From Candidatus Enterousia sp. (GTDB taxonomy: Bacteria; Pseudomonadota; Alphaproteobacteria; Rs-D84): DNA of 64,000 nucleotides. How positions within the stretch are numbered: position 1 is the stretch's first letter; the number at the start of each line of letters is the position of its first letter. Shown piece after piece: positions 1 to 64,000 of the stretch. Under the pieces are notes generated by a model, which searched no databases, was not told the origin of the DNA, and saw only the letters and a program-made list of their open reading frames with translations. Position numbers and translations under genes: made by a program. The stretch spans positions 2,674 to 66,673 of the forward strand of contig JAZLAZ010000026.1 of the NCBI GenBank assembly GCA_045613445.1, read 5' to 3'.

Positions 1-70
1 ATCACTGTGAATTATATCAGATTCGGAATATACAAAAAAGGGGGGCAGGTTAAATAAAGCACTTGATTTT

Positions 71-1360
71 TTATTTTTTTATTTTTTCATACCATTTTTT
101 TGTGTTCTCCCACAAAATTTTCAGGTTATTTTCTATTTTGTCATAGTATTCAGTTGATATCTGAACATTGAATAAAGTCTTGACCAGTGCTGGAATCATT
201 GTCATAAACATTGCCATAAACAGCCCCATCAAGATAATTGTTACAAAAGTGTGGTTTTGCATCATCAATGCGTCTATCAAGAATTTCGAATCGTTTTGTG
301 TCAATGCTGTTTTTAGTGCATCTGCCCCTGACCAGTCACCAAACACGGCGTGCAAGAACATGATTGCAAAGGATACAAATACACCAGTCATTGCGATACC
401 TAATGTTGCAGATATAACATTATCTATGATTGATTTAAGGGATTTGCCAACCCCAGCCAGTGATATTTTCCACCCTTTGAATAGCCATGCTAGTAACATC
501 AGCGGCAGCATTACTAAATCCATGGACAATTTTATGAATACTTCCAAAAAATACAGTGGAATCGGTATCAAGGCCATGAAAAACAGTGCGATAATCATTG
601 CCCCAGCAAAGAATATAATTATGTTTGGAAATATTGGAATGTCCCACATAATTTTATGCATATAATCTGAATCGAATGACATATTTAACATTGTCCACCC
701 AACCGTCATCCCCAGACCTGTCATTTGATGTACACCGGCCAGTTCACATGCCAAATTATGTCGCAGTTTTGGTGAAAAAGCACCGATGTTTGCTGCGCGT
801 TCGTCAATTGATACAGGATCTGCAATCGCAGTTGCAACAACACATTCATCGAAATTGTCATCGTGGACAGCCATACGGTTTAATGTCAGTCCAGCATTAA
901 ATATCGGTTCAATTGCAATGTTTGTAATCAGTCGTGGCAGCGGAGCAATCAATATCGCACATACAAAACCCAATTTGAATAAATGATTTCCAAATGTGGT
1001 TGCAATATCCCATGGTTTATCAAATTTAGAATTTACAAAGTTATCCATAACTGTCCATGTAAACCATATTGCTGTCAATATTATGGCAACTGGTACAATC
1101 GTGTAACCAATTGCACTGTATACGCGTGGTAACAGTCCAGACATTGTCGACATAATATCGGAAAACATTTGGCATGACCAACAACTGGAAAAAAACTTTA
1201 ATGCATCGTTCATATTTACAGGTGTCATTGAACGGTATATTGAAAAACCAACGATTGCGGTTGTACCCGCAATTCCACCGATAACCAGCGGCGAAATCGC
1301 CCCTGCCCCAAAAGGCAAGAACGATAAAAATGCAATCCAAAATTTTTTTAACCGATTCAT
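71..1360 (-). CDS. VirB6/TrbL-like polytopic membrane protein, paralog 1
   Basis: Multiple TM segments; CWSC motif; VirB6-like segment FIKLSMDLVMLPLMLLAWLF; aligns by eye with the four neighbours. Start placed at ATG 1360 (MNRLKK), 8 nt after TGA-TATACT; the ORF track starts at 1390. Confidence 0.6.
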   Translation of the reverse strand: MNRLKKFWIAFLSFLPFGAGAISPLVIGGIAGTTAIVGFSIYRSMTPVNMNDALKFFSSCWSCQMFSDIMSTMSGLLPRVYSAIGYTIVPVAIILTAIWFTWTVMDNFVNSKFDKPWDIATTFGNHLFKLGFVCAILIAPLPRLITNIAIEPIFNAGLTLNRMAVHDDNFDECVVATAIADPVSIDERAANIGAFSPKLRHNLACELAGVHQMTGLGMTVGWTMLNMSFDSDYMHKIMWDIPIFPNIIIFFAGAMIIALFFMALIPIPLYFLEVFIKLSMDLVMLPLMLLAWLFKGWKISLAGVGKSLKSIIDNVISATLGIAMTGVFVSFAIMFLHAVFGDWSGADALKTALTQNDSKFLIDALMMQNHTFVTIILMGLFMAMFMTMIPALVKTLFNVQISTEYYDKIENNLKILWENTKKWYEKIKK

Positions 1361-1426
1361 CACTTTTAAGTATATCATATTTTGTCCCAAATGTGATATA
1401 ATTGAAATAATAATGATACCGAGAGA

Positions 1427-2704
1427 ATGAAATATATAAAAAAACTGTCTTTGTTACTGACTGTTTTTACGGCGTTTTTTATGCCGTCTGTGGCATGTGC
1501 AGGCAATATTGTTGATGCGCTTGATTTGTCGCCATTTGTACCATTGGTACTGGATTCGATGATGATGGTTGCAACGGGTATTTATGAATTCTTTGTTGGT
1601 GATGGTAAACACACAGGAATAATTTATGTTTTGATATGGACTTTCTTGGGGTTATCAATCGTTTTATCTTTGGTAAAGATGTATTTGCCACAAAAATGGG
1701 TATCTTTTTTTGGTTTTTCTGGCGGTGGTGAATTGGCGGACGGCAAAATGACTGCAACCAAGATAGTTGAAAATGCATTAAAACCAGGGTTTCGTGTGGT
1801 TATTGCAACACTTGCATTATTACAGTTAAAGCCTGTTGTTATGACCCAGTGGCTGGTAAATCCGTTTTTGGAATTTGGTTCTATATATACATCGCATATA
1901 TTGTCTGAAATAAATGAAACAAATATCACTGCTAACAAGGTTGCATGCCCAGAAGATATTTTGACCAAGGGTTGGTTGACCAAAGATTCATGTGAATTTT
2001 TGACACAGCCAGTTGCAGATTTATCACATGCAAACAATCAGATTATAAAACGTGGTTTTGAATTTGTTACAAATGGCTTGCGCGGGTTGTTTACGATGGT
2101 GCCACATGGTGGCGAAGATTTTTTGAATTTATTGACAGGTTTAATACTGATTGCCACATTTGTGGGCAGTAATATTTTTATGGCGTTGCTGGTTATCCAA
2201 GGAATATTTAATTTTGGTGCGCAACTGATACTGTATCCATTTTATGTTTTGACATATGTTTTCAAAAGCAGTGACAAATGGTTCGATGTTTGGCCGGCGT
2301 TTTCTGGTGTGACCAAGGCATTACAACAATTGATTATAACAATGATTGCGTGCGCGTTTATTCTGTGTATAAATGTTGCGATTATACATGCGTTATTCAA
2401 GTGGAATTCATCTGTTTTTGTGGTTGCAGCAGGTGGCAGTGCCGTTACGAATCTGCCACAACAGGTCGCGTCGTCATCACTTGGATTTGGTCAGCATTCT
2501 GTACTGTGGTTATCTGCGATAATGACATTTTATCTGATGTTCAAGATATTTGAATTGACGAAAAAACAGTTGGATATGTATGTTGGCAAGGGTATGGACA
2601 CATTGTACAACAATGTTACCAACGATACCAAGACATTGTGGACAAGTACGAAAAAATTAACAAAACAAATCGGTGAAGCAGCAGGTTGGATTAAAAAGAA
2701 ATGA
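1427..2704 (+). CDS. VirB6/TrbL-like polytopic membrane protein, paralog 2
   Basis: Signal-like N-terminus, many TMs, IFNFGAQLILYPFYVLTYVF..W segment, basic amphipathic C-terminus LWTSTKK; ATGA overlap with the next gene. Confidence 0.6.
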   Translation: MKYIKKLSLLLTVFTAFFMPSVACAGNIVDALDLSPFVPLVLDSMMMVATGIYEFFVGDGKHTGIIYVLIWTFLGLSIVLSLVKMYLPQKWVSFFGFSGGGELADGKMTATKIVENALKPGFRVVIATLALLQLKPVVMTQWLVNPFLEFGSIYTSHILSEINETNITANKVACPEDILTKGWLTKDSCEFLTQPVADLSHANNQIIKRGFEFVTNGLRGLFTMVPHGGEDFLNLLTGLILIATFVGSNIFMALLVIQGIFNFGAQLILYPFYVLTYVFKSSDKWFDVWPAFSGVTKALQQLIITMIACAFILCINVAIIHALFKWNSSVFVVAAGGSAVTNLPQQVASSSLGFGQHSVLWLSAIMTFYLMFKIFELTKKQLDMYVGKGMDTLYNNVTNDTKTLWTSTKKLTKQIGEAAGWIKKK

Positions 2705-3903
2705 ATGAAATGATGGTTTCTTTGACGGATAAAGTTATACAGTGTTGGGGCTGTGCTGTTTTTGATCGTCTGTTTCAGATTGTTTCTGTGGCAGCTGCAT
2801 CGGTTTATAATAATTTTACAGGTTTGTGTTTTGTATTGTTTGGATTTTTGTTTACTATATTTATAATAAATGCGATATGGAAAAACATGCGCAGTGGAAT
2901 GTCTGATCCATGGATGAAGGGTTCTGTTCAGAAAGTCATAATAAATTCTATTGTTGCCTTAGGATTGTTGGGAATGGGGGTAACCCTTCCACGTGCGGTC
3001 AGTACAATTATTTTTGAACCTGTTGCTCAGATTACATTATTGTATTCTCAGTCGATGATAAATACCACAGATGAAATTGTTTCTGAAAAGGTTACTTATG
3101 AACCAAAAGAAATTACACAACAAGGAATATACAGACCGGAATTGCGCGATAAAATTATTATGTTGATGAAGACAACTGTAACACAATTCCAGTCATATGT
3201 AAAACTTGGCCTTGCGGTAATGGATAACGCGTTTTCGTGGTCTGCATTATTGGGTGTTGGTGCGTTGATAAAGCATATAATTTTATTTCTTATCGGGCTT
3301 TATTTATCGTGGGGATTTATCAAGATATTTTTCAAATATTGTTGTTATTTTGCAGATGCGATAATTGCGATGGCGTTGTTTGCATTTTTCTTTCCATTAT
3401 CATTGATAATGATGATTTTCAAAGATGCAAAAGAAGTTCCTAAATGGTTCGGTGATATTGGTAAAACAGTTGGTGTTGCCCAGATAAAGAATTTAATCAA
3501 TGCAATTGTTACATTGGGATCTGTGGTTTTGACATATACGGTCATAATGGTAATTGTTGCCAAGTTCTTTTCTGCGCCTGGGGTGTCTGTAAATGGTTTG
3601 ATGGACGCAATAACATCAGGTCAGATATATGCAGACGATTTGAATACTGAAAACTTACAGGCCATGACATTGATTAGTTGTATTGCATTGGTGTATGTAT
3701 TGAATTTTATTTTTTCGCAAATACCGCAAATTACAAAAATGATATTGTCAGCATTTTCTGTCGAAGAAAATACTAAACATGCAGATCAGTTTGCAAATGA
3801 TATGATGACATTGACCAAGGATGCATTTGATATTGCAGTCAAGGCAGGCAAGACAATTATCAGTGGTGGTGAATCCAAGGACGAAAAAAAAGGCAGTAAA
3901 TAG
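2701..3903 (+). CDS. VirB6/TrbL-like polytopic membrane protein, paralog 3
   Basis: N-terminal CWGC motif, FEPV conserved Pro, IIAMALFAFFFPLSLIMMIF..W segment. Confidence 0.6.
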   Translation: MNEMMVSLTDKVIQCWGCAVFDRLFQIVSVAAASVYNNFTGLCFVLFGFLFTIFIINAIWKNMRSGMSDPWMKGSVQKVIINSIVALGLLGMGVTLPRAVSTIIFEPVAQITLLYSQSMINTTDEIVSEKVTYEPKEITQQGIYRPELRDKIIMLMKTTVTQFQSYVKLGLAVMDNAFSWSALLGVGALIKHIILFLIGLYLSWGFIKIFFKYCCYFADAIIAMALFAFFFPLSLIMMIFKDAKEVPKWFGDIGKTVGVAQIKNLINAIVTLGSVVLTYTVIMVIVAKFFSAPGVSVNGLMDAITSGQIYADDLNTENLQAMTLISCIALVYVLNFIFSQIPQITKMILSAFSVEENTKHADQFANDMMTLTKDAFDIAVKAGKTIISGGESKDEKKGSK

Positions 3904-5345
3904 TGTTAAAGGCAAAATTGATATTATTGGCTGTAAAAATCCTGATGTGGGCAATCATATTGGGTGTTGGAATATGGTATTTGTCGTCATCTTTGTCTGG
4001 TACATCTTTGACATATACCAGTGTTGATAACTTTTTAACGGCTGCAGGTGTACAAAATGGTGATATTACAACGGCAAATGGCTGTTTTATGTGTCGATAT
4101 GTTGCTGATTTATTTGGTGTTCTGGGCAATGCCACTGATAAATTTTGGACAGCAATGTTGGATGCGTTATGGATACTGATGGTTGTTGGTTTTGGTGTGT
4201 TTTTATTTGTGCATGCGATTAAACATATTTATGATGCTGCCAAAGAAACATCCAAAGGTGATACTTCTGAGAAAAAAATTGGCTTTAAACCTTGGATTGA
4301 TAAGGTTTGGAAACAGGCGTTGCGTATATTGATTGCAGGTGTCTTGATTGGTGCAGTCGGCATGGGTGGTACAGGAATGTTAAAGACCGTGTCAAATATT
4401 ACGATACGACCTGTTATGTATATTGGTGCAGAATTATCAATGGCTGCAACTGGTATCAGTGATGCGGCGCAATGTAATGCGCTGGAACGCGTATCGATGA
4501 ATTCAACAGATATATTAAATCCGGTATTACAACCGTTTATGTGTGTTGTGGGTAATATAAACAGTGTTATGTTGGCTGGTGCAGCTGGTGGTTTTGCGAT
4601 GATGAATTATGCGTGGCTTGGTTTAGGTGGTGGGATGTTTACCTGGATTGCTGGTTTGGTATTAGTGTTGATGTTTTTAGTAATTGGATTTGATTTATTC
4701 TTTCAAATTTTGTCAGTTGTATTCAAATTGATATTTTTAATAATATTTATGCCATTGTTATTGGCGTCGTATGCATTTGAAGAAACATGGTCGGCGGCCA
4801 AAGGTTTGGTTGGAAAATCTGTTGATATGTTGGTATCCAGTGCTGTTCAAATTGTCGCGATTACATTAAAGGTCTTGATTATATATGCCACAGTATCTTA
4901 CACCGCAGACACATTGTTCCCAGGCAAACAAGATGGTTACAGTGCATTTTTTCCACCGATGATGGGTATGTCGCCAGAAAATCCAGATGCGAAAACATTA
5001 TCAGTTATGAATGTTTTTTCAACATGTGAACAAGTTGCCTTGGTTGATGGTGAAATGGATAAAGATAAATTCAAAGATTGTTTTACCGCGCGCAAGGCCG
5101 AAGTAGAACGCAAATACCCAGGTGCATTTGATTTCTTGAAAGATGGTTGGGATTTCTTGTTGATGATGGTATGTTTGTTCTTGTTGTATTACTATGCAAT
5201 CAGTCCAAAAATTGATAAACTGTTGGTCAAAGAATCAAAAGAATTCTTTGATTTTGGTACATGGATAAAAGATTTGGGAAAACAAGTTTGGAAATTCCCG
5301 ATTGATATGACAAAAAAAATAACAGATGCCATGGGTAAAGAATGA
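3903..5345 (+). CDS. VirB6/TrbL-like polytopic membrane protein, paralog 4
   Basis: GTG start overlapping the upstream TAG; CFMC motif; VFKLIFLIIFMPLLLASYAFEETW segment. Confidence 0.6.
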   Translation: MLKAKLILLAVKILMWAIILGVGIWYLSSSLSGTSLTYTSVDNFLTAAGVQNGDITTANGCFMCRYVADLFGVLGNATDKFWTAMLDALWILMVVGFGVFLFVHAIKHIYDAAKETSKGDTSEKKIGFKPWIDKVWKQALRILIAGVLIGAVGMGGTGMLKTVSNITIRPVMYIGAELSMAATGISDAAQCNALERVSMNSTDILNPVLQPFMCVVGNINSVMLAGAAGGFAMMNYAWLGLGGGMFTWIAGLVLVLMFLVIGFDLFFQILSVVFKLIFLIIFMPLLLASYAFEETWSAAKGLVGKSVDMLVSSAVQIVAITLKVLIIYATVSYTADTLFPGKQDGYSAFFPPMMGMSPENPDAKTLSVMNVFSTCEQVALVDGEMDKDKFKDCFTARKAEVERKYPGAFDFLKDGWDFLLMMVCLFLLYYYAISPKIDKLLVKESKEFFDFGTWIKDLGKQVWKFPIDMTKKITDAMGKE

Positions 5346-6655
5346 TAAAATTGATGCAAAAATTTTTATCGAAACTAATGATTGCTGTTTTGGCGATTGG
5401 TATTTGTGCGCCTGCATTTGGTGCGTCTTCTAATTTACAGATTTCGTCTGGTACAGGAATGGCAGATATTGGTGATTTTGGTACATGGGCAACGGAAAAT
5501 AATCGTAAATTATTTTTAGACAGTATAACATACGACATAGATCAGTTTCGTGGTGAATCCCAGAATCAATTGGTTTCGGATTATGTTCCTGTTGAAGCCA
5601 AGGTTGGCATGGCGTTCATGAATGCGTTTTCTTATATCGCAAACATTTTAGATTCTTCACTGGTGCGCTTTACAATAATTTTCATAATAATTATGTATGG
5701 AATTTGGATAGCTTTGGAATCATATACAGTAATTATTGGTCAAAACAAAGCCAAAGAAAAGGTTCTGGAAATTGGAAAAAATGGTGTCAAAGTTGCGATG
5801 TGGGTCGGGGTTTTGGCAGTTGGCCCAGCAGAAATATTTATGTTGTTGATTTCGCCGATTATGTACCTTGGAACTGTTTTTTCTGATGTTATATTGGATG
5901 CAACTGCATCTGTCGCAGGTATTGATTTGCCGGATACATGTTCTGCGATTCATGAATATGCGCGTGTGCATATTGAACCCCAAAACATAATTGATCCTGC
6001 CAGTGCTGCCAATATAATGTGCGTTCCAACCAGATTGTCCGGATTTTGTTTTTCAGCGGTTAAAATGGGTTGGAATTGGATAAATTATGGTTTTGGACAC
6101 AGTGGATTTGCTGTGTTGTGTGGAATTGCATTTATTGGCGGATTTATTTATCTGGCATGGAAATTTGCATTTATGGCATTTGGTGTTATCGCGGAATTAT
6201 TCTTAGGTATAATCATGTTGCCATTTACAGCGTTGACTGAAACAATAGGAAAAACAACATACAAGGGCATTACGGGAAATATTTATACAGGATTTACAAA
6301 ATTATTCAGTGCGGAATCATTTAGTTCACAAATAGGTCGCTTTGTAAATGCAGCCTTGCACTTTATTGTATTGTCGATTGTTATTGCAATATGTGCGGCA
6401 TTGCTGTCCAGCATAATTACAACAGATAATGCAGCCATGGTTCCAAAATTAGATGATCAGGGTTTTTGGGTTACGGCATTTGTGTCGGCGTTGACATGGT
6501 GGTTGGCCAGCAATGCGTCAAAATTTGCAAATGATATCGGTGGCAAGATTTCAACTGGAATTGGTGATAATCTGAAACAAGACGCGTCTAACCTGTGGCG
6601 TAGCACAAAAAGTAACGCCAAAACGATTGTTAAAATCATTAAAAAATCAAAATAG
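5342..6655 (+). CDS. VirB6/TrbL-like polytopic membrane protein, paralog 5
   Basis: Signal-like N-terminus, ISPIMYLG, Cys pair (DTC..IMC), IAELFLGIIMLPFTAL segment, LWRSTK basic tail; ATGA overlap. Confidence 0.6.
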   Translation: MIKLMQKFLSKLMIAVLAIGICAPAFGASSNLQISSGTGMADIGDFGTWATENNRKLFLDSITYDIDQFRGESQNQLVSDYVPVEAKVGMAFMNAFSYIANILDSSLVRFTIIFIIIMYGIWIALESYTVIIGQNKAKEKVLEIGKNGVKVAMWVGVLAVGPAEIFMLLISPIMYLGTVFSDVILDATASVAGIDLPDTCSAIHEYARVHIEPQNIIDPASAANIMCVPTRLSGFCFSAVKMGWNWINYGFGHSGFAVLCGIAFIGGFIYLAWKFAFMAFGVIAELFLGIIMLPFTALTETIGKTTYKGITGNIYTGFTKLFSAESFSSQIGRFVNAALHFIVLSIVIAICAALLSSIITTDNAAMVPKLDDQGFWVTAFVSALTWWLASNASKFANDIGGKISTGIGDNLKQDASNLWRSTKSNAKTIVKIIKKSK

Positions 6656-6673
6656 TCTATTTGTATCTATGCC

Positions 6674-6702
6674 TTGAAAACTGGAAAGTTATATTTTATA
6701 CT
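6674..6702 (+). promoter_or_regulatory. sigma70-type promoter of the lptF operon
   Basis: TTGAAA (6674-6679), 17-nt spacer, TATACT (6697-6702); ATG at 6712. Confidence 0.55.
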
Positions 6703-6711
6703 TCGTATAAC

Positions 6712-7770
6712 ATGAAGATTCTAAACAGATATTTTTTGCGTCAATTGGTCGCTATTTTTATTATGCTGTTACTGGTTTTAACGGGGCTGGCATGGATGAT
6801 GCAAATCATGTCTATGATGAAGTTTTTATTAAAATACGGCGTTGAATTGGACAGTTTTTTGGGTCTTACTTCATTGATGATACCGTTTATTGCATCAATT
6901 GTTATACCGTTTGTATGCTTTATCGCTGTTATTTTTGTATATAACAAACTGATTTCTGATAACGAAGTAACTGTTATGGCTGCGTCTGGGCTGTCGCCAT
7001 TACAGATTGCAAAGCCTGCATTAAAATTGGGTATGATTTTGACTGTTTTGAATTTGATGTTAAACATATGGATTGTTCCACAAACTCAGGCATTGTTTTA
7101 TGATATGCAGTGGAATATGAAATATGGTATGGCACACATGAAGTTACAAGAAGGTGCATTTACAGAAATATCAGATGGGCTGGTTGTGTATGTTGAACAG
7201 GTATCAGATCATGATTTGAATCAGATAATGTTGTCTGATATGCGTCACAATAATTCTTCAAATACAATATTTGCAGAAACTGGCAAATTGGTAACGACTG
7301 TTCGTGGTTTATCATTGGTGATGAAAAATGGTGCGTTGCAGTTCAGTGGTAATCAAACTGTTTCGGGTACATTTGATACATTTGATATGGATTTGAATGT
7401 TGTTGAAAAAGGTGCAGGTAATTCTTTTCGTGTTCGTCGTATACCGACAATGGATTTGTTGCGTGTTGCGTTTGATGCAAAAACACAGCGTCAACATAAA
7501 ATGGTGTTAAACGAACTGTGTAACAGATTTTTAACACCATTGATGAATTTGGTATTGGCGGCATTGTGTGCGACGATATTATTGCGTGCATCATTATTAC
7601 GTCGTCGTGCCAGTCTTGCACCTGCGGTTGCTGTTGGTGCGATGGCTGGTGTAATGGGATTATATATGACATTGACAAATGTTATTGGCAGTTTGACTGG
7701 GTTTGGTATTTTGGCAATTGGAATTTGTTTGTTTTTTGGGTGTATATTGATGATGTTGGCAAAGAAATGA
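6712..7770 (+). CDS. lptF: LPS export ABC transporter permease LptF/LptG family
   Basis: MKILNRYFLRQL start, YNKLISDNEVTVMAASGLSP motif, 3+3 TM layout, directly upstream of lptD. Confidence 0.85.
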   Translation: MKILNRYFLRQLVAIFIMLLLVLTGLAWMMQIMSMMKFLLKYGVELDSFLGLTSLMIPFIASIVIPFVCFIAVIFVYNKLISDNEVTVMAASGLSPLQIAKPALKLGMILTVLNLMLNIWIVPQTQALFYDMQWNMKYGMAHMKLQEGAFTEISDGLVVYVEQVSDHDLNQIMLSDMRHNNSSNTIFAETGKLVTTVRGLSLVMKNGALQFSGNQTVSGTFDTFDMDLNVVEKGAGNSFRVRRIPTMDLLRVAFDAKTQRQHKMVLNELCNRFLTPLMNLVLAALCATILLRASLLRRRASLAPAVAVGAMAGVMGLYMTLTNVIGSLTGFGILAIGICLFFGCILMMLAKK

Positions 7771-9782
7771 AGAAGATATATTCGATTTTATTTTTTATGT
7801 ATGTATTTTTTGCGTCTGCGCATGCATTGTCTGTTGATGTAGATGAACCGCGTTTAATTGTTGCGGATAAAATTGAATACAATGCCAAATCCGAAGAAAT
7901 TAAAACAGTTGGCAATACAGAAATCACCAACAAATCTGGTCAGCGTATGACACTGACGGATTCATATATTTCTGGTCAGGGGTCTGCTGTATCTGGTAAT
8001 GATATACAAATTTGGTTGGGTCAGCATGTGTTTGTTGAATCAGACAGCATTCAACGCGATGGTAATTTAACTATTGCGCATGATGCTACATTTACTGCGT
8101 GTGCAAATTGTGATTCTTATGGTGATGCATGGGATGTGTGGGCGCGTAAAATTGTTCACAATATGGATGAACGCATGTTATCTTTTTACAGTCCTGTATT
8201 TTATGCGTATCAGATACCTGTGTTTTGGTTGCCGTATATTGAAATGCCTGACCCAGGGATTGAATACAAAACAGGTTTATTGATGCCTGATATGGGATCT
8301 ACGAACAAGATGGGAACACAAATAAATATCCCATTGTATATATCGTTATCTGAAACGCATGATATGACTTTTACATTTGGATATTTAACCAAAGAAAATC
8401 CGCTGTTACAGTTGGAACATCGTTTGAATGCAACTCATTCTGAATTCAGAACAACAGGATCTTTTACGCATAACAAATCTGGTGAAAATCGTTGGCATAT
8501 TTTCAATGATGATATTATTGAATTGGGAAATAATGCGCGTGCAACGATATTCTTGGAACGCACATCCGATAAAACATATCTGCAAAAGTACGGATTTTAT
8601 GATGCACAGCCGTATTTAGATTCTGGTGCGAAACTAGAAGTTTTTGGACAAAGCAGTTATGCTGTTGCAGATATGCACATATTCCAAGAATTGCGTGAAG
8701 CATATGGAAATCAAAATATTCCAGATGGTAATATATTACCAAATATTCGTGCGGTTCATCAAACTTCGCCTTTTTACAAAGAAACATATATGACATTTGG
8801 TGCTGATGTTTTGGGGATTTCTGGTGATGGCACATCTTCACAACGTGTAATTGGTGATGCCAGATTGGTCAGTCCATGGACATTATGGGGCGGTAACAGA
8901 CTGACAGCCAGTTTATCAACTAGATATGATTTATATAATTTCAGTAATACAGAAATGGTAAACGTTGAATTGTATTCTGGGATAAAATCACGCTTTTTGC
9001 CAAGTGGGTATTTGGAATGGGGACTGCCGTTATTCAAGCCTGCGAATAATTGGACACAAATAATTGAACCGCGTGCCCGCATCACATTTATGCGCAGTAT
9101 GGACGATGATGAATTTGCATTAAATAATGATTCTGCTGGTACAATTTTGACAGATTCTACATTATTTTCCGATAATCGTTTTTCTGGGTATGATTTATGG
9201 GAAAATGGAACATATGCAGATTATGGTGTTCGTTGGGCTGCATACAGTGAATCTGGACATAACATGGAAATATTCTTGGGGCAATCATATGATTTCACAG
9301 ACAAAGAATCCGTTGACCTGAACAGTGGTTTCAGTGACGGTTTGTCGGATTATGTTGGTCGTATCAGTTATCGAAATTCAAAATGGTTAAATTTAGCATC
9401 TCGTTTCAGATTGGGACAAGACGATTTTGCATTGCGTCATATGGAAACGATGGCGAATATTGGTCGCAATGGTACATTCTTGAATATAGGTCATATTTGG
9501 TCAGATGATATGGGGGATGTTTTTTTGCGTGCAGGCGATGTAAACGAAGCGGTTGTTGGTGCAGGTGTTCAGTTATCAAATCGTTGGGCTGTTCGTTGGA
9601 ACGCGATTTATAATATGGATATCGGCGAATTCCAAAGTCATACTGGTGGTGTATTTTACAATCATCCATGTTATTATATGTCTGTTCAATATCGTCGTGA
9701 TAACGCGATTAAACAAGACTATGTTGGAACAACAACTTTCCAGTTCAAGATAGGGATGGCAATTGACGGTGTACAATATTAG
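7767..9782 (+). CDS. lptD: LPS assembly outer-membrane protein LptD
   Basis: Signal peptide from ATG 7767; ADKIEY, FTAC, PVFWLPY, KTGLLMP, SDKTYLQKY, IIEPR, LFSDNRFSGYD motifs. Confidence 0.9.
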   Translation: MKKIYSILFFMYVFFASAHALSVDVDEPRLIVADKIEYNAKSEEIKTVGNTEITNKSGQRMTLTDSYISGQGSAVSGNDIQIWLGQHVFVESDSIQRDGNLTIAHDATFTACANCDSYGDAWDVWARKIVHNMDERMLSFYSPVFYAYQIPVFWLPYIEMPDPGIEYKTGLLMPDMGSTNKMGTQINIPLYISLSETHDMTFTFGYLTKENPLLQLEHRLNATHSEFRTTGSFTHNKSGENRWHIFNDDIIELGNNARATIFLERTSDKTYLQKYGFYDAQPYLDSGAKLEVFGQSSYAVADMHIFQELREAYGNQNIPDGNILPNIRAVHQTSPFYKETYMTFGADVLGISGDGTSSQRVIGDARLVSPWTLWGGNRLTASLSTRYDLYNFSNTEMVNVELYSGIKSRFLPSGYLEWGLPLFKPANNWTQIIEPRARITFMRSMDDDEFALNNDSAGTILTDSTLFSDNRFSGYDLWENGTYADYGVRWAAYSESGHNMEIFLGQSYDFTDKESVDLNSGFSDGLSDYVGRISYRNSKWLNLASRFRLGQDDFALRHMETMANIGRNGTFLNIGHIWSDDMGDVFLRAGDVNEAVVGAGVQLSNRWAVRWNAIYNMDIGEFQSHTGGVFYNHPCYYMSVQYRRDNAIKQDYVGTTTFQFKIGMAIDGVQY

Positions 9783-9800
9783 TAAAAGGGAAAAGGAAAA

Positions 9801-10622
9801 ATGTTAAAACTATTAAATATACTATTTATGACTATGTTTATGATGCCTGTGTATGGTGCGTCTGTTGTTGCCAATGTAAATGGCACGCCTATAACTGATG
9901 CAGATATTACAGCACGTACAAAATTGATGGCATTACAGGGAAAAACGTCTACTGACAATCGTCGTGTTGCGTTACAGAATATCATTGATGATAGTGTAAA
10001 AATTGCATATGCATCAAACTTTAATGTTGTCCCAGATGACAAAACTGTTGATAAAGAATTCAAGAAAATGAATTTGGGTGATTTAAGTACTTTGGAAACT
10101 CAGATGGCGAAAAATGCATTGCGTGCAGAAATTGCATGGCAAATTGTTGTGGCGCGTACAATATTGCCAACAGTCGATATTTCAACCGAAGATATAAATA
10201 CAGAAAAAATAAACTTGGCACGCGAACATGGTTTGCCACTGGAAGTTACAATTATTCGTTTAACGGATATACCTGCGGATATTGCAAAGCGTTTATCAAA
10301 ACCAAAATCGTGTGACGATGCGATGGATATTGCGGAAAATCTTGGTGGCGTGCCTCAGCGTTTTACGGCATTGCAATATGAACTGTCTGCTGATATTCGT
10401 GAACGCACAGCTGGTTTGGCGCATTTAACATGGTCGCCATTGCAAGATAATAGTGTATTGCTGGTATGTGAAACCAAGAAAACCAAAGAATATAAAGATT
10501 TGGATAATATAATCAAACAAAATGCACAGTATAAACAGGCAATGTTTTTGGCTGATCAACAGTTAAAACAATTGCGTCGTCGTGCAGTTGTTGTAATCAA
10601 TGATGACAGATATAAATTATGA
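9801..10622 (+). CDS. surA: SurA-like periplasmic chaperone (shortened)
   Basis: VVANVNGTPITDADI N-terminal motif, LKQLRRRAVV C-terminal motif, position after lptD. Confidence 0.8.
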   Translation: MLKLLNILFMTMFMMPVYGASVVANVNGTPITDADITARTKLMALQGKTSTDNRRVALQNIIDDSVKIAYASNFNVVPDDKTVDKEFKKMNLGDLSTLETQMAKNALRAEIAWQIVVARTILPTVDISTEDINTEKINLAREHGLPLEVTIIRLTDIPADIAKRLSKPKSCDDAMDIAENLGGVPQRFTALQYELSADIRERTAGLAHLTWSPLQDNSVLLVCETKKTKEYKDLDNIIKQNAQYKQAMFLADQQLKQLRRRAVVVINDDRYKL

Positions 10623-11725
10623 AACCAATATTATTTAATTTTACAGATGCAGAATTGGAACAGTATATATCAGAACTGGGGCAGCCGCGTTTTCGTGCAA
10701 AACAAATTCGTGATTGGCTAAATCGTGGCGCGCCTGATTTTGCATCTATGAAAAATATTCCAGAAACACTGCGTCAGAAATTAGACGAAAATGCATATAC
10801 ATTACCTGTCAAAATTGTAAAAAAACTGGAATCATCAGACGGTGAAACAACAAAGTTTTTATTGGAATTAAATGATGGTGAACAAATAGAATGTGTTTTA
10901 ATGCGTACCACATACGGTAACAGTGTTTGTGTCAGTTCGCAGGCTGGTTGCGCAATGGGATGCAAATTCTGTGCCAGTACATTGTTGGGATTAAAAAGAA
11001 ATTTAACATCCAACGAAATATATTCTCAGATACTGGTTGCACAATGGGAATTGCGTGCTGATATGTTATCAGATAAGCCAATTCGCCCAAATGGTGATGC
11101 GAATAATAATGATGTATCTCATATTGTAATTATGGGGACAGGCGAACCATTACAGAACACAGAAAATGTAATCAGTTTTATTGAGCGCGCAAATTCACAA
11201 ATGGGGATTGGGTGGCGTCGAATAACTGTATCGACCTGTGGAATTGTTCCTGGAATTGATAGATTGATTGAATGGGGCCGTCCGATAAATTTAGCAATAT
11301 CTTTGCACGCACCAACAGATGAATTGCGTTCACAAATTATGCCTATCAATAATAAGTATAAAATAAGTGATGTTATGGACACTGCATGGCGATTTACAGA
11401 CCTGCATAATCGTCAATTGATGATTGAATATATATTGTTGGGGCGTTGTGATGAAAATGGTGAAACGGTTTTATATAATGCAACATTGGAACATGCACAG
11501 CAGTTATCAGAATTACTGCGTGGAAAAAATTGTATGGTAAATTTAATTCCATGGAATGCTGTCGACGAACGTGATTTTGCATCACCGTCTGGTAATGCCG
11601 TACACAGATTCCAAGATACATTGATTAAAAACGGTATTCATACGCGTATCAGACGCGAACGTGGGACGGATATTGGTTCTGCGTGTGGTCAGTTGCGATT
11701 GAATAATGCAAAAAGTAAGAAATAA
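10619..11725 (+). CDS. rlmN: 23S rRNA A2503/tRNA A37 radical-SAM methyltransferase
   Basis: CVSSQAGCAMGCKFCAS (CxxxCxxC), MGTGEPL, SLHAP, IGSACGQL. Confidence 0.95.
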   Translation: MKPILFNFTDAELEQYISELGQPRFRAKQIRDWLNRGAPDFASMKNIPETLRQKLDENAYTLPVKIVKKLESSDGETTKFLLELNDGEQIECVLMRTTYGNSVCVSSQAGCAMGCKFCASTLLGLKRNLTSNEIYSQILVAQWELRADMLSDKPIRPNGDANNNDVSHIVIMGTGEPLQNTENVISFIERANSQMGIGWRRITVSTCGIVPGIDRLIEWGRPINLAISLHAPTDELRSQIMPINNKYKISDVMDTAWRFTDLHNRQLMIEYILLGRCDENGETVLYNATLEHAQQLSELLRGKNCMVNLIPWNAVDERDFASPSGNAVHRFQDTLIKNGIHTRIRRERGTDIGSACGQLRLNNAKSKK

Positions 11726-11750
11726 AAATTCCCCGATTGGGGAATTTTTT
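11724..11750. terminator. bidirectional intrinsic terminator rlmN/rpsO
   Basis: AAAAATTCCCC-GATT-GGGGAATTTTTT between convergent genes. Confidence 0.85.
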
Positions 11751-11751
11751 A

Positions 11752-12024
11752 TTATTTACGCAGACCTAACTTTTTAATCAAGTTTTCGTAATCTTCTGGA
11801 TTGCGTTTTTTGATATAGGCCAACAATTTTTTACGACGATTTACCATCAATAACAAACCGCGTTTTGAATGGTTGTCTTTGTGGTTTGCCTTCATATGTT
11901 CTGTCAAATTGCGAATACGTTCTGTCAGAACAGCAACCTGTGATTCAACGGAACCACCATTGTCGTTTTCAGATACTTTATATGCCTGAATCAATTCAGA
12001 CTTTTTTGTCTTTGTAATGGACAT
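11752..12024 (-). CDS. rpsO: 30S ribosomal protein S15
   Basis: True start MSITKTKK at 12024 after AAAGGAAA; [35 protein letters not shown]; 90 aa. Confidence 0.97.
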
Positions 12025-12043
12025 TATATTTCCTTTTTTTATT

Positions 12044-12916
12044 TTATATTGTTCGTCTTGGTCGCAAATTTCCGTCATGTACAGCGCCAATACCAATAAA
12101 CAAATCATTGTTATAAACGCGACACAATCCATCATTTGCGGCAACTGTGATAAATCCACCGTTTTTATAAAAATAGGCATCTTTATCGGCCAGATTCAGA
12201 ACCGGAATGTCCCCCAGTCCAAAATCCACCGGCATCAATTTTTCATCAATGCTGGCACTATTATTAAACAGATTTTCCAAAAAATCAAGTTTTACGGCAT
12301 TTTTGATATCAAAGTCACCAGATAACGTGCGTCGTATCATATCAACAGTCGCAATTGTGCCACATAATTTTGCAATATCACGCGCGATTGATCGCACATA
12401 TGTGCCACGACTGCAACGCGTGCGAAAATGCCAAGACTTTCCCTGTATACCGATAAATTCCAGTTCGTATATTTCAACATCACGCGGTGGAATTTCGATG
12501 GCTTTACCTTGTCGTGCCACATCATATGCGCGTTTGCCATCAACATGTATCGCAGAATACTGTGGTGGAATTTGTGATATTTTGCCAGTCAGTTTTGGTA
12601 AGACAGATATTACATCAAATTGATTTGGAACAATATCGTTGCGTGTAATTTCATGGCCTGTGATATCCAATGTATCTGTTTCAAAACCAAATTGCAGTGA
12701 AAATAAATATTCTTTTACATTTGGTGATATTTCTTCGACAAATGGAATCATCTTGGTTGTATCACCGATTGCGATTGGTAAAACCCCAGACGCCATTGGG
12801 TCCAGCGTACCAATATGCCCGAATTTTTTTGTTCCAATCATTCGTGCAATTTTGCCACCAGCTGTTCTTGAAAACAGCCCAGAATCCTTGTCCAAGATAA
12901 CCCAACCCGATTTCAT
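12044..12916 (-). CDS. truB: tRNA pseudouridine(55) synthase
   Basis: [39 protein letters not shown]; upstream of rpsO as usual. Confidence 0.95.
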
Positions 12917-13402
12917 TTATTTAACTTTTTGAATGTTGTATTTCATAGATTCAATCTGTTTTATCCATTTTGCTAATTCTGAATCTTCAAATTTATCAAC
13001 AGACGGATATATTTGTTTTAAATTTTTACTATCAATCACACAATCTTGTGCGTAGGCGGAATATTTTTCATGTACTTCTTCTTCTATTTTTATTGGATGG
13101 TTTAGTACAGTAATTTGTACGCCGTTATTTGTTTTAACAGCACTTTGACCGATATAGAAAACACGTCTATGAAAATTATTTGATTCCAAAGAAATTTCTT
13201 CTAAATCAAACTTAAAATGAACAGATACAGAAAAACCTTTTTCTTTACCACGCATCACACGACCAGTTAATTTATTATCGTTATAATATTCACGCAAATA
13301 ATCATAGTTTTTAATATGTTCCAGTAATTCTTCTGGCGTATCAAATTTTTTACTGTTTTGTCCGTTTTTTGGATTAAAAACATATGTTGGTTTTACAATC
13401 AT
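12917..13402 (-). CDS. orphan hypothetical protein ending QKVK
   Basis: 161-aa ORF with AAGGA SD, AT-rich, lying between mutS and truB. Confidence 0.7.
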   Translation of the reverse strand: MIVKPTYVFNPKNGQNSKKFDTPEELLEHIKNYDYLREYYNDNKLTGRVMRGKEKGFSVSVHFKFDLEEISLESNNFHRRVFYIGQSAVKTNNGVQITVLNHPIKIEEEVHEKYSAYAQDCVIDSKNLKQIYPSVDKFEDSELAKWIKQIESMKYNIQKVK

Positions 13403-13416
13403 TAATTTTCCTTTTA

Positions 13417-15933
13417 TTACCCAAACAGATTTAATTGTGGTGGCAGTTCGTCACAAACAGTATTCTTTTTGCGTTGTGTTGATTTTGGTGTGTTTTGCGC
13501 TGGTACAGACATTTCGTTGTTTTCCAGTGCCGCCAATACACATTCTGCGCGCGATACAACAGATGCTGGCATACCTGCCATTTTTGCAACCTGAATCCCA
13601 TATGAACGATTTGCGATACCAGACACGATTTTATGCATAAATATAATTTCATTATTGTGTTCGCGTACATCAATTGTCAGGCATGTTGCATTATTCAAAT
13701 ATCCATTTAATACCAGTGCAGTCAATTCGTGATAATGTGTTGCAAACAGTGTGCGTGGACATAGTTCGTTCAGGTATTCCAATACAGATTGTGCAATTGC
13801 CATACCATCATATGTTGCTGTACCACGACCAATTTCATCAAATATTATAAAAGATCGATTTGTTGCACGGTTTAGAATGTTGGCAGTCTCGCTCATTTCA
13901 ACCATAAATGTTGATTGTCCTGCGGCAAGATTGTCAGATGCACCAACACGACTGAACAGTTGATCGCAAACACCGATAGTTGCACGTTCTGCAGGCACAA
14001 AAGAACCCATATGCGCTAACACAACAATAATTGCATTTTGTCGCAAATATGTTGATTTACCTGCCATGTTTGGTCCTGTCAACAGTGCAACAGCATTTGT
14101 GTTCAGATTGCAATCATTCTTTACAAAATTATCACCAACACGACGCAATACAGATTCGATAACAGGATGGCGACCACCGACAATATCAAATGAACAATCG
14201 TCTGTCATATTTGGGCGAACCCATGAATATTTATCTGCAACAGTTGTCAGTGCGCACCACACATCTGCATCAGCCAATAGATCTGCGGTTGCCAATAGAT
14301 CATCTGCGATACCGCGCACAGATTCGATGAATTCGTTTATGATTTCGGTTTCGATGCCAGCGGCCTTTTCTGCGGCACTACGCACATCGTTGTCTAAGTC
14401 AATCAGTCTGGTTGTTGTGAAACGCAAATTTCCAGCCATTGTTTGACGATGTATAAATCCAGATTCAGGTTGCATTAAAATATCGGCACGTGCAGCAGGT
14501 ACTTCTATAAAATACCCCAGTATATTATTATATTTTATTTTAAGTGTATTTATACCTGTCTGATTGATGTATTCTGATTGCAGTGCAGCGATTGTTTCGC
14601 GGCCACCATGTGATAGCAATCGCATATTATCCAGTGCGACATCATATCCATCACGAATAACATTGCCGTCGCGGAAAAAAGTTGGTAATTCATCCGATAA
14701 AGCGTGTTTTAATTTGATTCCAATTTCGCTGTGCAGATTTACATTTGCAAACAGTGGTGCAAATCCTGCGTCCAGTTTAGCAGCAATTGTATGCATGCGT
14801 GGCAACGCGCATAAAAATTCAGATACATTGCGTAAATCGCGTGGGCCACCGCGACCTGATAACAATCTGGACAGCGCGCGTCCAACATCAGGAATGTTTG
14901 ACAAAATACTTTCCATCATTGATTTGATATCTGGATTTAATGAAAAGTGCGAAATATGCTGTTGGCGCAACATAATTTCATTTATATCCCCCGATAAATT
15001 GCGTAAATATGCGCGCAGTTTTCGTGCGCCAGCCGCAGTGTATGTTTCGTCCAAGACATCAATCAAGCAAACGCCACCATCATTTATTGGCGTGTCTATT
15101 TCCAGACTTTTCCATGTTGAAGAATCAATTAAAAGTTGTTTGCCGGATTTGAATATGTACGGTGTGCGAAAAGTAATTGCGGCCCCGCGTTGTGTATTAA
15201 ACAAATAACCAGCCAACAAACAAATTGCATTGTCCGAATTTTTAGAAACTTCGCTTGCGTTGATTGCGCAACCAAAAACGCGCGATACAACTATATCTAT
15301 ATCACTGCGATGATATAATTTTTCATACACAGGTGTAGACTTAAAAGCATCGCGAATTTTTTTAATTGTTTTTTCTTCGGCGCATCCGAATGGGAAAATT
15401 ACTTCGGCTGGGTTGATTCTGGTTAAATCATCAAAAACTTCTGCGGATTGTCCGACAAAGAATTCACCGGTTGAAATATCGCAACCTGCAATATCGTATT
15501 GTTTGCCACCAATTGGCACAACAGCAATCAAGAAATTGGATTTTTTTGGTGCCAATAAATTGTCATCTGTCAGTGTGCCAGGCGTTAAAACACGCACAAC
15601 TTGACGGTCGATGTATTTGTGTCCGCGTTCTTTGGCTTGGGCAGGTGTTTCCATTTGTTCAACCAATGCAACCTTGTATCCACTGCGCACCAGACGACCA
15701 AAATAGTTGTCTGCTGCATGCCATGGAATACCACACATTGGTATATTGTTGCCGTCGCCATCTGTGCCGCGTGCAGTTAAAACCAAACCTAATGCAGTGC
15801 TGATAGTTTTTGCATCTTCGAAGAATGATTCATAAAAATCCCCCAGCCTGAACATTAACAAAGCATCTGGGTTTTCTGCTTTCATATCGACATACTGTTG
15901 CATAACAGGTGTCAATTTACTTTTTTCTGCCAC
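13417..15933 (-). CDS. mutS: DNA mismatch repair protein MutS
   Basis: TPVMQQY, FRLGDFYE, TGPNMAGKSTYLRQ, STFMVEM, DEIGRGT, FATHYHEL, C-terminal QLNLF clamp-binding motif. Confidence 0.97.
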   Translation of the reverse strand: MAEKSKLTPVMQQYVDMKAENPDALLMFRLGDFYESFFEDAKTISTALGLVLTARGTDGDGNNIPMCGIPWHAADNYFGRLVRSGYKVALVEQMETPAQAKERGHKYIDRQVVRVLTPGTLTDDNLLAPKKSNFLIAVVPIGGKQYDIAGCDISTGEFFVGQSAEVFDDLTRINPAEVIFPFGCAEEKTIKKIRDAFKSTPVYEKLYHRSDIDIVVSRVFGCAINASEVSKNSDNAICLLAGYLFNTQRGAAITFRTPYIFKSGKQLLIDSSTWKSLEIDTPINDGGVCLIDVLDETYTAAGARKLRAYLRNLSGDINEIMLRQQHISHFSLNPDIKSMMESILSNIPDVGRALSRLLSGRGGPRDLRNVSEFLCALPRMHTIAAKLDAGFAPLFANVNLHSEIGIKLKHALSDELPTFFRDGNVIRDGYDVALDNMRLLSHGGRETIAALQSEYINQTGINTLKIKYNNILGYFIEVPAARADILMQPESGFIHRQTMAGNLRFTTTRLIDLDNDVRSAAEKAAGIETEIINEFIESVRGIADDLLATADLLADADVWCALTTVADKYSWVRPNMTDDCSFDIVGGRHPVIESVLRRVGDNFVKNDCNLNTNAVALLTGPNMAGKSTYLRQNAIIVVLAHMGSFVPAERATIGVCDQLFSRVGASDNLAAGQSTFMVEMSETANILNRATNRSFIIFDEIGRGTATYDGMAIAQSVLEYLNELCPRTLFATHYHELTALVLNGYLNNATCLTIDVREHNNEIIFMHKIVSGIANRSYGIQVAKMAGMPASVVSRAECVLAALENNEMSVPAQNTPKSTQRKKNTVCDELPPQLNLFG

Positions 15934-15955
15934 GACAAAATCCGTTTAATTAAAA

Positions 15956-16150
15956 TTATGGGTTTACTTTCAAAGTTTCGATTTTAAGTTCTGCTTCTTT
16001 TAACAGTTGTTCGCAGTAAGCTTTTAATTTAATGCCCTGTTCGTATGCCACAACAGAATCAGCCAGTGGTAATTCACCAGATTCCATTTTTTTAACCAAA
16101 TCCATCAATTGTTTATATGCTTCTTCGAAAGACAGCTTTGCATCAGTCAT
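15956..16150 (-). CDS. xseB: exodeoxyribonuclease VII small subunit
   Basis: LSFEEA..LV..MESGELPL..S...YEQG..L...C...L..AE.KI. Confidence 0.92.
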   Translation of the reverse strand: MTDAKLSFEEAYKQLMDLVKKMESGELPLADSVVAYEQGIKLKAYCEQLLKEAELKIETLKVNP

Positions 16151-16207
16151 AAAAATCCCCTATGATTATACGGATTACGATACAAAAATAAAATCATATT
16201 TTCAATT

Positions 16208-16231
16208 AAAAATCCCCCAAGCGGGGGATTT
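16208..16231 (-). terminator. intrinsic terminator after ppdK
   Basis: AAAAATCCCCC-AAGC-GGGGGATTT hairpin. Confidence 0.75.
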
Positions 16232-16237
16232 ATTTTT

Positions 16238-18898
16238 TTAGTTGTTCTTTGGGAACTTTACTGCGGCTTGTGCAGCAGCCAAACGTGCAATTGGCACGCG
16301 GAATGGTGAACAAGATACAGAATTAAATCCAACTTGATGGAAGAAGGAAATAGATTCTGGATCGCCACCGTGTTCGCCACATACGCCCAAGTGTATATTG
16401 TTACCCTTGGTTGCGCGTGCTTTCTGAACAGCGTCTTTGATTAGGATACCGACACCCAATTGATCAACAGATGCAAATGGATCTGCGACATATACGCCAC
16501 GTGCACGATATTCGTCCAAGATTTTTGCTGTATCATCGCGTGACATACCTAATGTTGTCTGGGTTAAATCGTTTGTTCCGAATTCAAAGAATTCGCATGA
16601 TTCTGCAATTTCGTTTGCCAAAACTGCTGCGCGTGGCAATTCAATCATTGAACCAACGGTGTATTCAACAGATTCGCCTTTTTCTGCGAACAATGAATTT
16701 GCAGTTGCATCAATTACAGCCTTGACGATATCGACTTCTTTCTTGGAACCGACTAATGGAACTTCGATTTCTGGGAAAACTTTGATTCCATTTGCTTTGC
16801 ATTCCAATGCCGCAGACAAGATCGCGCGTGTTTGCATTTCGCAAATTTCTGGGTATGTAATTGCTAAGCGGCAACCACGATGACCCAACATTGGGTTTTG
16901 TTCATGCAATTGTTCAGCACGCTGTTTGATGAATTCAACAGATTTGCCAATATGCTTTGCTAATTCTTCGATTTCTGCATCTGTATGTGGCAAGAATTCA
17001 TGTAATGGTGGGTCAATTAAACGAATTGTTACTGGCAGACCGTCCATAATCTTGAACAGTTCAACAAAGTCTGCTTTCTGATATGGTAACAACTTTGCCA
17101 ATGCAGCGCGACGACCAGCTTCGTCTTCGGCCAAAATCATTTCGCGCATATCTTGGATGCGTGATGGGTCAAAGAACATGTGTTCTGTGCGTGCCAAACC
17201 GATACCTTCGGCGCCAAAGTCGCGTGCTTGTTTTGCATCTTTTGGTGTTTCTGCATTTGCTTTGACTGTCAAGGTTTTGATTTCATCAACCCATTTCATC
17301 AAAGTACCAAAGTTACCTGTCAATTCAACGGATACAGTTGGAATTTGACCAGCGATGATCTGACCTTTTGCGCCATCAATAGATACCCAGTCACCTTCGT
17401 GGATAACTGTACCATCTGTTGTTTTCAGTGTTTTTGCTTCGTAATCGATTTTAATGTCTGGTGAACCAGATACGCATGGTGTTCCCATACCGCGTGCAAC
17501 CACAGCTGCGTGTGATGTCATACCACCGCGCGCAGTAATAACACCTTGGGCGGCGTTCATGCCAGCGATATCTTCTGGTGATGTTTCGATACGAATCAGC
17601 ATAACTTTTTTGCCTTGTGCTGCCCATTTTTCTGCATCTTCTGCGTTAAACACAGCTTGTCCAACAGCAGCACCTGGTGATGCAGGTAAACCTGTTGCAA
17701 TAATTTTCTTTTCTGCCTTTGGATCCAACATTGGGTGCAACAAGTGGTCTAATTGTTCTGCACCGACACGCAAAATCGCTTCTTCTTTTGTCAGTAAGCC
17801 TTCTTCAACCATTTCAACGGCCATACGAACAGCTGCAGCTGCTGTGCGTTTACCGTTACGGCATTGTAACATCCACAATTTTCCATGTTCGATTGTGAAT
17901 TCCATGTCTTGCATGTCTTTGTAATGTTTTTCCAGTTTTTCACGAACATCACACAATTCTGCATACACTGCTGGCATAACTTCTTCCAGTGACAATCGAC
18001 CAGAATCATCTTTGCTCATTGGTTGTGGTGTACGAATGCCTGCAACAACATCTTCGCCCTGGGCGTTTATCAGATATTCACCATAGTATTTATTTTCACC
18101 GGTTGCAGGGTCACGACTGAAACATACACCTGTTGCAGAATCGTCACCAGAATTACCAAATACCATTGCCTGAACATTCACTGCTGTACCCCAGTCTGCT
18201 GGAATATTGTTCAGTTTACGATATGTGATTGCTTTTTTGCTCATCCAAGAACCGAATACAGCCCCGATACCCATTTCCAACTGTTTCCAAGGATCTTGTG
18301 GGAAAACTTTACCAATTTTAACACCGATTTCCTTGAACTTTTCGACCAAGTCTTTCAAATCGTCTGCTGTCAATTCTGTATCCAGTTTATAACCTTTTTC
18401 TTCCTTCATGCGTTCCAATGTGTGTTCGAACAAGTCGATATCAGCACCCATAACAACTTCACTGAACATCATGATAAAGCGACGATAAGAATCGTATGCA
18501 AAGCGTTCGTTGCCAGAAATTTTTGCCAATGCTTTTACAGTATCGTCGTTCAAACCCAAATTCAAAACCGTATCCATCATGCCTGGCATTGATACGCGTG
18601 CGCCAGAACGAACAGATACCAACAGTGGGTTTTCCAAGTCTGCAAATTTTTTGCCCATGATTGATTCAACATGTGCAATACCACTGCGTACTTGATCCAT
18701 CAAATCAGCTGGATATGTTTGATTGTTTGCATAGTAATATACACAAACATCGGTTGTAACTGTGAAACCTGCTGGAACAGGCAATCCAACCAAGTTCATT
18801 TCGGCCAAATTTGCACCTTTGCCACCCAACAGATTTTTCATATCTGCCTGACCTTCGGCCTGACCGTTACCGAAAGTATATACCCATTTATTACTCAT
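16238..18898 (-). CDS. ppdK: pyruvate, phosphate dikinase
   Basis: LLGGKGANLAEM, SVRSGARVSMPGMMDT, GGMTSHAAVVARG (phospho-His), GTNDLTQ, CGEHGGDP, SCSPFRVP. Confidence 0.97.
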   Translation of the reverse strand: MSNKWVYTFGNGQAEGQADMKNLLGGKGANLAEMNLVGLPVPAGFTVTTDVCVYYYANNQTYPADLMDQVRSGIAHVESIMGKKFADLENPLLVSVRSGARVSMPGMMDTVLNLGLNDDTVKALAKISGNERFAYDSYRRFIMMFSEVVMGADIDLFEHTLERMKEEKGYKLDTELTADDLKDLVEKFKEIGVKIGKVFPQDPWKQLEMGIGAVFGSWMSKKAITYRKLNNIPADWGTAVNVQAMVFGNSGDDSATGVCFSRDPATGENKYYGEYLINAQGEDVVAGIRTPQPMSKDDSGRLSLEEVMPAVYAELCDVREKLEKHYKDMQDMEFTIEHGKLWMLQCRNGKRTAAAAVRMAVEMVEEGLLTKEEAILRVGAEQLDHLLHPMLDPKAEKKIIATGLPASPGAAVGQAVFNAEDAEKWAAQGKKVMLIRIETSPEDIAGMNAAQGVITARGGMTSHAAVVARGMGTPCVSGSPDIKIDYEAKTLKTTDGTVIHEGDWVSIDGAKGQIIAGQIPTVSVELTGNFGTLMKWVDEIKTLTVKANAETPKDAKQARDFGAEGIGLARTEHMFFDPSRIQDMREMILAEDEAGRRAALAKLLPYQKADFVELFKIMDGLPVTIRLIDPPLHEFLPHTDAEIEELAKHIGKSVEFIKQRAEQLHEQNPMLGHRGCRLAITYPEICEMQTRAILSAALECKANGIKVFPEIEVPLVGSKKEVDIVKAVIDATANSLFAEKGESVEYTVGSMIELPRAAVLANEIAESCEFFEFGTNDLTQTTLGMSRDDTAKILDEYRARGVYVADPFASVDQLGVGILIKDAVQKARATKGNNIHLGVCGEHGGDPESISFFHQVGFNSVSCSPFRVPIARLAAAQAAVKFPKNN

Positions 18899-18998
18899 GG
18901 TTTCTCCTTGCGTTTAATTAAAAAAATGCCCCAAGATTGTGGGGCAGATATCACATAAAAGCAAGAAAAAAATCCATACTTTTTTGATTTTCTTCTTT

Positions 18999-19892
18999 TT
19001 ACATATTACATGCGCATGCAATTGAAAATAACTTTGAAATATCACTGTCTGAACGTGAATTGATTATCACTGGGGCACGTGCGCCAACAATAACGCCACC
19101 AAAAATCCAATCGCCAAATTGTACCATTGCCTTGATTGTATTATTACCAGCTTCGATATTATCAAACAATAAAATATCTGCATTGCCTTGGATTGTTCCA
19201 TTGTATTGTTTGATTTTTGCAGCATTTTCAGATACGGCGATATCAAATGATATTGGGCCACTGATAACACAATCTGAAATTTCGCCATTTGTGTTCATTT
19301 GTTGTAATGCAGCTGCATCGACGGTTGCCTGCATCGCGGGGTTTAATGTTTCAACGGCACACAGTGGTGCGACCAGTGGTTTTTGAATGCCCATATGGCG
19401 TGCCACAGACACAGCATTTTTTATCAGTTGTACCTTTTTATCTAAATCTGGATACATGATCATTGCGATATCTGTTAAAAATAGTTTGCGCTGTAATTTT
19501 GGTGAATATAATACAGATACATGCGATAAAATACCATCGTCCCTGATGCCTGTTTCACGATTTAATACAGCGCGTAAGATATCTGCGGTATGAATTAAAC
19601 CCTTCATTAAAATATCTGCGTCACCGTTACGGACCAATGATACTGCCATATTTGCAGCATCTAATTCATTGTCACAATGAACGATTTTGAATTTAGATAT
19701 ATCGATGTTGTTTTTTTCTGCGACGGATTTTATTTGTTTTTCATCGCCGCATAAAATCGCGTTTACAAATCCTAATTGATAAGCTGTTACCAATGAAGAT
19801 AAAACATTTGCATCAATTGCATTTGCAACGGATATTGTTCGCATTTTGTCTGGTCGCAAAGACAGTAATAATTTTTCAAATTCATTATTCAT
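18999..19892 (-). CDS. phosphate butyryl/acetyl-transferase (PTA_PTB family)
   Basis: ADILMKGLIHT, LSHV, TDIAM, GPISFDIAVS, IEAGN, GARAPVIINSRSDS. Confidence 0.88.
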   Translation of the reverse strand: MNNEFEKLLLSLRPDKMRTISVANAIDANVLSSLVTAYQLGFVNAILCGDEKQIKSVAEKNNIDISKFKIVHCDNELDAANMAVSLVRNGDADILMKGLIHTADILRAVLNRETGIRDDGILSHVSVLYSPKLQRKLFLTDIAMIMYPDLDKKVQLIKNAVSVARHMGIQKPLVAPLCAVETLNPAMQATVDAAALQQMNTNGEISDCVISGPISFDIAVSENAAKIKQYNGTIQGNADILLFDNIEAGNNTIKAMVQFGDWIFGGVIVGARAPVIINSRSDSDISKLFSIACACNM

Positions 19893-19903
19893 AATTATAA
19901 GTC

Positions 19904-20932
19904 CTAGAAAGTGATGCGCATCCCAGCAGATATAAATGGTGTTTCAGAAGTCGTTCCGCCAGAAATCCAACCGTCGACATTTTCGCTGTATTTATATCTG
20001 AAAGATGCAACAATAGTATGGTCAATAAAATCTTTAATATCATTTTGCCAAACACCTGTATCGGACAGCATGTATGTCAAAGACAGGCTATATTTTAATA
20101 CATCATAACTGATACCTGTGCCAACGACAAAACCGTCTGAAATTTCACCAATTGGATTATGATCATAAATTGCGCGTCCTGTTATCCCAATCAGCCAACT
20201 GTTATATTGCATATTTATCCCCAAAGACATTTGCGCGCGCCAATCTGCTGTGACACCTGGGGTATAAATTTCGTTGTCGAAATTATCTGGTTTGTTCATA
20301 AAAGAAGTTCCAATAGAATATGCTGTTTTTAATTTTCCAGATGATTTTCGTAATTTTAATCCTGTATCAATTGCCCATTCATAATCATCTGTTATGCCGG
20401 ATACAGATGCACCATATTGCAGACCGTCATTTGAATTAGAAGCCAAGTTTATACGCAATGAATTGCTGCGACCGGATGTTAATGTTGTATCTGCAATCAC
20501 AGCGCCGTTTGGATGAATTTTTTCGTTATATAATGGTCTGTCATTTATACGCAGTCCACCAACATCAGGTAATCCTAAACCTAATTTTCGTGCGATTGAA
20601 TCAGTGAACCCAAATTCAATTCGTCCCAATTGTTTCAGTTGAATAAAACCGAATGCTTCGCGGGAAAAATAACCTTTGTCCAATGCGTTCTGATCCAACG
20701 CATAAACCAATCCAAATTTAGTGTTTTCTAAATAAGAATTTGTAATTTGTCCGCGTACACGCCAATCGCCGATAAATACAGGTAATTCGATATCAGGGTC
20801 AATCATACCACCTGTTGCATATCCAGTTACTTTCAAGGAATTGTTTCCCAGCTCGTATTCAAATGCATTTGCGCTGTACGATGCACACAGGCCCAGCATC
20901 ATCACAGCGACCATTTTGTAATTTTTTAACAT
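19904..20932 (-). CDS. outer-membrane porin
   Basis: Signal peptide (ASYSANA), alternating beta-strands, LGRIEFG motif, C-terminal AGMRITF beta-signal. Confidence 0.75.
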   Translation of the reverse strand: MLKNYKMVAVMMLGLCASYSANAFEYELGNNSLKVTGYATGGMIDPDIELPVFIGDWRVRGQITNSYLENTKFGLVYALDQNALDKGYFSREAFGFIQLKQLGRIEFGFTDSIARKLGLGLPDVGGLRINDRPLYNEKIHPNGAVIADTTLTSGRSNSLRINLASNSNDGLQYGASVSGITDDYEWAIDTGLKLRKSSGKLKTAYSIGTSFMNKPDNFDNEIYTPGVTADWRAQMSLGINMQYNSWLIGITGRAIYDHNPIGEISDGFVVGTGISYDVLKYSLSLTYMLSDTGVWQNDIKDFIDHTIVASFRYKYSENVDGWISGGTTSETPFISAGMRITF

Positions 20933-20933
20933 A

Positions 20934-21848
20934 TTATTTATTGCCTTCGCTTTCTTTCAAGATTGCATCGCGCAATTTGTTGTATGCGCGTTCTTCGATT
21001 TGTCGTACGCGTTCGCGTGAAATGCCATATTTCTGTGATAACGATTCCAGTGTTGCTACAGGTTGACGCAATTTGCGCGCAACCAATATTTCACGATCGC
21101 GTTCAGACATTTTTGCCAGATGTTTTTTTAGCAAATCATAACCACGGCGTCTAAATTCTATTTGTTCCAGTGTTTCCTCGATTGTGTCATGACCGTCTGT
21201 CATGTTTGACAGTATGTCTGTCCCACCATCTTCGGAATTTATTGGTGCATTCAGTGATAAATCGCGTGCACCAACGCGTGTTGCCATACGCGCGACATCT
21301 TTTTCTGGGACTTCTAAATAATCTGCAATTTGTTTTGTTTGTTCGTCTGTCAAGTTGTTGTCCATGATTCCCAGTGCGCGTTTTGCACGCGACAGGTTAA
21401 AGAACACGCGTTTTTGATTTGCAGATGTTCCGATTTTTACAATTGACCAGTTGTTCAGAATTGTTTCATATATTTCTGCCTTGATCCAAAACATTGCATA
21501 TGTTGAAAATCTGAAACCTTTTTCCGGGTCAAATTTTTGTAATGCTTGCATCAGTCCCATATTACCACTTGCAATTAAATCACCCACAGGAATACCATAA
21601 TTTTTATAATCATACGCCACAGATACAACCAATCGCAGATGGCTAGCTACCAATTTTTCAGCCGCGACTTGATCCTGATTTGTTGCCCATTGTATTGCGT
21701 ATTCGTATTCTTGTTCTGCGGTCAGTACAGGTATTTTCTGAACGGTTTGTATGTATTGTGCCAAACCAGATTCGTCACTGACCCCGCGGGCAGCCACGAT
21801 ATTATTGTTTTTTGAAACCGGTAAAGTGCTCTTGATTTCCTTTGTCAT
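20934..21848 (-). CDS. rpoH: RNA polymerase sigma-32 factor
   Basis: SHLRLVV, GNMGLMQA..KFDPEKGFRFSTYA, RpoH box WSIVKIGTSANQKRVFFNL, SRERVRQIE; likely start MTKEIK at 21848. Confidence 0.93.
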   Translation of the reverse strand: MTKEIKSTLPVSKNNNIVAARGVSDESGLAQYIQTVQKIPVLTAEQEYEYAIQWATNQDQVAAEKLVASHLRLVVSVAYDYKNYGIPVGDLIASGNMGLMQALQKFDPEKGFRFSTYAMFWIKAEIYETILNNWSIVKIGTSANQKRVFFNLSRAKRALGIMDNNLTDEQTKQIADYLEVPEKDVARMATRVGARDLSLNAPINSEDGGTDILSNMTDGHDTIEETLEQIEFRRRGYDLLKKHLAKMSERDREILVARKLRQPVATLESLSQKYGISRERVRQIEERAYNKLRDAILKESEGNK

Positions 21849-21903
21849 AACTTTTATAGTATACCATAAATAAATAATTATCAAGCCACAGGAGAATTTT
21901 GTT

Positions 21904-22554
21904 ATGGCAACAATGTTGGAAAGAAATAAAAAAGTCAAAGCACAGAAAAAAACATATTCAGAACATGCACAAGATGCCTTGTATCGCGAAGTATGGGAAG
22001 AAGTAAATAATGAAAAAACATTACAGTTTGTAAAGAAATATTCAAAACACATTATGGCGACTGTTTTGATTGTGTTGATAATTGCTACTGGTATTCAGAT
22101 TGGTGTTCGTACGCATCGTGCAAATCAGATGGCGACAGCAACAGCATATGATATTGCATTGGCCAGTGGTGATGTAAATGCATTGGCAGCATTGGCAAAA
22201 AACACATCTGGTGCGACTGGGGATTTGGCAATGTTTCAGGCGTATATGCTGGACAAAGATGTTCAAAAACTGCAATATTTGTCTGAAAGTGCAGATACGC
22301 GCGATTACCGCGATTTGGCAAAGTTGCATTTGGCAGGCATTCAGGGTGATAAAATGACCGCACGTGAATTGGAAAAATATTTGTCAGATTTGGATACAAA
22401 AAGTTCGCCTTTTTATTACAGTGCTGCGTTGATGGTTGCACAGAAGTATTTGGCAGATGGTGATATAGAAACTGCAAATAAATGGTTGGATAAAATCATC
22501 AACGATTCAGATGCGCCGTCTGTGATTTCAGGTACAGCGCAGGGGTTGCGTTAA
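21904..22554 (+). CDS. YfgM-like TPR membrane protein
   Basis: LYREVWEEV motif then a single TM and helical repeats; precedes a bamB-like gene. Confidence 0.7.
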   Translation: MATMLERNKKVKAQKKTYSEHAQDALYREVWEEVNNEKTLQFVKKYSKHIMATVLIVLIIATGIQIGVRTHRANQMATATAYDIALASGDVNALAALAKNTSGATGDLAMFQAYMLDKDVQKLQYLSESADTRDYRDLAKLHLAGIQGDKMTARELEKYLSDLDTKSSPFYYSAALMVAQKYLADGDIETANKWLDKIINDSDAPSVISGTAQGLR

Positions 22555-22569
22555 AATATTGGGGTTTAG

Positions 22570-23298
22570 ATGCGTAAATACTTGTTGTTTGTTTGTTGTA
22601 TGATTGCACTGGGTGCATGTGATAAACATGATCCTGTTTTGCCGGGGACGCGTATTGCAATATTCAACAGTTCAAAAATCACTGTATTAAATCGTGATAT
22701 TTCCAATTTACCCGAATCGGCGTTTGCGATTGAAAATACAGAATGTAAATATACCCAAGATTCATCAAATGTTATCTGGGATGGTAATCGTCGTGTGTTT
22801 AGTGGTTTTGCCACAAATAATTCTGTATTATCGAATCAGCAACCGATATGCAGTGGAAAATATTTATATGCGGGTTTAACAACTGGAGAAGTGATAAAAT
22901 TAAACCCAAAAACGCGTCAGATTATATGGATTGCGGATGTTTACAGTCACAGTAATTTAACAGGTGGCGCATCAATGGTCGATATTGTTGCACCGTTGGT
23001 ATTGTATAATAATGCCGTATTTGTTGGTGGTTTGGGTAATGCGTTTTGTAAAATAAATGTAAATTCTGGTATAAAGCAATGGTGTCTGGATATCAGTGTT
23101 CCTGTGCCATTTATTATTGCTGGCGATTATGCATTTGTTGTATCGTCTGATAATTATTTATATGCGATTTCTGTAAATAATGGTGATATTTATTGGCGCA
23201 CTGTTGTTGATAAACAAGTTGCACCAACATATGCAAACGGCATAATTTCTGTTGGAAAACAGCAAATAAGTGCTGAAAATGGAAAAATATTAAAATAA
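22570..23298 (+). CDS. BamB-like PQQ-repeat beta-propeller lipoprotein (short)
   Basis: Lipobox LGAC, LPGTRIAI motif, repeated A...G...W propeller blades. Confidence 0.7.
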   Translation: MRKYLLFVCCMIALGACDKHDPVLPGTRIAIFNSSKITVLNRDISNLPESAFAIENTECKYTQDSSNVIWDGNRRVFSGFATNNSVLSNQQPICSGKYLYAGLTTGEVIKLNPKTRQIIWIADVYSHSNLTGGASMVDIVAPLVLYNNAVFVGGLGNAFCKINVNSGIKQWCLDISVPVPFIIAGDYAFVVSSDNYLYAISVNNGDIYWRTVVDKQVAPTYANGIISVGKQQISAENGKILK

Positions 23299-23301
23299 AA
23301 C

Positions 23302-23330
23302 TGGACAAACGAAAAAATATATTATATTAT
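23302..23330 (+). promoter_or_regulatory. promoter of tRNA-Val
   Basis: TGGACA, 17 nt, TATTAT. Confidence 0.55.
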
Positions 23331-23351
23331 TCATCCGCTGAAACAGCAATC

Positions 23352-23428
23352 GGGTGTTTAGCTCAGTTGATTAGAGCATCTCGTTTACACCGAGAGGGTC
23401 GGGGGTTTGAGTCCCTCAACACCCACCA
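23352..23428 (+). tRNA. tRNA-Val (TAC)
   Basis: Cloverleaf: GGGTGTT/AACACCC acceptor stem, anticodon stem TCTCG/CGAGA with loop TTTACAC, encoded CCA. Confidence 0.95.
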
Positions 23429-23438
23429 CGAATTTGTC

Positions 23439-23459
23439 CGCCACATGGCGGATTTTTGT
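23439..23459 (+). terminator. terminator after tRNA-Val
   Basis: TCCGCC-ACAT-GGCGGA followed by a T run. Confidence 0.7.
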
Positions 23460-23481
23460 TGCTGAAAATAAAGAGAGAAAA

Positions 23482-23715
23482 ATGGCAGAAGAAAAAAAGA
23501 GTAAAGCAAAAGAATTTATAGATATGATGATAATTACTGGATTTGTATGTGTTTTTACTGTGCACTTGAATAGCGTATTCAAAACTAAAAACAAGTCAGA
23601 ATCTGAAAAATTATTAAATGCAGAACAGGTAGTAAACAAGGATTCTGTTCGAACGGATTCAGTGCCGACGGCAAGTTTCGTTCGTTGTCAAATGCAACAA
23701 CAAAGAACGAAATAA
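23482..23715 (+). CDS. small membrane-anchored orphan protein ending QQQRTK
   Basis: ATG 23482 after a purine-rich stretch; one TM; followed immediately by a terminator. Confidence 0.6.
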   Translation: MAEEKKSKAKEFIDMMIITGFVCVFTVHLNSVFKTKNKSESEKLLNAEQVVNKDSVRTDSVPTASFVRCQMQQQRTK

Positions 23716-23740
23716 AAAACACCCAATTGGGTGTTTTTTT
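23714..23740 (+). terminator. intrinsic terminator
   Basis: AAAAAACACCC-AATT-GGGTGTTTTTTT. Confidence 0.8.
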
Positions 23741-23775
23741 ATTTTTGTAATTTTGAAAAATATAATTTAAAATAT
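23733..23775 (+). repeat. 43-bp direct repeat, copy 1
   Basis: GTTTTTTTATTTTTGTAATTTTGAAAAATATAATTTAAAATAT, identical to 25152-25194. Confidence 0.9.
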
Positions 23776-23840
23776 GATTGTTATGATAAACATAGGTAAA
23801 TCTGAGGTATCGTTACCTTATAAGGAAATAAGGGCTTTGT

Positions 23841-24425
23841 ATGAAAAAATTTTTTGAACTGTTTAATAAAAACTTAAAAACAGAACGCCTAGAACTGCGA
23901 ATTTTAGCTCCAACGCTTGAAAATGCAAAATTAGTATGGAATGTGTTAAAAAATGAAAAGGCATCAGATTTTCAGTTTATACATTTTTCGCCAAAATATG
24001 ATAAACCGCTACCTGAATCTCTTGAAGAAACATTGGAAACAATGAATAATTATGCAGAAGCCTGGAAAAATAGTGGGGTGATTTGGTATGTGTTTTTCAA
24101 AAAACAGTTAATTGGTTTTCATGGGATTTCATACAACAAAGAAGGCGATTCTATTAATGGTGGTAATGTTTGGTTTGTAAAATCCGCATGGGGGCACGGT
24201 TTTAACCGAGAAATTCATACATTTTTAGAAAAAATTGTTTTTGAAAAATTAAAGGCACATCGCATGGTTCGTCAGTGTATGTCGATAAATCAGCGTTCTC
24301 AAAAATCTATAGCTAGCAGTGGTTTTAAGCTAGAAGCGCGTTTGCGTGAATATGCAAAATTATCAGATGGAACATGGACTGATCATTTGATATTTTCAAA
24401 GCTAATATCAGAATATAAGAAATAA
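23841..24425 (+). CDS. GNAT N-acetyltransferase, RimJ/RimL type
   Basis: LKTERLELR start, WFVKSAWGHGF, N.RSQK....GFKLEARLRE, DHLIFSKL. Confidence 0.85.
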   Translation: MKKFFELFNKNLKTERLELRILAPTLENAKLVWNVLKNEKASDFQFIHFSPKYDKPLPESLEETLETMNNYAEAWKNSGVIWYVFFKKQLIGFHGISYNKEGDSINGGNVWFVKSAWGHGFNREIHTFLEKIVFEKLKAHRMVRQCMSINQRSQKSIASSGFKLEARLREYAKLSDGTWTDHLIFSKLISEYKK

Positions 24426-24449
24426 ACACCGCCCGATTGGGCGGTTTTA
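24424..24449. terminator. bidirectional terminator
   Basis: ACCGCCC-GATT-GGGCGGT between convergent genes. Confidence 0.75.
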
Positions 24450-24451
24450 TT

Positions 24452-25099
24452 TTATCGTGTGTTAATATTAAAAGTCATATTTTTTTGTTTGTTTTCGTTT
24501 AATTTTTCAGCAACAAATTCACTTATTTTTTTGTCTATTAAGCGAGCCTCTATTTCAAAAATATGATTGTAATTAGCTTCTTTGTCCTCATTGGCTAATT
24601 TATAGTTTTGTAATTCTTTGTTTATTTCTTTTGAGGATATAGAAGATTGACGTGTTGCTTGTAAATAGTGTGTAAACTCATGAACAATTTGTCCTGTTAC
24701 ACCACGTTCAGATAAATCGTTGAAGAAGATAAACATTGGTTCATCTGTTCCTAGCACCTCAAGCATAATCTGTGAATATTGTGGGGTTAGATTATTTGAA
24801 AAAAAGCATGCTTTTATTGTTTCGTATTTTATATTATGTTCGTATGCGAATAATATTTTTGGTTTTATTCGGTGGTCAGGAAATGTATTTAATAATAATT
24901 CTAAAGTTTGTTTTACATATTGTTTCCGTACATCATAGGATTGTGTATGCCAATTCCTTAATGTGTCTTGATTTTGAATAATATGTTGTTCCAGTGTTTT
25001 TTGTATCTTATCAATCAGTAAATCTGCAGATTCAATATGTGTTTTTCTGTCAATAACAGATAAGATGCCTTGTTTCCAAGATGTTATTTTATGTTTCAT
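24452..25099 (-). CDS. orphan protein with HExxH zinc-metallopeptidase-like motif
   Basis: IVHEFTHYLQ followed by Y....FEIEAR (candidate third ligand). Confidence 0.6.
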   Translation of the reverse strand: MKHKITSWKQGILSVIDRKTHIESADLLIDKIQKTLEQHIIQNQDTLRNWHTQSYDVRKQYVKQTLELLLNTFPDHRIKPKILFAYEHNIKYETIKACFFSNNLTPQYSQIMLEVLGTDEPMFIFFNDLSERGVTGQIVHEFTHYLQATRQSSISSKEINKELQNYKLANEDKEANYNHIFEIEARLIDKKISEFVAEKLNENKQKNMTFNINTR

Positions 25100-25151
25100 A
25101 TATAAAAAACCTATGTAACATAAATTATACTACAGTTGATTAACATGTAAA

Positions 25152-25194
25152 GTTTTTTTATTTTTGTAATTTTGAAAAATATAATTTAAAATAT
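25152..25194 (+). repeat. 43-bp direct repeat, copy 2
   Basis: Identical to 23733-23775. Confidence 0.9.
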
Positions 25195-25222
25195 ACCTGC
25201 TATGAAATACAAAGGAGAAAAC

Positions 25223-25861
25223 ATGAAACATCTTGTATCATTATGTGCGGTTTTAACATTGGTATCTGCATGTACAACAGTAAATCCATATACAGGTCAA
25301 ACCCAAACAGCCAAAGCAACATGGGGAACAGCAATTGGCGCAGCAACAGGCGCATTGATTGGCAGCGCACACAGTGGCAAAGATGCATTGATTGGTGGAT
25401 TGGCGGGTGCTGCAATCGGTGGTGGTGTTGGGTATTATTTGGATGCCCAGGCGGCAGAACTGCGTGCAGAATTGGCGTCCACAGGTGTACAGGTTGTTGA
25501 ATCAGATGACAGTATTCGATTGATTATGCCTGGCAATATTACATTTAAAACAGATTCAGCAGATATAAATTCATCTTTCTATCCTGTATTAAATTCTGTG
25601 GCCAAAGTGTTAAATAAATACAGTAATTCAACAGTACTGGTATCTGGTCACACAGATAACACAGGCAGTGCAGAATATAATTTGAATCTGTCAAAAATGC
25701 GGGCACAATCAGTTGCTGCATATCTGAAGGGGCAGGGCGTAAAATCAAATCGATTTGAAGTTTTGGGAATGGGGTATTCAAATCCAATTGCATCAAATGA
25801 TACAACAATTGGTCGTGAACAAAACAGACGCGTTGAAATCAAAATTATTCCAAATAAATAA
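25223..25861 (+). CDS. OmpA-family lipoprotein with glycine zipper (YiaD-like)
   Basis: AAGGAG SD, lipobox VSAC, NPYTG, Gly-zipper, GHTDNTGS..YN..LS..RA.SV, NRRVEI. Confidence 0.9.
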   Translation: MKHLVSLCAVLTLVSACTTVNPYTGQTQTAKATWGTAIGAATGALIGSAHSGKDALIGGLAGAAIGGGVGYYLDAQAAELRAELASTGVQVVESDDSIRLIMPGNITFKTDSADINSSFYPVLNSVAKVLNKYSNSTVLVSGHTDNTGSAEYNLNLSKMRAQSVAAYLKGQGVKSNRFEVLGMGYSNPIASNDTTIGREQNRRVEIKIIPNK

Positions 25862-25886
25862 AAAATCCCCAATTGGGGATTTTTTT
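25860..25886. terminator. bidirectional terminator
   Basis: AAAAAATCCCC-AATT-GGGGATTTTTT; same core as 56600-56628. Confidence 0.85.
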
Positions 25887-26844
25887 AGATATCTTCCAAA
25901 ATATATTTTAATTCCATCATATCATCTGGCAATTTTGCTTTGAACTTCATTTTCGCGCCAGTTACAGGATGGATAAATTCCAAAACTTCTGCATGTAACA
26001 TTTGACCATTGTGAGTTTTCAAAAATTCTAATAAATCTGCATCTTTCACAGTCCCAAGTTTTGCAGCACCACGACCATACAGCGGATCGCACAAGACAGG
26101 AAATCCATGGACAGACAAATGTACACGAATCTGGTGAGTGCGACCTGTGAATAATGTGCATCGCATTTGTGATATGCCCGCGCGTGACCATGCGTTTACA
26201 ACAGATACTTCGGTATGGGCTGGTTTGCCCCCAGATTTCACCATTGTCATTTTTTGGCGATTGCGTGAAGAGCGGGCAATGTTTCCAGTGATATCTGCTT
26301 CTTCCCAGTTTGGAATTCCCCATACAAACGCGATATATTTGCGTGTTAAATCGTGTTCAGAAAAAGTTTTGACCAGTCCACGAAATGCTGTGTCTGATTT
26401 TGCGAACACCATAACGCCACTGGTATCTTTGTCCAGTCTGTGTACAACGCCAGGTCGCACATCGCCGCCCAACGCAGACAGATGTGTGTGCGCCAAAATA
26501 TTTTGCACAAATGTACCTGTTTTGTTGCCAGCAGATGGATACATAACAATTCCGCGAGGTTTATTTATAACAATGATATCATCGTCTTCGAACAAAATAT
26601 CTAAATCAAAATCCGCAGATATATTTTCTGTTGCGATGTCAGTTTTGATGTCTGGGATTTCGACAACAAAAATATCGCCAATACGAATTTTTTCAGAAAA
26701 CTTTACCGTACTTCCGTTTGATCGTGTTACATTAAATTTTTGAATTTCACTGCGTGAAAATTCAGGCATGTTTGCTGATAAAAACTTATCAACCCTTACA
26801 ATTTCATCTGTATCAGATACTGTAAATTCACGAATTTGTACCAT
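25885..26844 (-). CDS. rluD: 23S rRNA pseudouridine synthase, RluA/RluD family
   Basis: RVDKFL S4-like start, INKPRG, RPGVVHRLDKDTSG, TGRTHQIRVH, QMLHA. Confidence 0.88.
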   Translation of the reverse strand: MVQIREFTVSDTDEIVRVDKFLSANMPEFSRSEIQKFNVTRSNGSTVKFSEKIRIGDIFVVEIPDIKTDIATENISADFDLDILFEDDDIIVINKPRGIVMYPSAGNKTGTFVQNILAHTHLSALGGDVRPGVVHRLDKDTSGVMVFAKSDTAFRGLVKTFSEHDLTRKYIAFVWGIPNWEEADITGNIARSSRNRQKMTMVKSGGKPAHTEVSVVNAWSRAGISQMRCTLFTGRTHQIRVHLSVHGFPVLCDPLYGRGAAKLGTVKDADLLEFLKTHNGQMLHAEVLEFIHPVTGAKMKFKAKLPDDMMELKYILEDI

Positions 26845-26853
26845 AAAAAAACC

Positions 26854-27315
26854 TTACTTATATTCTTGCCAATCTGGACCCACCGTGCAATCAGACAAAT
26901 CAATTGTCAATTCACGCCCTGTGCCTTTGGGGGTGCATGTAATTATACCTGTTGTTGTTTGGTCGTCTGCATCGCGTGATGCGTTCATGTATGCAAACTT
27001 GATTTCGGTTGGTTCTGCAACGCATGCGATACGCAAATGTTCATGGTTTTGTCTGTTTGGTCCGACCCATACGCGTACACCGTCGCCCAAACCATAGCAT
27101 GGAAACCCGTCCAGATAATATAAAACCAAACCCTTTTTTACCAATTTTGAATCAGAAATAAAAGTTCCGCGATATTCTGACAGTGTCAATCCAGTTACAG
27201 CTTCCCAATCTGTGCTGGTTGAAAATATGCTGATTCTTGGTTGTGGTGTGCTGTCTGCTGCAAAAGTTGTATTTGCAACAAAGATGCCAAACAAGGCCAA
27301 AATTATTTTATTCAT
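26854..27315 (-). CDS. exported hypothetical protein (4 Cys)
   Basis: Signal peptide MNKIILALFGIFVANTTFA; ATGA overlap with the upstream gene. Confidence 0.65.
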   Translation of the reverse strand: MNKIILALFGIFVANTTFAADSTPQPRISIFSTSTDWEAVTGLTLSEYRGTFISDSKLVKKGLVLYYLDGFPCYGLGDGVRVWVGPNRQNHEHLRIACVAEPTEIKFAYMNASRDADDQTTTGIITCTPKGTGRELTIDLSDCTVGPDWQEYK

Positions 27316-27839
27316 TTTTTTGTATCCTGTGCTACTTCAAAGTTCATCAGTTTTGCAGAAATTTTTTTTACGCCATATGGTTGCTGTGCCAGCATGTGAT
27401 TAAATTTTACTGACGCGCCTGCATCCAGCAATGTTGCCGAAGGCATAAATTTTTGTTGTGCCAATACTTTTCCATTTTCATCAGATGAAATAATCAACAA
27501 ATCAGGGACACCATAAATCTGGTCAGAAACATTTGTTACTGTTCCATTGACAACGATATGTTTTACACCACTTTCATCAGTTGAAGTAGTAATGTTTTCA
27601 ACAGATGCAATCAAAGGTCCCATTGTTGCTTTTTTTGCCTGATGTTGTGTGATAACGGCAATAGTAAATATTATCGCAGATAGCAATGCACAAAGTGATG
27701 CAAAGAACATCAACCACGCATTTTTACGATTTTCAATCACAACGCGCCATGTATGGCCACAAATTGCACATTTTACTGGTGTGTTTGGTACACTGTCTAT
27801 GTTGTATTCTGTTTTACAAAAGTCGCATTTAATTTTCAT
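27312..27839 (-). CDS. zinc-ribbon + TM + DUF3426-like protein
   Basis: CDFC..Y.....VKCAICGHTW zinc finger, one TM, V.G.V.N.S....VP.L Ig-like domain. Confidence 0.8.
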   Translation of the reverse strand: MKIKCDFCKTEYNIDSVPNTPVKCAICGHTWRVVIENRKNAWLMFFASLCALLSAIIFTIAVITQHQAKKATMGPLIASVENITTSTDESGVKHIVVNGTVTNVSDQIYGVPDLLIISSDENGKVLAQQKFMPSATLLDAGASVKFNHMLAQQPYGVKKISAKLMNFEVAQDTKK

Positions 27840-27859
27840 GTCTTTATATATACCATAAA

Positions 27860-29176
27860 TTATTGTAATTGCAAATTTTGATATTTTGCGCGTACGCGTT
27901 GTTGAATTTGTGTAATTGCGTTCATAAAGTCAGCAACTGTTGCATTTTTATTTGTTGCGACTGTTCCAAATATTTGTCCTGCATATGTAGAAGCATCGCC
28001 TTCGGTGATGTTTGCCAGTGTTGCCATACGATTTAATTCAACAAAAGATGCGTCTGAAAAATGTGCGTTACTGGATTTAGTGTCCCAAAAATATGCAGAA
28101 TTAGTTGAATCTTGAATTTTGTCATATACATGTAACATTGGCGTCATAGAACCAGCAAATCCGACTGTTACAAATATGGCACTTATATGACCGCCTGTCA
28201 TATCCAAGGACTGATTTATTTTCATTGTTGAAATACCATCTGTTGTATCAACATACAGTCCGCCCAGTGTTAAATTAGATACCCATAAATTTTCAGCGGT
28301 CAAAGAAGAAAATTTTGCTGTATCTGCCAGTGAAAAATTACCATTTACCTCGATTGTTTTTGCGTCTGATGATATCATACCAGAAACGACGGCATATTTA
28401 CTGTTATAAACATTATCGATGTTTGTTCTGTTTTGGAATATTAAATCGCGTACTGCAATTTTGCTGGCGGATATATCTTCGGTAAAATTAGCGCGATTTA
28501 TATCAAAGAATTTTGCGTTTATTATATCATGCCCAGCCATATTTAATGCGGATAGCATTTGTGCATCGTCTGGATTTTCAGATGGTAAACGCCACAAATA
28601 TGATGCAGTATCTGTTTTTACATTTGTTGTTTCAATAATACCGTTTTTTATATTTGTCCCCAGTTCGATTGCGTCTGTATGCCAAGTGCCAAAAGATCCA
28701 TATGCATGTGTTTCATCAATAAAGCCCATTGACCCCCCAGACATGTTTACGATTTCGCGCGTTCGTATGGGGGTTATATCATCAGATGCACGTACTATAA
28801 CGCCTTGCAATGAAGCCCCATTTATTGAATCTGATGTTTTTAATATTCTGATTTGATATTTTTCATCGCCATCTGCCAATATTGAATCTGGTAATCCGTA
28901 TTCTGACAAATCAGATAAATTTACGCGAGTTATATTCCTGCCGACTGTTTTTAATAAATCTTCGCGATTATCGACGATATGCCTTTCCAGTGCATCTTGT
29001 ATTAAATGCATCTGGTTGGTTATTGCGATATTTTCAGCGCGTTCAACAGTCTTTTGATGATATTGAAATATGAATGGTATGATGACAGCAGCCAATGCAA
29101 TACTAAGCAGCAGTTCAACCAGCATACTTCCACCAGAATTATTTTTTATTGCAAAGATTTTTTTATTATGTTTCAT
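27860..29176 (-). CDS. PilV-like minor type IV pilin, paralog 3
   Basis: Prepilin site G/SMLVE plus hydrophobic helix; YLWRLP...QMLSALNMAGHDIIN resembles the PilV constant-region motif. Confidence 0.7.
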   Translation of the reverse strand: MKHNKKIFAIKNNSGGSMLVELLLSIALAAVIIPFIFQYHQKTVERAENIAITNQMHLIQDALERHIVDNREDLLKTVGRNITRVNLSDLSEYGLPDSILADGDEKYQIRILKTSDSINGASLQGVIVRASDDITPIRTREIVNMSGGSMGFIDETHAYGSFGTWHTDAIELGTNIKNGIIETTNVKTDTASYLWRLPSENPDDAQMLSALNMAGHDIINAKFFDINRANFTEDISASKIAVRDLIFQNRTNIDNVYNSKYAVVSGMISSDAKTIEVNGNFSLADTAKFSSLTAENLWVSNLTLGGLYVDTTDGISTMKINQSLDMTGGHISAIFVTVGFAGSMTPMLHVYDKIQDSTNSAYFWDTKSSNAHFSDASFVELNRMATLANITEGDASTYAGQIFGTVATNKNATVADFMNAITQIQQRVRAKYQNLQLQ

Positions 29177-29183
29177 GTTTTTT

Positions 29184-30380
29184 CTACTTGTAAGTTAGCT
29201 GCCATCCGTATTTTGTAATGGCATCAAACTCGTCGTTTGCTGGCATGTTTGGTCGATTTGCACGATTTATTTCAAATTTTGAAAACAGCGGTGGTCTGGT
29301 CGAAGGAAAAACCCAATTACCAATTCGCAGTGGTGGTGTTGTTGACATCAACAACTCGCCAGATATGGTCAAACCAAAGTCGTTATAAAATATCATTTCT
29401 TCACATGATACAAATGGTGTTAAAACATTGCTGGCACTGATACTGGTAAAGCCGTCAACAGAACGCGAAGAATCCGATTTAACAATCATGTTATTAGCAA
29501 CTTTTATAGAGTTTAATATATTCGCTTTATCTGTTATAATTCGCCCAGTTGTTGTAAATCCAGAACCGTTCAGGTTATCTGCGTACATGTTTTTGAATCC
29601 ATACATGTCTCCAGATACGCGCAAACTGTCAAAGTGTACATCTTCGCCATCCATATTTGCACCAGATGAAAAGTAAACATTTTCTGCAGAAACTTCATCT
29701 GCACTGACAAATACTGCATCTGCGTTTGCAATGCGCGCAGAACTTGCAGTGGCTGTTGCAACATTGTGAATATGGTGTTTATTCATATTCAAATCGCGTT
29801 GCATAACATTAAAATCATCCTCGCCAGATGTTGCACGATGCAGGTATTTAGAAGTGTCTTCGCCAGATATTGTTCGTGTAATTCTGTATATTAAATCACC
29901 GGTTTTGAAATCGGGTGCTGCGACAGCCCATGTATTGCCATATGCGATACCGTCATCGCCGACAACTGCTGCATCAGAACCGATATGTTTTGCGATTTGG
30001 GACGCGTGCAGATAAGAATCATCGATTTTGAATGCCAGATATACATCTGTCATACTAGTACCAATAACAGGATATTTATCAATGAACCCAGCAAATGCGT
30101 CTGGAGAAATTGTTGCTAAATCAGCATCATCTAATTTGATTTGTACTGTATCAGGCCATTTATCTTGATTTGTGCGAACAAAGTTCAATACAGAATCATG
30201 TGTTGAGATTATAGCTTTGGCGATTGCGATGTCGCGCAAAGTCTGATTGGTCTTTGTCATTTGTTTGTAAACAAACGGGGTTGCCAGTGCGACAATTGCC
30301 ATTGCCAACAAGACTTCGGTCATGCTGGCACCACTATTTTTCGTGTCAAAAATTTTTGTGTTAAATACAGCCACTGCCAC
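29184..30380 (-). CDS. PilV-like minor type IV pilin, paralog 2
   Basis: Prepilin site G/ASMTE; YLHR....DFNVMQRDLNMNKHHIHNV motif; overlaps the upstream paralog by 20 nt (exact start uncertain). Confidence 0.7.
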   Translation of the reverse strand: MAVAVFNTKIFDTKNSGASMTEVLLAMAIVALATPFVYKQMTKTNQTLRDIAIAKAIISTHDSVLNFVRTNQDKWPDTVQIKLDDADLATISPDAFAGFIDKYPVIGTSMTDVYLAFKIDDSYLHASQIAKHIGSDAAVVGDDGIAYGNTWAVAAPDFKTGDLIYRITRTISGEDTSKYLHRATSGEDDFNVMQRDLNMNKHHIHNVATATASSARIANADAVFVSADEVSAENVYFSSGANMDGEDVHFDSLRVSGDMYGFKNMYADNLNGSGFTTTGRIITDKANILNSIKVANNMIVKSDSSRSVDGFTSISASNVLTPFVSCEEMIFYNDFGLTISGELLMSTTPPLRIGNWVFPSTRPPLFSKFEINRANRPNMPANDEFDAITKYGWQLTYK

Positions 30381-31716
30381 CTGCCATTAAACATTTTTTT
30401 ATATCGATTCTTTTTTCAATTCGTTGCCAGTAAACATATTGACATATCAAGTACTGTGACAAAGACTGTTTGTTATACACGCCTTCCAGTTCAGTAATGA
30501 TTGATTTGCAATCGATAGTTGAATCATCATCTGATTTGATGTCTTTTATAATTTTGAATGCATCATTATTTATGTCTGAAATCAATACATCTGGTAACAA
30601 TGATGTGCCTGCAGGTCTGATATCTAGTATTACTGCTCCAGATTGTCCATTGTTTAATGCGCCAGATGTTTGGTCGCGCATAGTTATATTTGAAGTGTAT
30701 AATGTTCCTGTTTCAATGCCCGATTTTGAATTATATGTCAAAGTATCTTCATCAATATAAACATCTTGTCCGCGTGTTGTTATCAGGTACGAAGATATGT
30801 CCAATCTTTCTGTGCTGAAATTGATATTGTTTGTCACAACAGAACCGCGTATATTCCAATTCGCAGGTCCCGTAAAAGAAGTGTGTCCTGCGGTCATAGA
30901 CAAATCATGAATTGAAACATCAAATGCTGTAAAATTACCAGTATCACCCAACATAGAAATTGATTTAACATTTGCAGTATCTGTATACAGCGTGCCGCGT
31001 GTCAGTGTCAATGCAGCTTCACCTGTTTTTGATTGAAATACACTTTTTTCTGCATTTATCTGTTTGATTTTGTTTCTTGCTTTTTTACCAGATTCTGTGC
31101 CAGATACAGACAATGTTCCAATTTCTGCGGATTCAAAATCACTGCGTACAGCAAATAAATTAGCAACATTATTGATTGAAAAATCACCCATGTCTAAATC
31201 AGTCAAGAAACCGCTGTTTTCAAGATTTGTTTCATTTCTGCGTACAACATCGGAAAAAATATCATTCAGTTCAATTCCGATATCAATCGCATCATCGTTT
31301 GGTGCTGCATAAAAACCAATTCTGCGTATCAGTTCCGCTTGTTGCAGTCCAGACAGCTTGCCACCTGTCAATTTAAGGTATGCAGATATCACAGATGGTG
31401 TTTTATGAATAATCAGTGCAATATCTTGACCCATTGGTGTTCTGGGAACAAAACCCAGTGGCAATCCATAAGGCTCCAGTATGTCTGCAAAATCATTGCC
31501 TGCAATAACGGTTGTATCATAAGATAGATTTTTTGAATTTTCACGAATAAAAATTCGTGCGGCTGTTTGTGCTGTTTCGATCTGACGCGTGGTTGCGAAC
31601 ATGCGTGTGTCAATATTTCTGTCGTTTAATTCGCGCGACAATATTGGGATAAAAGCAAATATCAATCCCAGTGCCAGCAGTGCTTGCAATAAAAAGTTCC
31701 CGCGTTCTTGGTGCAA
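30361..31716 (-). CDS. PilV-like minor type IV pilin, paralog 1
   Basis: GGAGG SD with TTG start; prepilin site G/NFLLQ; L.PYGLPLGF..RTPMGQ; FLTDLDMGDFSINNV; Cys-containing C-terminus. Confidence 0.68.
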   Translation of the reverse strand: MHQERGNFLLQALLALGLIFAFIPILSRELNDRNIDTRMFATTRQIETAQTAARIFIRENSKNLSYDTTVIAGNDFADILEPYGLPLGFVPRTPMGQDIALIIHKTPSVISAYLKLTGGKLSGLQQAELIRRIGFYAAPNDDAIDIGIELNDIFSDVVRRNETNLENSGFLTDLDMGDFSINNVANLFAVRSDFESAEIGTLSVSGTESGKKARNKIKQINAEKSVFQSKTGEAALTLTRGTLYTDTANVKSISMLGDTGNFTAFDVSIHDLSMTAGHTSFTGPANWNIRGSVVTNNINFSTERLDISSYLITTRGQDVYIDEDTLTYNSKSGIETGTLYTSNITMRDQTSGALNNGQSGAVILDIRPAGTSLLPDVLISDINNDAFKIIKDIKSDDDSTIDCKSIITELEGVYNKQSLSQYLICQYVYWQRIEKRIDIKKCLMAGGSGCI

Positions 31717-31862
31717 AATGCCCCCTCCTACTTATGTACAAGCATAGCAACAGAAAAAAATTATTGCAATCGCTTTTAAGATGATTTAATATCAATTCCG
31801 TTGAGTTTGATGATGTGTAAAAACGCATCGTCGCAGATAATTTCCTGTTAAAAAGAAAAGAT

Positions 31863-32168
31863 ATGCAAAATAAGAAAAATCAATCTTCTGTTGGACAGAT
31901 GATTCAGCGTTGCCATAAGTGGCGTCAAAAAAGAAAACAATACATTGATCAAGCGCGTCAGGTATCTGATGAAATTGAACGTGAACGCTTGTTGCAGACG
32001 GCGGAACATTATGGACGTATTGTCAGTGCAGAACAAGAAAAAATAGATTCAATACGCGATCCAAAAGAAAAAGCTGCTGCCGAAGCCGAAGTTTCTGCTG
32101 CTGAAAATGCCGAAAATGCAGATGACGAAGAAACAGGGTTTCCTGATTTTATAACTAATTTGAACTAA
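31863..32168 (+). CDS. DUF4167-like protein
   Basis: Y..QAR....E.ERE.LLQTAEHYGRI motif with an acidic tail, typical of the alphaproteobacterial DUF4167 family. Confidence 0.7.
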   Translation: MQNKKNQSSVGQMIQRCHKWRQKRKQYIDQARQVSDEIERERLLQTAEHYGRIVSAEQEKIDSIRDPKEKAAAEAEVSAAENAENADDEETGFPDFITNLN

Positions 32169-32174
32169 TGATTT

Positions 32175-32198
32175 AACGCATCTGTTTAGATGCGTTTT
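32175..32198 (+). terminator. intrinsic terminator
   Basis: AACGCATCT-GTTT-AGATGCGTTTT. Confidence 0.75.
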
Positions 32199-32253
32199 AT
32201 TTGTTGAAATTTCAGGTTGTTTTGCTATGCTACACCAAAAGGAAGATTACAGC

Positions 32254-33810
32254 ATGGATACGAATTATACAGTTTTAGCGCGCAAGTATCGCAGCCAAGA
32301 TTTTAAGTCACTTATCGGGCAAGATGTTTTGGTTAAAACATTGACAACTGCGATTGAAACATCGCGTATTGCACACGCATATATTTTTACGGGTATTCGT
32401 GGAACTGGTAAAACCAGTACTGCGCGTATTTTTGCCAAGGCGTTAAATTGTTTGTCTTCGGATCGTGCAACTGCGACGCCATGTGGAACATGTGAAAATT
32501 GTCGTGCAATTGCTGCGGGTCAGCATATTGATGTTATGGAAATTGACGCTGCGTCACATACTGGTGTTGATAATATGCGTGATATTTTGGATGCTGCGCA
32601 ATATCGTCCAACAAATGGTCGATACAAGGTATATATTATCGACGAAGTTCATATGTTGTCGACATCTGCATTTAACGCATTATTAAAAACACTGGAAGAA
32701 CCTCCTGCACATGTAATATTTATTTTGGCAACCACAGAAATCAGAAAAGTACCGGTTACAATTTTATCGCGTTGTCAGCGATTTGATTTGGCACGTGTTT
32801 CGATTGAAACATTGAAAAAGCACTTTGCATGGATTGCACAACAAGAAAATATTGAATTGACTGATGGTGCAAATGATTTGTTGGCGCGTGCTGCGGATGG
32901 TTCCGTTCGTGATGGATTATCTTTGTTGGATCAGGCGATTGCACAAACAGGTGGCCATGTTGACGAAGCGGCAACACTGGATATGTTAAAACGCGCAGAT
33001 CGTGTTGTTGTTGTTGAATTGATGAAAACTATATTATCTGGTGATGTTGCTGCTGCATTGGACAAGGTTGATGCGATATACAACAATGGTGCAGATTTAT
33101 CAATGTTGCTGACGGACATGATGGAATGGACGCATTGGGCAACACGTATGCATCCTGCGTTACATGCTGGTGCGACAAACAATTCGCCGTATACAGCGGA
33201 TCAACGTGAACAGATTTTGAATATCAATTCGCGAATATCTGTGAATACATTATCCAGAATATGGCAGGTTATGGTTGCAACTGTCCCAGAAATGCAGGCT
33301 GCCAGCAATCAAAAGCAGTGTTTTGATATGTTTATTATCAGGTGTATGCACATTGCAGATATGCCATCGATACCCGAACTATTAAAACAGCAAGAATCTG
33401 AAAATCGTGTTCGTGATGTAAAAAATATTTTGGCGGACAGAATATCAAATACACCATCAGAACCTGTGCGTCAAACATTGTGTATAACATGTGCAGCTGA
33501 TTTGGGTTCTGCGTTGCAGTCAACCAGGGAAATGCTATTATATTCTTATTTTAGCAGTAATATCGAAGTTTCTGAATTGTCAGATGGTGTGATTAAATAT
33601 TTTGATCGCAAAGGCGATGCAGATTTTGCACATAAATTGTCTGTGTGGTTATCTGATAAAACTGGTAAAACATGGGTTTTAACAAAACTGACAGAATCAA
33701 CAAATGCACAAACAATCTCTGAACAAAAACAAGAAGAGTTGGAATCTGATCCATTGGTTGCCAGTGCGATGAGTTTGTTTGAAAACGCAGAAATACTAGG
33801 GGTAAAATAA
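32254..33810 (+). CDS. dnaX: DNA polymerase III subunit gamma/tau
   Basis: YTVLARKYR, GIRGTGKTS, Zn-binding CGTCENC, IIDEVHMLS, SRCQRF; start 32254 follows AAGGAAG. Confidence 0.96.
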   Translation: MDTNYTVLARKYRSQDFKSLIGQDVLVKTLTTAIETSRIAHAYIFTGIRGTGKTSTARIFAKALNCLSSDRATATPCGTCENCRAIAAGQHIDVMEIDAASHTGVDNMRDILDAAQYRPTNGRYKVYIIDEVHMLSTSAFNALLKTLEEPPAHVIFILATTEIRKVPVTILSRCQRFDLARVSIETLKKHFAWIAQQENIELTDGANDLLARAADGSVRDGLSLLDQAIAQTGGHVDEAATLDMLKRADRVVVVELMKTILSGDVAAALDKVDAIYNNGADLSMLLTDMMEWTHWATRMHPALHAGATNNSPYTADQREQILNINSRISVNTLSRIWQVMVATVPEMQAASNQKQCFDMFIIRCMHIADMPSIPELLKQQESENRVRDVKNILADRISNTPSEPVRQTLCITCAADLGSALQSTREMLLYSYFSSNIEVSELSDGVIKYFDRKGDADFAHKLSVWLSDKTGKTWVLTKLTESTNAQTISEQKQEELESDPLVASAMSLFENAEILGVK

Positions 33811-34268
33811 TGAGATGTGAATCTGGTCGTTCTTTGATTGAAGTTATCGGTGTAATGGCGATTGCTGGTGTTATGACGGTGTCTGCGTTGGGTGTGTATA
33901 ACATGTTGCGCGCAAACCAGGCACGCAGTATTGCCAGTATTGAATTAAAACAGATTGCAGAAAACACAAAACTGTTACTAGAAATGCGTGGGTCTTATGA
34001 CGGTGTTTCTGTCAATTATTTGATTAAATCCGGTGCGTTGAAATCTGACAAAGCCCCATTGGGCGGTGATGACTGGTCTGTGACATCGGGTTTTGATGGA
34101 TTGACTTTTTCGATAAATCTGGTTGATTTAACAAATGGAGAATGTAATTATTTTGCATCTAAAAAACCGATATGGGCTAAAACCCTATTGGTAAACGGAT
34201 TTGAAACAGATGTTTCCAGCAACTGTTTTGACTCTGATACGAACCAGATATCATTTATTGTTGAATAA
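33810..34268 (+). CDS. type IV pilin, PilS-like
   Basis: ESG/RSLIEVIGVMAIAGV prepilin motif, 152 aa, C-terminal Cys pair; TAATG coupling to dnaX and to the next gene. Confidence 0.8.
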   Translation: MRCESGRSLIEVIGVMAIAGVMTVSALGVYNMLRANQARSIASIELKQIAENTKLLLEMRGSYDGVSVNYLIKSGALKSDKAPLGGDDWSVTSGFDGLTFSINLVDLTNGECNYFASKKPIWAKTLLVNGFETDVSSNCFDSDTNQISFIVE

Positions 34269-34942
34269 TGAAATTATGTAAAATAGTTTCTTTACTGTTT
34301 TTATTATACGGATGCGTTTCGTACAGCAGTCCGGATCGTGCTACATGGTCTGCATACTTGCACGGGGCCAGTTTTACAGATATGACAGAAATATCGCGTG
34401 TCGCAAAACGACCAGTCTATCTTGGTGCGGGCGGACAATTGATATCATCTGTTGTTGATTCTGATGGAAAAATGGAATACGGGGACAAGGTGTCAAACGA
34501 TAATTTATTAGCGCGTCAGTATATGTCAGCATTGGAATACGAACTGTATGATGCATTACGCAAACCCGGGATTTCTGTTCAACGCGCTGGTACAGATGTT
34601 ACGATTATTTTAGTGCGCGATGCGATAATGGAACTGTCTGTTGCGGATATATCGCAAACAGGCGATGATACATTAAAAACAATTGCGAAGATATTAAAGA
34701 AATACGACGCAACTTTCTTGGAAATTGCGGGCTATACAGATTCAATGCGCGATAAAAATGCGGCAAATGCATTATCACTGGATATGGCACAACGCGTTGG
34801 TGTTCATTTGTCACAACACGGTATAAATACTGCGCGTATGTTCATTGTTGGTCGTGGTGCTGCGCGTCCAATTGCTGCCCAGGATGATATTGGTCGTTTG
34901 ACCAATCGTCGTGTTGAAATCAGGCTTGCGCCAGCAAGATAA
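34268..34942 (+). CDS. OmpA-family lipoprotein (divergent)
   Basis: Lipobox LYGC; IAGYTDS..N.LS...A..V; GRG...PIA; NRRVEI. Confidence 0.8.
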   Translation: MKLCKIVSLLFLLYGCVSYSSPDRATWSAYLHGASFTDMTEISRVAKRPVYLGAGGQLISSVVDSDGKMEYGDKVSNDNLLARQYMSALEYELYDALRKPGISVQRAGTDVTIILVRDAIMELSVADISQTGDDTLKTIAKILKKYDATFLEIAGYTDSMRDKNAANALSLDMAQRVGVHLSQHGINTARMFIVGRGAARPIAAQDDIGRLTNRRVEIRLAPAR

Positions 34943-35010
34943 CTTTCCCTTTTCATTTTAATTTTTTATTGTTATAGTGTTTGCATAACAAAACACAAAA
35001 AGGATGGAAA

Positions 35011-35676
35011 ATGGTAAAAAAATCAAATGAACAATCACCTGTTAAACAGTATAAAAAGGCTGGCATAATTGCTGCTGCGGCATTGGTTGTTGCGGTATTG
35101 GGTGTATGGGCTGTGTCTGCATTAAATTCTGAAAAGACAACACCCGTATCTGCTGTTATCGAAGAAGTTTCGGAAAATGCAGCCAATGGTGCAAACATGC
35201 GCATTGCGGTTATTCGTATGGATGCGATACAATCAGACGCAAATGTGTTAAAGAATTTGCGTGAACAAAAAGAAAAATACGAAAATAAATTGCGTGATGA
35301 TTTGACTGCGCAGCAGAAAAAACTGGAAAAGGAAAAAGCAGAAATTGAAAAATCGCAGGATGTCTTGTCCCAAGAAGCGTTACAACGTCGCGTAATTGAC
35401 TATCAAAACAAGGTTACAAAGTTGCAACGTGATTTGACAGAACGTGCACAAAGTATCGAAGCGTCATATCAAAAAGCGTTGAACACAATTCAAACAAAAC
35501 ATTTGGATCCAATTATCGAAGGTGTAATTGATAAAAAGAATTTGTCTTTGGTAATTGATGGTCGTATGGCCCGCATGGGTGCGAACACTGGTGATTTAGA
35601 TATTACAAACGAAGTTGTCAAAGCGCTGGATAAAAAAGTATCCAAGGTTAAAATGGAAACACCAAAAGGTTTCTAA
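35011..35676 (+). CDS. skp: OmpH/Skp periplasmic chaperone
   Basis: IAVIRMD.I, long coiled coil, LVID, LDITNEVVKALD; N-terminal TM or signal. Confidence 0.8.
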   Translation: MVKKSNEQSPVKQYKKAGIIAAAALVVAVLGVWAVSALNSEKTTPVSAVIEEVSENAANGANMRIAVIRMDAIQSDANVLKNLREQKEKYENKLRDDLTAQQKKLEKEKAEIEKSQDVLSQEALQRRVIDYQNKVTKLQRDLTERAQSIEASYQKALNTIQTKHLDPIIEGVIDKKNLSLVIDGRMARMGANTGDLDITNEVVKALDKKVSKVKMETPKGF

Positions 35677-35678
35677 GT

Positions 35679-35704
35679 AAATCCCCCAAAACGGGGGATT
35701 TTTT
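35679..35704. terminator. bidirectional terminator
   Basis: AAATCCCC-CAAAAC-GGGGATTTTT. Confidence 0.8.
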
Positions 35705-35723
35705 ATTTTATCAGCATACTGTT

Positions 35724-36194
35724 TTAAATATATTTAATCAGTATTTCGCCGATGATAAATGATAATACTGAAACGATTGTGCATATTGCTAACATTTCCA
35801 GTGCGTGGCGCAGAAATGGTTTTTTGTGTGCGCGATAAATACACCAATTACAAACCAAGATAATTATAACAGCAACTATAAAAGATACTGTCAGCGCAAC
35901 TGTTGGAATTGTAATCAGAAAATACGGAATCAGCAGCAATATGCATGTTCCGATATATGCAATGCCTGTTAAAAATCCTGATGTGATTGCGTTGGGGTTA
36001 TTGTTTGTTTTTTCTGCCAGATAATTTGATGCACTCATTGACAGGCCTGCGGCCACAGATGCGATTGTTGCGGAAACGATTATATTATACCTGTCTGCCA
36101 TTGCAAAGGTTAGGCCTGCAATCATGCCGGTCAAAGATACCAATGCGTCATGCATCCCCAGTACAATTGCAGATGATTTATACTTTTGTTTCAT
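35724..36194 (-). CDS. VIT1/CCC1 family transporter
   Basis: IVLGMHDALV...G..AG, IASVAAGLSMSASNYL, LLLIPY. Confidence 0.85.
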   Translation of the reverse strand: MKQKYKSSAIVLGMHDALVSLTGMIAGLTFAMADRYNIIVSATIASVAAGLSMSASNYLAEKTNNNPNAITSGFLTGIAYIGTCILLLIPYFLITIPTVALTVSFIVAVIIILVCNWCIYRAHKKPFLRHALEMLAICTIVSVLSFIIGEILIKYI

Positions 36195-36306
36195 AAAATG
36201 ATGCTAGCACACAAGATGTTTACACAGCAACAGGAACAAAAGTCGGAAAATAAATAACAAAGGCTTTTATTGCATTGTTTTTTGTGATATAATAAACACC
36301 AAGAAA

Positions 36307-38730
36307 ATGAAAAAATTGCTGACTTGTTTTTTTGCAATTACGATGTTTGCACCCAGTGTTTACGCGGCTGATGGTGCTGTTTCGCGTGTAATTCCAACGG
36401 GTGAAAATGTAAAGGCTGGAACGACACATTCTATGTCGCGTTCATCTGTTTCGCGTGTTGCGGTTCGTGATGTTACGCAAACACAGTCTGCAACAGAAAA
36501 TAATATTCGCAGCACAGTATCACGTGTGTTTGCTGGTACACCTGCATCAGATACGGAAACGACAAAAAAGACTGTTTCTCGTGGTGGTGTTATTGCACGT
36601 CAATTGGGTATTGAAAAAACATCTGGTCGCGGATTGGATGCGGCGGTAAATACGGTTGGTCGCAATGAACGCGTTTCATCTGCCAGCATAAACAGCAATC
36701 CATCTGTTCGTCGTGCGGGACTGGTTTTGCGCCCAAGTACAGCAGAGGTTGGCGGTCGTGCCACAATTGGTGATACAGGGGTTCAAACAGGTTCAAATGT
36801 TGATGAACATGTGCGTTCTGTAAAATCGCGTGCAAGTAATGTTGCTGTCACAGCAGAAAGCATTCAAAATGCCAAAGAAATTCTGGAAAATACGGCTGAT
36901 TTGAACAAATCTTGCCAAGAACAATACAACGAATGTATGGATCAGTTTTGTGCAGTCGTTGATGCAAATCAAAAGCGTTGTTCTTGTTCGTCAAATATTA
37001 CAAAATATGCCAAGGTTGAACAGGCGGTCAAAGATGCAAATGTTCAGTTAAATGATGTTGCACAACGTATTCGTTATGTTGGTTTATCTGCTGATGAAAT
37101 TCGTGCCATTATGACCGAAACTGAGGCCGAAGAAGCGCTGTCTGGCACGCGCGATACATCTGAAACACGTGATATGTTGACTGAAATAGAAAAATTGATA
37201 CGCGACCCAAAATCATCAACGACATCATATTCGTCTGGCGACACTGGTTTTGGTTTGGATCTGGATTTGGATTTTTCATCAGACAGTGCAGATATGTTCA
37301 GCCTAGATTTCTTGAATACAGATAACAGCAGTAATTTATCTAACTTGCGTGGTGCAGAATTATACAGCGCTGCGAAAAAGCGTTGTAACACTGTATTAAA
37401 TGCATGTAAACAGGCAGGGTCTACGACCCAGCAAATTACTGGTAACTATGATCTGGCGATTGATAAAGACTGTATTGCATATGAACAAGGTCTGACCAAG
37501 ATGAACGAAACATTGGTTGGTAATGTTCGCAGTGCAAATTTAATGTTGCAAAAGGCGCGTTTGGCAGTATTGCAAAATAAAAATCAATATGATGCCAAGG
37601 GTTGCATTGGTGCGCTGGAAACATGTATGACAGATGATATGGTATGTGGCGAAGATTATTATAAATGTGTTGATCCAACCAAACAATATATCGATGAAAA
37701 CGGTAATGTTGTTTTGGGACAACGAATATCGGATATAACCGCATTTATGTCAACATATAATAATGCCGGTATAAATCAGGCATTCTTGACGAATGCATAT
37801 GGAACAACTATCGATGAAACTAGTTGCAAGAACAATAATGATGGTCGTTGTGTTGTAAAATACCTGTTGACCAAGATTGGCACAGGACAAAAGGTTACAG
37901 ACGAAGGATTGTGTCGCGCTGTTCTGGATAAATGTCAAAATTATACATATGATTCCGAAGGTAAGTATAAACCATATAATGATATTGTTGTAAATTATGT
38001 ACAGCGTGCGATGGTAAATATTCGTGCTGCACAGTACAACATTATTTCTGATTATGCGTCCAGTTGTATGGTTGATATTGCAAATTGTTATAATCAACAG
38101 GTAACACAGGTGAATTCTTGGTCTTCGTCGGCCAGTTTGAACAGTGTTTATAATGTAATGCGTGGTGCATGTCGCAATGTTGCATTGACATGTGCATATG
38201 CCGTTTTTGATAAGGCTGCAGATCCAAACCTGTGTGATAATGAAGAAAATTGTATCAATTCTGTATCTGAAATGTTCTATAACAGTTTATTGTGCGACGA
38301 TGGCAAGGTATATGACGCAGAAACGAAAAGTTGTATCGATCAGGAAATTGTATGGCGTGAATTGCCGGTGTATTATGGTGATAGTTCAGCTTCATCAGAA
38401 CCCGCGTTTACAACAGTTAAATGCAGAACGGACAAGTCGATAAATGTTGGATTGACAGATACACAAATACAAACAGCAATTGATAAAGAACTGTTTAGCG
38501 GGCCTGTTACGTCTGTCAAAGCAGCTGATTGGTATTTTTGTTACAGCGGGGTCAATGGTTTTGGAACAGAGTGCAAACAAAATACAAGTGACAATTGCGA
38601 ATATGATCCAACTGATCCAGATGAAAAAGTTGAAGAACCGATGCAATGTATTACGCCAATGGATGTGAATCTGTTGATTATAACGCCGGAATATTGTGAA
38701 TCTGGAAAAAGTTTGTTGTTACGTCCATAA
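36307..38730 (+). CDS. large exported cysteine-rich protein A
   Basis: Signal peptide, S/R/V/T-rich N-terminal region, about 30 Cys in recurring Cx6C..CGxDYxxC units. Confidence 0.75.
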   Translation: MKKLLTCFFAITMFAPSVYAADGAVSRVIPTGENVKAGTTHSMSRSSVSRVAVRDVTQTQSATENNIRSTVSRVFAGTPASDTETTKKTVSRGGVIARQLGIEKTSGRGLDAAVNTVGRNERVSSASINSNPSVRRAGLVLRPSTAEVGGRATIGDTGVQTGSNVDEHVRSVKSRASNVAVTAESIQNAKEILENTADLNKSCQEQYNECMDQFCAVVDANQKRCSCSSNITKYAKVEQAVKDANVQLNDVAQRIRYVGLSADEIRAIMTETEAEEALSGTRDTSETRDMLTEIEKLIRDPKSSTTSYSSGDTGFGLDLDLDFSSDSADMFSLDFLNTDNSSNLSNLRGAELYSAAKKRCNTVLNACKQAGSTTQQITGNYDLAIDKDCIAYEQGLTKMNETLVGNVRSANLMLQKARLAVLQNKNQYDAKGCIGALETCMTDDMVCGEDYYKCVDPTKQYIDENGNVVLGQRISDITAFMSTYNNAGINQAFLTNAYGTTIDETSCKNNNDGRCVVKYLLTKIGTGQKVTDEGLCRAVLDKCQNYTYDSEGKYKPYNDIVVNYVQRAMVNIRAAQYNIISDYASSCMVDIANCYNQQVTQVNSWSSSASLNSVYNVMRGACRNVALTCAYAVFDKAADPNLCDNEENCINSVSEMFYNSLLCDDGKVYDAETKSCIDQEIVWRELPVYYGDSSASSEPAFTTVKCRTDKSINVGLTDTQIQTAIDKELFSGPVTSVKAADWYFCYSGVNGFGTECKQNTSDNCEYDPTDPDEKVEEPMQCITPMDVNLLIITPEYCESGKSLLLRP

Positions 38731-38755
38731 AAAATCCCACTGTTGCGGGATTTTT
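38729..38755. terminator. bidirectional terminator
   Basis: AAAAATCCC..GGGATTTTTT between convergent genes. Confidence 0.7.
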
Positions 38756-39432
38756 TATTTTTTTATTTGTTCCATAAATTTGTTATGATTTTCCAATTCA
38801 TCTGCATCAATATCAAATGTTCTGTATGGGAAATTTGCGCCAATCTTTGGGTGTTTTAACATGGCAGCATGTTGTTGGGCGATTATTTCGTTTACATCTG
38901 GGGCAGGTGCTGTATTTTCCAGTTCCATGTAAACCTTGGCCAATATTTCCGAGTCAATCAATGCCCCGTGTGCATCGGCACGCGCTGTCAGTGATATTCC
39001 AAACCACTTTGCCAGCGCGTCCAGTGTATAGCTTTTTGGGCCAAACACACGATTTCTGGCAATTACAATCGAATCCAATTGTTGACTGCGTGGAATTTGT
39101 GGCAAATTCAGTTTTGCCAATTCATGATTGATAAATGGAAAGTCAAAGTCCAGTCCATTATGTGCAACAATTGGGCTGTCGCCAATAAATTCCAAGAATT
39201 TTGGCGCAACAACAGCCATTATTGGTTTATCTTCCAAAAATGCATTTGAAATTTTATGAACCATGTATGTATCTGGTGGAATAATTTTTCCTTCGGGATT
39301 TATGTATTCATGAAATGTATTATCAGTAATTTTGCCATCAACAATTTCAACGGCACCGATTTCAATACATCTGTCTCCGCGCATATAGTCAAATCCGGTT
39401 GTTTCAATGTCAAAGCAAATAATACGATTCAT
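38755..39432 (-). CDS. dnaQ: DNA polymerase III epsilon subunit
   Basis: FDIETTG (ExoI), IEIGAVE, VAHNGLDFD, TLDALA, HGALIDSEILA. Confidence 0.92.
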   Translation of the reverse strand: MNRIICFDIETTGFDYMRGDRCIEIGAVEIVDGKITDNTFHEYINPEGKIIPPDTYMVHKISNAFLEDKPIMAVVAPKFLEFIGDSPIVAHNGLDFDFPFINHELAKLNLPQIPRSQQLDSIVIARNRVFGPKSYTLDALAKWFGISLTARADAHGALIDSEILAKVYMELENTAPAPDVNEIIAQQHAAMLKHPKIGANFPYRTFDIDADELENHNKFMEQIKK

Positions 39433-39490
39433 AATTTTTCCGTTTCTTGATAATGATTGTTTGTGGTATTATAATAGATGCGTGAATTTA

Positions 39491-41536
39491 ATGCTAGAAA
39501 ATCTTAATCGTGAACAATTAAACGCTGTCAAAACCACGGATGGACCGTTATTGGTGTTGTCTGGTGCGGGTACTGGCAAAACGCGTGTGTTGACAACACG
39601 TGTTGCGTATATATTGAATCAGGGGCTGTGTAAACCATGGCAGATTTTGGCGCTGACTTTTACAAACAAGGCTGCAAATGAAATGAAAAATCGTCTGGCA
39701 AATTTGTCAGATGGCTCATGGTATTCTGGTGATATTTGGTGTGGGACTTTTCATTCAATATGCCTGCGAATTTTGCGTAAAAATGCAGGATTGTGTGGTC
39801 TGCGCAGTGACTTTATTATCTTTGGCGAAGACGATCAGAAATCTGTAATAAAATCGTTGATTGCGTCTGGTACAAAAACACCTGGTGATTATGTTGAAGA
39901 ATTTTCATCTGTCAAGGACAAGGGGCTGGTTGCATTACAAAACAAGGACAAGTTATTTAATGCATATAATGCAGAACTGGCGCGTTTGAACGCAGTGGAT
40001 TTTGGTGACATTATTATAAAAGTCTTGGAATTATTTGATAAAAATCCAAATGTTTTATCGTGCTATCAAAATCAGTTCAAGTATATCTTGGTTGATGAAT
40101 TTCAAGACACAAATAACGCGCAAATGGAATTGCTGACTATGTTGACACGCGGAATTGAAAATCCGAATATATGTTGTGTTGGTGATGACGATCAGTCGAT
40201 ATATTCATGGCGCGGTGCAGAAATAAAACATATATTAAATTTTAATAAAACATTTGCAAATGCCCAAATAATTCGTCTTGAAACCAATTATCGCAGTACT
40301 GCGAATATATTGGGGGCGGCAAATTCATTGATACGACACAATCAGGGGCGATTGGGCAAGGATTTGCGTGTTGCAGATGAAAATTGTGCATCAGAACCTG
40401 TTTATGTTTTAACACTGCCCAGTGACAGGGACGAAGCGCATATTATCGCGGATTCAATTGTTCGTAATGGTGACGGTGATTATAATAAATTTGCTGTTCT
40501 TATTCGTGCGGGCAGCCTGTCGCGCATATTCGAAGAAGAATTTGCATCGCGTGGTTTGCCGTATAAATTGATTGGTGCGACCAAGTTCTATGATCGTATG
40601 GAAATTCGCGATGCGATTGCGTATTTGCGCCTGCTGGTATATCCGTTTGACGATATATCTTTTTTGCGTGTTATTGCAAAACCGCGTCGTGGATTTGGTG
40701 ACAAGGCGATTCAGATATTGCGTGCAAGCGGTGAAAATTTGATGTCTGGATTGCGTAATGCAAAATTATCGGCCAAGCAGCGCGCAGCTGCAGATGAATT
40801 TTTATCTGCATTTGATTTTGATTGGAATTCAATGGCACCAAAAGATGCGGCGAAAAAGTTGCTGACAGATTCAGGGTATTTGCAAATGTGGTCAGAATCC
40901 AAGGATGCAGATGCGCCAGACAGATTGGTAAATATTCGTGAATTATTGACATCGGTTATATCGAAATATTCAACATTGCCAGAATTTTTAGAGCAGGCTG
41001 CCCTAATGATGACGGATGATAATGATTCTGATGATGCGTTGCAAAATAACAGTATTCGTATAATGACAATCCATGCGGCCAAGGGGCTGGAATTTGATAC
41101 GGTGTTTTTACCTGCATGGGAAGAAAGTATATTTCCTAATGAAAAATCGATAAACGAAGGTGCAATCGAGGAAGAGCGTCGTTTGGCATATGTTGCAATA
41201 ACCCGCGCATGTCGTCGTTGTGTTATATCAAATGCGCTGTCGCGTGTGGTGTTTGGGGCGCGCCAGTATAATTGCCCCAGTCGATTTATCACAGAAATGG
41301 ATAATAGTTTTCTTGATTTTCAGGGTGGAACAGTGTCTTATCGACCAAAAATATCGCCACAATATACCCAGAAACCAAAACCAACACCGCGCGTTCAGAC
41401 ATCATTGGTTGGTAAATTAGTGTCACATGATGAACTGGGGGCAGGGGTCGTTATCGAAGACAAAGGTGATATAATAACAGTTGCTTTCAAAACACGTGGG
41501 ATTAAAAAAGTTGCGCGAAATTATCTGCGTTTTTAA
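39491..41536 (+). CDS. uvrD: ATP-dependent DNA helicase UvrD/PcrA
   Basis: LNREQ, GAGTGKT, TFTNKAA, VDEFQD, VGDDDQSIYSWRGA, NYRS, TIHAAKGLEF, EERRLAYVAITRA. Confidence 0.93.
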   Translation: MLENLNREQLNAVKTTDGPLLVLSGAGTGKTRVLTTRVAYILNQGLCKPWQILALTFTNKAANEMKNRLANLSDGSWYSGDIWCGTFHSICLRILRKNAGLCGLRSDFIIFGEDDQKSVIKSLIASGTKTPGDYVEEFSSVKDKGLVALQNKDKLFNAYNAELARLNAVDFGDIIIKVLELFDKNPNVLSCYQNQFKYILVDEFQDTNNAQMELLTMLTRGIENPNICCVGDDDQSIYSWRGAEIKHILNFNKTFANAQIIRLETNYRSTANILGAANSLIRHNQGRLGKDLRVADENCASEPVYVLTLPSDRDEAHIIADSIVRNGDGDYNKFAVLIRAGSLSRIFEEEFASRGLPYKLIGATKFYDRMEIRDAIAYLRLLVYPFDDISFLRVIAKPRRGFGDKAIQILRASGENLMSGLRNAKLSAKQRAAADEFLSAFDFDWNSMAPKDAAKKLLTDSGYLQMWSESKDADAPDRLVNIRELLTSVISKYSTLPEFLEQAALMMTDDNDSDDALQNNSIRIMTIHAAKGLEFDTVFLPAWEESIFPNEKSINEGAIEEERRLAYVAITRACRRCVISNALSRVVFGARQYNCPSRFITEMDNSFLDFQGGTVSYRPKISPQYTQKPKPTPRVQTSLVGKLVSHDELGAGVVIEDKGDIITVAFKTRGIKKVARNYLRF

Positions 41537-41602
41537 TACACTTTTCCCTTTTCAAATAATGGCATTTGTGATAGAATAAAGTAATAAAAATGGAGTAAGG
41601 GG

Positions 41603-44600
41603 ATGGCATTTCTCAAAAATACGATAAGTTTATTGGCGGTTTTCTGCGTAGTTCCTGCGGCATTTGCTGCAACGGCGCGCCCCAGCATAATGAATACTGC
41701 GACTGCGGTGTCGGCATCTGGTGCTGTTCGTCGTATGCCAACTGTTACGGCCAAGATTTCACAAAGTGCTGCGGCGGCACAAAAAACCAGTTCTTCATCA
41801 TTGATGGATAATGTTGAATGTATTGATGCATATACTGAATGTATCAAGGGTGATGATGCGTGCGGTTCCGATTTTTCAGAATGTACAACAAATGTACTGT
41901 TCCATGCACAAATGCCAGATTGTATCAGTGTTTTGGCCCAATGTGGAAATGATGGTATAAGCAGTTTGTTTGGTACATCTGATACTACATTGCTGTCAAA
42001 TGTTGAATATACAAACGAAGATGGCGAAGTAACAAAATATACATATCCAACAGTAGGCAGTGTTTTGGGGCAAATGATAACTGCTGCGGAAATTGAAAAT
42101 AAATATGATACACAAACATGTGTAAAGCGTTATATGAACTGCTTGCACAAGGATGATGTTTGCGGTGAAAATTTTGAATTATGTACATCTGCCAAAGAAT
42201 TTAAGAAACAGGCATTATTCTGTGATTCAACATTGGCACGTTGTCAGGCCGCAGGTGTGACAGAATTATTGGGTAAATATCCATGGTCACCAATGCGTGC
42301 AGGTGATACTGTTGGTGGACGTGTCGCAACAGAAATTGAAAATGGTGCTGATTTGGCTGCATTGAATGCTGTGTCTACTTGTTACAAGATTGTTGATAAC
42401 TGCTTTGTTCAGGCATGTCAGGCCAATCCATTGCGTTGTATCGAAGGTACATCTGTATCTGCGGTTCAGGCAGCCCAGGGTATTGTTGGCGAAGCTGGCT
42501 TGGAACTGGACACCGTTGGTGAAGCAGATGTATTGTCATCCAGTCAGATAAATCGTTATCTGCGTTCAAGTTGTGCGGATACAATCGGTTCAAACAAATA
42601 TTGTCATATGACATTTTTGGGTAAAACGCCATCCAAAAATGATTTAGCGGATCCAGATTATATTGATGAAGTATTTTCATCTGCACACAATGATCGTAAA
42701 TCAATCATTGCTTCTAAAATTCAAGGCTTGATGCAAGATTTTGATAAAGAAGCCAAGGGCAAGTGCAGCGATGCAATTATGCAATGCGCAATGCGCACAT
42801 GTGGTGGTGGTTCTGGTGCTGCATGCTATACCCAGGTGTTCAGCAGTGCTGGCGAAAACACAATCAATGGCGATGCGACATATGACGAAATTGCCACAGG
42901 TTGCAGTGCGATTGCAAATACAGATCCAAATTGTCTGTACGCATTTGAGTCTGTCAGAAATGATGACTACAGCTATAACTATGTTGCAGAAGATGCGTTT
43001 TCAACATTATTCCCAAAGAAAACATCCACATCTGTGGATCCAATTGGTGTTGTTGCAGCATTAAATTCATCATTATCATTGAATTATAATGAAGCGGCGA
43101 TTGCAAATATGAAAAAACAGTGTCAATCTGTTGCAACCAGCTGTGTAAAGTCATTGTGTGGTGAAGATTATGCAAATTGCTATCGCAACCGTACGGATAT
43201 CTATTCTAACCTGACAAATACAGGCGATGCAGCGTTTGATAAATCAATGAACAAGGTTGGTGGTGTTCTGGATTATACAATTGTATTGGGATTGTGTGTC
43301 GATACTGTTAAAAATGCACCAATCTGTGAAGAACACTTGGCAATCGAACGTGCAAAATATAAAAAAGCAGATAATACCACAGCTGGCTGGGGCAGTGCAA
43401 CAAACACTCGTTCTGGCTGGTATGATGCAGGTTCTGCCACAGTTGTAAAGACTGAAACAGAACAAATCCAAGATACAGATGAAAATGGTAACAAGTTGTG
43501 CAGTGCTGAAAATGGCATGGTTGGTATCTGCAATACTGTTGATCCAGACGGTACATTATACAGTGAACCTGTGATGATATCATATACAACATATGTACAA
43601 TCCCAGGCGGCGAATTCATTGTTCAAAGATTTGATCTTTGACCTGGAAAAAGAAGCCCAGGCAAAATATAACGCCAAACTGACAAAACAGCAAAACGACT
43701 GTATTGCTGCAAACAACGGCGGTATTATGGGGAACAAAGACATTGCGTCAACATATATGTGGGCCAAGTTGAAAAATAACAAGGTGCCAAGCACATACCC
43801 AAGTTCTGGTTTGAAACCAAATCAGTTTGTGGCCAGTAATGAATTGTATGGTTCGTTCTGTCGTATCCGTGTAAACTTGCAGTCTGATGATAAGTATATC
43901 CAAGACGCAATTGCGAACGGTACAGATTGGGCAACAACATACTTTGCTGCCGGTGACGCATTTACATGCGGTTCATGGATACCAAATGACAAATTACAAG
44001 AATTGGCCAATGCAGCGGGTGCAGATGCACGTGCAGATGCCACGGCATCACAACCAAAAATTGCAGGTTGGATGGCGGCATTGGGCGCAGTTGGATTGGG
44101 TACAGGCGGTGTATTCGTTGGTGATGCAATCCAAGGTGGTTCAGTATTCGGTGGCTTGAACAAAAAGTCCAAGGTCAACGCTGCCAATGAAAAATCTTGT
44201 GAAGAATTGGCTGAATTGTATGCACAGTACAATCAAGCAGGTTATGCAAATCTTATCTTTGGAAGATTGAAAGATACGGGTACTCGTAACAATATCGAAG
44301 AAGCAAAGAAATTTGTTGGTTACGCAAATGATACTTCCTTTACAAAGAAAGAGGTTGATGAAATTTGTGGCAAAGATGTTTATACAGAAGCTACTACTGT
44401 TAAAGGAGAAGAACAGACATGTCAAAATAACACTTACGGTACTTACAAAGAAGGAAAATGTTATTTAAACGCGGATGCAGTACGTGAAGAGGCTCATAAT
44501 CAGGCTGTTGAGAAAGTAAATGCGTTGGCCGCTTTGTGTAATGTTTCTGATGAATTGACTGAACAGAAAAACGGCACATGGTGGAAACAACATGGTGGTC

Positions 44601-44806
44601 AGTTGCTTGGTGGTGTTGTTGGTGCAGGTGCAGGTGCAGGATTGGCATACGCAATCACCAAGAGTTTTCAAGATGCCGAACTGGACAAGGCAGAACAGAC
44701 GGCCATCCAAGAATTTATGGACAATGTTGGTTCAAAAATCCATTGTTACATCGGTTCAGAAGAGGTTGGTACATACGGTGACGTAATATCAACAAGTATG
44801 GAATAA
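41603..44806 (+). CDS. large exported cysteine-rich protein B
   Basis: Signal peptide, about 40 Cys in the same motif as protein A, two Gly-rich hydrophobic segments near the C-terminus. Confidence 0.75.
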   Translation: MAFLKNTISLLAVFCVVPAAFAATARPSIMNTATAVSASGAVRRMPTVTAKISQSAAAAQKTSSSSLMDNVECIDAYTECIKGDDACGSDFSECTTNVLFHAQMPDCISVLAQCGNDGISSLFGTSDTTLLSNVEYTNEDGEVTKYTYPTVGSVLGQMITAAEIENKYDTQTCVKRYMNCLHKDDVCGENFELCTSAKEFKKQALFCDSTLARCQAAGVTELLGKYPWSPMRAGDTVGGRVATEIENGADLAALNAVSTCYKIVDNCFVQACQANPLRCIEGTSVSAVQAAQGIVGEAGLELDTVGEADVLSSSQINRYLRSSCADTIGSNKYCHMTFLGKTPSKNDLADPDYIDEVFSSAHNDRKSIIASKIQGLMQDFDKEAKGKCSDAIMQCAMRTCGGGSGAACYTQVFSSAGENTINGDATYDEIATGCSAIANTDPNCLYAFESVRNDDYSYNYVAEDAFSTLFPKKTSTSVDPIGVVAALNSSLSLNYNEAAIANMKKQCQSVATSCVKSLCGEDYANCYRNRTDIYSNLTNTGDAAFDKSMNKVGGVLDYTIVLGLCVDTVKNAPICEEHLAIERAKYKKADNTTAGWGSATNTRSGWYDAGSATVVKTETEQIQDTDENGNKLCSAENGMVGICNTVDPDGTLYSEPVMISYTTYVQSQAANSLFKDLIFDLEKEAQAKYNAKLTKQQNDCIAANNGGIMGNKDIASTYMWAKLKNNKVPSTYPSSGLKPNQFVASNELYGSFCRIRVNLQSDDKYIQDAIANGTDWATTYFAAGDAFTCGSWIPNDKLQELANAAGADARADATASQPKIAGWMAALGAVGLGTGGVFVGDAIQGGSVFGGLNKKSKVNAANEKSCEELAELYAQYNQAGYANLIFGRLKDTGTRNNIEEAKKFVGYANDTSFTKKEVDEICGKDVYTEATTVKGEEQTCQNNTYGTYKEGKCYLNADAVREEAHNQAVEKVNALAALCNVSDELTEQKNGTWWKQHGGQLLGGVVGAGAGAGLAYAITKSFQDAELDKAEQTAIQEFMDNVGSKIHCYIGSEEVGTYGDVISTSME

Positions 44807-44833
44807 AAAATCCCCCGTCCGGGGGATTTTTTT
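44805..44833 (+). terminator. intrinsic terminator
   Basis: AAAAAATCCCCCG-TC-CGGGGGATTTTTTT. Confidence 0.8.
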
Positions 44834-44896
44834 AGTGGCTATCCGCTTTCGCTGCGCTATTGCGAAGACTTCGGTGGTGGAAAAATTAAAAACAAC

Positions 44897-44963
44897 GGCA
44901 TTCCCGCATAGGTGGGAATCCACTGTCTTTTCCAGAATGGATACCTACCTTCGTGGGTATGAG
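44897..44963. repeat. inverted doublet of a dRS3/RPE-like palindromic element
   Basis: GGCATTCCC-N8-GGGAATCCA (44897-44922) facing a degenerate inverted copy TGGATACCT-N8-GGGTATGAG (44938-44963). Confidence 0.7.
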
Positions 44964-45029
44964 GAGTCTTTTTTTACACAAACACTCGCCACTTGCAAAT
45001 AGTTTTTTTTATAGTAAAATTTATGTGTT

Positions 45030-47069
45030 ATGAAATTCAAAAAAGTTCTGCGGATTATTTTTAATGTTTTCTTTTGGGTATTTGTTGTGGGTGTCGCAAC
45101 ATTGGCTGTTTTAATTTTAATTTATGGTAATGATTTGCCAGATTATAAAAAGTTGGCAACATATGCGCCACCGGTTGCAACGCGCTTGTATGCATCTGAC
45201 GGTTCGTTGCTGATTGAATATGCCGAAGAAAGACGCGTTTTTATCGATTATAATGATATGCCAAAACAATTGGTAAACGCTTTTATTGCTGCCGAAGATC
45301 AAAATTTTTGGACACATCCTGGAATTGATGTTCAGGGTATTATTCGTGCTGTGGCAAACAATACATTGCGTATGTTTGGGGCAAATGCAACGCTGTCTGG
45401 TGCATCTACAATTACACAACAGGTTGCAAAGAATTTCTTTTTAACATCTGAACGTACGATTTCCAGAAAAATAAAAGAGGCAATCCTTGCATTGCGTTTG
45501 GAACGAACATTTTCCAAAGAACATATTTTAACATTATATTTGAATCAGATATTCTTGGGCGCACGCGCATACGGTGTTGGGTCTGCGGCACTGATGTATT
45601 TTAACAAGCCTGTATCAGAATTATCATTGGCAGAATGTGCGTTCTTGGCATCGTTGCCCAAGGCGCCAAACAATCGTGACAGGGCGGTTGAACGCAGAAA
45701 TTATGTATTGCGTCGCATGGTTGATGAAGGTTTTATATCACAATCTGATGCAGATGTAGCCGCAAGCGAAGATTTGAATATCAACAGTGGTTTTACTGAA
45801 CAAATGTCCGAAGAATTGCAATACTTTGCCGAAGATGTGCGTCGTCAATTGCTGGGGACATTGGGACGCGAAAAATTATATAATGATGGATTGTATATTA
45901 AAACAACGATTATACCAGAATTGCAATATGCAGCATCTGCGGCATTAAATAAAGAACTTGATAATTTTAACAACGGGCGCAGCGATAAATTACAAGGTGC
46001 GATTATTGCAATGAATCCGCATACAGGTCGTATTGTTGCGATGGCTGGTGGTCGTTCTTTTCGTGAAAGTTCATTTAATCGTGCAACCCAGGCGTATCGT
46101 CAAATTGGTTCTACGATAAAGCCATTTGTATATTTGGCTGCATTGGAACGCGGGTATTCGCCACAAACAATGTTGTTGGATGCACCGATTGTCGGCTGGC
46201 GTGAAGATGATACCTTATGGAAACCTGAAAATTACGACAAGAAATTCTTGGGCGATGTTCCATTGCGCTTGTCACTGGAAACATCGCGTAATGTTACGAC
46301 TGTGCGTTTGGTGGAACAGATTGGAACACATAATGCAATCGAAGTGGCACAGCGGTTTGGCGTATATCCGCGCGATATGAAAAATATGAATTTGTCAATG
46401 GCGTTGGGGTCTGGGGAAACAACATTGGAAAAATTGGTGTTGGGTTATTCTGCATTTGTAAATGGTGGGCGCGCAGTTCAACCAAAATTGGTTGACTATA
46501 TCGAAGACAGATATGGTCGTGTCTTGGGTGGCGAAAAGTCAGAAATTGTCGAATGGCATGATGATTTAACACCGCCAACAATAAACAATATATCTGAAAC
46601 ATTGTCTGATCCGCAAAGTCTGTATCAATTGGTATCTATGTTACAGGGTGTTGTTGATCGCGGTACAGGCAAACAGGCGCGTGTGTCTGGACATACAATT
46701 GCTGGCAAAACAGGTACAACCAATGAGGTCAAAGATGTATGGTTCGTCGGTTTTTCCAAGGACTTGATTGCAGGTGTTTATTTGGGGTATGATACACCAA
46801 AACCGCTGGGGCGTGGGGCAGGTTCGCATATGGCTGCGCGCGTATTTGCGGACTTTATGCGTGTTGCGTTAAAAGACGAAAAAAATCAGCCGTTTTCTGT
46901 ACCAGATGGAATGACATTTATGCGCGTCAATCGTCGCAGTGGGGCGGCTGCATCTGCTGATCCAAATGGTACAATTATTCAGGAAGTATTTAAGACGGGA
47001 CAGAAACCTAATCCTGCACCAAAGAAAGTCTCAACAGACAATAATGCTGTTGTTGGTGGAATATTTTAA
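45030..47069 (+). CDS. mrcA: class A penicillin-binding protein 1A
   Basis: N-terminal TM; glycosyltransferase motifs AAED..F..H.G.D, GASTITQQ, RKIKE; transpeptidase motifs STIK, SRN, KTGT. Confidence 0.9.
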   Translation: MKFKKVLRIIFNVFFWVFVVGVATLAVLILIYGNDLPDYKKLATYAPPVATRLYASDGSLLIEYAEERRVFIDYNDMPKQLVNAFIAAEDQNFWTHPGIDVQGIIRAVANNTLRMFGANATLSGASTITQQVAKNFFLTSERTISRKIKEAILALRLERTFSKEHILTLYLNQIFLGARAYGVGSAALMYFNKPVSELSLAECAFLASLPKAPNNRDRAVERRNYVLRRMVDEGFISQSDADVAASEDLNINSGFTEQMSEELQYFAEDVRRQLLGTLGREKLYNDGLYIKTTIIPELQYAASAALNKELDNFNNGRSDKLQGAIIAMNPHTGRIVAMAGGRSFRESSFNRATQAYRQIGSTIKPFVYLAALERGYSPQTMLLDAPIVGWREDDTLWKPENYDKKFLGDVPLRLSLETSRNVTTVRLVEQIGTHNAIEVAQRFGVYPRDMKNMNLSMALGSGETTLEKLVLGYSAFVNGGRAVQPKLVDYIEDRYGRVLGGEKSEIVEWHDDLTPPTINNISETLSDPQSLYQLVSMLQGVVDRGTGKQARVSGHTIAGKTGTTNEVKDVWFVGFSKDLIAGVYLGYDTPKPLGRGAGSHMAARVFADFMRVALKDEKNQPFSVPDGMTFMRVNRRSGAAASADPNGTIIQEVFKTGQKPNPAPKKVSTDNNAVVGGIF

Positions 47070-47140
47070 TCATAATTAGATTTATTTGTTTGCTGTTTTG
47101 TGATAAAATATCTGCATAAAAAGGAACAAAAGGATTTTTT

Positions 47141-48229
47141 ATGCTGACAGATTATTTTATCAATCATGGTGTTATGTTTTTTGCCAGTGGATGGACACAG
47201 TTTGCAGGTGGTTTTTTTGTCGCTTTTATGACTGTATTGTTGTTTGGGCGTCCATTTATTGCATCGATGCGCGCATGGCAGAAAAAAGGTCAGCCAATCA
47301 GTGAAAATGTTCCAGATGCGCATCGAAAAAAAGCTGGTACACCAACAATGGGTGGAATTTTAATAGTTCTGGCAATTTTGCTTGGCGGTATGCTGTTTAT
47401 GCCAATGTATAATCCAACAGGCTGGATTGCGCTGGCGGCACTGGTTATGTTTGGTGTTTTGGGATTTGTTGATGATTATAAAAAAGTAACATCGCAATCA
47501 AGAAAAGCATCAAATGGATTGTCGCCATTGACCCGTCTTGTTGTCGAAGGTGTATTTGTTGTGATATTGGCATATTTGATAAATAAGACAATGCCACCGT
47601 ACATACCAGAATATTCATTGGCGATTGGTGCAAGTATAATTTTGCCACTGGGAATATTGTACTATGTATTTGCGTACTTTGTAATTTGTGGCAGTGCAAA
47701 TGCAACAAATATTACGGACGGTCTGGACGGTATGTTGGCAAAGTTGTATATGCCTGTTTTGGTCGTTTTGGTTGTAGCGTTATACGGTGCAACTAGAATC
47801 GGATTTATGGATACTGTAATGTTTTTGCCAATGGTCAGTGGTTTGTATGCGGTGTTGGGGGCCGCGTTTGGTGCGGTACTTGGGTTCTTGTGGTATAATT
47901 CAAAACCCGCATCAATATTTATGGGTGATGTTGGGTCGCTAGCACTGGGTGGATTTATGGGTACTGTTGCCATGTTATTAAAGGCTGAATTGGTAATGGG
48001 ACTGGCGGCAGGTATGATGGTTTTGATTTTGTTATCATCATTTATTCAGACAATGTATTTCAAGGCGACACGCAAAATATCAGGCACAGGTCGTCGTGTG
48101 TTTTTGCGTGCACCACTGCACCATCATTTTGAAGAATTGGGTTGGTCAGAAACCAAGATAGTAGAAAGATTTTTTGTTCTGTCTATATTGTTTTCTGGTT
48201 TGGCATTAGTGTTCTTGAAATTCGCATAA
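47141..48229 (+). CDS. mraY: phospho-N-acetylmuramoyl-pentapeptide transferase
   Basis: KAGTPTMGG, GFVDDY, NATNITDGLDG, FMGDVGS, APLHHHFE. Confidence 0.95.
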   Translation: MLTDYFINHGVMFFASGWTQFAGGFFVAFMTVLLFGRPFIASMRAWQKKGQPISENVPDAHRKKAGTPTMGGILIVLAILLGGMLFMPMYNPTGWIALAALVMFGVLGFVDDYKKVTSQSRKASNGLSPLTRLVVEGVFVVILAYLINKTMPPYIPEYSLAIGASIILPLGILYYVFAYFVICGSANATNITDGLDGMLAKLYMPVLVVLVVALYGATRIGFMDTVMFLPMVSGLYAVLGAAFGAVLGFLWYNSKPASIFMGDVGSLALGGFMGTVAMLLKAELVMGLAAGMMVLILLSSFIQTMYFKATRKISGTGRRVFLRAPLHHHFEELGWSETKIVERFFVLSILFSGLALVFLKFA

Positions 48230-48239
48230 AGAAAGAAAC

Positions 48240-49379
48240 ATGTTTACACGCAGTGAAGATAGTAAATTGACCAGCTGGTATTTCGAAGTCGACAGACGAT
48301 TGTTGGGCTGGATTTTATTGCTGATTTTTATTGGTATATTGTGTGTTATATCTGCTGGATCGGTTCAGGCGCTGCGCAAAGGTTGGCATTGGTATCACTT
48401 TTTAAAATCAATGTTGCCATTTTATGTTGTTGGTATTGGTGCGTTGTTTGTAACCAGCATGTTTAACAAGAAATGGGTGCTGGGGCTGTCGGGATTAAAT
48501 TTAGCAGTATGTTTATTCTTTTTATTGTGGACAGTGATACATCCTGCGGCCAGTCATGGTTCTGAACGATGGGCGGTTATCCATGGTATCAGTTTTATGC
48601 CGTCGGATATTATGAAACCAGGACTAATAATTATAACGGCATGGTTTTTATCCAAAATGGAACAGTTGTATTCAAATAACATGTTTTTAAACAAGTCTGC
48701 ATGGCGTGTAGGTTGGTTCAGTTGGTGGACATATCTGATACCGTTTTTGATAGTGTTGTTGATTTTATTTATGCAACCTGATGTTGGGACGACTTTGTTG
48801 TTTGTATCGGTCGTTGGCATAATGCTTTTTGTTGCAGGATTGCCAAATAAAATTTGGGTTCCAATGGTTGGTGGTGTTGGGGTGCTAGGATTCTTAGCAT
48901 TTTTGTTTCATTCGCATGTAAGAAATCGTGTTTTGGCGTTTTTTCAACCGCTGGACCCCAGAAGTCAGGTTGGCTTGTCAATCAGTACTATCCGCCAGGG
49001 CGGTTTGTTCGGTATGGGGGACGAATCTTTTGCAAAAGAAAGCCTGCCAGATGCACACACGGACTTTATTTTTGCAACATTGGCAGAAGATTGGGGTGCG
49101 ATTGCAGCGTGTGGTTTACTGGTTTTATTTTTACTGATAATTCGTCGATTGATAACGACTGCGTTGACTGTGCGTGATAAATTCGTATTATATGCGGTTT
49201 CTGGTGCAACAGCGATGTTTGCAACTCAGATTTGTATAAATTTAGCGACTACATTGCGCTTGATTCCACCAAAAGGTATGACATTGCCATTTATTTCGTC
49301 TGGTGGCAGTTCTTTTTTGGGTTATTGTTTGTTGTTTGGATTTATTTTGGCGTTGATGCGTGAAGATAAATGGAGCTAA
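48240..49379 (+). CDS. ftsW: SEDS peptidoglycan polymerase FtsW
   Basis: GSERW, PSDIMKP, QPDVGT, LPDAHTDFIF, PPKGMTLPFISSGGSS; lies between mraY and murG. Confidence 0.92.
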   Translation: MFTRSEDSKLTSWYFEVDRRLLGWILLLIFIGILCVISAGSVQALRKGWHWYHFLKSMLPFYVVGIGALFVTSMFNKKWVLGLSGLNLAVCLFFLLWTVIHPAASHGSERWAVIHGISFMPSDIMKPGLIIITAWFLSKMEQLYSNNMFLNKSAWRVGWFSWWTYLIPFLIVLLILFMQPDVGTTLLFVSVVGIMLFVAGLPNKIWVPMVGGVGVLGFLAFLFHSHVRNRVLAFFQPLDPRSQVGLSISTIRQGGLFGMGDESFAKESLPDAHTDFIFATLAEDWGAIAACGLLVLFLLIIRRLITTALTVRDKFVLYAVSGATAMFATQICINLATTLRLIPPKGMTLPFISSGGSSFLGYCLLFGFILALMREDKWS

Positions 49380-49393
49380 AAAGAGGTGTAAAA

Positions 49394-50437
49394 ATGAAAA
49401 TATGGATTGCAACGGGTGGTACAGGTGGGCATGTTTTTCCTGCTCTTAGTGTTGCGACAGAATTAGTCAAACGCGGAAATCAGGTTACAATTTCATGTGA
49501 TGGTCGTGTGCGTAAAATGGTTATGCGTGATAAACCTGAAACAGCACATGTTGTACATGTTTGGGCGTCTGGTGTCGGTGCAAAAAGTCGTATCAAACAA
49601 ATGTACGCATTATTCAAAATTGCTATGTCTGCATTTGCGTTGACTTTGCGTTTTATGTTGTTTCGTCCAGACAGGGTTGTTGCATTTGGTGGGTATGCAT
49701 CAGTACCTGCTGTGTTTGCGGCACATTTTTGGCACATACCAACATTTTTGCATGAACAGAATGCTGCGATTGGACGTGCAAATAAATTTGCAATGCGCTG
49801 GGTTGAAACATTGATGACCAGTTTTCCAAATGTATCAGGTGTAACGAATTCTGCAACGCGTGTTGTTTATACAGGGTTGCCAGTGCGGTCTGATTTTATG
49901 GCATGTGCAGGCGCACCGTTATCTGGGGATATGAAATTGTTAGTTACGGGTGGATCTTTGGGTGCGCAAATCTTAGATGATATTGTCCCTGGTGCTGTTG
50001 CTGCGATGAAAAATAAAAAGATTTTTGTAACACATCAAACACGTCCTGAAAATGTTGAAAGGTTACAAAAATTTTATGCAGATAATAAAATTCATGCAAA
50101 TGTATTGTCTTTTATTCATGATATGTCTGGTGCAATTGTTGGTGCAGATTTAGTTATTGGGCGCAGTGGTGCCAGTACGGTTGTTGAACTGCAAACTGTT
50201 GGACGTCCAGCGATATTTGTACCGCTGGGGATAAATCCAGACCAAACAGCAAATGCAGCCAGTTTTGCAAAATCTGGTGGTGGTTTTGCGATTGAACAAT
50301 CAAAGTTTACACAGCGTTGGTTGACATCTGTATTAAATGATTTGTTTGATAATCCAACACGTTTAGCTAAAATGGCAGATAAAGCCTTGGTAAAAAATAA
50401 TGCGGTCAATTTGATTGCAGATGAAGTGACGGAATAA
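49394..50437 (+). CDS. murG: lipid II N-acetylglucosaminyltransferase
   Basis: GGTGGHVFP, FGGYAS, HEQN, GGSLGA, RSGAST, DQTANA; start after GAGGTG SD. Confidence 0.95.
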   Translation: MKIWIATGGTGGHVFPALSVATELVKRGNQVTISCDGRVRKMVMRDKPETAHVVHVWASGVGAKSRIKQMYALFKIAMSAFALTLRFMLFRPDRVVAFGGYASVPAVFAAHFWHIPTFLHEQNAAIGRANKFAMRWVETLMTSFPNVSGVTNSATRVVYTGLPVRSDFMACAGAPLSGDMKLLVTGGSLGAQILDDIVPGAVAAMKNKKIFVTHQTRPENVERLQKFYADNKIHANVLSFIHDMSGAIVGADLVIGRSGASTVVELQTVGRPAIFVPLGINPDQTANAASFAKSGGGFAIEQSKFTQRWLTSVLNDLFDNPTRLAKMADKALVKNNAVNLIADEVTE

Positions 50438-50521
50438 AATTTGTTTTTACTGATTTGATGTATTTTATACTTGCGTGCGATTCGTCATTTGTTCTATGAT
50501 ATCAGCGTAAGGAAAGGAAAA

Positions 50522-51781
50522 ATGCATCGTATTATAATCTCTGTATTGGCTGTAATTATTGCATTGCCGGCGTTTGCCAGTGCGCGTTTGCCAGTGGTAA
50601 ATGTTGCATCTGGTGGTGTATCTGCGCGCGCTGCATTTGGCGAAGGGGAAATAAAATCGTCATCAAAAGTACAAAAGACGGCAAAAAAATCTGAATCAAC
50701 CAGAACTAAACGCGTTGTCGCACGTGCGGCAAAACCTGTTGTGCAAGCGGCTGATTCTGGTGAAAACATCATTGCTTCGAATGATGTTTTGATGCCAAAT
50801 CGCCCAAGTGCTGATTTGTGGGCAAAAAGTGATGTTGCATTGCGTATGCCAAGTCCAAACGAATTTTCTGTATATCGTACAGATTCCCAGTTGCCAGAGG
50901 AGAGAATTGACCAATCGCGTCCATCTGTTGTTCGTGTTGCGTCATCAGAAAAGTCTGATGATGTTGCGTCTGTTACAGATAGTCAGGTTGCGCGTTTGGT
51001 CGATTTGCAAAAAAAAGCTTCTGATAGTGTTCGTACTGTATCGCCGCGTGTGATTGCTGCGCCAATTACGAAAAATACTGAAGCGCCCGTACATGTTGCA
51101 TCAGTTGCAGATGTTGAACCGGAACATGTGTCATTACGCAGAATGGTTGTTGATATGGATGCAGACGATGTTATCGTGCGTCATGTTGAAAAAAATATGT
51201 CACCTCGTATCGCCAGTGTTCGTGATGATATGACAAAAATGACACCAAATGAATTGCGTAATGCGTTCAGAAAGACATTTCTGTCTGAAAATAAACACTT
51301 GTCTACATATTCTGTTGATGATCGCTTTGATGTTGCCAGCGATATGTCTTCGATGGTCGAAGGTTTTACTGCCAAGGCGGATTTGTCCGAAGGCAGTGGT
51401 ATCAGACCATTAGAAATAAAAATAAAATTTCGTGATGATGATTCTGCGTTGTCGCGTGCAAACTATAATTTGTTGACGGAATATGCTGGTATTGTTGTGA
51501 ATAAACCGACGCGTGCGATTCAAATTGCGATTCCACAACAGATGACAGTAAATAATGATGTCAGAAAATTGGCTGCACGTCGTTTGGCGATTGTTGAACA
51601 AGTTTTGACAGATAACGGTGTGTCAAAACAAAGAATTGTCCCTGTGTTATCAGATCGTAAAGAATCAGGATTTGTTCTGCGTATTATTTCTGGTGATCAG
51701 TATGATGTATTGACCCAACAACAGCAGAATATATTTGGTGATACCGTGGGTAAAAAAACATATAAAAGTATGTCGTGGTAA
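50522..51781 (+). CDS. exported protein with low-complexity N-terminal region and degenerate OmpA-like C-terminal domain
   Basis: AAGGA SD, signal peptide, SARAA/RVVARAA-rich region, C-terminal I.F....S.L..RKLAARR...V...L...GV...RI. Confidence 0.6.
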   Translation: MHRIIISVLAVIIALPAFASARLPVVNVASGGVSARAAFGEGEIKSSSKVQKTAKKSESTRTKRVVARAAKPVVQAADSGENIIASNDVLMPNRPSADLWAKSDVALRMPSPNEFSVYRTDSQLPEERIDQSRPSVVRVASSEKSDDVASVTDSQVARLVDLQKKASDSVRTVSPRVIAAPITKNTEAPVHVASVADVEPEHVSLRRMVVDMDADDVIVRHVEKNMSPRIASVRDDMTKMTPNELRNAFRKTFLSENKHLSTYSVDDRFDVASDMSSMVEGFTAKADLSEGSGIRPLEIKIKFRDDDSALSRANYNLLTEYAGIVVNKPTRAIQIAIPQQMTVNNDVRKLAARRLAIVEQVLTDNGVSKQRIVPVLSDRKESGFVLRIISGDQYDVLTQQQQNIFGDTVGKKTYKSMSW

Positions 51782-52497
51782 AGATACTGAATAAAATTAT
51801 TGGATTTTTGTTTCCGCCGGCGTGTCCATTGTGTGACACGCCGGTATCAACACATGGTGAATTATGTGCAGATTGTTGGATATCTATAAATTGGATTGAT
51901 AATCCGAAATGTGTAAAATGTGGTTATCCTTTTCCCGAAGATTTAGATTTGGGTGGCATACCGCTTTGTCCGACATGTGCGTCTGGTAAATGTGAATTGG
52001 ATTGGGTACGGTCTGCATGTGTGTATGACGATGCATCACGTTCTGCAATGCTACCGTTTAAGCATGGTGGTTGTGTGCAGTATGCGCGATTTATGTCGCG
52101 TGCGATGATGTGGGCGCTGCGTGATATTGATGTTGATATAGATGTTGTAATGCCTGTGCCATTGGCAAACAGGCGTTTGTTCAAACGCGGGTATAATCAG
52201 GCAACGTTATTGGCGCGCCCGATTGCGCATGTGTTAGGTGTTGCGATGGATGTAGGTTCTATAAAACGTATTCATAGGCCGGATATGGGGCATAAAAATG
52301 CACGCGAACGAGCAGCAAATATCCATGGTGTTTTTAGTGTTGTAAACGCAGATAAAATTCGTGGCAAAAGGATATTACTGGTTGATGATGTAATGACGAC
52401 TGGTGCAACATTTTCAGAATTGCGTCGTGTGTTGGTGCGCGCGGGCGCTGCATCTGTATATGGTGTTACATTTTGTCGTGTTGTTCGTGCGATTTAG
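51775..52497 (+). CDS. comF: ComF family competence protein
   Basis: Double zinc ribbon CPLC/CADC/CVKC/CPTC, PVPL, RGYNQA, LLVDDVMTTGAT. Confidence 0.9.
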   Translation: MVKILNKIIGFLFPPACPLCDTPVSTHGELCADCWISINWIDNPKCVKCGYPFPEDLDLGGIPLCPTCASGKCELDWVRSACVYDDASRSAMLPFKHGGCVQYARFMSRAMMWALRDIDVDIDVVMPVPLANRRLFKRGYNQATLLARPIAHVLGVAMDVGSIKRIHRPDMGHKNARERAANIHGVFSVVNADKIRGKRILLVDDVMTTGATFSELRRVLVRAGAASVYGVTFCRVVRAI

Positions 52498-52862
52498 TAT
52501 GCTTGCCCGATTTGGGGGTTTTTAATTGCGTGCAAGAACATGTTTTTTTGTGCAAGTTTTTCTTGTATGATAATTTTTTGAGAACATTTTGTGAGAATTT
52601 CCAAAATATCGTTGCCCAGTTTGTCATGTATTGGAATGTTTATTGGTAATATCAGTCTGTATACGGGTGTTTTTTGTAGTTGTATTTCGTATTCGCACCA
52701 TACGTCTGCGGCGTCAGTATGAGAATATTTTACCGTTAGCATAACTTCGTTATCTGATATGTCTGATCCGATTAAATACACAGAATAATCATTCACCAAT
52801 GTCGGATGGACAAATGATGTTTTGATAAGGTGTAAAATATATTCTTTTATATCTGGGTCCAT
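52494..52862 (-). CDS. orphan hypothetical protein
   Basis: 122-aa ORF with TTGACA upstream (52895-52900, minus strand). Confidence 0.55.
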   Translation of the reverse strand: MDPDIKEYILHLIKTSFVHPTLVNDYSVYLIGSDISDNEVMLTVKYSHTDAADVWCEYEIQLQKTPVYRLILPINIPIHDKLGNDILEILTKCSQKIIIQEKLAQKNMFLHAIKNPQIGQAY

Positions 52863-52918
52863 TGTGTTATTTATTGTTACACAATCTTTCGTTTTGTCAA
52901 TTACAAAAATAAAAAAAT

Positions 52919-52945
52919 AAAAACCGCCTTTTGGCGGTCTTTTTT
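52919..52945 (-). terminator. terminator after rpmH
   Basis: ACCGCC-TTTT-GGCGGT with flanking A/T runs. Confidence 0.75.
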
Positions 52946-53096
52946 AATTTGCGGCAGTAGTAGCCAATCTTTTGCGGCCACATGCGCGACGACGGTTTAA
53001 TACATCGCGGCCCCCAGCAGTTGCCATTCTGGCACGGAAACCATGTGTACGAACACGACGTGTTTTTGATGGTTGGTATGTACGTTTTGTTGCCAT
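52944..53096 (-). CDS. rpmH: 50S ribosomal protein L34 (absent from the ORF track)
   Basis: Manual translation [50 protein letters not shown], 50 aa, AAGGA SD. Confidence 0.97.
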
Positions 53097-53223
53097 GACT
53101 TATGTCCTTACTTTTATTATTGTTTTCTTTGCTTCCACTGTGTTCGAGCAGCATCATAAACACCATGGAAAAAATCCGTTCGTGCGTCTATTTAATCACA
53201 GGTTTTATAAAAACGCAACCTTT

Positions 53224-53319
53224 TTATTTAGATTTTATCAAACCTACTTGTTTTAAGCCTTCAAGAACCATGTAATATGTAAATATGTATACAAAAAGTT
53301 TCCAAGCTGGTAAAAACAT
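53224..53319 (-). CDS. candidate 31-aa membrane peptide
   Basis: MFLPAWKLFVYIFTYYMVLEGLKQVGLIKSK, with AAGGA SD and TTGACA at 53374-53379 upstream. Confidence 0.4.
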   Translation of the reverse strand: MFLPAWKLFVYIFTYYMVLEGLKQVGLIKSK

Positions 53320-53461
53320 ATCTGTCGTCCTTAGTTTTTTTTGTTGATATTATTTAATCACAAAGATTTGTTTTGTCAATGTATTTTTTTGGCATTATTT
53401 CTTGACGAAAAGTGCAAAAATCTGCTATGTTTGATATGTAAAAAACATAGGGAAAGGTAGT

Positions 53462-56194
53462 ATGTCTGAAAATATCAATGAAGTGAATGAAATCCGTGTT
53501 CCGCAGTCGTCGTTGGAACATGAAATGCGTACCAGTTTCTTAGACTATGCGATGTCGGTAATTGTTGATCGTGCATTACCAGATGTTCGTGATGGGTGTA
53601 AGCCTGTACATCGCAGAATTTTGTATGTTATGAATGATGTTGCGCCTGCGACAAAACCGACTGTAAAGTCTGCGCGTATCGTTGGTGATGTTATGGGTAA
53701 GTATCATCCTCATGGTGACAGTTCTATTTACGAAGCGATGGTTCGTATGGGACAGGATTTTTCTATGGGTGAAATGCTGGTTCAGGGACAAGGTAACTTT
53801 GGCTCGCGTGACGGGGACAAGGCTGCGGCTATGCGTTATACCGAAGCCAGGTTGTCGAAACTTGGTGCGTCTTTGATGGATGATATGGACAAAGATACCG
53901 TTGATTGGCAACCGAACTTTGACGGTTCATTGCAAGAACCGGTTGTATTGCCGGCCAAGTTTCCAAATTTCTTGGTAAATGGCGGGTCTGGTATTGCTGT
54001 TGGTATGGCGACAAATGTTCCGACATATAATCTGGGTGAAATTTGTAACGGTATCTTAGCTGTATTGGATAACAAAGATATTACTGATGACGAACTGTTT
54101 ACAATTATCCCAGGGCCAGATTTTCCAACAGGTGCGATGATTATGGGGCATGCTGGTGCATACAAGGCGCACACAACAGGTCGTGGTTCAATTATTATTC
54201 GTTCAAAAACACATATTGAAGATTTTCGTGATCATCAGGCGATTATTGTTGATGAAATACCATATCAGGTAAATAAAGCGCAGATGATTATCAAAATTGC
54301 AGAATTGATAAAAGATAAAAGAATCGAAGGTATTTCTGAAATTCGCGATGAATCATCCAAAGAAGGTCTGCGTATTGTTATTGAATTAAAACGCGACGCG
54401 ATTGCTGATGTTGTATTGAATCATCTGTTTCAGTATACGGAAATGCAAACAAATTTCCCTGTGAATATGATGGCGTTGAACCGTGGTCGTCCAATGTTAT
54501 TCAATGTTCGTGGTGTGTTGGATGCGTTTATTGAATTCCGCAGCGAGGTTATTCGTCGGCGTACGATATTTGATTTGAACAAGGCGCGTAATCGTGCACA
54601 CACATTATTGGGGTTGTCTGTTGCTGTTGGAAATTTGGATGAAGTTATCGAATTGATTAAATCCAGCCCAAATCCAGAAGCTGCACGTGAAGCCTTGATA
54701 TCACGTGGGTGGCGTGCATCTGATATTGAATCCTATATCCAGTTGATTGATGATCCGAATACAGAATACAAAGATGGTATGTTCTTTATGTCCGAAGATC
54801 AGGCGCGTGCAATCTTGGAATTGCAGTTGCATCGTCTGACAGGTTTGGAACGCGACAAGATTCATGATGATTTAACATCATTGGGTACAACAATTCGTGA
54901 TTTGTTGGAAATCTTGGGCAGTTATGAAAGAATTATTCAAATTATTCGTGATGAAACAATTGCGGTTCGTGATAATTGGTCATCACCTCGTCGTACAGAA
55001 ATTTCTGATGCAGAAATTGATATTGATATCGAAGATTTAATTGCGCGTGAAGATATGGTTGTAACTGTTTCTAATACAGGTTATATCAAACGCGTTGCAT
55101 TGGATACTTATCGTGCGCAAAAACGTGGTGGCAAAGGACGCAATGCAATGGCAACCAAGGAAGACGACTATGTTGTTCAGGTCTTTGTTGCAAACACTCA
55201 TACACCATTGTTGTTCTTTAGTTCCAAGGGCTTATGCTATAAATTAAAAACATACAAATTACCAGAAGCGGCGGCAGCGGCCAAGGGGCGTCCATTGATA
55301 AACTTGCTGCCATTGGCCCAAGGTGAAACAATAACTGCGATATTGCCTGTTCCAGAAGAAGAGGTAGAACGCGTAAAAGAATCCGACAAAGAACATTTCT
55401 TGATGTTCGCAACTGCGTCTGGCACAGTTCGTCGTAACCGTATGAGTGACTTTGATTCAATTCGTGCAAATGGTAAAATTGCAATGAAATTGGATGAAGG
55501 AGACAGTTTGATTTCTGTTTTGCCATGTACCGAAGACCAAGATGTGCTGCTGACAACATATCGTGGTCGTGCAATTCGTTTTGCTGTGCCAGAAATCCGT
55601 GTGTTTGCCGGCCGTAATTCAACAGGTGTTCGCGGTATAACATTGGGCAATGACGATAGAATCATTGGTATGGCAATGTTGAACCATGGTGAATCTGATT
55701 CTGCTGTTCGTGCGGCATATATTAAACAATCGCGTGCTGCGCGGCGTGCAGAAACAGGTATCGAAGAAGAAGTATCTTCTGATGAAGAAGAAACAACGCT
55801 GGTTCTGGACGATGCAAAGATGGCAGAAATGGCTGCACGTGAAGAATTTATCTTGACGATATCTGAAAACGGCTTTGGTAAACGCACCAGTTCATACGAG
55901 TATCGTTTAACACATCGTGGTGGTGGCGGATTTGCGAATATCAAACTAGGGGGTAAAAATACGGCTGTTGCAGGTTCTTTCCCTGTAAATAATGACCAAG
56001 ATATTATCATGGTGACAGACGGTGGCAAGATTATTCGTACGCCTGTTGCGGATGTTCGTATTGCGGGTCGTTCAACTGCTGGTGTGACATTGTTCCGTAC
56101 CGCAGAAAATGAAAAAGTTGTATCTGCAATTGCGATAGAGGGTGCATCTGACGAAGAAGCGACAACCGAAGAAACATCAGTTGTTTCTGAATAA
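53462..56194 (+). CDS. gyrA: DNA gyrase subunit A
   Basis: [31 protein letters not shown], GyrA box QKRGGKG, C-terminal blade repeats. Confidence 0.97.
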
Positions 56195-56211
56195 TATTGG
56201 GGTAACAGACT

Positions 56212-56601
56212 GTGGAAAACAAAGAATACTTTTCATCGATAAACGATGTATCAAAGCGTTTGGAACTTCCTGCGCATACATTGCGGTATTGGGAAAAACA
56301 GTTTCCAACCGCAGTGCGTCCAACAACGGGGGCGGGTGGTCGCAGATATTATCGCGCAGAAACGGTTGAAAAGTTATTTGTTATCAAAGATTTGTTATAT
56401 ACACATGGTATGACAATTGCTGGTGTAAAAAAAATGTTGCGCGAAGGTAACTTTCCAACATCGGTTGGGCAGTATAGGTCTGATGATGTTCGTGTATCAT
56501 CAATGCCGATATCTGCACCTGTATCTGCGCCTGTGGTCAATAACTCGGATATTGACATGGCGATAAGTTTCTTAGAATCTGCCCGAAATTTATTGCAATA
56601 A
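56212..56601 (+). CDS. MerR-family transcriptional regulator
   Basis: SI.DV...L.LPAHTLRYWE..F, GGRRYYR, IKDLLY..GMTIAGV. Confidence 0.85.
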   Translation: MENKEYFSSINDVSKRLELPAHTLRYWEKQFPTAVRPTTGAGGRRYYRAETVEKLFVIKDLLYTHGMTIAGVKKMLREGNFPTSVGQYRSDDVRVSSMPISAPVSAPVVNNSDIDMAISFLESARNLLQ

Positions 56602-56628
56602 AAAAATCCCCAATTGGGGATTTTTTTT
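56600..56628. terminator. bidirectional terminator
   Basis: AAAAAAATCCCC-AATT-GGGGATTTTTTT. Confidence 0.85.
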
Positions 56629-57145
56629 ATTTTTGTTTCTGTTGACAGAATATCTTATTCCAGTTGTTTTTGAAACGTTGTCTCAATGGCTGACTGTTGA
56701 TTGAATCGTTCATGATACTGTCTTGGGTCAATTTATCTACTTGTGCTTCTGCTGTTTCTAATTTTTTGTACGCATGTTCCAAATCAATGCTGTTTTCGAT
56801 ACGTCTGTCCATGATTGCGTTTCTAGTAGAATCGATGGTGTTCCACAAAGAATCGATTTTATATTCTAATTCCCAATTTAGTTCTGGGTTTTGTGCATGG
56901 ATACGTGCAAAAGAGTCCATTTGCTTATATTCTGGGTATGTTTTAGCTTCTTCGTATGCTGCATCATAAATGTTGGTAAGTTCTGCATCAATGGCACGTT
57001 CTGCACACCATACCTTGCGATATGCGTTGTCTAAATCTTCTTGATAAAATGGGTGTTTATCATAATTTAATATTGCCAGTCCACTGATAACTGTGGCTGC
57101 TGTCGTGATCATTGCGCCTTTGACGGCAACATTTTTCCAGTTCAT
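56627..57145 (-). CDS. membrane-anchored helical orphan protein ending QQKQK
   Basis: AAGGA SD, N-terminal TM, own consensus promoter. Confidence 0.75.
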   Translation of the reverse strand: MNWKNVAVKGAMITTAATVISGLAILNYDKHPFYQEDLDNAYRKVWCAERAIDAELTNIYDAAYEEAKTYPEYKQMDSFARIHAQNPELNWELEYKIDSLWNTIDSTRNAIMDRRIENSIDLEHAYKKLETAEAQVDKLTQDSIMNDSINSQPLRQRFKNNWNKIFCQQKQK

Positions 57146-57176
57146 TTTATATATCCTTGGTTTGTATTATAGTATA

Positions 57177-57204
57177 ATTATAGTACAAAAATACAAATTG
57201 TCAA
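57177..57204 (-). promoter_or_regulatory. consensus sigma70 promoter
   Basis: TTGACA, 16 nt, TATAAT on the minus strand. Confidence 0.65.
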
Positions 57205-57239
57205 CCATAAAATAAAATATTTCTTCGCGTTTATGGAAC

Positions 57240-57314
57240 TGGCACTCCCAACGGGAATCGAACCCGTGTTACCAGAATGAGAATCTGATGTCCTGACCGC
57301 TAGACGATGGGAGC
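57240..57314 (-). tRNA. tRNA-Glu (CTC)
   Basis: Minus strand GCTCCCATCGTCTAGCGGTCAGGACATCAGATTCTCATTCTGGTAACACGGGTTCGATTCCCGTTGGGAGTGCCA; anticodon loop TTCTCAT. Confidence 0.95.
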
Positions 57315-57422
57315 GTACTGTGTATGCTATATTACCCATAATATATTATGATTTCAAATGAAACTTTTCCTTGTTGTAATAATTTTATATATATTATTAT
57401 AATGTGTACAAAAGAGGTTGTT

Positions 57423-58157
57423 ATGAAGTGGCGTCATTTATTTTCTAATATTGTATGCGGTTTTATCCCAAATAAGCACAAGCGCGATTTAACGCGTGTA
57501 AAAATCAGATATAATACAAAACCATTTGTTAAATTTGTGCGTGATTATATTGGTGATACAAATGCAAAAATAACAACATGTGTTGGATATGGTTGCAGCA
57601 ACTTTATTGTACTGGTAAATTCGCAGTTTGCATTCAAGTTCCCGTTGCGTGATGATGGTGCGGAACGCGCATTGCGTGAATTGCGCATAACCACAGCACT
57701 GCGTAAATATACTAAATTCAAAATACCAGAAATGGAAATTATCAAATGGAATAATATGGCTGTGCGTAAATATGAATTTTTTCCAGGTGTTGTTTTGGGC
57801 GAAATACCACCGCGTATTGCGATGGCAAATCGCCATCATATTGCTGCGCAAATTGCACAGTTTATGTATGAAATTGGTCGCGCAGATCCAACGGATATTC
57901 GTGACTTAAAACCAAACAAGACAGACAAACCAGATTATTTATATGGTTGGTTTCATAATGATATTGGCCAGAATTTTATATTAAATCCAGATACATTTGA
58001 TATTGTTGGGTTTATTGATTGGGAAACGGTAATTTTTGGTTCTTTTAATCCGGGCTTATATGTTGCAGATCATCATTGGGATAAATATGGTTATCGCGGC
58101 TTGACTGTTGATGTTATGGATGCGTACGCCAAATTATATTTTAATACTGATAAATAA
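57423..58157 (+). CDS. APH/choline-kinase-like phosphotransferase
   Basis: GYGCS, FAFKFP, FHNDIGQNF catalytic loop, GFIDWE; GAGG SD before ATG 57423. Confidence 0.75.
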   Translation: MKWRHLFSNIVCGFIPNKHKRDLTRVKIRYNTKPFVKFVRDYIGDTNAKITTCVGYGCSNFIVLVNSQFAFKFPLRDDGAERALRELRITTALRKYTKFKIPEMEIIKWNNMAVRKYEFFPGVVLGEIPPRIAMANRHHIAAQIAQFMYEIGRADPTDIRDLKPNKTDKPDYLYGWFHNDIGQNFILNPDTFDIVGFIDWETVIFGSFNPGLYVADHHWDKYGYRGLTVDVMDAYAKLYFNTDK

Positions 58158-58158
58158 G

Positions 58159-58180
58159 AAAAAGCCCGAAACGGGCTTTT
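58159..58180 (+). terminator. intrinsic terminator
   Basis: AAAAGCCC-GAAAC-GGGCTTTT. Confidence 0.8.
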
Positions 58181-58241
58181 TATATTGCAAAACATATTTT
58201 GTTTTGATAGGCTGGGCGTCACAACAAAATAAAGGAACAAA

Positions 58242-58760
58242 ATGTATAAAATATTAAACACAATTACTTGCTTGTTGAAATTTTTGAAAAATAAAATGCA
58301 TGCAAATAAAGAACGCCGTTTTGCCGCACGTAATCGTTCGCACAACAGGAAAAATGTTTTACGAAATGCAAATGAATCTGTTTCGGCCAAACAGCAAAAT
58401 TTAGAAGAATTGCTAATGGATTTAGAATTAGAAGATATTGCAAAACAAGATGCAAATAAGCCTTTGTTGCATCATGAAGTTGCTGCATGGGTTTCTGCGT
58501 TAAAAAATCAAGAACATGATAGATTGCGTTTTCAAGAAATGTTGGAATCTCGTAAAAATCAAGCCCGTGCAGACGATTTTTTTGAAAATCAAAAATTAAA
58601 AAATATTGCAGATGCACAGTTCTTACGCGAAAAGACATTTTCTAATGAAGGTTCGCAAAAAGCAACAGAAGCAGATACTGCAGATTTGCAAGACCTATAT
58701 GAAGAAACCAAAAATTTGCGCCGTATAGTAGATGTTTATAACCTACAAAAAATGAAATAA
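58242..58760 (+). CDS. charged helical orphan protein ending LQKMK
   Basis: AAGGA SD; 172-aa ORF ending at a terminator. Confidence 0.7.
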   Translation: MYKILNTITCLLKFLKNKMHANKERRFAARNRSHNRKNVLRNANESVSAKQQNLEELLMDLELEDIAKQDANKPLLHHEVAAWVSALKNQEHDRLRFQEMLESRKNQARADDFFENQKLKNIADAQFLREKTFSNEGSQKATEADTADLQDLYEETKNLRRIVDVYNLQKMK

Positions 58761-58778
58761 AACGCCATTTGGCGTTTT
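58759..58778. terminator. bidirectional terminator
   Basis: AAAACGCCA-TT-TGGCGTTTT between convergent orphans. Confidence 0.7.
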
Positions 58779-59628
58779 ATTTTTGCTTATGTCTTGTTTG
58801 ATATATTTTCTCAACCATTGATGGTGTTTTTAAATTGGCTACTTTTTTCATCTGATTTTGCATTTCGGCGTCTGTTTGCTTTTTATCTTGGTACAGTTGA
58901 TGTATTTTATTTGTAATAATTCTACCTTGGTGTTTATTGTAAATTTTTCCAAACTCTGTTATTGCGATATTTGTCAAATGTTCCAATTGTTGTAATTTTT
59001 TTCTGTCGATTACATTTTGTGATTTGTCGACTGCGTCCAATAAATCATTGATATTATGCAATGTGTAATAAAAATTTTCGACCAGTTCATATTCTGTATA
59101 AACATCTTGTGGATTCAGATAATCAAAACAAGACATTGTTGCATCCAGTATATGCTGTTGTGTTTCAGTGATAAAGTCAAAGCGTTGATTGTTTAATACA
59201 GGAACTGATACAATACCATTGTCCAGGTATGATAATTTTTTACGCAATTGTTCCGGCATTTCTTCTTCTGATTTATATCGCGCAGCCGCATCCTGTGTAT
59301 TGCTGTATTCACGATGCCATTGTTTTGCAACAAATTCCAAAATTTCAGAAATTTTAGATATTGTTGGTATTTGTTTTTTTATTTCATGATACATCGATTG
59401 TTTTTGTAATTCGTCTTTATAGAAAACAATACTATCACGCAGCATTCTGTGTACTGCGATAATGCTGTCCAATCTTTGTTCTTCATTTGGAATTGTGACA
59501 GTGTTTAATTCAAATTTGATTTTTTCTTTCTCTTTTTTTTGTTTGTATTTCAAGCCCAGTGACGAACCTGTGGCCAGTAACAAGCAACCAGCAAAAACAA
59601 ATGCGTTTTTATATTTCATAGGATGCAT
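58777..59628 (-). CDS. membrane-anchored coiled-coil orphan protein ending HKQK
   Basis: N-terminal hydrophobic segment then a helical body; start may be 59619. Confidence 0.7.
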   Translation of the reverse strand: MHPMKYKNAFVFAGCLLLATGSSLGLKYKQKKEKEKIKFELNTVTIPNEEQRLDSIIAVHRMLRDSIVFYKDELQKQSMYHEIKKQIPTISKISEILEFVAKQWHREYSNTQDAAARYKSEEEMPEQLRKKLSYLDNGIVSVPVLNNQRFDFITETQQHILDATMSCFDYLNPQDVYTEYELVENFYYTLHNINDLLDAVDKSQNVIDRKKLQQLEHLTNIAITEFGKIYNKHQGRIITNKIHQLYQDKKQTDAEMQNQMKKVANLKTPSMVEKIYQTRHKQK

Positions 59629-59657
59629 AATATTACAATTGTCGTATCATGCAATAT

Positions 59658-61382
59658 TTATTTGATGAATTGTTTTATAATTCCTGTCAATTTTGTTGCA
59701 CCATTTTTATTCAAATGATGACAGTCGTTAAAGTCGTTTTTTTCAAAACGAGTATCATCAAAGAAATTCAACAGTGTTACTTGGCTATGCTTTTCTATAA
59801 AAGTATTCAATTCTTGGAATACAATTTTGTTTTCCGGTAAATATTGTCTGTAATCAGCCCGATAAGGAGGAACAACAACATAAACGTTATGATTGTTTTG
59901 CTTTGCTAATAATATCAATTTTTCCAGATATGCGATTTGATTGTTGTTGCGTTGATTGTGTTTCATATGTTTTTGTGCCGTATCCTGGATATAATTTGGA
60001 TTATCTTGGACATCAAACGCAGATTGCCCATAATAATCATCGATCACAGCTTGATATGTGTTAAAGTAATTTTTGCATAATTTTTCAAAATGTTTATACA
60101 TGCGCTTTAATTTGAAAGCGTATGGGATATTGTATAATTGTTTGTATACAATTGTTCTGTATGCTGTTGCGGTTTTTTCCAGTTGTAACCCTGGTGAAAA
60201 AACGCCAAAGAATATGATAATATTTTTCAGTGATTTAGAATTTTGTTGTGTGCACCATTTGTACAAGTGGTATGTTCTGTATAAATCCTGTGTCGAAGTG
60301 CCAAGGTTAAATTCAGAAATATTTTCTGGCAAAAAGTCATCGCGTGCAGTAGATGGGCCCAGTACTAATGTTTGAATTTTTGTTTGGTTTGCTATATACG
60401 CATGATGCTTTTTAATTTCAATGTCAAACACAGAAAGATCTGTTGAAAAGTTTTTACAGTAACTAAAAATCTTTTTGCCGCAAACATAAATACTGCGTTT
60501 GCCGTTATCAAAACGTTGTTTGCCAACCAGTTTGAATTTATAATCAAAAACCCGACGATAAACTTTTGGGTATTTGTTTTTCAAAATGTCCAGAAATTTG
60601 TTCAAATAAACTTCGTCATTTATAAATGTTAGTTCGTATTTTACACAACCTGCGAATACGGTATAGAACATTTTTTTATAAATATTAAATAATCGTTTTC
60701 CGCCCTTGTTCAGATTGCGTTGCAGTGCATCAAAAGCCATAAAAACATTTTTTGATTTTGTGCCGCGTTTTGAACTAATTTGATTTGGTACATTTGTGTT
60801 ATAGTGATAAAAACTGCGTTCTATCTTTACTACATCTTTTGCGTGTGCCAATGCTGTAAAAGTAAATGTTAAATCGTTACAAGATGTCAGATTTTCAAAT
60901 TCTATGTTATTATCTGTTATCAGTTTTCGTTTGTATAATTTTGTTGTGTCACCTGGATTGGTTATACCCAACGGAACAGGGTGTTTGTATTTGTGTATTT
61001 TATTTGTTTCTTTGGCGCCGTACAGGTTAAATATAACAATATCAGTATTGTGCGTGTTGGCTAAATCAATACATACCTCAAAAGTGTCTAAATCCAATGT
61101 GTCATCAGATGCCATGATATAAATATAATCACCAGTTGCATGTTTTATTCCGATGTTTCGTGCGGGGCCTGCGCCATTGTGACCGTGATTCAAGTATATA
61201 ACTCGTTTGTCATTATATGATTTTGCAACTTGTTCAATATGCTGTGATTCCGAACCGTCATCTACGATAATCAGTTCCAAATTGTTATATGTCTGATTTA
61301 ATATAGAATCAATCGCCTGTTTGAAAAATTTTTCTGGCGTATTATATGTTGGCATAATAACAGATATTTTTGGTGTATTCAT
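59658..61382 (-). CDS. family 2 glycosyltransferase fused to an SGNH-like C-terminal domain
   Basis: KISVIMPTYN, IIVDDGS, ARNIG; C-terminal LVLGPST..FNLG..QDL..VVPP..FNDCHHLN..GA. Confidence 0.8.
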   Translation of the reverse strand: MNTPKISVIMPTYNTPEKFFKQAIDSILNQTYNNLELIIVDDGSESQHIEQVAKSYNDKRVIYLNHGHNGAGPARNIGIKHATGDYIYIMASDDTLDLDTFEVCIDLANTHNTDIVIFNLYGAKETNKIHKYKHPVPLGITNPGDTTKLYKRKLITDNNIEFENLTSCNDLTFTFTALAHAKDVVKIERSFYHYNTNVPNQISSKRGTKSKNVFMAFDALQRNLNKGGKRLFNIYKKMFYTVFAGCVKYELTFINDEVYLNKFLDILKNKYPKVYRRVFDYKFKLVGKQRFDNGKRSIYVCGKKIFSYCKNFSTDLSVFDIEIKKHHAYIANQTKIQTLVLGPSTARDDFLPENISEFNLGTSTQDLYRTYHLYKWCTQQNSKSLKNIIIFFGVFSPGLQLEKTATAYRTIVYKQLYNIPYAFKLKRMYKHFEKLCKNYFNTYQAVIDDYYGQSAFDVQDNPNYIQDTAQKHMKHNQRNNNQIAYLEKLILLAKQNNHNVYVVVPPYRADYRQYLPENKIVFQELNTFIEKHSQVTLLNFFDDTRFEKNDFNDCHHLNKNGATKLTGIIKQFIK

Positions 61383-61502
61383 GATGCACTCTTTATTTAT
61401 TGGCTACCTAGGATTTATATCATATTGTAATTCAAGTTTCCATTGATAAATTTATTTGAATAAATTCCTGATTTTGATTAAAATAAACAAAAGGAAAGAT
61501 GC

Positions 61503-62435
61503 ATGGCGATAACATATAACAGCACCAGAACAGATATTACCGTATGTACAATGTTGTTTAAAATGCCAGATTCTGGGCATTTGGCAGCGTTAAAGGGTGG
61601 TAATCGTAAATTTGATGAATTTTATTTGGCCTCGTTAAAGAAGTTGTGTGAAACATTTCCGTCTGTGGCATTGTGGTGTGATGAATATACTGCAAACTTC
61701 TTAAAAGAAAATGGACTGTCGGAACGTGTAAATATGCGTGTTATGGAATTGTCCGATTTGCCACATTGGTCAGAACGCGAATCTTTTCGTCAGATTATGT
61801 ATTCTATGAAAGATTATGTTGGGTATTTTTTGCATCGTCGTTCGCCTGATGCGTGGGTGGATTATTTGCCGATGATGTTTGCAAAGCCTGCGATAATAGA
61901 TTGGGCGGCAAAAAATAATAAATTTAACAGTGATTATTTTATGTGGATTGATGGTGGCGCATTCAGTCCTGTGTATGCGAAATCGCCATTGTGGTATGGT
62001 TGGACTGGTGATATTGACGCGCATCCAACGCGGGTTCGTATGTCGATTGCAAAAACACTTGGTAAATCCAGACCGCATTATGTGCCAAGATTTGTATATA
62101 ATTTATATAAGTGTTTATTCGGTAAGCCTATTTTACCTGCAACTGCTGCAACATTGGCAAAGCAAAGTTTGAAAGATATCGCGATGGTAAATGCAGATTA
62201 TGATGTGCCTGGTGGTTGCTTTATTGTGCCCACAGATTTATGTCATGATTTTTATGCTGCATTTGAACGGACGCGTAAAATTATGAAGAAGCATAATTTG
62301 GTATGTGTTGACCAGGGTATGTTTCAGGCAATGATGAAGCTGGATACAGAAAATATGTTTGAATTAAAATATATATCAGGATATCGCGGTTTGTATTCGA
62401 TAATCGCAAATGGTAAACCTGATATTTTACTGTAA
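61503..62435 (+). CDS. HtrL/WlaTC-like putative glycosyltransferase
   Basis: ITVCTMLF, Y..MMFAK, N.FNSDYFMWIDGG, GGCF, DQGM motifs. Confidence 0.75.
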   Translation: MAITYNSTRTDITVCTMLFKMPDSGHLAALKGGNRKFDEFYLASLKKLCETFPSVALWCDEYTANFLKENGLSERVNMRVMELSDLPHWSERESFRQIMYSMKDYVGYFLHRRSPDAWVDYLPMMFAKPAIIDWAAKNNKFNSDYFMWIDGGAFSPVYAKSPLWYGWTGDIDAHPTRVRMSIAKTLGKSRPHYVPRFVYNLYKCLFGKPILPATAATLAKQSLKDIAMVNADYDVPGGCFIVPTDLCHDFYAAFERTRKIMKKHNLVCVDQGMFQAMMKLDTENMFELKYISGYRGLYSIIANGKPDILL

Positions 62436-62437
62436 TC

Positions 62438-62713
62438 CTATTGTGTGTTATCGGATTTTTTTGTGATAATCATGTACAGGATGATTCCACTGAATATCAA
62501 TGTGATAACATCACATATAATCATTTGAATAGATTTCAAATATATGCCATATAGAATCCAAAATACCAATCCGGTACAATAAATTAAATACATATACAAT
62601 GACAATCCAGAAACATTTTTTGTTCGAATAGATTTAATTGCCTGTGGTATAAACGAAATCATCGTGCAAATGCCACATATGTAACCAAATGTTTCGCCAA
62701 TAATTGGATTCAT
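62438..62713 (-). CDS. SemiSWEET (PQ-loop) sugar transporter
   Basis: G.I.G.CT.ISFIPQAIKS..TK...GLS..MY.....G...W..YG; start MNPII at 62713. Confidence 0.88.
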   Translation of the reverse strand: MNPIIGETFGYICGICTMISFIPQAIKSIRTKNVSGLSLYMYLIYCTGLVFWILYGIYLKSIQMIICDVITLIFSGIILYMIITKKSDNTQ

Positions 62714-62748
62714 GAATAAATTCCTTTGTTTTGAATAAAAAAAAGTGC

Positions 62749-63531
62749 TTATTTTACCTGTTGTGCCACGCCTTGCCAAAAAATAATCTGCTGTTCTGTT
62801 TCAAATAACGCAACTGGAAAATGATATGTTTTTTTCTCGCAATCATTATTTATTGTGCGTTTGACGACACCAAGTGTGTTGGCAATATTATGTAATTGAT
62901 TGATCTTGTGTAATATTTCTTGTTCTGTCATTTCTGTTTGGGATCCCAAATCAGACATATTATTTTGCTTGAATATTAAACGGTATACTTTGTTGATATC
63001 GTGATAGATAATTTTGTTATTGTTGTCGCGCATAAACCATTTGTATTTACTTTCGTCGGTCACGGGATTTTCTTTTGCTGTTTTAATGTATTTATCAAAA
63101 TTTCGTAAAATTTGTTCTGGGTTGATAAATTCAATATTTGCACGACGGTTATTGATTGCAACTATATTGGTTTTCAAATCAGATTCTTTGATATACTTAG
63201 GACGTGAAGCGTCATAAAAAGTTTTTATTGATTCCATTGTGCAATCTGGAATTTCCAGCCAAGAATATTGTTCGGATAGTGTATATGGTACAGATGACAA
63301 ATTGATTGCCAATGGATGCGGTAAAACAAAATCTACTTCTTCCCAGTTTTTTATTGCATATACCCCAGGGCAGGTTGTGTATATCAGTTTATTACCCTCT
63401 TGGGTTAAGAACATACATTCTGTGTATCTGAATTGATTGCGATCGTATTTTGATTTGTATTTTATGTTTACATGATTTGCAACAGATTTATGTTTTGATA
63501 AAAATTCAGAATTCAGTGGGATTTTTAACAT
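62749..63531 (-). CDS. orphan hypothetical protein ending QQVK
   Basis: CAGGAA SD before ATG 63531 and TGC-TATAAT upstream; the ORF track extends it to 63642. Confidence 0.65.
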   Translation of the reverse strand: MLKIPLNSEFLSKHKSVANHVNIKYKSKYDRNQFRYTECMFLTQEGNKLIYTTCPGVYAIKNWEEVDFVLPHPLAINLSSVPYTLSEQYSWLEIPDCTMESIKTFYDASRPKYIKESDLKTNIVAINNRRANIEFINPEQILRNFDKYIKTAKENPVTDESKYKWFMRDNNNKIIYHDINKVYRLIFKQNNMSDLGSQTEMTEQEILHKINQLHNIANTLGVVKRTINNDCEKKTYHFPVALFETEQQIIFWQGVAQQVK

Positions 63532-63642
63532 TATATGTTCCTGTTTTGTGTTTGTGTACAAGTTCTCTCCCGCTGATGGCATGCTATAATATGCATAATA
63601 TAAAATCAACAGAATTTTCAATTTTATAGCAAGTGGTATCAT

Positions 63643-63667
63643 AAAAAAACCGGCAACAGCCGGCTTT
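63643..63667 (-). terminator. intrinsic terminator
   Basis: CCGGC-AACA-GCCGG with an A run on the plus strand. Confidence 0.65.
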
Positions 63668-63702
63668 ATTTGATATGTGTGGTATTACAATATTAGAATT
63701 GA

Positions 63703-63999
63703 TTATCTTCCTTGTTGTTCCAACGCATCCAGCATACAATCGATAGCATCTGTTGCAGACTTGATGCCTTGTGCTGGTGTTTGATTTATATTACCTGTAA
63801 CCAATTGCAAGTTGCGCATCTGTTCAAGACGCGTTCTTGGTGCATTAAAGACTAATTTGTCTATCAATTTAGACTGCCCAGATATCATATTTGCCACAAT
63901 CTTAGCACCTTCATTAAATGCCTCTGATCTATTTTTTCCTTTTTCTTCAATAATGCTTTTCAGTCTATTTGCGCGTTTTTGTAATTCCTGTTGTGCGGC
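63703..63999 (-). CDS. partial orphan protein ending QQGR (5' end outside the window)
   Basis: Frame stays open from the stop at 63703 to the window edge. Confidence 0.6.
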   Translation of the reverse strand, partial: AAQQELQKRANRLKSIIEEKGKNRSEAFNEGAKIVANMISGQSKLIDKLVFNAPRTRLEQMRNLQLVTGNINQTPAQGIKSATDAIDCMLDALEQQGR

Positions 64000-64000
64000 A

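Follow-up and report, generated by a model that had tools for sequence, protein, structure and literature searches.

Genes A to E, which lie side by side in the window (the whole stretch of 64,000 nucleotides that was analyzed), are proposed to be five ancient, non-redundant VirB6 paralogs of a scattered chromosomal type IV secretion system (T4SS) that probably assemble together, an explanation that we hold with somewhat more confidence than doubt. VirB6 is an inner-membrane and periplasmic stalk subunit of T4SSs. The genome is that of a Candidatus Enterousia-like bacterium of the order Rs-D84; it is reduced (0.96 Mb) and 95% complete.

Layout and paralogy of the five genes

Gene A (positions 71–1390, 439 aa) is encoded on the minus strand. 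A divergent intergenic region of 36 bp (1391..1426, read from the DNA) separates it from four genes on the plus strand: B (1427–2704, 425 aa), C (2701–3903, 400 aa), D (3903–5345, 480 aa), and E (5342–6655, 437 aa). All five are taken from the open reading frame list, occupy array positions 1 to 5 in this order, and add up to 2,181 aa. As read from the DNA, the start codon of C lies in the stop codon of B (ATGA, 4-nt overlap), the GTG start of D shares one nucleotide with the stop of C (TAGTG), and the start of E lies in the stop of D (ATGA, 4-nt overlap), which bears out the initial annotation of one divergent and four coupled genes of 400–480 aa. Gene A probably starts with the ATG at 1378, four codons inside the listed TTG, because the consensus of its family begins with MxYLK. 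Promoter-like hexamer pairs are located in and around the A/B intergenic region on the plus (1382–1411) and the minus strand (1440–1413); promoter-like sites in this region are not enriched compared to shuffled sequences (36 vs 30.6 ± 5.0). The tight packing recurs in related loci, with an A–B spacing below 80 bp in 34 of 37 and an overlap or a gap of at most 20 nt at the junctions B–C (35/37), C–D (34/37), and D–E (36/36).

The initial annotation had also ascribed a shared layout to the five proteins. All of the motifs it quoted are present, and each set falls into common columns when the five family alignments (A1–A5 for genes A–E; A1 contains 35 sequences) are merged. These are the motif with the conserved proline (IEPI at A160, VNPF at B144, FEPV at C105, IRPV at D168, ISPI at E170), the transmembrane (TM) motif (VMLPL at A293, ILYPF at B268, FFFPL at C229, IFMPL at D281, IMLPF at E291), and the Trp-containing tail motif of four paralogs (LWENTKK at A426, LWTSTKK at B404, VWKFP at D462, LWRSTK at E418). 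When A was compared with all 3,687 open reading frames of the genome that have 60 aa or more, its best non-self matches were C, B, and D. Comparison of the family alignments with hhalign gave long collinear matches for A–C (97.8% over 342 columns), B–E (95.0%), A–D (94.5%), A–E (92.9%), and D–E (86.4%), and weaker ones for the remaining five pairs (0.9 to 75%), with B being the weakest-linked of the five. The paralogy of A–E, as judged from these sequence comparisons, is more than chance.

All five genes are under purifying selection, with dN/dS values of 0.06–0.24. D is the best-conserved paralog (mean column identity of 68% in alignment A4), and E is the fastest-evolving (dN/dS 0.16–0.24). 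Downstream of the conserved Pro-containing helix, A (W302 and W307), B (W285), C (W249, 36/37 sequences), and D (W296) have a (near-)invariant Trp in family alignments that contain no reference VirB6; the E family alignment has no conserved Trp after this helix. Passages of PMC2653234 describe a conserved and functionally essential Trp in a TM-cytoplasmic region of VirB6/TrbL proteins.

Relation to VirB6 and TrbL

None of the five proteins matches Pfam TrbL (PF04610, gathering score 25.9 bits) or any NCBIfam model, even at E ≤ 1. Likewise, a six-frame search with PF04610 gave no match at E ≤ 1 in the whole genome and none in 71 genomes of its family (f1), and VirB6 did not turn up when PDB sequences were searched with profiles. 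The link to TrbL runs through a sister family (f3), whose five-gene arrays are reached by the family HMMs and hhalign. With 28.1 and 26.1 bits, gene 1 of the f3 arrays lies above the cut-off of 25.9 for Pfam TrbL, and B aligns with it (hhalign 91.0%) over the stretch that is matched there by Pfam TrbL. C aligns with f3 genes 2, 3, and 4 (95.5–96.7%). The D family HMM reaches gene 4 at E-values of 1e-23 to 2e-29, with an hhalign match of 99.7% over 431 columns; one f3 gene 4 scores 29.9 bits for TrbL in a six-frame genome search and 19 bits, below the cut-off, by protein hmmscan.

A second link comes from the family A profile, which in an unbiased search has 333 matches at E ≤ 1e-3 among 1.84 billion representatives. 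Among the 65 matches that were scanned (each with 300 aa or more, taken from block P0156–P0235), TrbL is found at E ≤ 1e-3 in 23 and above the cut-off in eight, and no other membrane family recurs. B is linked to TrbL-bearing proteins only indirectly, by hhalign and the tree. In an ESM Atlas feature search, which gives a language-model lead only, the nearest named clusters of B are CtnDOT_TraJ (0.92) and TrbL (0.90). CtnDOT_TraJ (PF07863), which stands for TraJ from conjugative transposons of Bacteroides, comes closest among the named clusters, at 0.90–0.92 for B and 0.88 for A, and some of its clusters carry TrbL too. Unlike A–E, TraJ proteins come from another phylum, where they are encoded by single-copy genes for conjugation.

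The proteins that were folded are A and E, both with moderate confidence (AF2, pLDDT 68.5 and 70.8). Among 48,161 chains, the best match of either model is TrwI/VirB6 of plasmid R388 (7o3v_F), with Z 12.8 and an rmsd of 5.2 over 251 of 261 residues for A, and Z 11.8 and an rmsd of 4.6 over 250 of 261 residues for E (VIA-align), where helical proteins with Z below ~13 may share merely a common arrangement. Foldseek assigns A to R388 TrwI/VirB6 with a probability of 0.99–1.00. For E, R388 TrwI/VirB6 chains take ranks 1–7 and 9 (best E-value 6.6e-3, TM by target up to 0.50); over both models, TM by target reaches 0.51. The second or third place is taken by DotA from the Dot/Icm T4BSS of Legionella (PDB 9ngy; Z 8.8 and 8.7 for A and E). 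A resemblance to an unrelated membrane family, which would have spoken against a VirB6 identity, was looked for with these two models, and it was VirB6 that came first, followed by DotA. A and E are thus predicted to take on the VirB6 fold.

TrwI (PDB 7o3v, 8rt9, 8rtd) forms the base of the T4SS stalk. Its sequence identity to A and E in the structural alignments is 8–16%, and A–E carry an extra N-terminal hydrophobic segment of ~60–80 residues. DotA and IcmX form a pentameric central protochannel, and DotA is described in passages as the VirB6 counterpart. In contrast to A–E, DotA is a much larger, single-copy protein (857 modelled residues) that has the VirB5-like IcmX as its partner; at the level of sequence, no link between A–E and DotA was found.

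The genome harbors the rest of a T4SS. VirB3, VirB4, VirB8, VirB9, VirB10, and VirD4 are all found above the Pfam cut-offs, and none adjoins the array. As the initial annotation had noted, virB3 and virB4 are not neighbors of genes A–E; they are located on another contig (C13, 36554–39273) and are followed by an unrelated open reading frame of 204 aa. The genes virB8-virB9-virB10 and virD4 are present as well, and a 333-aa protein of the T2SSE family, an ATPase of VirB11 size, is a possible VirB11. A second VirB8 candidate (C7:28416–29114) scores 16.2–16.3 bits, below the cut-off of 23.2 bits. A Pfam TrbL search found no VirB6 candidate in the genome besides A–E, and in four genomes that represent families f2, f4, and f5, the surroundings of virB4 (~8 kb) contain no VirB6-like gene.

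A–E might instead act outside of a T4SS, as an unrelated polytopic membrane family that resembles VirB6, for example a transporter or an envelope-biogenesis factor working with lptF/lptD. The missing Pfam and NCBIfam matches fit such a role, as do the position of the array away from T4SS genes and the lptF gene (6661–7770; Pfam LptF_LptG, 184.7 bits), which was correctly noted to follow E directly; Z-scores of helical bundles can also mislead. However, lptF adjoins E in just 2 of 37 related loci, the sister-family orthologs score above the TrbL cut-off, and the matches scanned for the family A profile lead to TrbL-bearing proteins and to no other membrane family. VirB6 is, moreover, the top structural match of two independently modelled paralogs, with the T4BSS counterpart DotA ranking next or third. 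A function outside of a T4SS is therefore disfavored and appears very improbable. The assignment of A–E to the VirB6/TrbL family, as initially annotated, is well supported by the profile searches, the predicted fold of A and E, and a T4SS gene set that otherwise has no VirB6.

Conservation in Rs-D84 and related arrays

Genes A (inverted), B, C, and D are kept in all 37 related loci; E is kept in 36, and the contig of the 37th stops before E. An ortholog of A is present in all 71 genomes of family f1. Among 11 genomes of families f2–f6, the five genes form one tandem array in nine and are split 2+3 over contig ends in one; the array of the eleventh genome (72% complete) was left out of the five-gene count. 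Each of the six sampled families of the order carries the array, and its gene order (1–5, equivalent to A–E) is fixed in all of them. The inversion of gene A relative to B–E is limited to f1, and an A-like gene is the first of a co-directional array in f4, f5, and f6.

Array position is closely mirrored in the trees, which are “quick” searches on very diverged sequences. The position labels require six changes on the tree with a minimum of five, compared to a mean of 40.7 after shuffling, and none of 200 shuffles is as low. The position-2 genes of the six families form one clade (support 88), C clusters with the position-3 genes of f4, f5, and f6 (support 91), and the position-4 genes come out as one clade in either tree (support 98 and 95). 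Position 5 has a support of only 68, and the genes of positions 1 and 3 each fall into more than one clade. Since array position predicts the phylogenetic group, the five copies predate the order, and the five-fold duplication is placed by these sequence trees before its diversification. Relatives were thus found to keep five orthogroups in a fixed order, and the copy number does not vary freely across the order.

Outside of the order, the number is less constant. Six loci of other alphaproteobacterial lineages carry tandem VirB6-like arrays of 5, 5, 5, 4, 4, and 3 genes, and two further loci have two VirB6-like genes each on the contig that was fetched. According to passages of PMC2653234 (Gillespie et al. 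2009), virB6e is absent from R. massiliae and Anaplasmataceae are without a virB6e ortholog, and passages of PMC8035066 give four VirB6 paralogs for Ehrlichia. With arrays of three to five genes outside of the order and four copies in Anaplasmataceae, five is not a universal requirement, and the idea of one paralog per ring position is weakened as a general rule.

The A–E array is a compact relative of the rvhB6a–e arrays of Rickettsiales. According to passages of PMC2653234, PMC8035066, and PMC11077975, these consist of four or five VirB6/TrbL paralogs in tandem that have diverged extremely (~80% in Rickettsia) and are located in reduced alphaproteobacterial genomes, where T4SS genes are scattered in islets without VirB5 and the copies are kept against genome reduction. 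The A–E array shares the tandem arrangement, the extreme divergence, the scattered T4SS genes of a reduced genome, and the retention of its copies. Five VirB6 paralogs are present here and in all six sampled families. One difference is size: A–E are domain-only proteins of 400–480 aa, whereas RvhB6 proteins have 674–1154 aa with large flanking extensions, and the VirB6/TrbL domain of Rickettsia averages 413 aa, approximately the full length of A–E (passages of PMC2653234). A–E are also not seen by Pfam TrbL, and their array lies apart from virB3-virB4, which are joined to the virB6 array in Rickettsia islet A. VirB4 and VirB9, whose duplication is a hallmark of the rvh system, are single-copy here, and the host belongs to Rs-D84 instead of Rickettsiales.

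Proposed assembly of the five proteins

Because transcription is shared, translation is coupled, and none of the genes is ever lost on its own, similar amounts of the five proteins are probably produced. As far as the sequences can indicate, mixed VirB6 oligomers of these proteins probably make up the stalk or translocon of the T4SS. In the simplest form, with which the data are compatible, one pentameric ring would contain one copy of each paralog, and the mixed ring would take over the platform role of VirB6 in a system without a recognizable VirB5. For R388, PDB titles and passages describe a VirB6 pentamer with a VirB5 pentamer on top. R388 TrwI is, however, a homopentamer encoded by one gene, compared to five genes here. 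The strictest version, an obligate 1:1:1:1:1 heteropentameric ring with a fixed subunit order that was set up before Rs-D84 diversified, is conceivable but rather doubtful.

Each paralog could alternatively form its own VirB6 ring, and the machine would then exist in five interchangeable versions that serve different substrates, targets, or conditions. The R388 homopentamer sets a precedent for this, and complexes of a single paralog are named as an open alternative for Rickettsia in passages of the review PMC8035066. Copy numbers of three to five elsewhere, including the four of Ehrlichia, are also easier to accommodate with independent rings. On the other hand, translational coupling in one operon leaves little room for separate regulation, and no single loss is seen in genomes of 0.7–1.1 Mb (36/37 f1 loci and 10/11 genomes of the other families). 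The partners VirB4 and VirB9 were each found in one copy only. Both Pfam and a BLAST search with the protein over all open reading frames gave a single VirB4, and of the 101 genomes that were sampled in the order, 100 have one VirB4 match each; if a second copy of VirB4 or VirB9 were highly degenerate, it could be missed. Five separate homopentamers are accordingly regarded as quite improbable.

A division of labor would assign the base ring to one or two paralogs and other layers to the rest, as stacked or accessory homo-oligomers, such as a distal stalk in place of a VirB5 or a platform on which pilin-like subunits are mounted. VirB5 was not found in the genome, which is 95% complete (best PF07996 score 12.9 bits vs a cut-off of 24.7, in a family of diverse proteins), and in R388 a VirB5 pentamer rests on that of VirB6. 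The paralogs do differ from each other: A, C, and D alone contain an invariant CxxC motif in the family alignments, D has an extra Cys-rich insert ahead of its last helix, and E lacks the Trp that follows the Pro-containing helix in A–D. Homologs in the other families of the order are very unequal in size as well (409 to 986 aa). Opposed to this are the common core layout, which spans the whole protein length of all five in the merged alignment, and the alignment of A and E each to nearly all of TrwI. Such a division of labor is judged unlikely.

If the obligate heteropentamer were true, a homo-oligomeric ring of a secretion channel would have been turned into a hetero-oligomer through duplication and interface drift. 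Such a ring would also account for the long-puzzling multi-VirB6 arrays of Rickettsiales, and no other system would be as tractable for demonstrating a hetero-ring as the short, domain-only proteins of Enterousia.

The five-gene array and the kinship of its members

The array occupies positions 71-6655 of the window and consists of gene A on the minus strand (71-1390, 439 aa) followed by four genes on the plus strand, B (1427-2704, 425 aa), C (2701-3903, 400 aa), D (3903-5345, 480 aa), and E (5342-6655, 437 aa). The ORF list agrees exactly with the coordinates that the initial annotation had assigned to these five ORFs. As read from the DNA, B and C overlap by 4 nt (ATGA), C and D by 1 nt (TAGTG), and D and E by 4 nt (ATGA), all on the plus strand. 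B to E are co-oriented and translationally coupled. A promoter and terminator scan of the array region gave nothing above chance. No virB3 or virB4 is found near the array, and lptF (6661-7770, plus strand, Pfam LptF_LptG at 184.7 bits) is the next gene directly after E, both as described at the outset. A functional tie of the array to lptF/lptD was rejected, as lptF follows E in just 2 of 37 related loci. The TTG listed as the start of lptF probably lies too far upstream, since the Pfam match does not set in until residue 23 and an ATG (MKILNRYF...) is present at ~6709.

The common layout proposed for the five proteins is reproduced in a merged alignment of the five families, where all quoted motifs are found and each set is aligned in common columns. 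These sets are the conserved proline (IEPI/VNPF/FEPV/IRPV/ISPI), the Pro-containing hydrophobic helix (VMLPL/ILYPF/FFFPL/IFMPL/IMLPF), and the Trp-containing basic tail of those members that carry it. Pairwise BLAST matches are weak yet collinear, with 47 bits over 382 residues for A-C, 38 bits for D-E, 34 for A-B, and 30 for A-D. When A is searched against the full set of 3,687 ORFs of the genome, its best non-self matches are C, B, and D. Family alignments of 34-36 orthologs per gene were compared by hhalign, which connects A-C with 97.8% probability over 342 columns, B-E with 95.0% over 288, A-D with 94.5% over 270, A-E with 92.9% over 287, and D-E with 86.4% over 226; the remaining five pairs reach 0.9-75% over 70-339 columns. 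These profile-profile values argue that all five genes are connected as paralogs, B most weakly.

Identity of the five proteins

When the five proteins are scanned against Pfam and NCBIfam at E<=1, nothing relevant is returned, and hmmsearch of the PDB sequences with the family profiles of A, D, and E (A1, A4, A5) at E<=10 gives chance matches only and no VirB6. At least 918 homologs of A exist at E<=1e-3, the best 120 of which are all at least 66% identical, lack a Pfam domain, and are named just "hypothetical protein"; the protein names of 10 distant matches of A are likewise uninformative. A link to VirB6 is provided by f3, a sister family within the order Rs-D84, in which Pfam TrbL matches 17 of 19 genomes versus 0 of 71 in the window's own family (f1). 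The matches in f3 are located within arrays of five tandem genes, and gene 1 of these arrays scores above the Pfam TrbL cut-off (28.1 and 26.1 bits versus 25.9). The f1 family HMMs match the f3 array genes, D recognizing gene 4 at E 1e-23 to 2e-29. By hhalign, the probabilities are 99.7% over 431 columns for D-gene 4, 98.2% for A-gene 2, 98.1% for A-gene 5, 96.8% for E-gene 3, 96.7% for C-gene 4, and 91.0% for B-gene 1, the last over the stretch where TrbL matches.

The family A profile matches 333 of 1.84 billion representatives at E<=1e-3, 83 of them at E<=1e-10. A domain scan of 65 distant matches (proteins of at least 300 aa from the block P0156-P0235) finds TrbL at E<=1e-3 in 23 and above the cut-off in 8, with no other membrane family among the 65. 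ESM Atlas leads, which are TrbL and CtnDOT_TraJ clusters at 0.88-0.92, agree with this. The sole other recurrent domain in the scan is an N-terminal Peptidase_M23, which is fused to the VirB6-like region in eight proteins of 589-1497 aa (P0195, P0200, P0203, P0211, P0219, P0221, P0226, and P0232). Five of the eight also match TrbL at E<=1e-3, and P0200 additionally carries a VgrG3-like C-terminal domain. These fusions look like VirB6 joined to a cell-wall hydrolase.

AF2 folds were made for two of the five proteins, A (pLDDT 68.5, pTM 0.59) and E (pLDDT 70.8, pTM 0.60), at moderate confidence. With model A, chains of TrwI, the VirB6 of plasmid R388, come out at Foldseek ranks 2, 3, 4, and 8; with model E, they fill ranks 1-7 and 9. 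The best TrwI chains reach a probability of up to 1.00 and a TM by target of 0.47-0.51, with all E-values >1e-3 and unrelated rows at a TM of ~0.1. A Foldseek-independent aligner ranks the TrwI chain 7o3v_F at the top of 48,161 chains with either model (A: Z 12.8, rmsd 5.2, 251/261 residues; E: Z 11.8, rmsd 4.6, 250/261 residues), and Legionella DotA, the T4BSS counterpart, is matched at Z 8.8 by A and 8.7 by E. Since a Z below ~13 may be non-specific for helical proteins, the argument for a VirB6 fold is carried by coverage, rank, and agreement with the sequence evidence. The structural search, in which an unrelated membrane family could have surfaced, has R388 VirB6 as top match for A and E and DotA as a further match. 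The initial VirB6/TrbL-like call is thereby sustained, as three independent lines, namely the sister-family TrbL links, the family A profile, and the folds of A and E, all lead to VirB6. The five proteins are very probably VirB6.

The host T4SS and the conservation of the array

Enterousia is assigned to the uncultured order Rs-D84, every member of which is genome-reduced according to a 2025 paper (PMC12306168); in the accessible text of this paper, which deals with the metabolism of these genomes, the words "secretion" and "VirB" never occur. The window's assembly comprises 961,597 bp on 27 contigs and is 95% complete. A T4SS gene search of this genome locates virB3-virB4 at C13:36554-39273, virB8-virB9-virB10 at C24:1706-6376, and virD4 at C13:91648-93297 (C13 and C24 being contigs of the genome, G000). 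A 333-aa ORF of the T2SSE family could be VirB11. VirB5 is not recognized in the genome at this completeness (best score 12.9 bits versus a cut-off of 24.7), VirB2/TrbC has no match in it, and neither a second VirB4 nor a second VirB9 is found there. Pfam TrbL has no match anywhere in the genome, so the T4SS would be without a recognizable VirB6 unless the five array genes supply it. Of 101 sampled Rs-D84 genomes, 100 have VirB4 (G000 copy at C13:36554-38986), so that a T4SS appears to belong to the core traits of this reduced-genome gut order. Its targets could be other gut bacteria, protists, or host cells.

The VirB9 homolog (G000:C24:2423-3943, locus L063) has 506 aa and carries at its C-terminus a peptidoglycan-binding SPOR domain (22.5 bits versus a 21-bit cut-off), and the VirB10 homolog (G000:C24:3974-6376, L063) has 800 aa with the TrbI domain confined to residues 387-592; the usual forms of both proteins are much shorter. 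Directly downstream of virB4 lies an ORF of 204 aa (C13:35937-36551 = L002:8938-9552, minus) whose N-terminus resembles a signal peptide and which matches no Pfam family; it could be an unrecognized T4SS component. In Rickettsia, this place downstream of virB4 is instead held by the virB6 array. A 166-aa ORF (G000:C13:33838-34338 = L002:6839-7339, minus) carries Mtd_N, the N-terminal domain of the major tropism determinant, at 40.4 bits. This domain is known from targets of diversity-generating retroelements.

Within f1, the related loci come from MAGs of animal and human guts titled, for example, "Candidatus Enterousia sp." or "Alphaproteobacteria bacterium". A (on the minus strand), B, C, and D are present as single orthologs in the same order in 37/37 related loci, at identities from 91% down to ~40%. 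E is present in 36 of the 37, and the contig of the 37th stops before E. An ortholog of A occurs in all 71 sampled f1 genomes. The junctions show an overlap or a gap of <=20 nt in 35/37 loci for B-C, 34/37 for C-D, and 36/36 for D-E. In three loci (L036, L037, L038), A is parted from B by an insert of 0.2-3.7 kb versus the usual gap of <80 bp. Against three relatives, dN/dS spans 0.06-0.10 in A, 0.08-0.17 in B, 0.08-0.12 in C, 0.08-0.13 in D, and 0.16-0.24 in E; with dS near saturation, these figures are approximate. The five VirB6-family paralogs are part of a conserved chromosomal T4SS, and each of them is indispensable over evolutionary time.

Across the order, profile A1 and Pfam TrbL are both too narrow and missed the families f2, f4, and f5; the first look of the genome search also missed the D ortholog in locus L061, which was found by hmmsearch, so that blanks of this first look are no evidence of absence. 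The broader profile of the D orthogroup (position 4 of the array) detects an ortholog in 5/5 genomes tested and led to the arrays of f2, f4, and f5. Beside virB4, no VirB6-like genes occur within the fetched stretches of these three families, and the arrays are located elsewhere. Of the 11 non-f1 genomes examined, 9 have five co-directional tandem genes: four genomes of f3, two of f6, and a single one from each of f2, f4, and f5. The five genes are split 2+3 over two contig ends in one f2 genome, and gene 1 and the position-4 gene lie on separate contigs in one f6 genome that is 72% complete. The arrays of f4 and f6 run from an A-like gene through B-like, C-like, and D-like genes to a fifth one that in f6 resembles E. 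For three of the array members, the HMMs gave no match at E<=1e-3, and these were counted on position alone.

A tree was built by a quick search from 60 array genes of all six families and 4 TrbL-bearing outgroups, over 417 columns of very diverged sequences. Array-position labels change 6 times on it (minimum 5), versus a mean of 40.7 after shuffling, with 0/200 shuffles as low. Position 4 forms one clade (95*), as does position 2 (88), and position 5 is set apart from the rest by a single branch (68). The genes of positions 1 and 3 do not stay together, though no starred branch divides them. A first tree agrees with the 60-gene tree. Since position labels track the tree across six families, the five-fold duplication and the gene order are older than the order Rs-D84. 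Gene 1 is inverted in f1 only. Copy number is not freely varying among relatives: the loci of f1-f6 that reach far enough hold five genes in fixed order, and no loss of any of the five was found among them.

Relation to Rickettsiales rvh and assembly of the paralogs

Outside the order, 298 alphaproteobacterial genomes were searched with the position-4 profile, and 23 have matches, usually several in tandem; most of the 23 measure 0.9-2.5 Mb. Of eight loci fetched from outside the order, six carry arrays of 5, 5, 5, 4, 4, and 3 genes, and two show 2 genes on the fetched contig. Such varying arrays match the Rickettsiales rvh literature. As far as the accessible text of these papers goes, Rickettsia has five virB6 genes that are mutually ~80% divergent with 413-aa core domains (PMC2653234, PMC8035066, PMC11077975), R. 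massiliae lacks virB6e, of which Anaplasmataceae have no ortholog either (PMC2653234), and Ehrlichia has four VirB6 copies (PMC8035066). As hallmarks of rvh, these papers give VirB6 in multiple copies, duplication of VirB4, VirB8, and VirB9, and the lack of VirB5 (PMC2653234, PMC8035066, PMC11077975). Among known systems, the rvhB6a-e array comes closest. In contrast to it, the proteins of the array in the window are domain-only and unseen by Pfam, the array lies apart from virB3-virB4, there is a single copy each of VirB4 and VirB9, and the lineage belongs to a different order. Judged by the published hallmarks, the array does not fully qualify as rvh, though it probably works like an rvh array.

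VirB6 is described as a pentamer in R388, in a structure solved in 2022, and VirB5 caps this pentamer. As VirB6 is pentameric there, a one-of-each pentamer would be the simplest model of co-assembly, in which the five paralogs would be made in similar amounts and together build the T4SS stalk or translocon. Some form of co-assembly is a serious possibility at slightly short of an even chance, and a strict 1:1:1:1:1 VirB6 ring, as first envisaged, is rather unlikely. Each paralog might otherwise form an independent homopentamer. Why secretion systems of the Rickettsiales type keep four or five highly diverged VirB6 genes was asked by PMC2653234 in 2009, and the choice between mixed and single-paralog VirB6 complexes is still listed as unresolved in the accessible text of the 2021 review PMC8035066. 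No paper in the literature searched contains both "VirB6" and "heteropentamer". An interaction of four Ehrlichia VirB6 paralogs is the subject of Bao et al. 2009.

The paralogs could also divide labor within one machine, with some of them, for instance, standing in for VirB5. Three differences between them fit such a division. A CxxC motif is found only in A (C70/C73, CWSC, window 1171-1182), C (C15/C18, CWGC, 2743-2754), and D (C61/C64, CFMC, 4083-4094), where it lies on the N-terminal border of the VirB6-fold region. The motif shows no variation within these three families and is missing from B and E, and both cysteines are invariant throughout the position-4 orthogroup of three families. 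It may be a metal site or a disulfide, or have a redox function. Furthermore, a conserved Trp is present in A-D and missing from E, and D has an extra insert relative to the other paralogs.

For co-assembly as a heteropentamer, the equality of five paralogs and the VirB6 pentamer count makes the hypothesis concrete and cheap to test. As Pfam misses all five genes, automated annotation would score the T4SS as being without VirB6. The array represents the same multi-VirB6 phenomenon as in Rickettsiales in a different, uncultured gut lineage, and in its most stripped-down form: five domain-only proteins with an order-wide fixed gene order and translational coupling.

Follow-up and report, generated by a model that had tools for sequence, protein, structure and literature searches.

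What are three adjacent genes for large pilin-like proteins doing in the chromosome of Candidatus Enterousia, an alphaproteobacterium of the gut whose genome is smaller than 1 Mb? A sequence-only reading of the locus had described three co-oriented PilV-like genes of 398 to 451 amino acids between positions 27,860 and 31,716. It proposed that their products form a pilus tip of three different subunits instead of using a shufflon. The locus was analysed within a window of 64,000 nucleotides (GCA_045613445.1 JAZLAZ010000026.1:2674-66673) and in 80 loci from related genomes. The three open reading frames (ORFs) were found with exactly these ends and sizes, all on the minus strand, and are called A, B and C (Table 1). 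The triplet sits between rluD and dnaX in a housekeeping region of the chromosome. No signs of a mobile element were seen. The G+C content was even across the region and no tRNA was adjacent.

Table 1. Features of the locus, with positions counted from the first base of the window; a slash marks the prepilin cleavage site.
Feature	Position	Strand	Length	Description
Gene A (P0001)	30361-31716	minus	451 aa	PilV-family modular minor pilin; TTG start
Gene B (P0002)	29184-30380	minus	398 aa	PilV-family minor pilin; GTG start
Gene C (P0003)	27860-29176	minus	438 aa	Paralogue closest to plasmid PilV; ATG start
Gene D (P0004)	27312-27839	minus	175 aa	ZitP-like bitopic protein
Gene E (P0005)	26854-27315	minus	153 aa	Small secreted protein; signal peptide, four Cys
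rluD	25885-26844	minus
Terminator-like hairpin	25885-25860	minus		Only strong one on the minus strand
Small pilin (P0503)	33810-34268	plus	152 aa	PilS-like type IV pilin; six-residue leader, G/RSLIE, two invariant Cys
OmpA-family lipoprotein (P0504)	34268-34942	plus	224 aa	Directly 3' of the small pilin
ORF	51775-52497			Double zinc ribbon and phosphoribosyltransferase domain

A has a five-residue leader followed by G/NFLLQ, with Q at +5. B has a longer leader followed by G/ASMTE, and C has G/SMLVE. The TTG start of A has AGGAGG six bases 5' of it and was kept in 60 of 72 complete orthologues. A six-frame scan of the whole window for the prepilin pattern (G, four residues, E or Q, then a hydrophobic helix) found it in only four ORFs, namely A, B, C and the small pilin. 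Among the relatives the pattern was G-[NS]-F-x-x-Q in A (72/72 complete orthologues), G-[AS]-x3-E in B (76/76) and G-x4-E in C (78/78, made up of 65 found by regular expression and 13 rows with N at +1). The prepilin cleavage motif that had been claimed for each protein, and the Q in place of E at +5 of A, were both conserved in the relatives. B and C have the class III (prepilin) signal of G at -1, E at +5 and a hydrophobic helix. A shares the G and the helix with them and differs in having Q at +5.

Judged by sequence comparison, A, B and C belong to the PilV family, whose members are the large minor pilins in type IVb thin pili of the R64/IncI type, and they are paralogues of ancient origin. 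All three contain the N-terminal "constant" domain known from plasmid PilV. Plain searches were sufficient to detect the relation for C, and profile-profile comparison was needed for A and B. With C, tblastn against plasmids returned 206 records (best E 6e-5), and among the 20 listed 19 lay under annotated pilV and one under "hypothetical protein". C gave only 136 phmmer matches among 1.84 billion representatives. Eighty-four long matches were scanned and 11 of them contained Shufflon_N, with scores of up to 348 bits. C also aligned to a Serratia plasmid PilV by BLASTP (E 7e-13). Plain tblastn reached pilV from B only at E 0.4-3 and gave no pilV match at all from A. The hhalign probabilities against an alignment of seven PilV sequences were 96.8% for A, 97.4% for B and 99.5% for C, so that the earlier description as PilV-like stands for all three families. 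Paralogy was seen in hhalign comparisons with the C family (A 98.3%, B 99.6%) and in BLASTP of B against C (E 2e-14). The mid-protein motif said to be shared by A, B and C was present, and in the alignments it coincided column for column with the conserved motif of PilV.

A profile search with the shufflon N-terminal domain, suggested earlier as a check, gave a divided result. The profile-profile comparison with PilV was positive but Pfam PF04917 (Shufflon_N) did not match A, B or C of the window at E up to 1. Four C orthologues scored 28.2 and 27.8 bits (above the 27.5-bit cut-off), 27.0 bits and no match. None of 20 A rows (19 orthologues and P0257) and none of 20 B orthologues matched at E 0.01 or better. 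By these comparisons A, B and C are homologous to PilV but lie outside the curated family boundary of PF04917. In the domain tree the plasmid PilVs formed a separate clade (SH-aLRT 99), and each paralogue family had relatives of its own in more distant lineages. The only trace of a GspI/GspK-type relation was at the N-terminus of B, which matched GspI weakly (E 0.009), and no sequence relationship of A, B or C to GspK was found. PDB searches gave no sequence match to solved structures for the three proteins, including CofB and TcpB.

Each of the three proteins has a separate C-terminal module, which in A contains four conserved Cys. The C-terminal halves were mutually unrelated, with no profile similarity (probability ≤1.6%), and no known domain, DNA-binding or other, was found in them. 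Short beta-strand repeats had been described after the shared motif, but when the profile of each C-terminal half was compared with itself nothing matched off the diagonal (probability ≤0.2%), and no repeats were detectable. Conservation was uniform along the proteins. The dN/dS ratio, proposed as a check on the C-terminal regions, was 0.07-0.10 in both halves of all three genes, indicating purifying selection, with dS near saturation. No sfx-like repeat sets were present in 25500-32500 and no recombinase domain (Rci) was present among the ORFs of the window. With no hypervariable C-terminus either, the proposal of a fixed arrangement in place of a shufflon was borne out.

The triplet is similar to PilV of the IncI1/IncI2 plasmids (R64, R721, TP114; conjugative thin pilus) in its prepilin N-terminus; in both, a proline follows the cleavage site at a distance of 18 residues (C compared). 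The N-terminal pilin domain is homologous, comprises about 200-250 residues and ends just past a common L-x-M-x-G-x-x-I-x-N motif. The proteins are also alike in size (about 400-480 aa) and in being paired with a small pilin, here a PilS-like one. Plasmid pilV is one gene with switchable 3' ends and ends the pil operon next to the prepilin peptidase. In contrast, the triplet is chromosomal, lies beside dnaX, consists of three fixed paralogous genes without sfx repeats or Rci, and has C-terminal halves that are conserved rather than variable. PilV2 of Pseudomonas aeruginosa PAPI-1 (R64-like type IVb pilus, integrated element) is likewise a PilV-type minor pilin in a chromosome, and its C-terminal 97 residues are described as binding partner-cell lipopolysaccharide (PMC5297154). 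In PAPI-1 the one pilV2 is part of a complete pil cluster of 10 genes on an island that can be transferred, whereas here three paralogues lie apart from the machinery in a housekeeping neighbourhood.

The order A-B-C, ZitP-like protein, four-Cys protein and rluD was kept in all 80 related genomes where the contig covers the operon. Complete genes were found for A in 72 loci, B in 76 and C in 78, the remainder being cut by contig ends. Variation in paralogue number had been named in advance as evidence against a fixed tip. The number was constant, with no loss, gain or duplication of A, B or C in any locus covering the site. The genes are closely spaced, from an overlap of up to 20 bases (B over the end of A) to a gap of 20 bases, and the start of E overlaps the stop of D by four bases. 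The transcription unit A-B-C-D-E-rluD probably ends at the hairpin after rluD, its one terminator.

Rate covariation was computed over species pairs, which are not independent. After removal of housekeeping divergence the residual correlation was 0.77 for A-B, 0.77 for A-C and 0.75 for B-C. Values for the triplet with the small pilin, D and OmpA were 0.42-0.61, and those for the OmpA-family lipoprotein with A and C were 0.56-0.61. E was weakly correlated with A and C (0.31-0.33), and the correlation with orf101 was about 0. In a linear version of the analysis the residual correlations were also sizeable (0.51-0.68) for OmpA and Skp, both of them envelope proteins. Covariation among A, B and C can also arise from a common exposure or a common target without contact.

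The small pilin lies about 2 kb from the triplet and was absent from the sequence-only reading. It was present in all 69 loci reaching its position, as was the OmpA-family lipoprotein beside it, which is possibly an envelope anchor. G6, E11, C112 and C139 were invariant in 21 small pilin sequences. The small pilin of the window scored 19.6 bits against Pfam PilS (PF08805) and six of 21 orthologues scored 16.4-20.5 bits, none of them reaching the cut-off of 22 bits. Comparison with the IncI2 plasmid major pilin by hhalign gave 92% (E 6.7e-7, 144 columns), and BLASTP against a Serratia plasmid pilin was not significant. On these similarities the small pilin is a candidate for the major pilin of the same pilus as A, B and C.

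No secretin, platform protein, ATPase or prepilin peptidase was found in the 64-kb window. The machinery search covered the window and the 80 loci only. In these, tblastn with two plasmid pil gene sets detected no peptidase, platform protein or secretin, and an ATPase only in two of the 80 relatives (L010 and L036). Both carry pilO, pilP and ATPase genes after skp. With a cut-off of 26.7 bits, the PAP_PilO score was 32 for L010 and 26.2 for L036, the PilP-family protein had an E of 4e-7 and the T2SSE ATPase scored 183 bits. No pili are reported for this lineage in PMC12306168.

The reading that we tentatively favour, at slightly less than an even chance, is a chromosomal R64-type type IVb pilus with a tip or initiation module of three diverged PilV paralogues, as a candidate heterotrimer. 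The triplet, kept in a fixed row beside the small pilin, most likely serves to build the sticky tip of a thin pilus. A prepilin peptidase from a gene elsewhere would cleave all four pilins. A, alone in lacking Glu5, would be the first and topmost subunit, with B and C docking below it through their Glu5. Together the three would serve as initiation complex and tip for a filament made of the small pilin. The three unlike C-terminal modules would form one composite adhesive head. This head may attach to a conserved structure on the surface of a partner cell or the host, replacing the switchable C-termini of plasmid PilV, and D may help to position or assemble the machine. The results on homology and conservation are solid, and the architecture and function are what we infer from them. 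A three-subunit tip is consistent with the fixed triplet, the single E5-less subunit and the strong A/B/C rate covariation. Recognition of a partner cell is suggested by the PilV precedent and by the presumed partner-dependent lifestyle (PMC12306168).

Known tip complexes offer several comparisons. CofB and TcpB, the homotrimeric tip initiators of type IVb pili, are also large modular minor pilins with a pilin domain and C-terminal modules. They are described as initiators of assembly that also carry the binding site, and their operons encode a secreted partner protein as well (PMC6048534; PMC5207764). Their loci are described with a single minor pilin gene (PMC13533445), unlike the three diverged genes here, one of them without Glu5. 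Different minor pilins side by side, typically one without Glu5, are found in GspI-J-K and PilI-J-K (type II secretion, type IVa) and in the KilL-M-N "Tips" (Myxococcus Tad). For these one tip complex with exposed variable domains is described as proposed or shown (PMC5207764; PMC12075869). They belong to other pilin families, whereas A, B and C are all PilV paralogues of similar size. PMC5207764 explains that a first subunit needs no Glu5 and describes sets in which usually one minor pilin lacks it. As in the GspK/PilK cap, A is the largest of its set and the only member without Glu5. Unlike GspK and PilK, A is encoded first rather than last and has Q instead of a hydrophobic residue. The polar Q at +5 and the location at the 5' end of the cluster speak against A as a GspK-type cap, the signature of which is described as a hydrophobic residue and a 3' position (PMC5207764). 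Loss of E5 is also not peculiar to a capping paralogue because a true plasmid PilV, that of Serratia, has S at +5.

A fuller history can be proposed from the sequences. An ancient triplication of PilV would have replaced the single homotrimer-forming minor pilin of type IVb pili by a fixed heterotrimer, with one Glu5-less cap, two subunits with Glu5 and a different head module from each subunit. Its tip would hold the partner cell of a partner-dependent bacterium with a genome of less than 1 Mb. The device with which plasmids form mating pairs would, on this view, either have become a chromosomal symbiosis organelle or have been inherited from one. This history is rather unlikely. Outside conjugative plasmids and islands, where it is the shufflon-switched adhesin, PilV has hardly been known so far. 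The triplet would be a natural intermediate, with the homotrimeric tips of type IVb pili on one side and the hetero-oligomeric tips found in type II secretion, type IVa and Tad systems on the other. It would also be a concrete and testable case of the diversification of a tip complex through gene duplication. The locus would be the first candidate attachment apparatus for abundant, uncultured gut bacteria that are thought to be partner-dependent. The three C-terminal modules are candidate baits for the partner or receptor.

Three unrelated C-terminal modules fit three separate adhesins equally well. A, B and C could be a hard-wired repertoire of alternative PilV-type tip adhesins, each homo-oligomeric like CofB and TcpB and on separate pili, providing three receptor specificities at once with no need of a shufflon. 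The lack of profile similarity between the C-terminal halves agrees with this, as plasmid PilV variants are described as differing only in their C-terminal segments (PMC9045228). The solved type IVb tips are described as homotrimers of one minor pilin (PMC13533445; PMC6048534), and the separate distant relatives of each paralogue family in the tree also agree. However, separate adhesins leave without explanation the loss of Glu5 in exactly one paralogue in 72/72 genomes, the constant gene content of the covered loci and a covariation among A, B and C that exceeds their covariation with the small pilin. The tight coupling of the genes also suggests equal dosage. Such a repertoire is unlikely.

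The same filament could have another job, as a DNA-uptake (competence) pilus or a secretion pseudopilus in which the large pilins bind DNA or push out cargo such as E and are not adhesins. The zinc ribbon and phosphoribosyltransferase protein at 51775-52497, which we take to be ComF-like, would suit competence. For secretion, type IVb pili are described as able to export a protein from the same operon that binds the minor-pilin trimer (e.g., TcpF, CofJ), and E is a small secreted protein encoded just downstream of the triplet and D. The organism is without many biosynthetic pathways and standard transporters (PMC12306168), which would agree with another job of this kind. Against this, the sole detectable family relation is to PilV, described as an adhesin binding recipient-cell lipopolysaccharide (PMC5297154), E covaries weakly with A and C, and the C-terminal modules contain no DNA-binding or other known domain that could be found. 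This alternative is quite improbable.

That A, B and C are pilin-derived relics, now membrane-anchored envelope or surface proteins with the N-terminal helix as a plain anchor, would fit the lack of assembly machinery in the window, the lack of reported pili and the rate correlations with OmpA and Skp, but is very improbable given the G at -1 and the E or Q at +5, which never vary among 72 to 78 orthologues per gene and which a plain anchor would not need, the adjoining conserved small pilin with the same signature, the PilO, PilP and ATPase genes beside the locus in two relatives, and the strong purifying selection in genomes of less than 1 Mb, which argues for a working system.

D and E complete the set of genes between the triplet and rluD. 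E belongs to no known family, and its four Cys were conserved in 79/79 orthologues. D has an N-terminal CxxC..CxxC zinc ribbon, a membrane helix and a periplasmic DUF3426/FxLYD-like domain, and the CxxC pair and membrane helix were also present in 79/79 orthologues. TIGR02098 scored 22.0 bits (cut-off 20.9) and PF13717 had an E of 2.7e-5, while PF11906 (DUF3426; E 0.018) and FxLYD (22.3 bits, cut-off 23) fell just under cut-off. PDB searches with D found generic zinc ribbons only. By description D is similar to ZitP of Caulobacter crescentus, in which a CxxC..CxxC zinc ribbon on the cytoplasmic side goes together with one membrane helix and with a DUF3426-type domain in the periplasm. The Caulobacter protein is described as one of a kind occurring across alphaproteobacteria, with its DUF3426 domain needed for Caulobacter pilus biogenesis (PMC5182063). 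ZitP is larger (311 aa compared to 175 aa) and serves the Tad/Cpa pilus through CpaM. By this analogy D is a candidate pilus-biogenesis factor. Surface genes of these uncultured gut bacteria are annotated as "hypothetical protein".

On sequence comparison the A-B-C locus is a PilV-family system. It departs from the PilV family in location, in copy number and in the absence of a shufflon. The three large pilin genes A, B and C were consecutive, co-oriented ORFs at exactly the positions given in the sequence-only reading, each with a prepilin N-terminus followed by approximately 20 hydrophobic residues. When all six frames of the window were scanned for G, four residues, E or Q and a hydrophobic stretch, four ORFs only matched, the three large pilins and a small PilS-like pilin (P0503) which was absent from that reading. 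AGGAGG was located six bases 5' of the TTG start of A.

Positions of the features discussed, in the window and in the fetched loci of relatives and plasmids
Feature	Position	Strand	Description
A	30361-31716	minus	Large pilin, 451 aa, TTG start, N-terminus G/NFLLQ
B	29184-30380	minus	Large pilin, 398 aa, GTG start, N-terminus G/ASMTE
C	27860-29176	minus	Large pilin, 438 aa, ATG start, N-terminus G/SMLVE
D	27312-27839		CxxC..CxxC zinc ribbon, membrane helix, DUF3426/FxLYD-like domain
E	26854-27315		Small secreted protein
Operon region	25885-31716	minus	Gene gaps of ≤20 bases
P0503	33810-34268	plus	Small PilS-like pilin, 152 aa, N-terminus G/RSLIE, two cysteines
Polytopic membrane proteins	71-1390	minus	Five adjacent genes together with the next row, 400-480 aa each, lysine-rich tails
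Polytopic membrane proteins	1427-6655	plus	See previous row
Large protein	36307-38730	plus	807 aa, signal peptide, many cysteines
Large protein	41603-44806	plus	1067 aa
Zinc ribbon protein	51775-52497	plus	Double zinc ribbon and phosphoribosyltransferase domain
Serratia proteamaculans plasmid pilV	L001:11911-13344		S at +5
Shifted block	L041:13332-16801		dnaX, small pilin, ompA, skp
pil genes	L010:1-3384	minus (locus orientation)	PAP_PilO, PilP-family, T2SSE ATPase
pil genes	L036:1-3324	minus (locus orientation)	PAP_PilO, PilP-family, T2SSE ATPase

B and C were clear paralogues by BLASTP (E 2e-14, 25% identity over 357 residues). BLASTP similarity between A and B was confined to the N-terminus (E 0.002). 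Profile-profile comparison joined the B and C families (99.6%, E 2e-23, 288 columns) and the A and C families (98.3%, E 2e-14, 209 columns). The similarity stopped shortly past the shared mid-protein motif and no homology among the three C-terminal halves was found by profile comparison (probability ≤1.6%). Short beta-strand repeats had been described in these halves but profile self-comparison of each gave no off-diagonal signal and no internal repeats. Four conserved cysteines were present at the end of A. A suspected likeness of the shared motif to phage tail fibers was rejected, with no PHROGs tail-fiber match in A, B, C, two relatives of C or a plasmid PilV.

Homology of A, B and C to PilV holds at the profile level despite blank single-sequence scans. 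The earlier description of the genes as PilV-like was borne out for all three by profile-profile comparison and for C by plain searches also, while the Pfam scan of the window proteins themselves was blank. Shufflon_N gave no Pfam match to the three single sequences at E up to 1, and NCBIfam gave mere traces of pilin N-termini, none of them significant. Sequence and profile searches of the PDB returned nothing beyond the N-terminal helices of pilins (Geopilin, PilA) and chance matches, including a rejected "putative adhesin" (3pet, E 1). When C was searched by tblastn against 72,556 plasmids, 206 records matched (best E 6e-5, covering residues 34-333). Among the 20 matches listed, 19 coincided with genes annotated as pilV and the other with a "hypothetical protein". 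C aligned to the Serratia plasmid PilV by BLASTP (E 7e-13) with the shared motif in register with the PilV motif. Only 136 proteins were reached by phmmer with C at E ≤0.001 among 1.84 billion representatives. Shufflon_N was present in 11 of the 84 long matches scanned, at up to 348 bits, and a precomputed PF04917 domain was present in six among the 120 relatives listed. Four close orthologues of C scored 28.2, 27.8 and 27.0 bits and no match, respectively, against Pfam Shufflon_N (cut-off 27.5). Against an alignment of seven PilV sequences the profile-profile probabilities were 96.8% for A, 97.4% for B and 99.5% for C. At E ≤0.01 Pfam Shufflon_N matched none of 20 A sequences (19 orthologues and the distant relative P0257) and none of 20 B orthologues. 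Nothing significant was found by tblastn against plasmids with A, which reached no pilV gene, or with B, for which all eight records matched were at pilV genes (E 0.4-3). An Atlas search with residues 185-451 of A placed PilV clusters nearest at 0.79, which is below the stated noise level of the tool and serves as a lead only.

The small pilin gene lies directly after dnaX, approximately 2 kb from the triplet and on the other strand, and is followed by genes for an OmpA-family lipoprotein and Skp. An orthologue was present in all 69 loci of relatives extending that far. In its alignment of 21 sequences G6, E11, C112 and C139 were invariant. P0503 scored 19.6 bits against Pfam PilS, which is sub-threshold, as were the matches of six of 21 orthologues. 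Its family profile matched an IncI2 plasmid major pilin (92%, E 6.7e-7, 144 columns). Neither BLASTP of P0503 with the Serratia PilS nor tblastn against plasmids gave a significant match; the only four plasmid matches (E 5) were all on major pilin genes. No secretin, platform protein, ATPase or prepilin peptidase gene was found in the 64-kb window. In two of the 80 loci of relatives (L010 and L036) skp was followed by PAP_PilO (32 and 26.2 bits in L010 and L036, respectively, cut-off 26.7), PilP-family (TIGR03021, E 4e-7, slightly under the cut-off) and T2SSE ATPase genes (183 bits, 33% identity to the Serratia plasmid PilQ). This is the pilO-pilP-pilQ order of R64. Within the genus, R64-type machinery is therefore carried by some genomes at least. 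Both loci end within the ATPase gene and further pil genes may lie beyond.

The relatives were MAGs titled Candidatus Enterousia or uncultured Alphaproteobacteria. The search of genome_contigs matched 219 stretches, 145 of them relatives, and 80 of these relatives were taken as loci. Wherever the contig reached, the order was dnaX (opposite strand), orf101, A, B, C, D, E and rluD. A was complete in 72 loci, cut in four and beyond the contig end in four. B was complete in 76 and cut in four, and C complete in 78 and cut in two. Exactly three large and one small prepilin ORFs were found by motif scan in 64 of the 80 loci. Eleven had fewer because of truncated contigs and five had an extra match in an unrelated distant ORF. 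The triplet, whose conservation had been proposed as a check, was thus fixed wherever a contig covered the site. The sole neighborhood rearrangement among the 80 loci was in L041, where the dnaX to skp block follows rluD instead of preceding A. Identity to the window proteins was 55-87% for A, 53-79% for B, 52-79% for C, 71-92% for RluD and 74-96% for DnaX. The N-terminal signatures were G-[NS]-F-x-x-Q in all 72 complete orthologues of A, G-[AS]-x3-E in 76 of 76 for B and G-x4-E in 78 of 78 for C.

Conservation along the three proteins was even (0.43-0.78 per 30-residue window). The dN/dS values (Nei-Gojobori, pairs at least 80% identical, dS of approximately 1-1.5 and so near saturation) for the N- and C-terminal halves were 0.066 and 0.076 for A (49 pairs), 0.083 and 0.098 for B (23 pairs) and 0.082 and 0.084 for C (16 pairs). 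No shufflon-type repeat set was found near A-B-C and no recombinase domain in the window. The reading of the triplet as standing in place of a shufflon agreed with this and with the evenly conserved C-terminal halves. A quick maximum-likelihood tree of 58 N-terminal domains was constructed with SH-aLRT support only, and rooted by choice on the plasmid PilVs. The A clade (98) included one distant relative (P0257), the B clade (100) stood beside proteins of other lineages (95), the C clade was weakly supported (56) and the plasmid PilVs formed a separate clade (99). On this N-terminal-domain tree the A, B and C lineages are older than the genus.

Rate covariation was measured, by partial Mantel test on 57 species, as the residual distance correlation left once a quadratic fit had removed housekeeping divergence. 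The correlations were 0.77 for A-B, 0.77 for A-C and 0.75 for B-C (p = 0.001 for each). They were 0.42-0.57 for A, B or C with the small pilin, and for A or C they were 0.54-0.56 with D, 0.56-0.61 with OmpA, 0.31-0.33 with E and about 0 with orf101. A linear version with 45 species gave 0.84-0.85 for the A/B/C pairs. The covariation of A, B and C fits a common constraint and is not proof of contact, as species pairs are non-independent and shared surface exposure could give the same pattern.

The locus holds four prepilin-type genes, one small and PilS-like and three large and PilV-like with unlike, conserved C-terminal modules. This very small genome keeps them in fixed arrangement, with tight spacing in the A-E operon, and selection on them is purifying. 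On the likeliest reading the small pilin would be the building block of a type IVb filament that would have A, B and C as initiation complex and tip. Type II secretion, type IVa pili and Tad pili (KilL-M-N) have heterotrimeric tips that are either known or modelled (PMC12075869). In TCP and CFA/III, whose type IVb tips are solved, the one minor pilin that the locus encodes forms a homotrimer (PMC13533445, PMC6048534). The main rival has A, B and C as distinct adhesin tips, in effect a shufflon repertoire that is hard-wired. It is favored by their unrelated C-terminal modules and we consider it rather unlikely. The plasmid PilV of TP114 has a constant N-terminal part of 345 amino acids and a shufflon-varied C-terminus of 69-113 amino acids, and its place in the pilus is still an open question in the excerpted text (PMC9045228). 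PilV2 of PAPI-1 binds lipopolysaccharide via its C-terminal 97 residues (PMC5297154, in part). Within the proposed initiation and tip complex, A could be taken as the cap. Glu5 is dispensable in the subunit that starts a filament, and usually exactly one minor pilin is without it (PMC5207764, in part). Here the subunit without Glu5 is A in every genome (72/72 complete orthologues). Against A as cap, it is encoded first and not last, its +5 residue is a polar Q and not hydrophobic, and the Serratia plasmid PilV has S in place of E at that position, so Glu5 loss also occurs in a single-copy PilV. The IncI2 PilV of plasmid locus L082 has E at +5. A DNA-uptake role is a further rival, on which the zinc ribbon and phosphoribosyltransferase protein bears; its domain architecture is that of ComF-family competence proteins.

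The D architecture was kept in 79 of 79 orthologues and resembles that of Caulobacter ZitP, whose DUF3426 domain is needed for pilus biogenesis (PMC5182063, in part). E had four cysteines in all 79 orthologues. The sole strong minus-strand terminator sits after rluD, and this housekeeping gene appears to share a transcript with the pilin operon. No CtrA-box pattern was found near the operon; the window held two matches, both elsewhere and fewer than expected by chance. The Rfam scan gave two tRNAs and nothing else.

The order Rs-D84 has genomes mostly below 1 Mb, is without the TCA cycle, respiration, flagella and standard transporters and is probably partner-dependent; the excerpted text names type IV pili only for another lineage (PMC12306168). 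No publication was found on Enterousia pili or on PilV in multiple paralogous copies, and a 2023 Enterousia paper outside that scope (doi 10.1134/S0026261723603780) may bear on this. The five polytopic membrane proteins had no Pfam or NCBIfam match and four of them were distant paralogues (BLASTP E 1.6e-9 to 4e-4). A suspected VirB6/TrbL-like family found no support. The two large proteins had no family match, and the signal peptide and many cysteines of the 807-amino-acid protein suggest that it is secreted or exposed on the surface.
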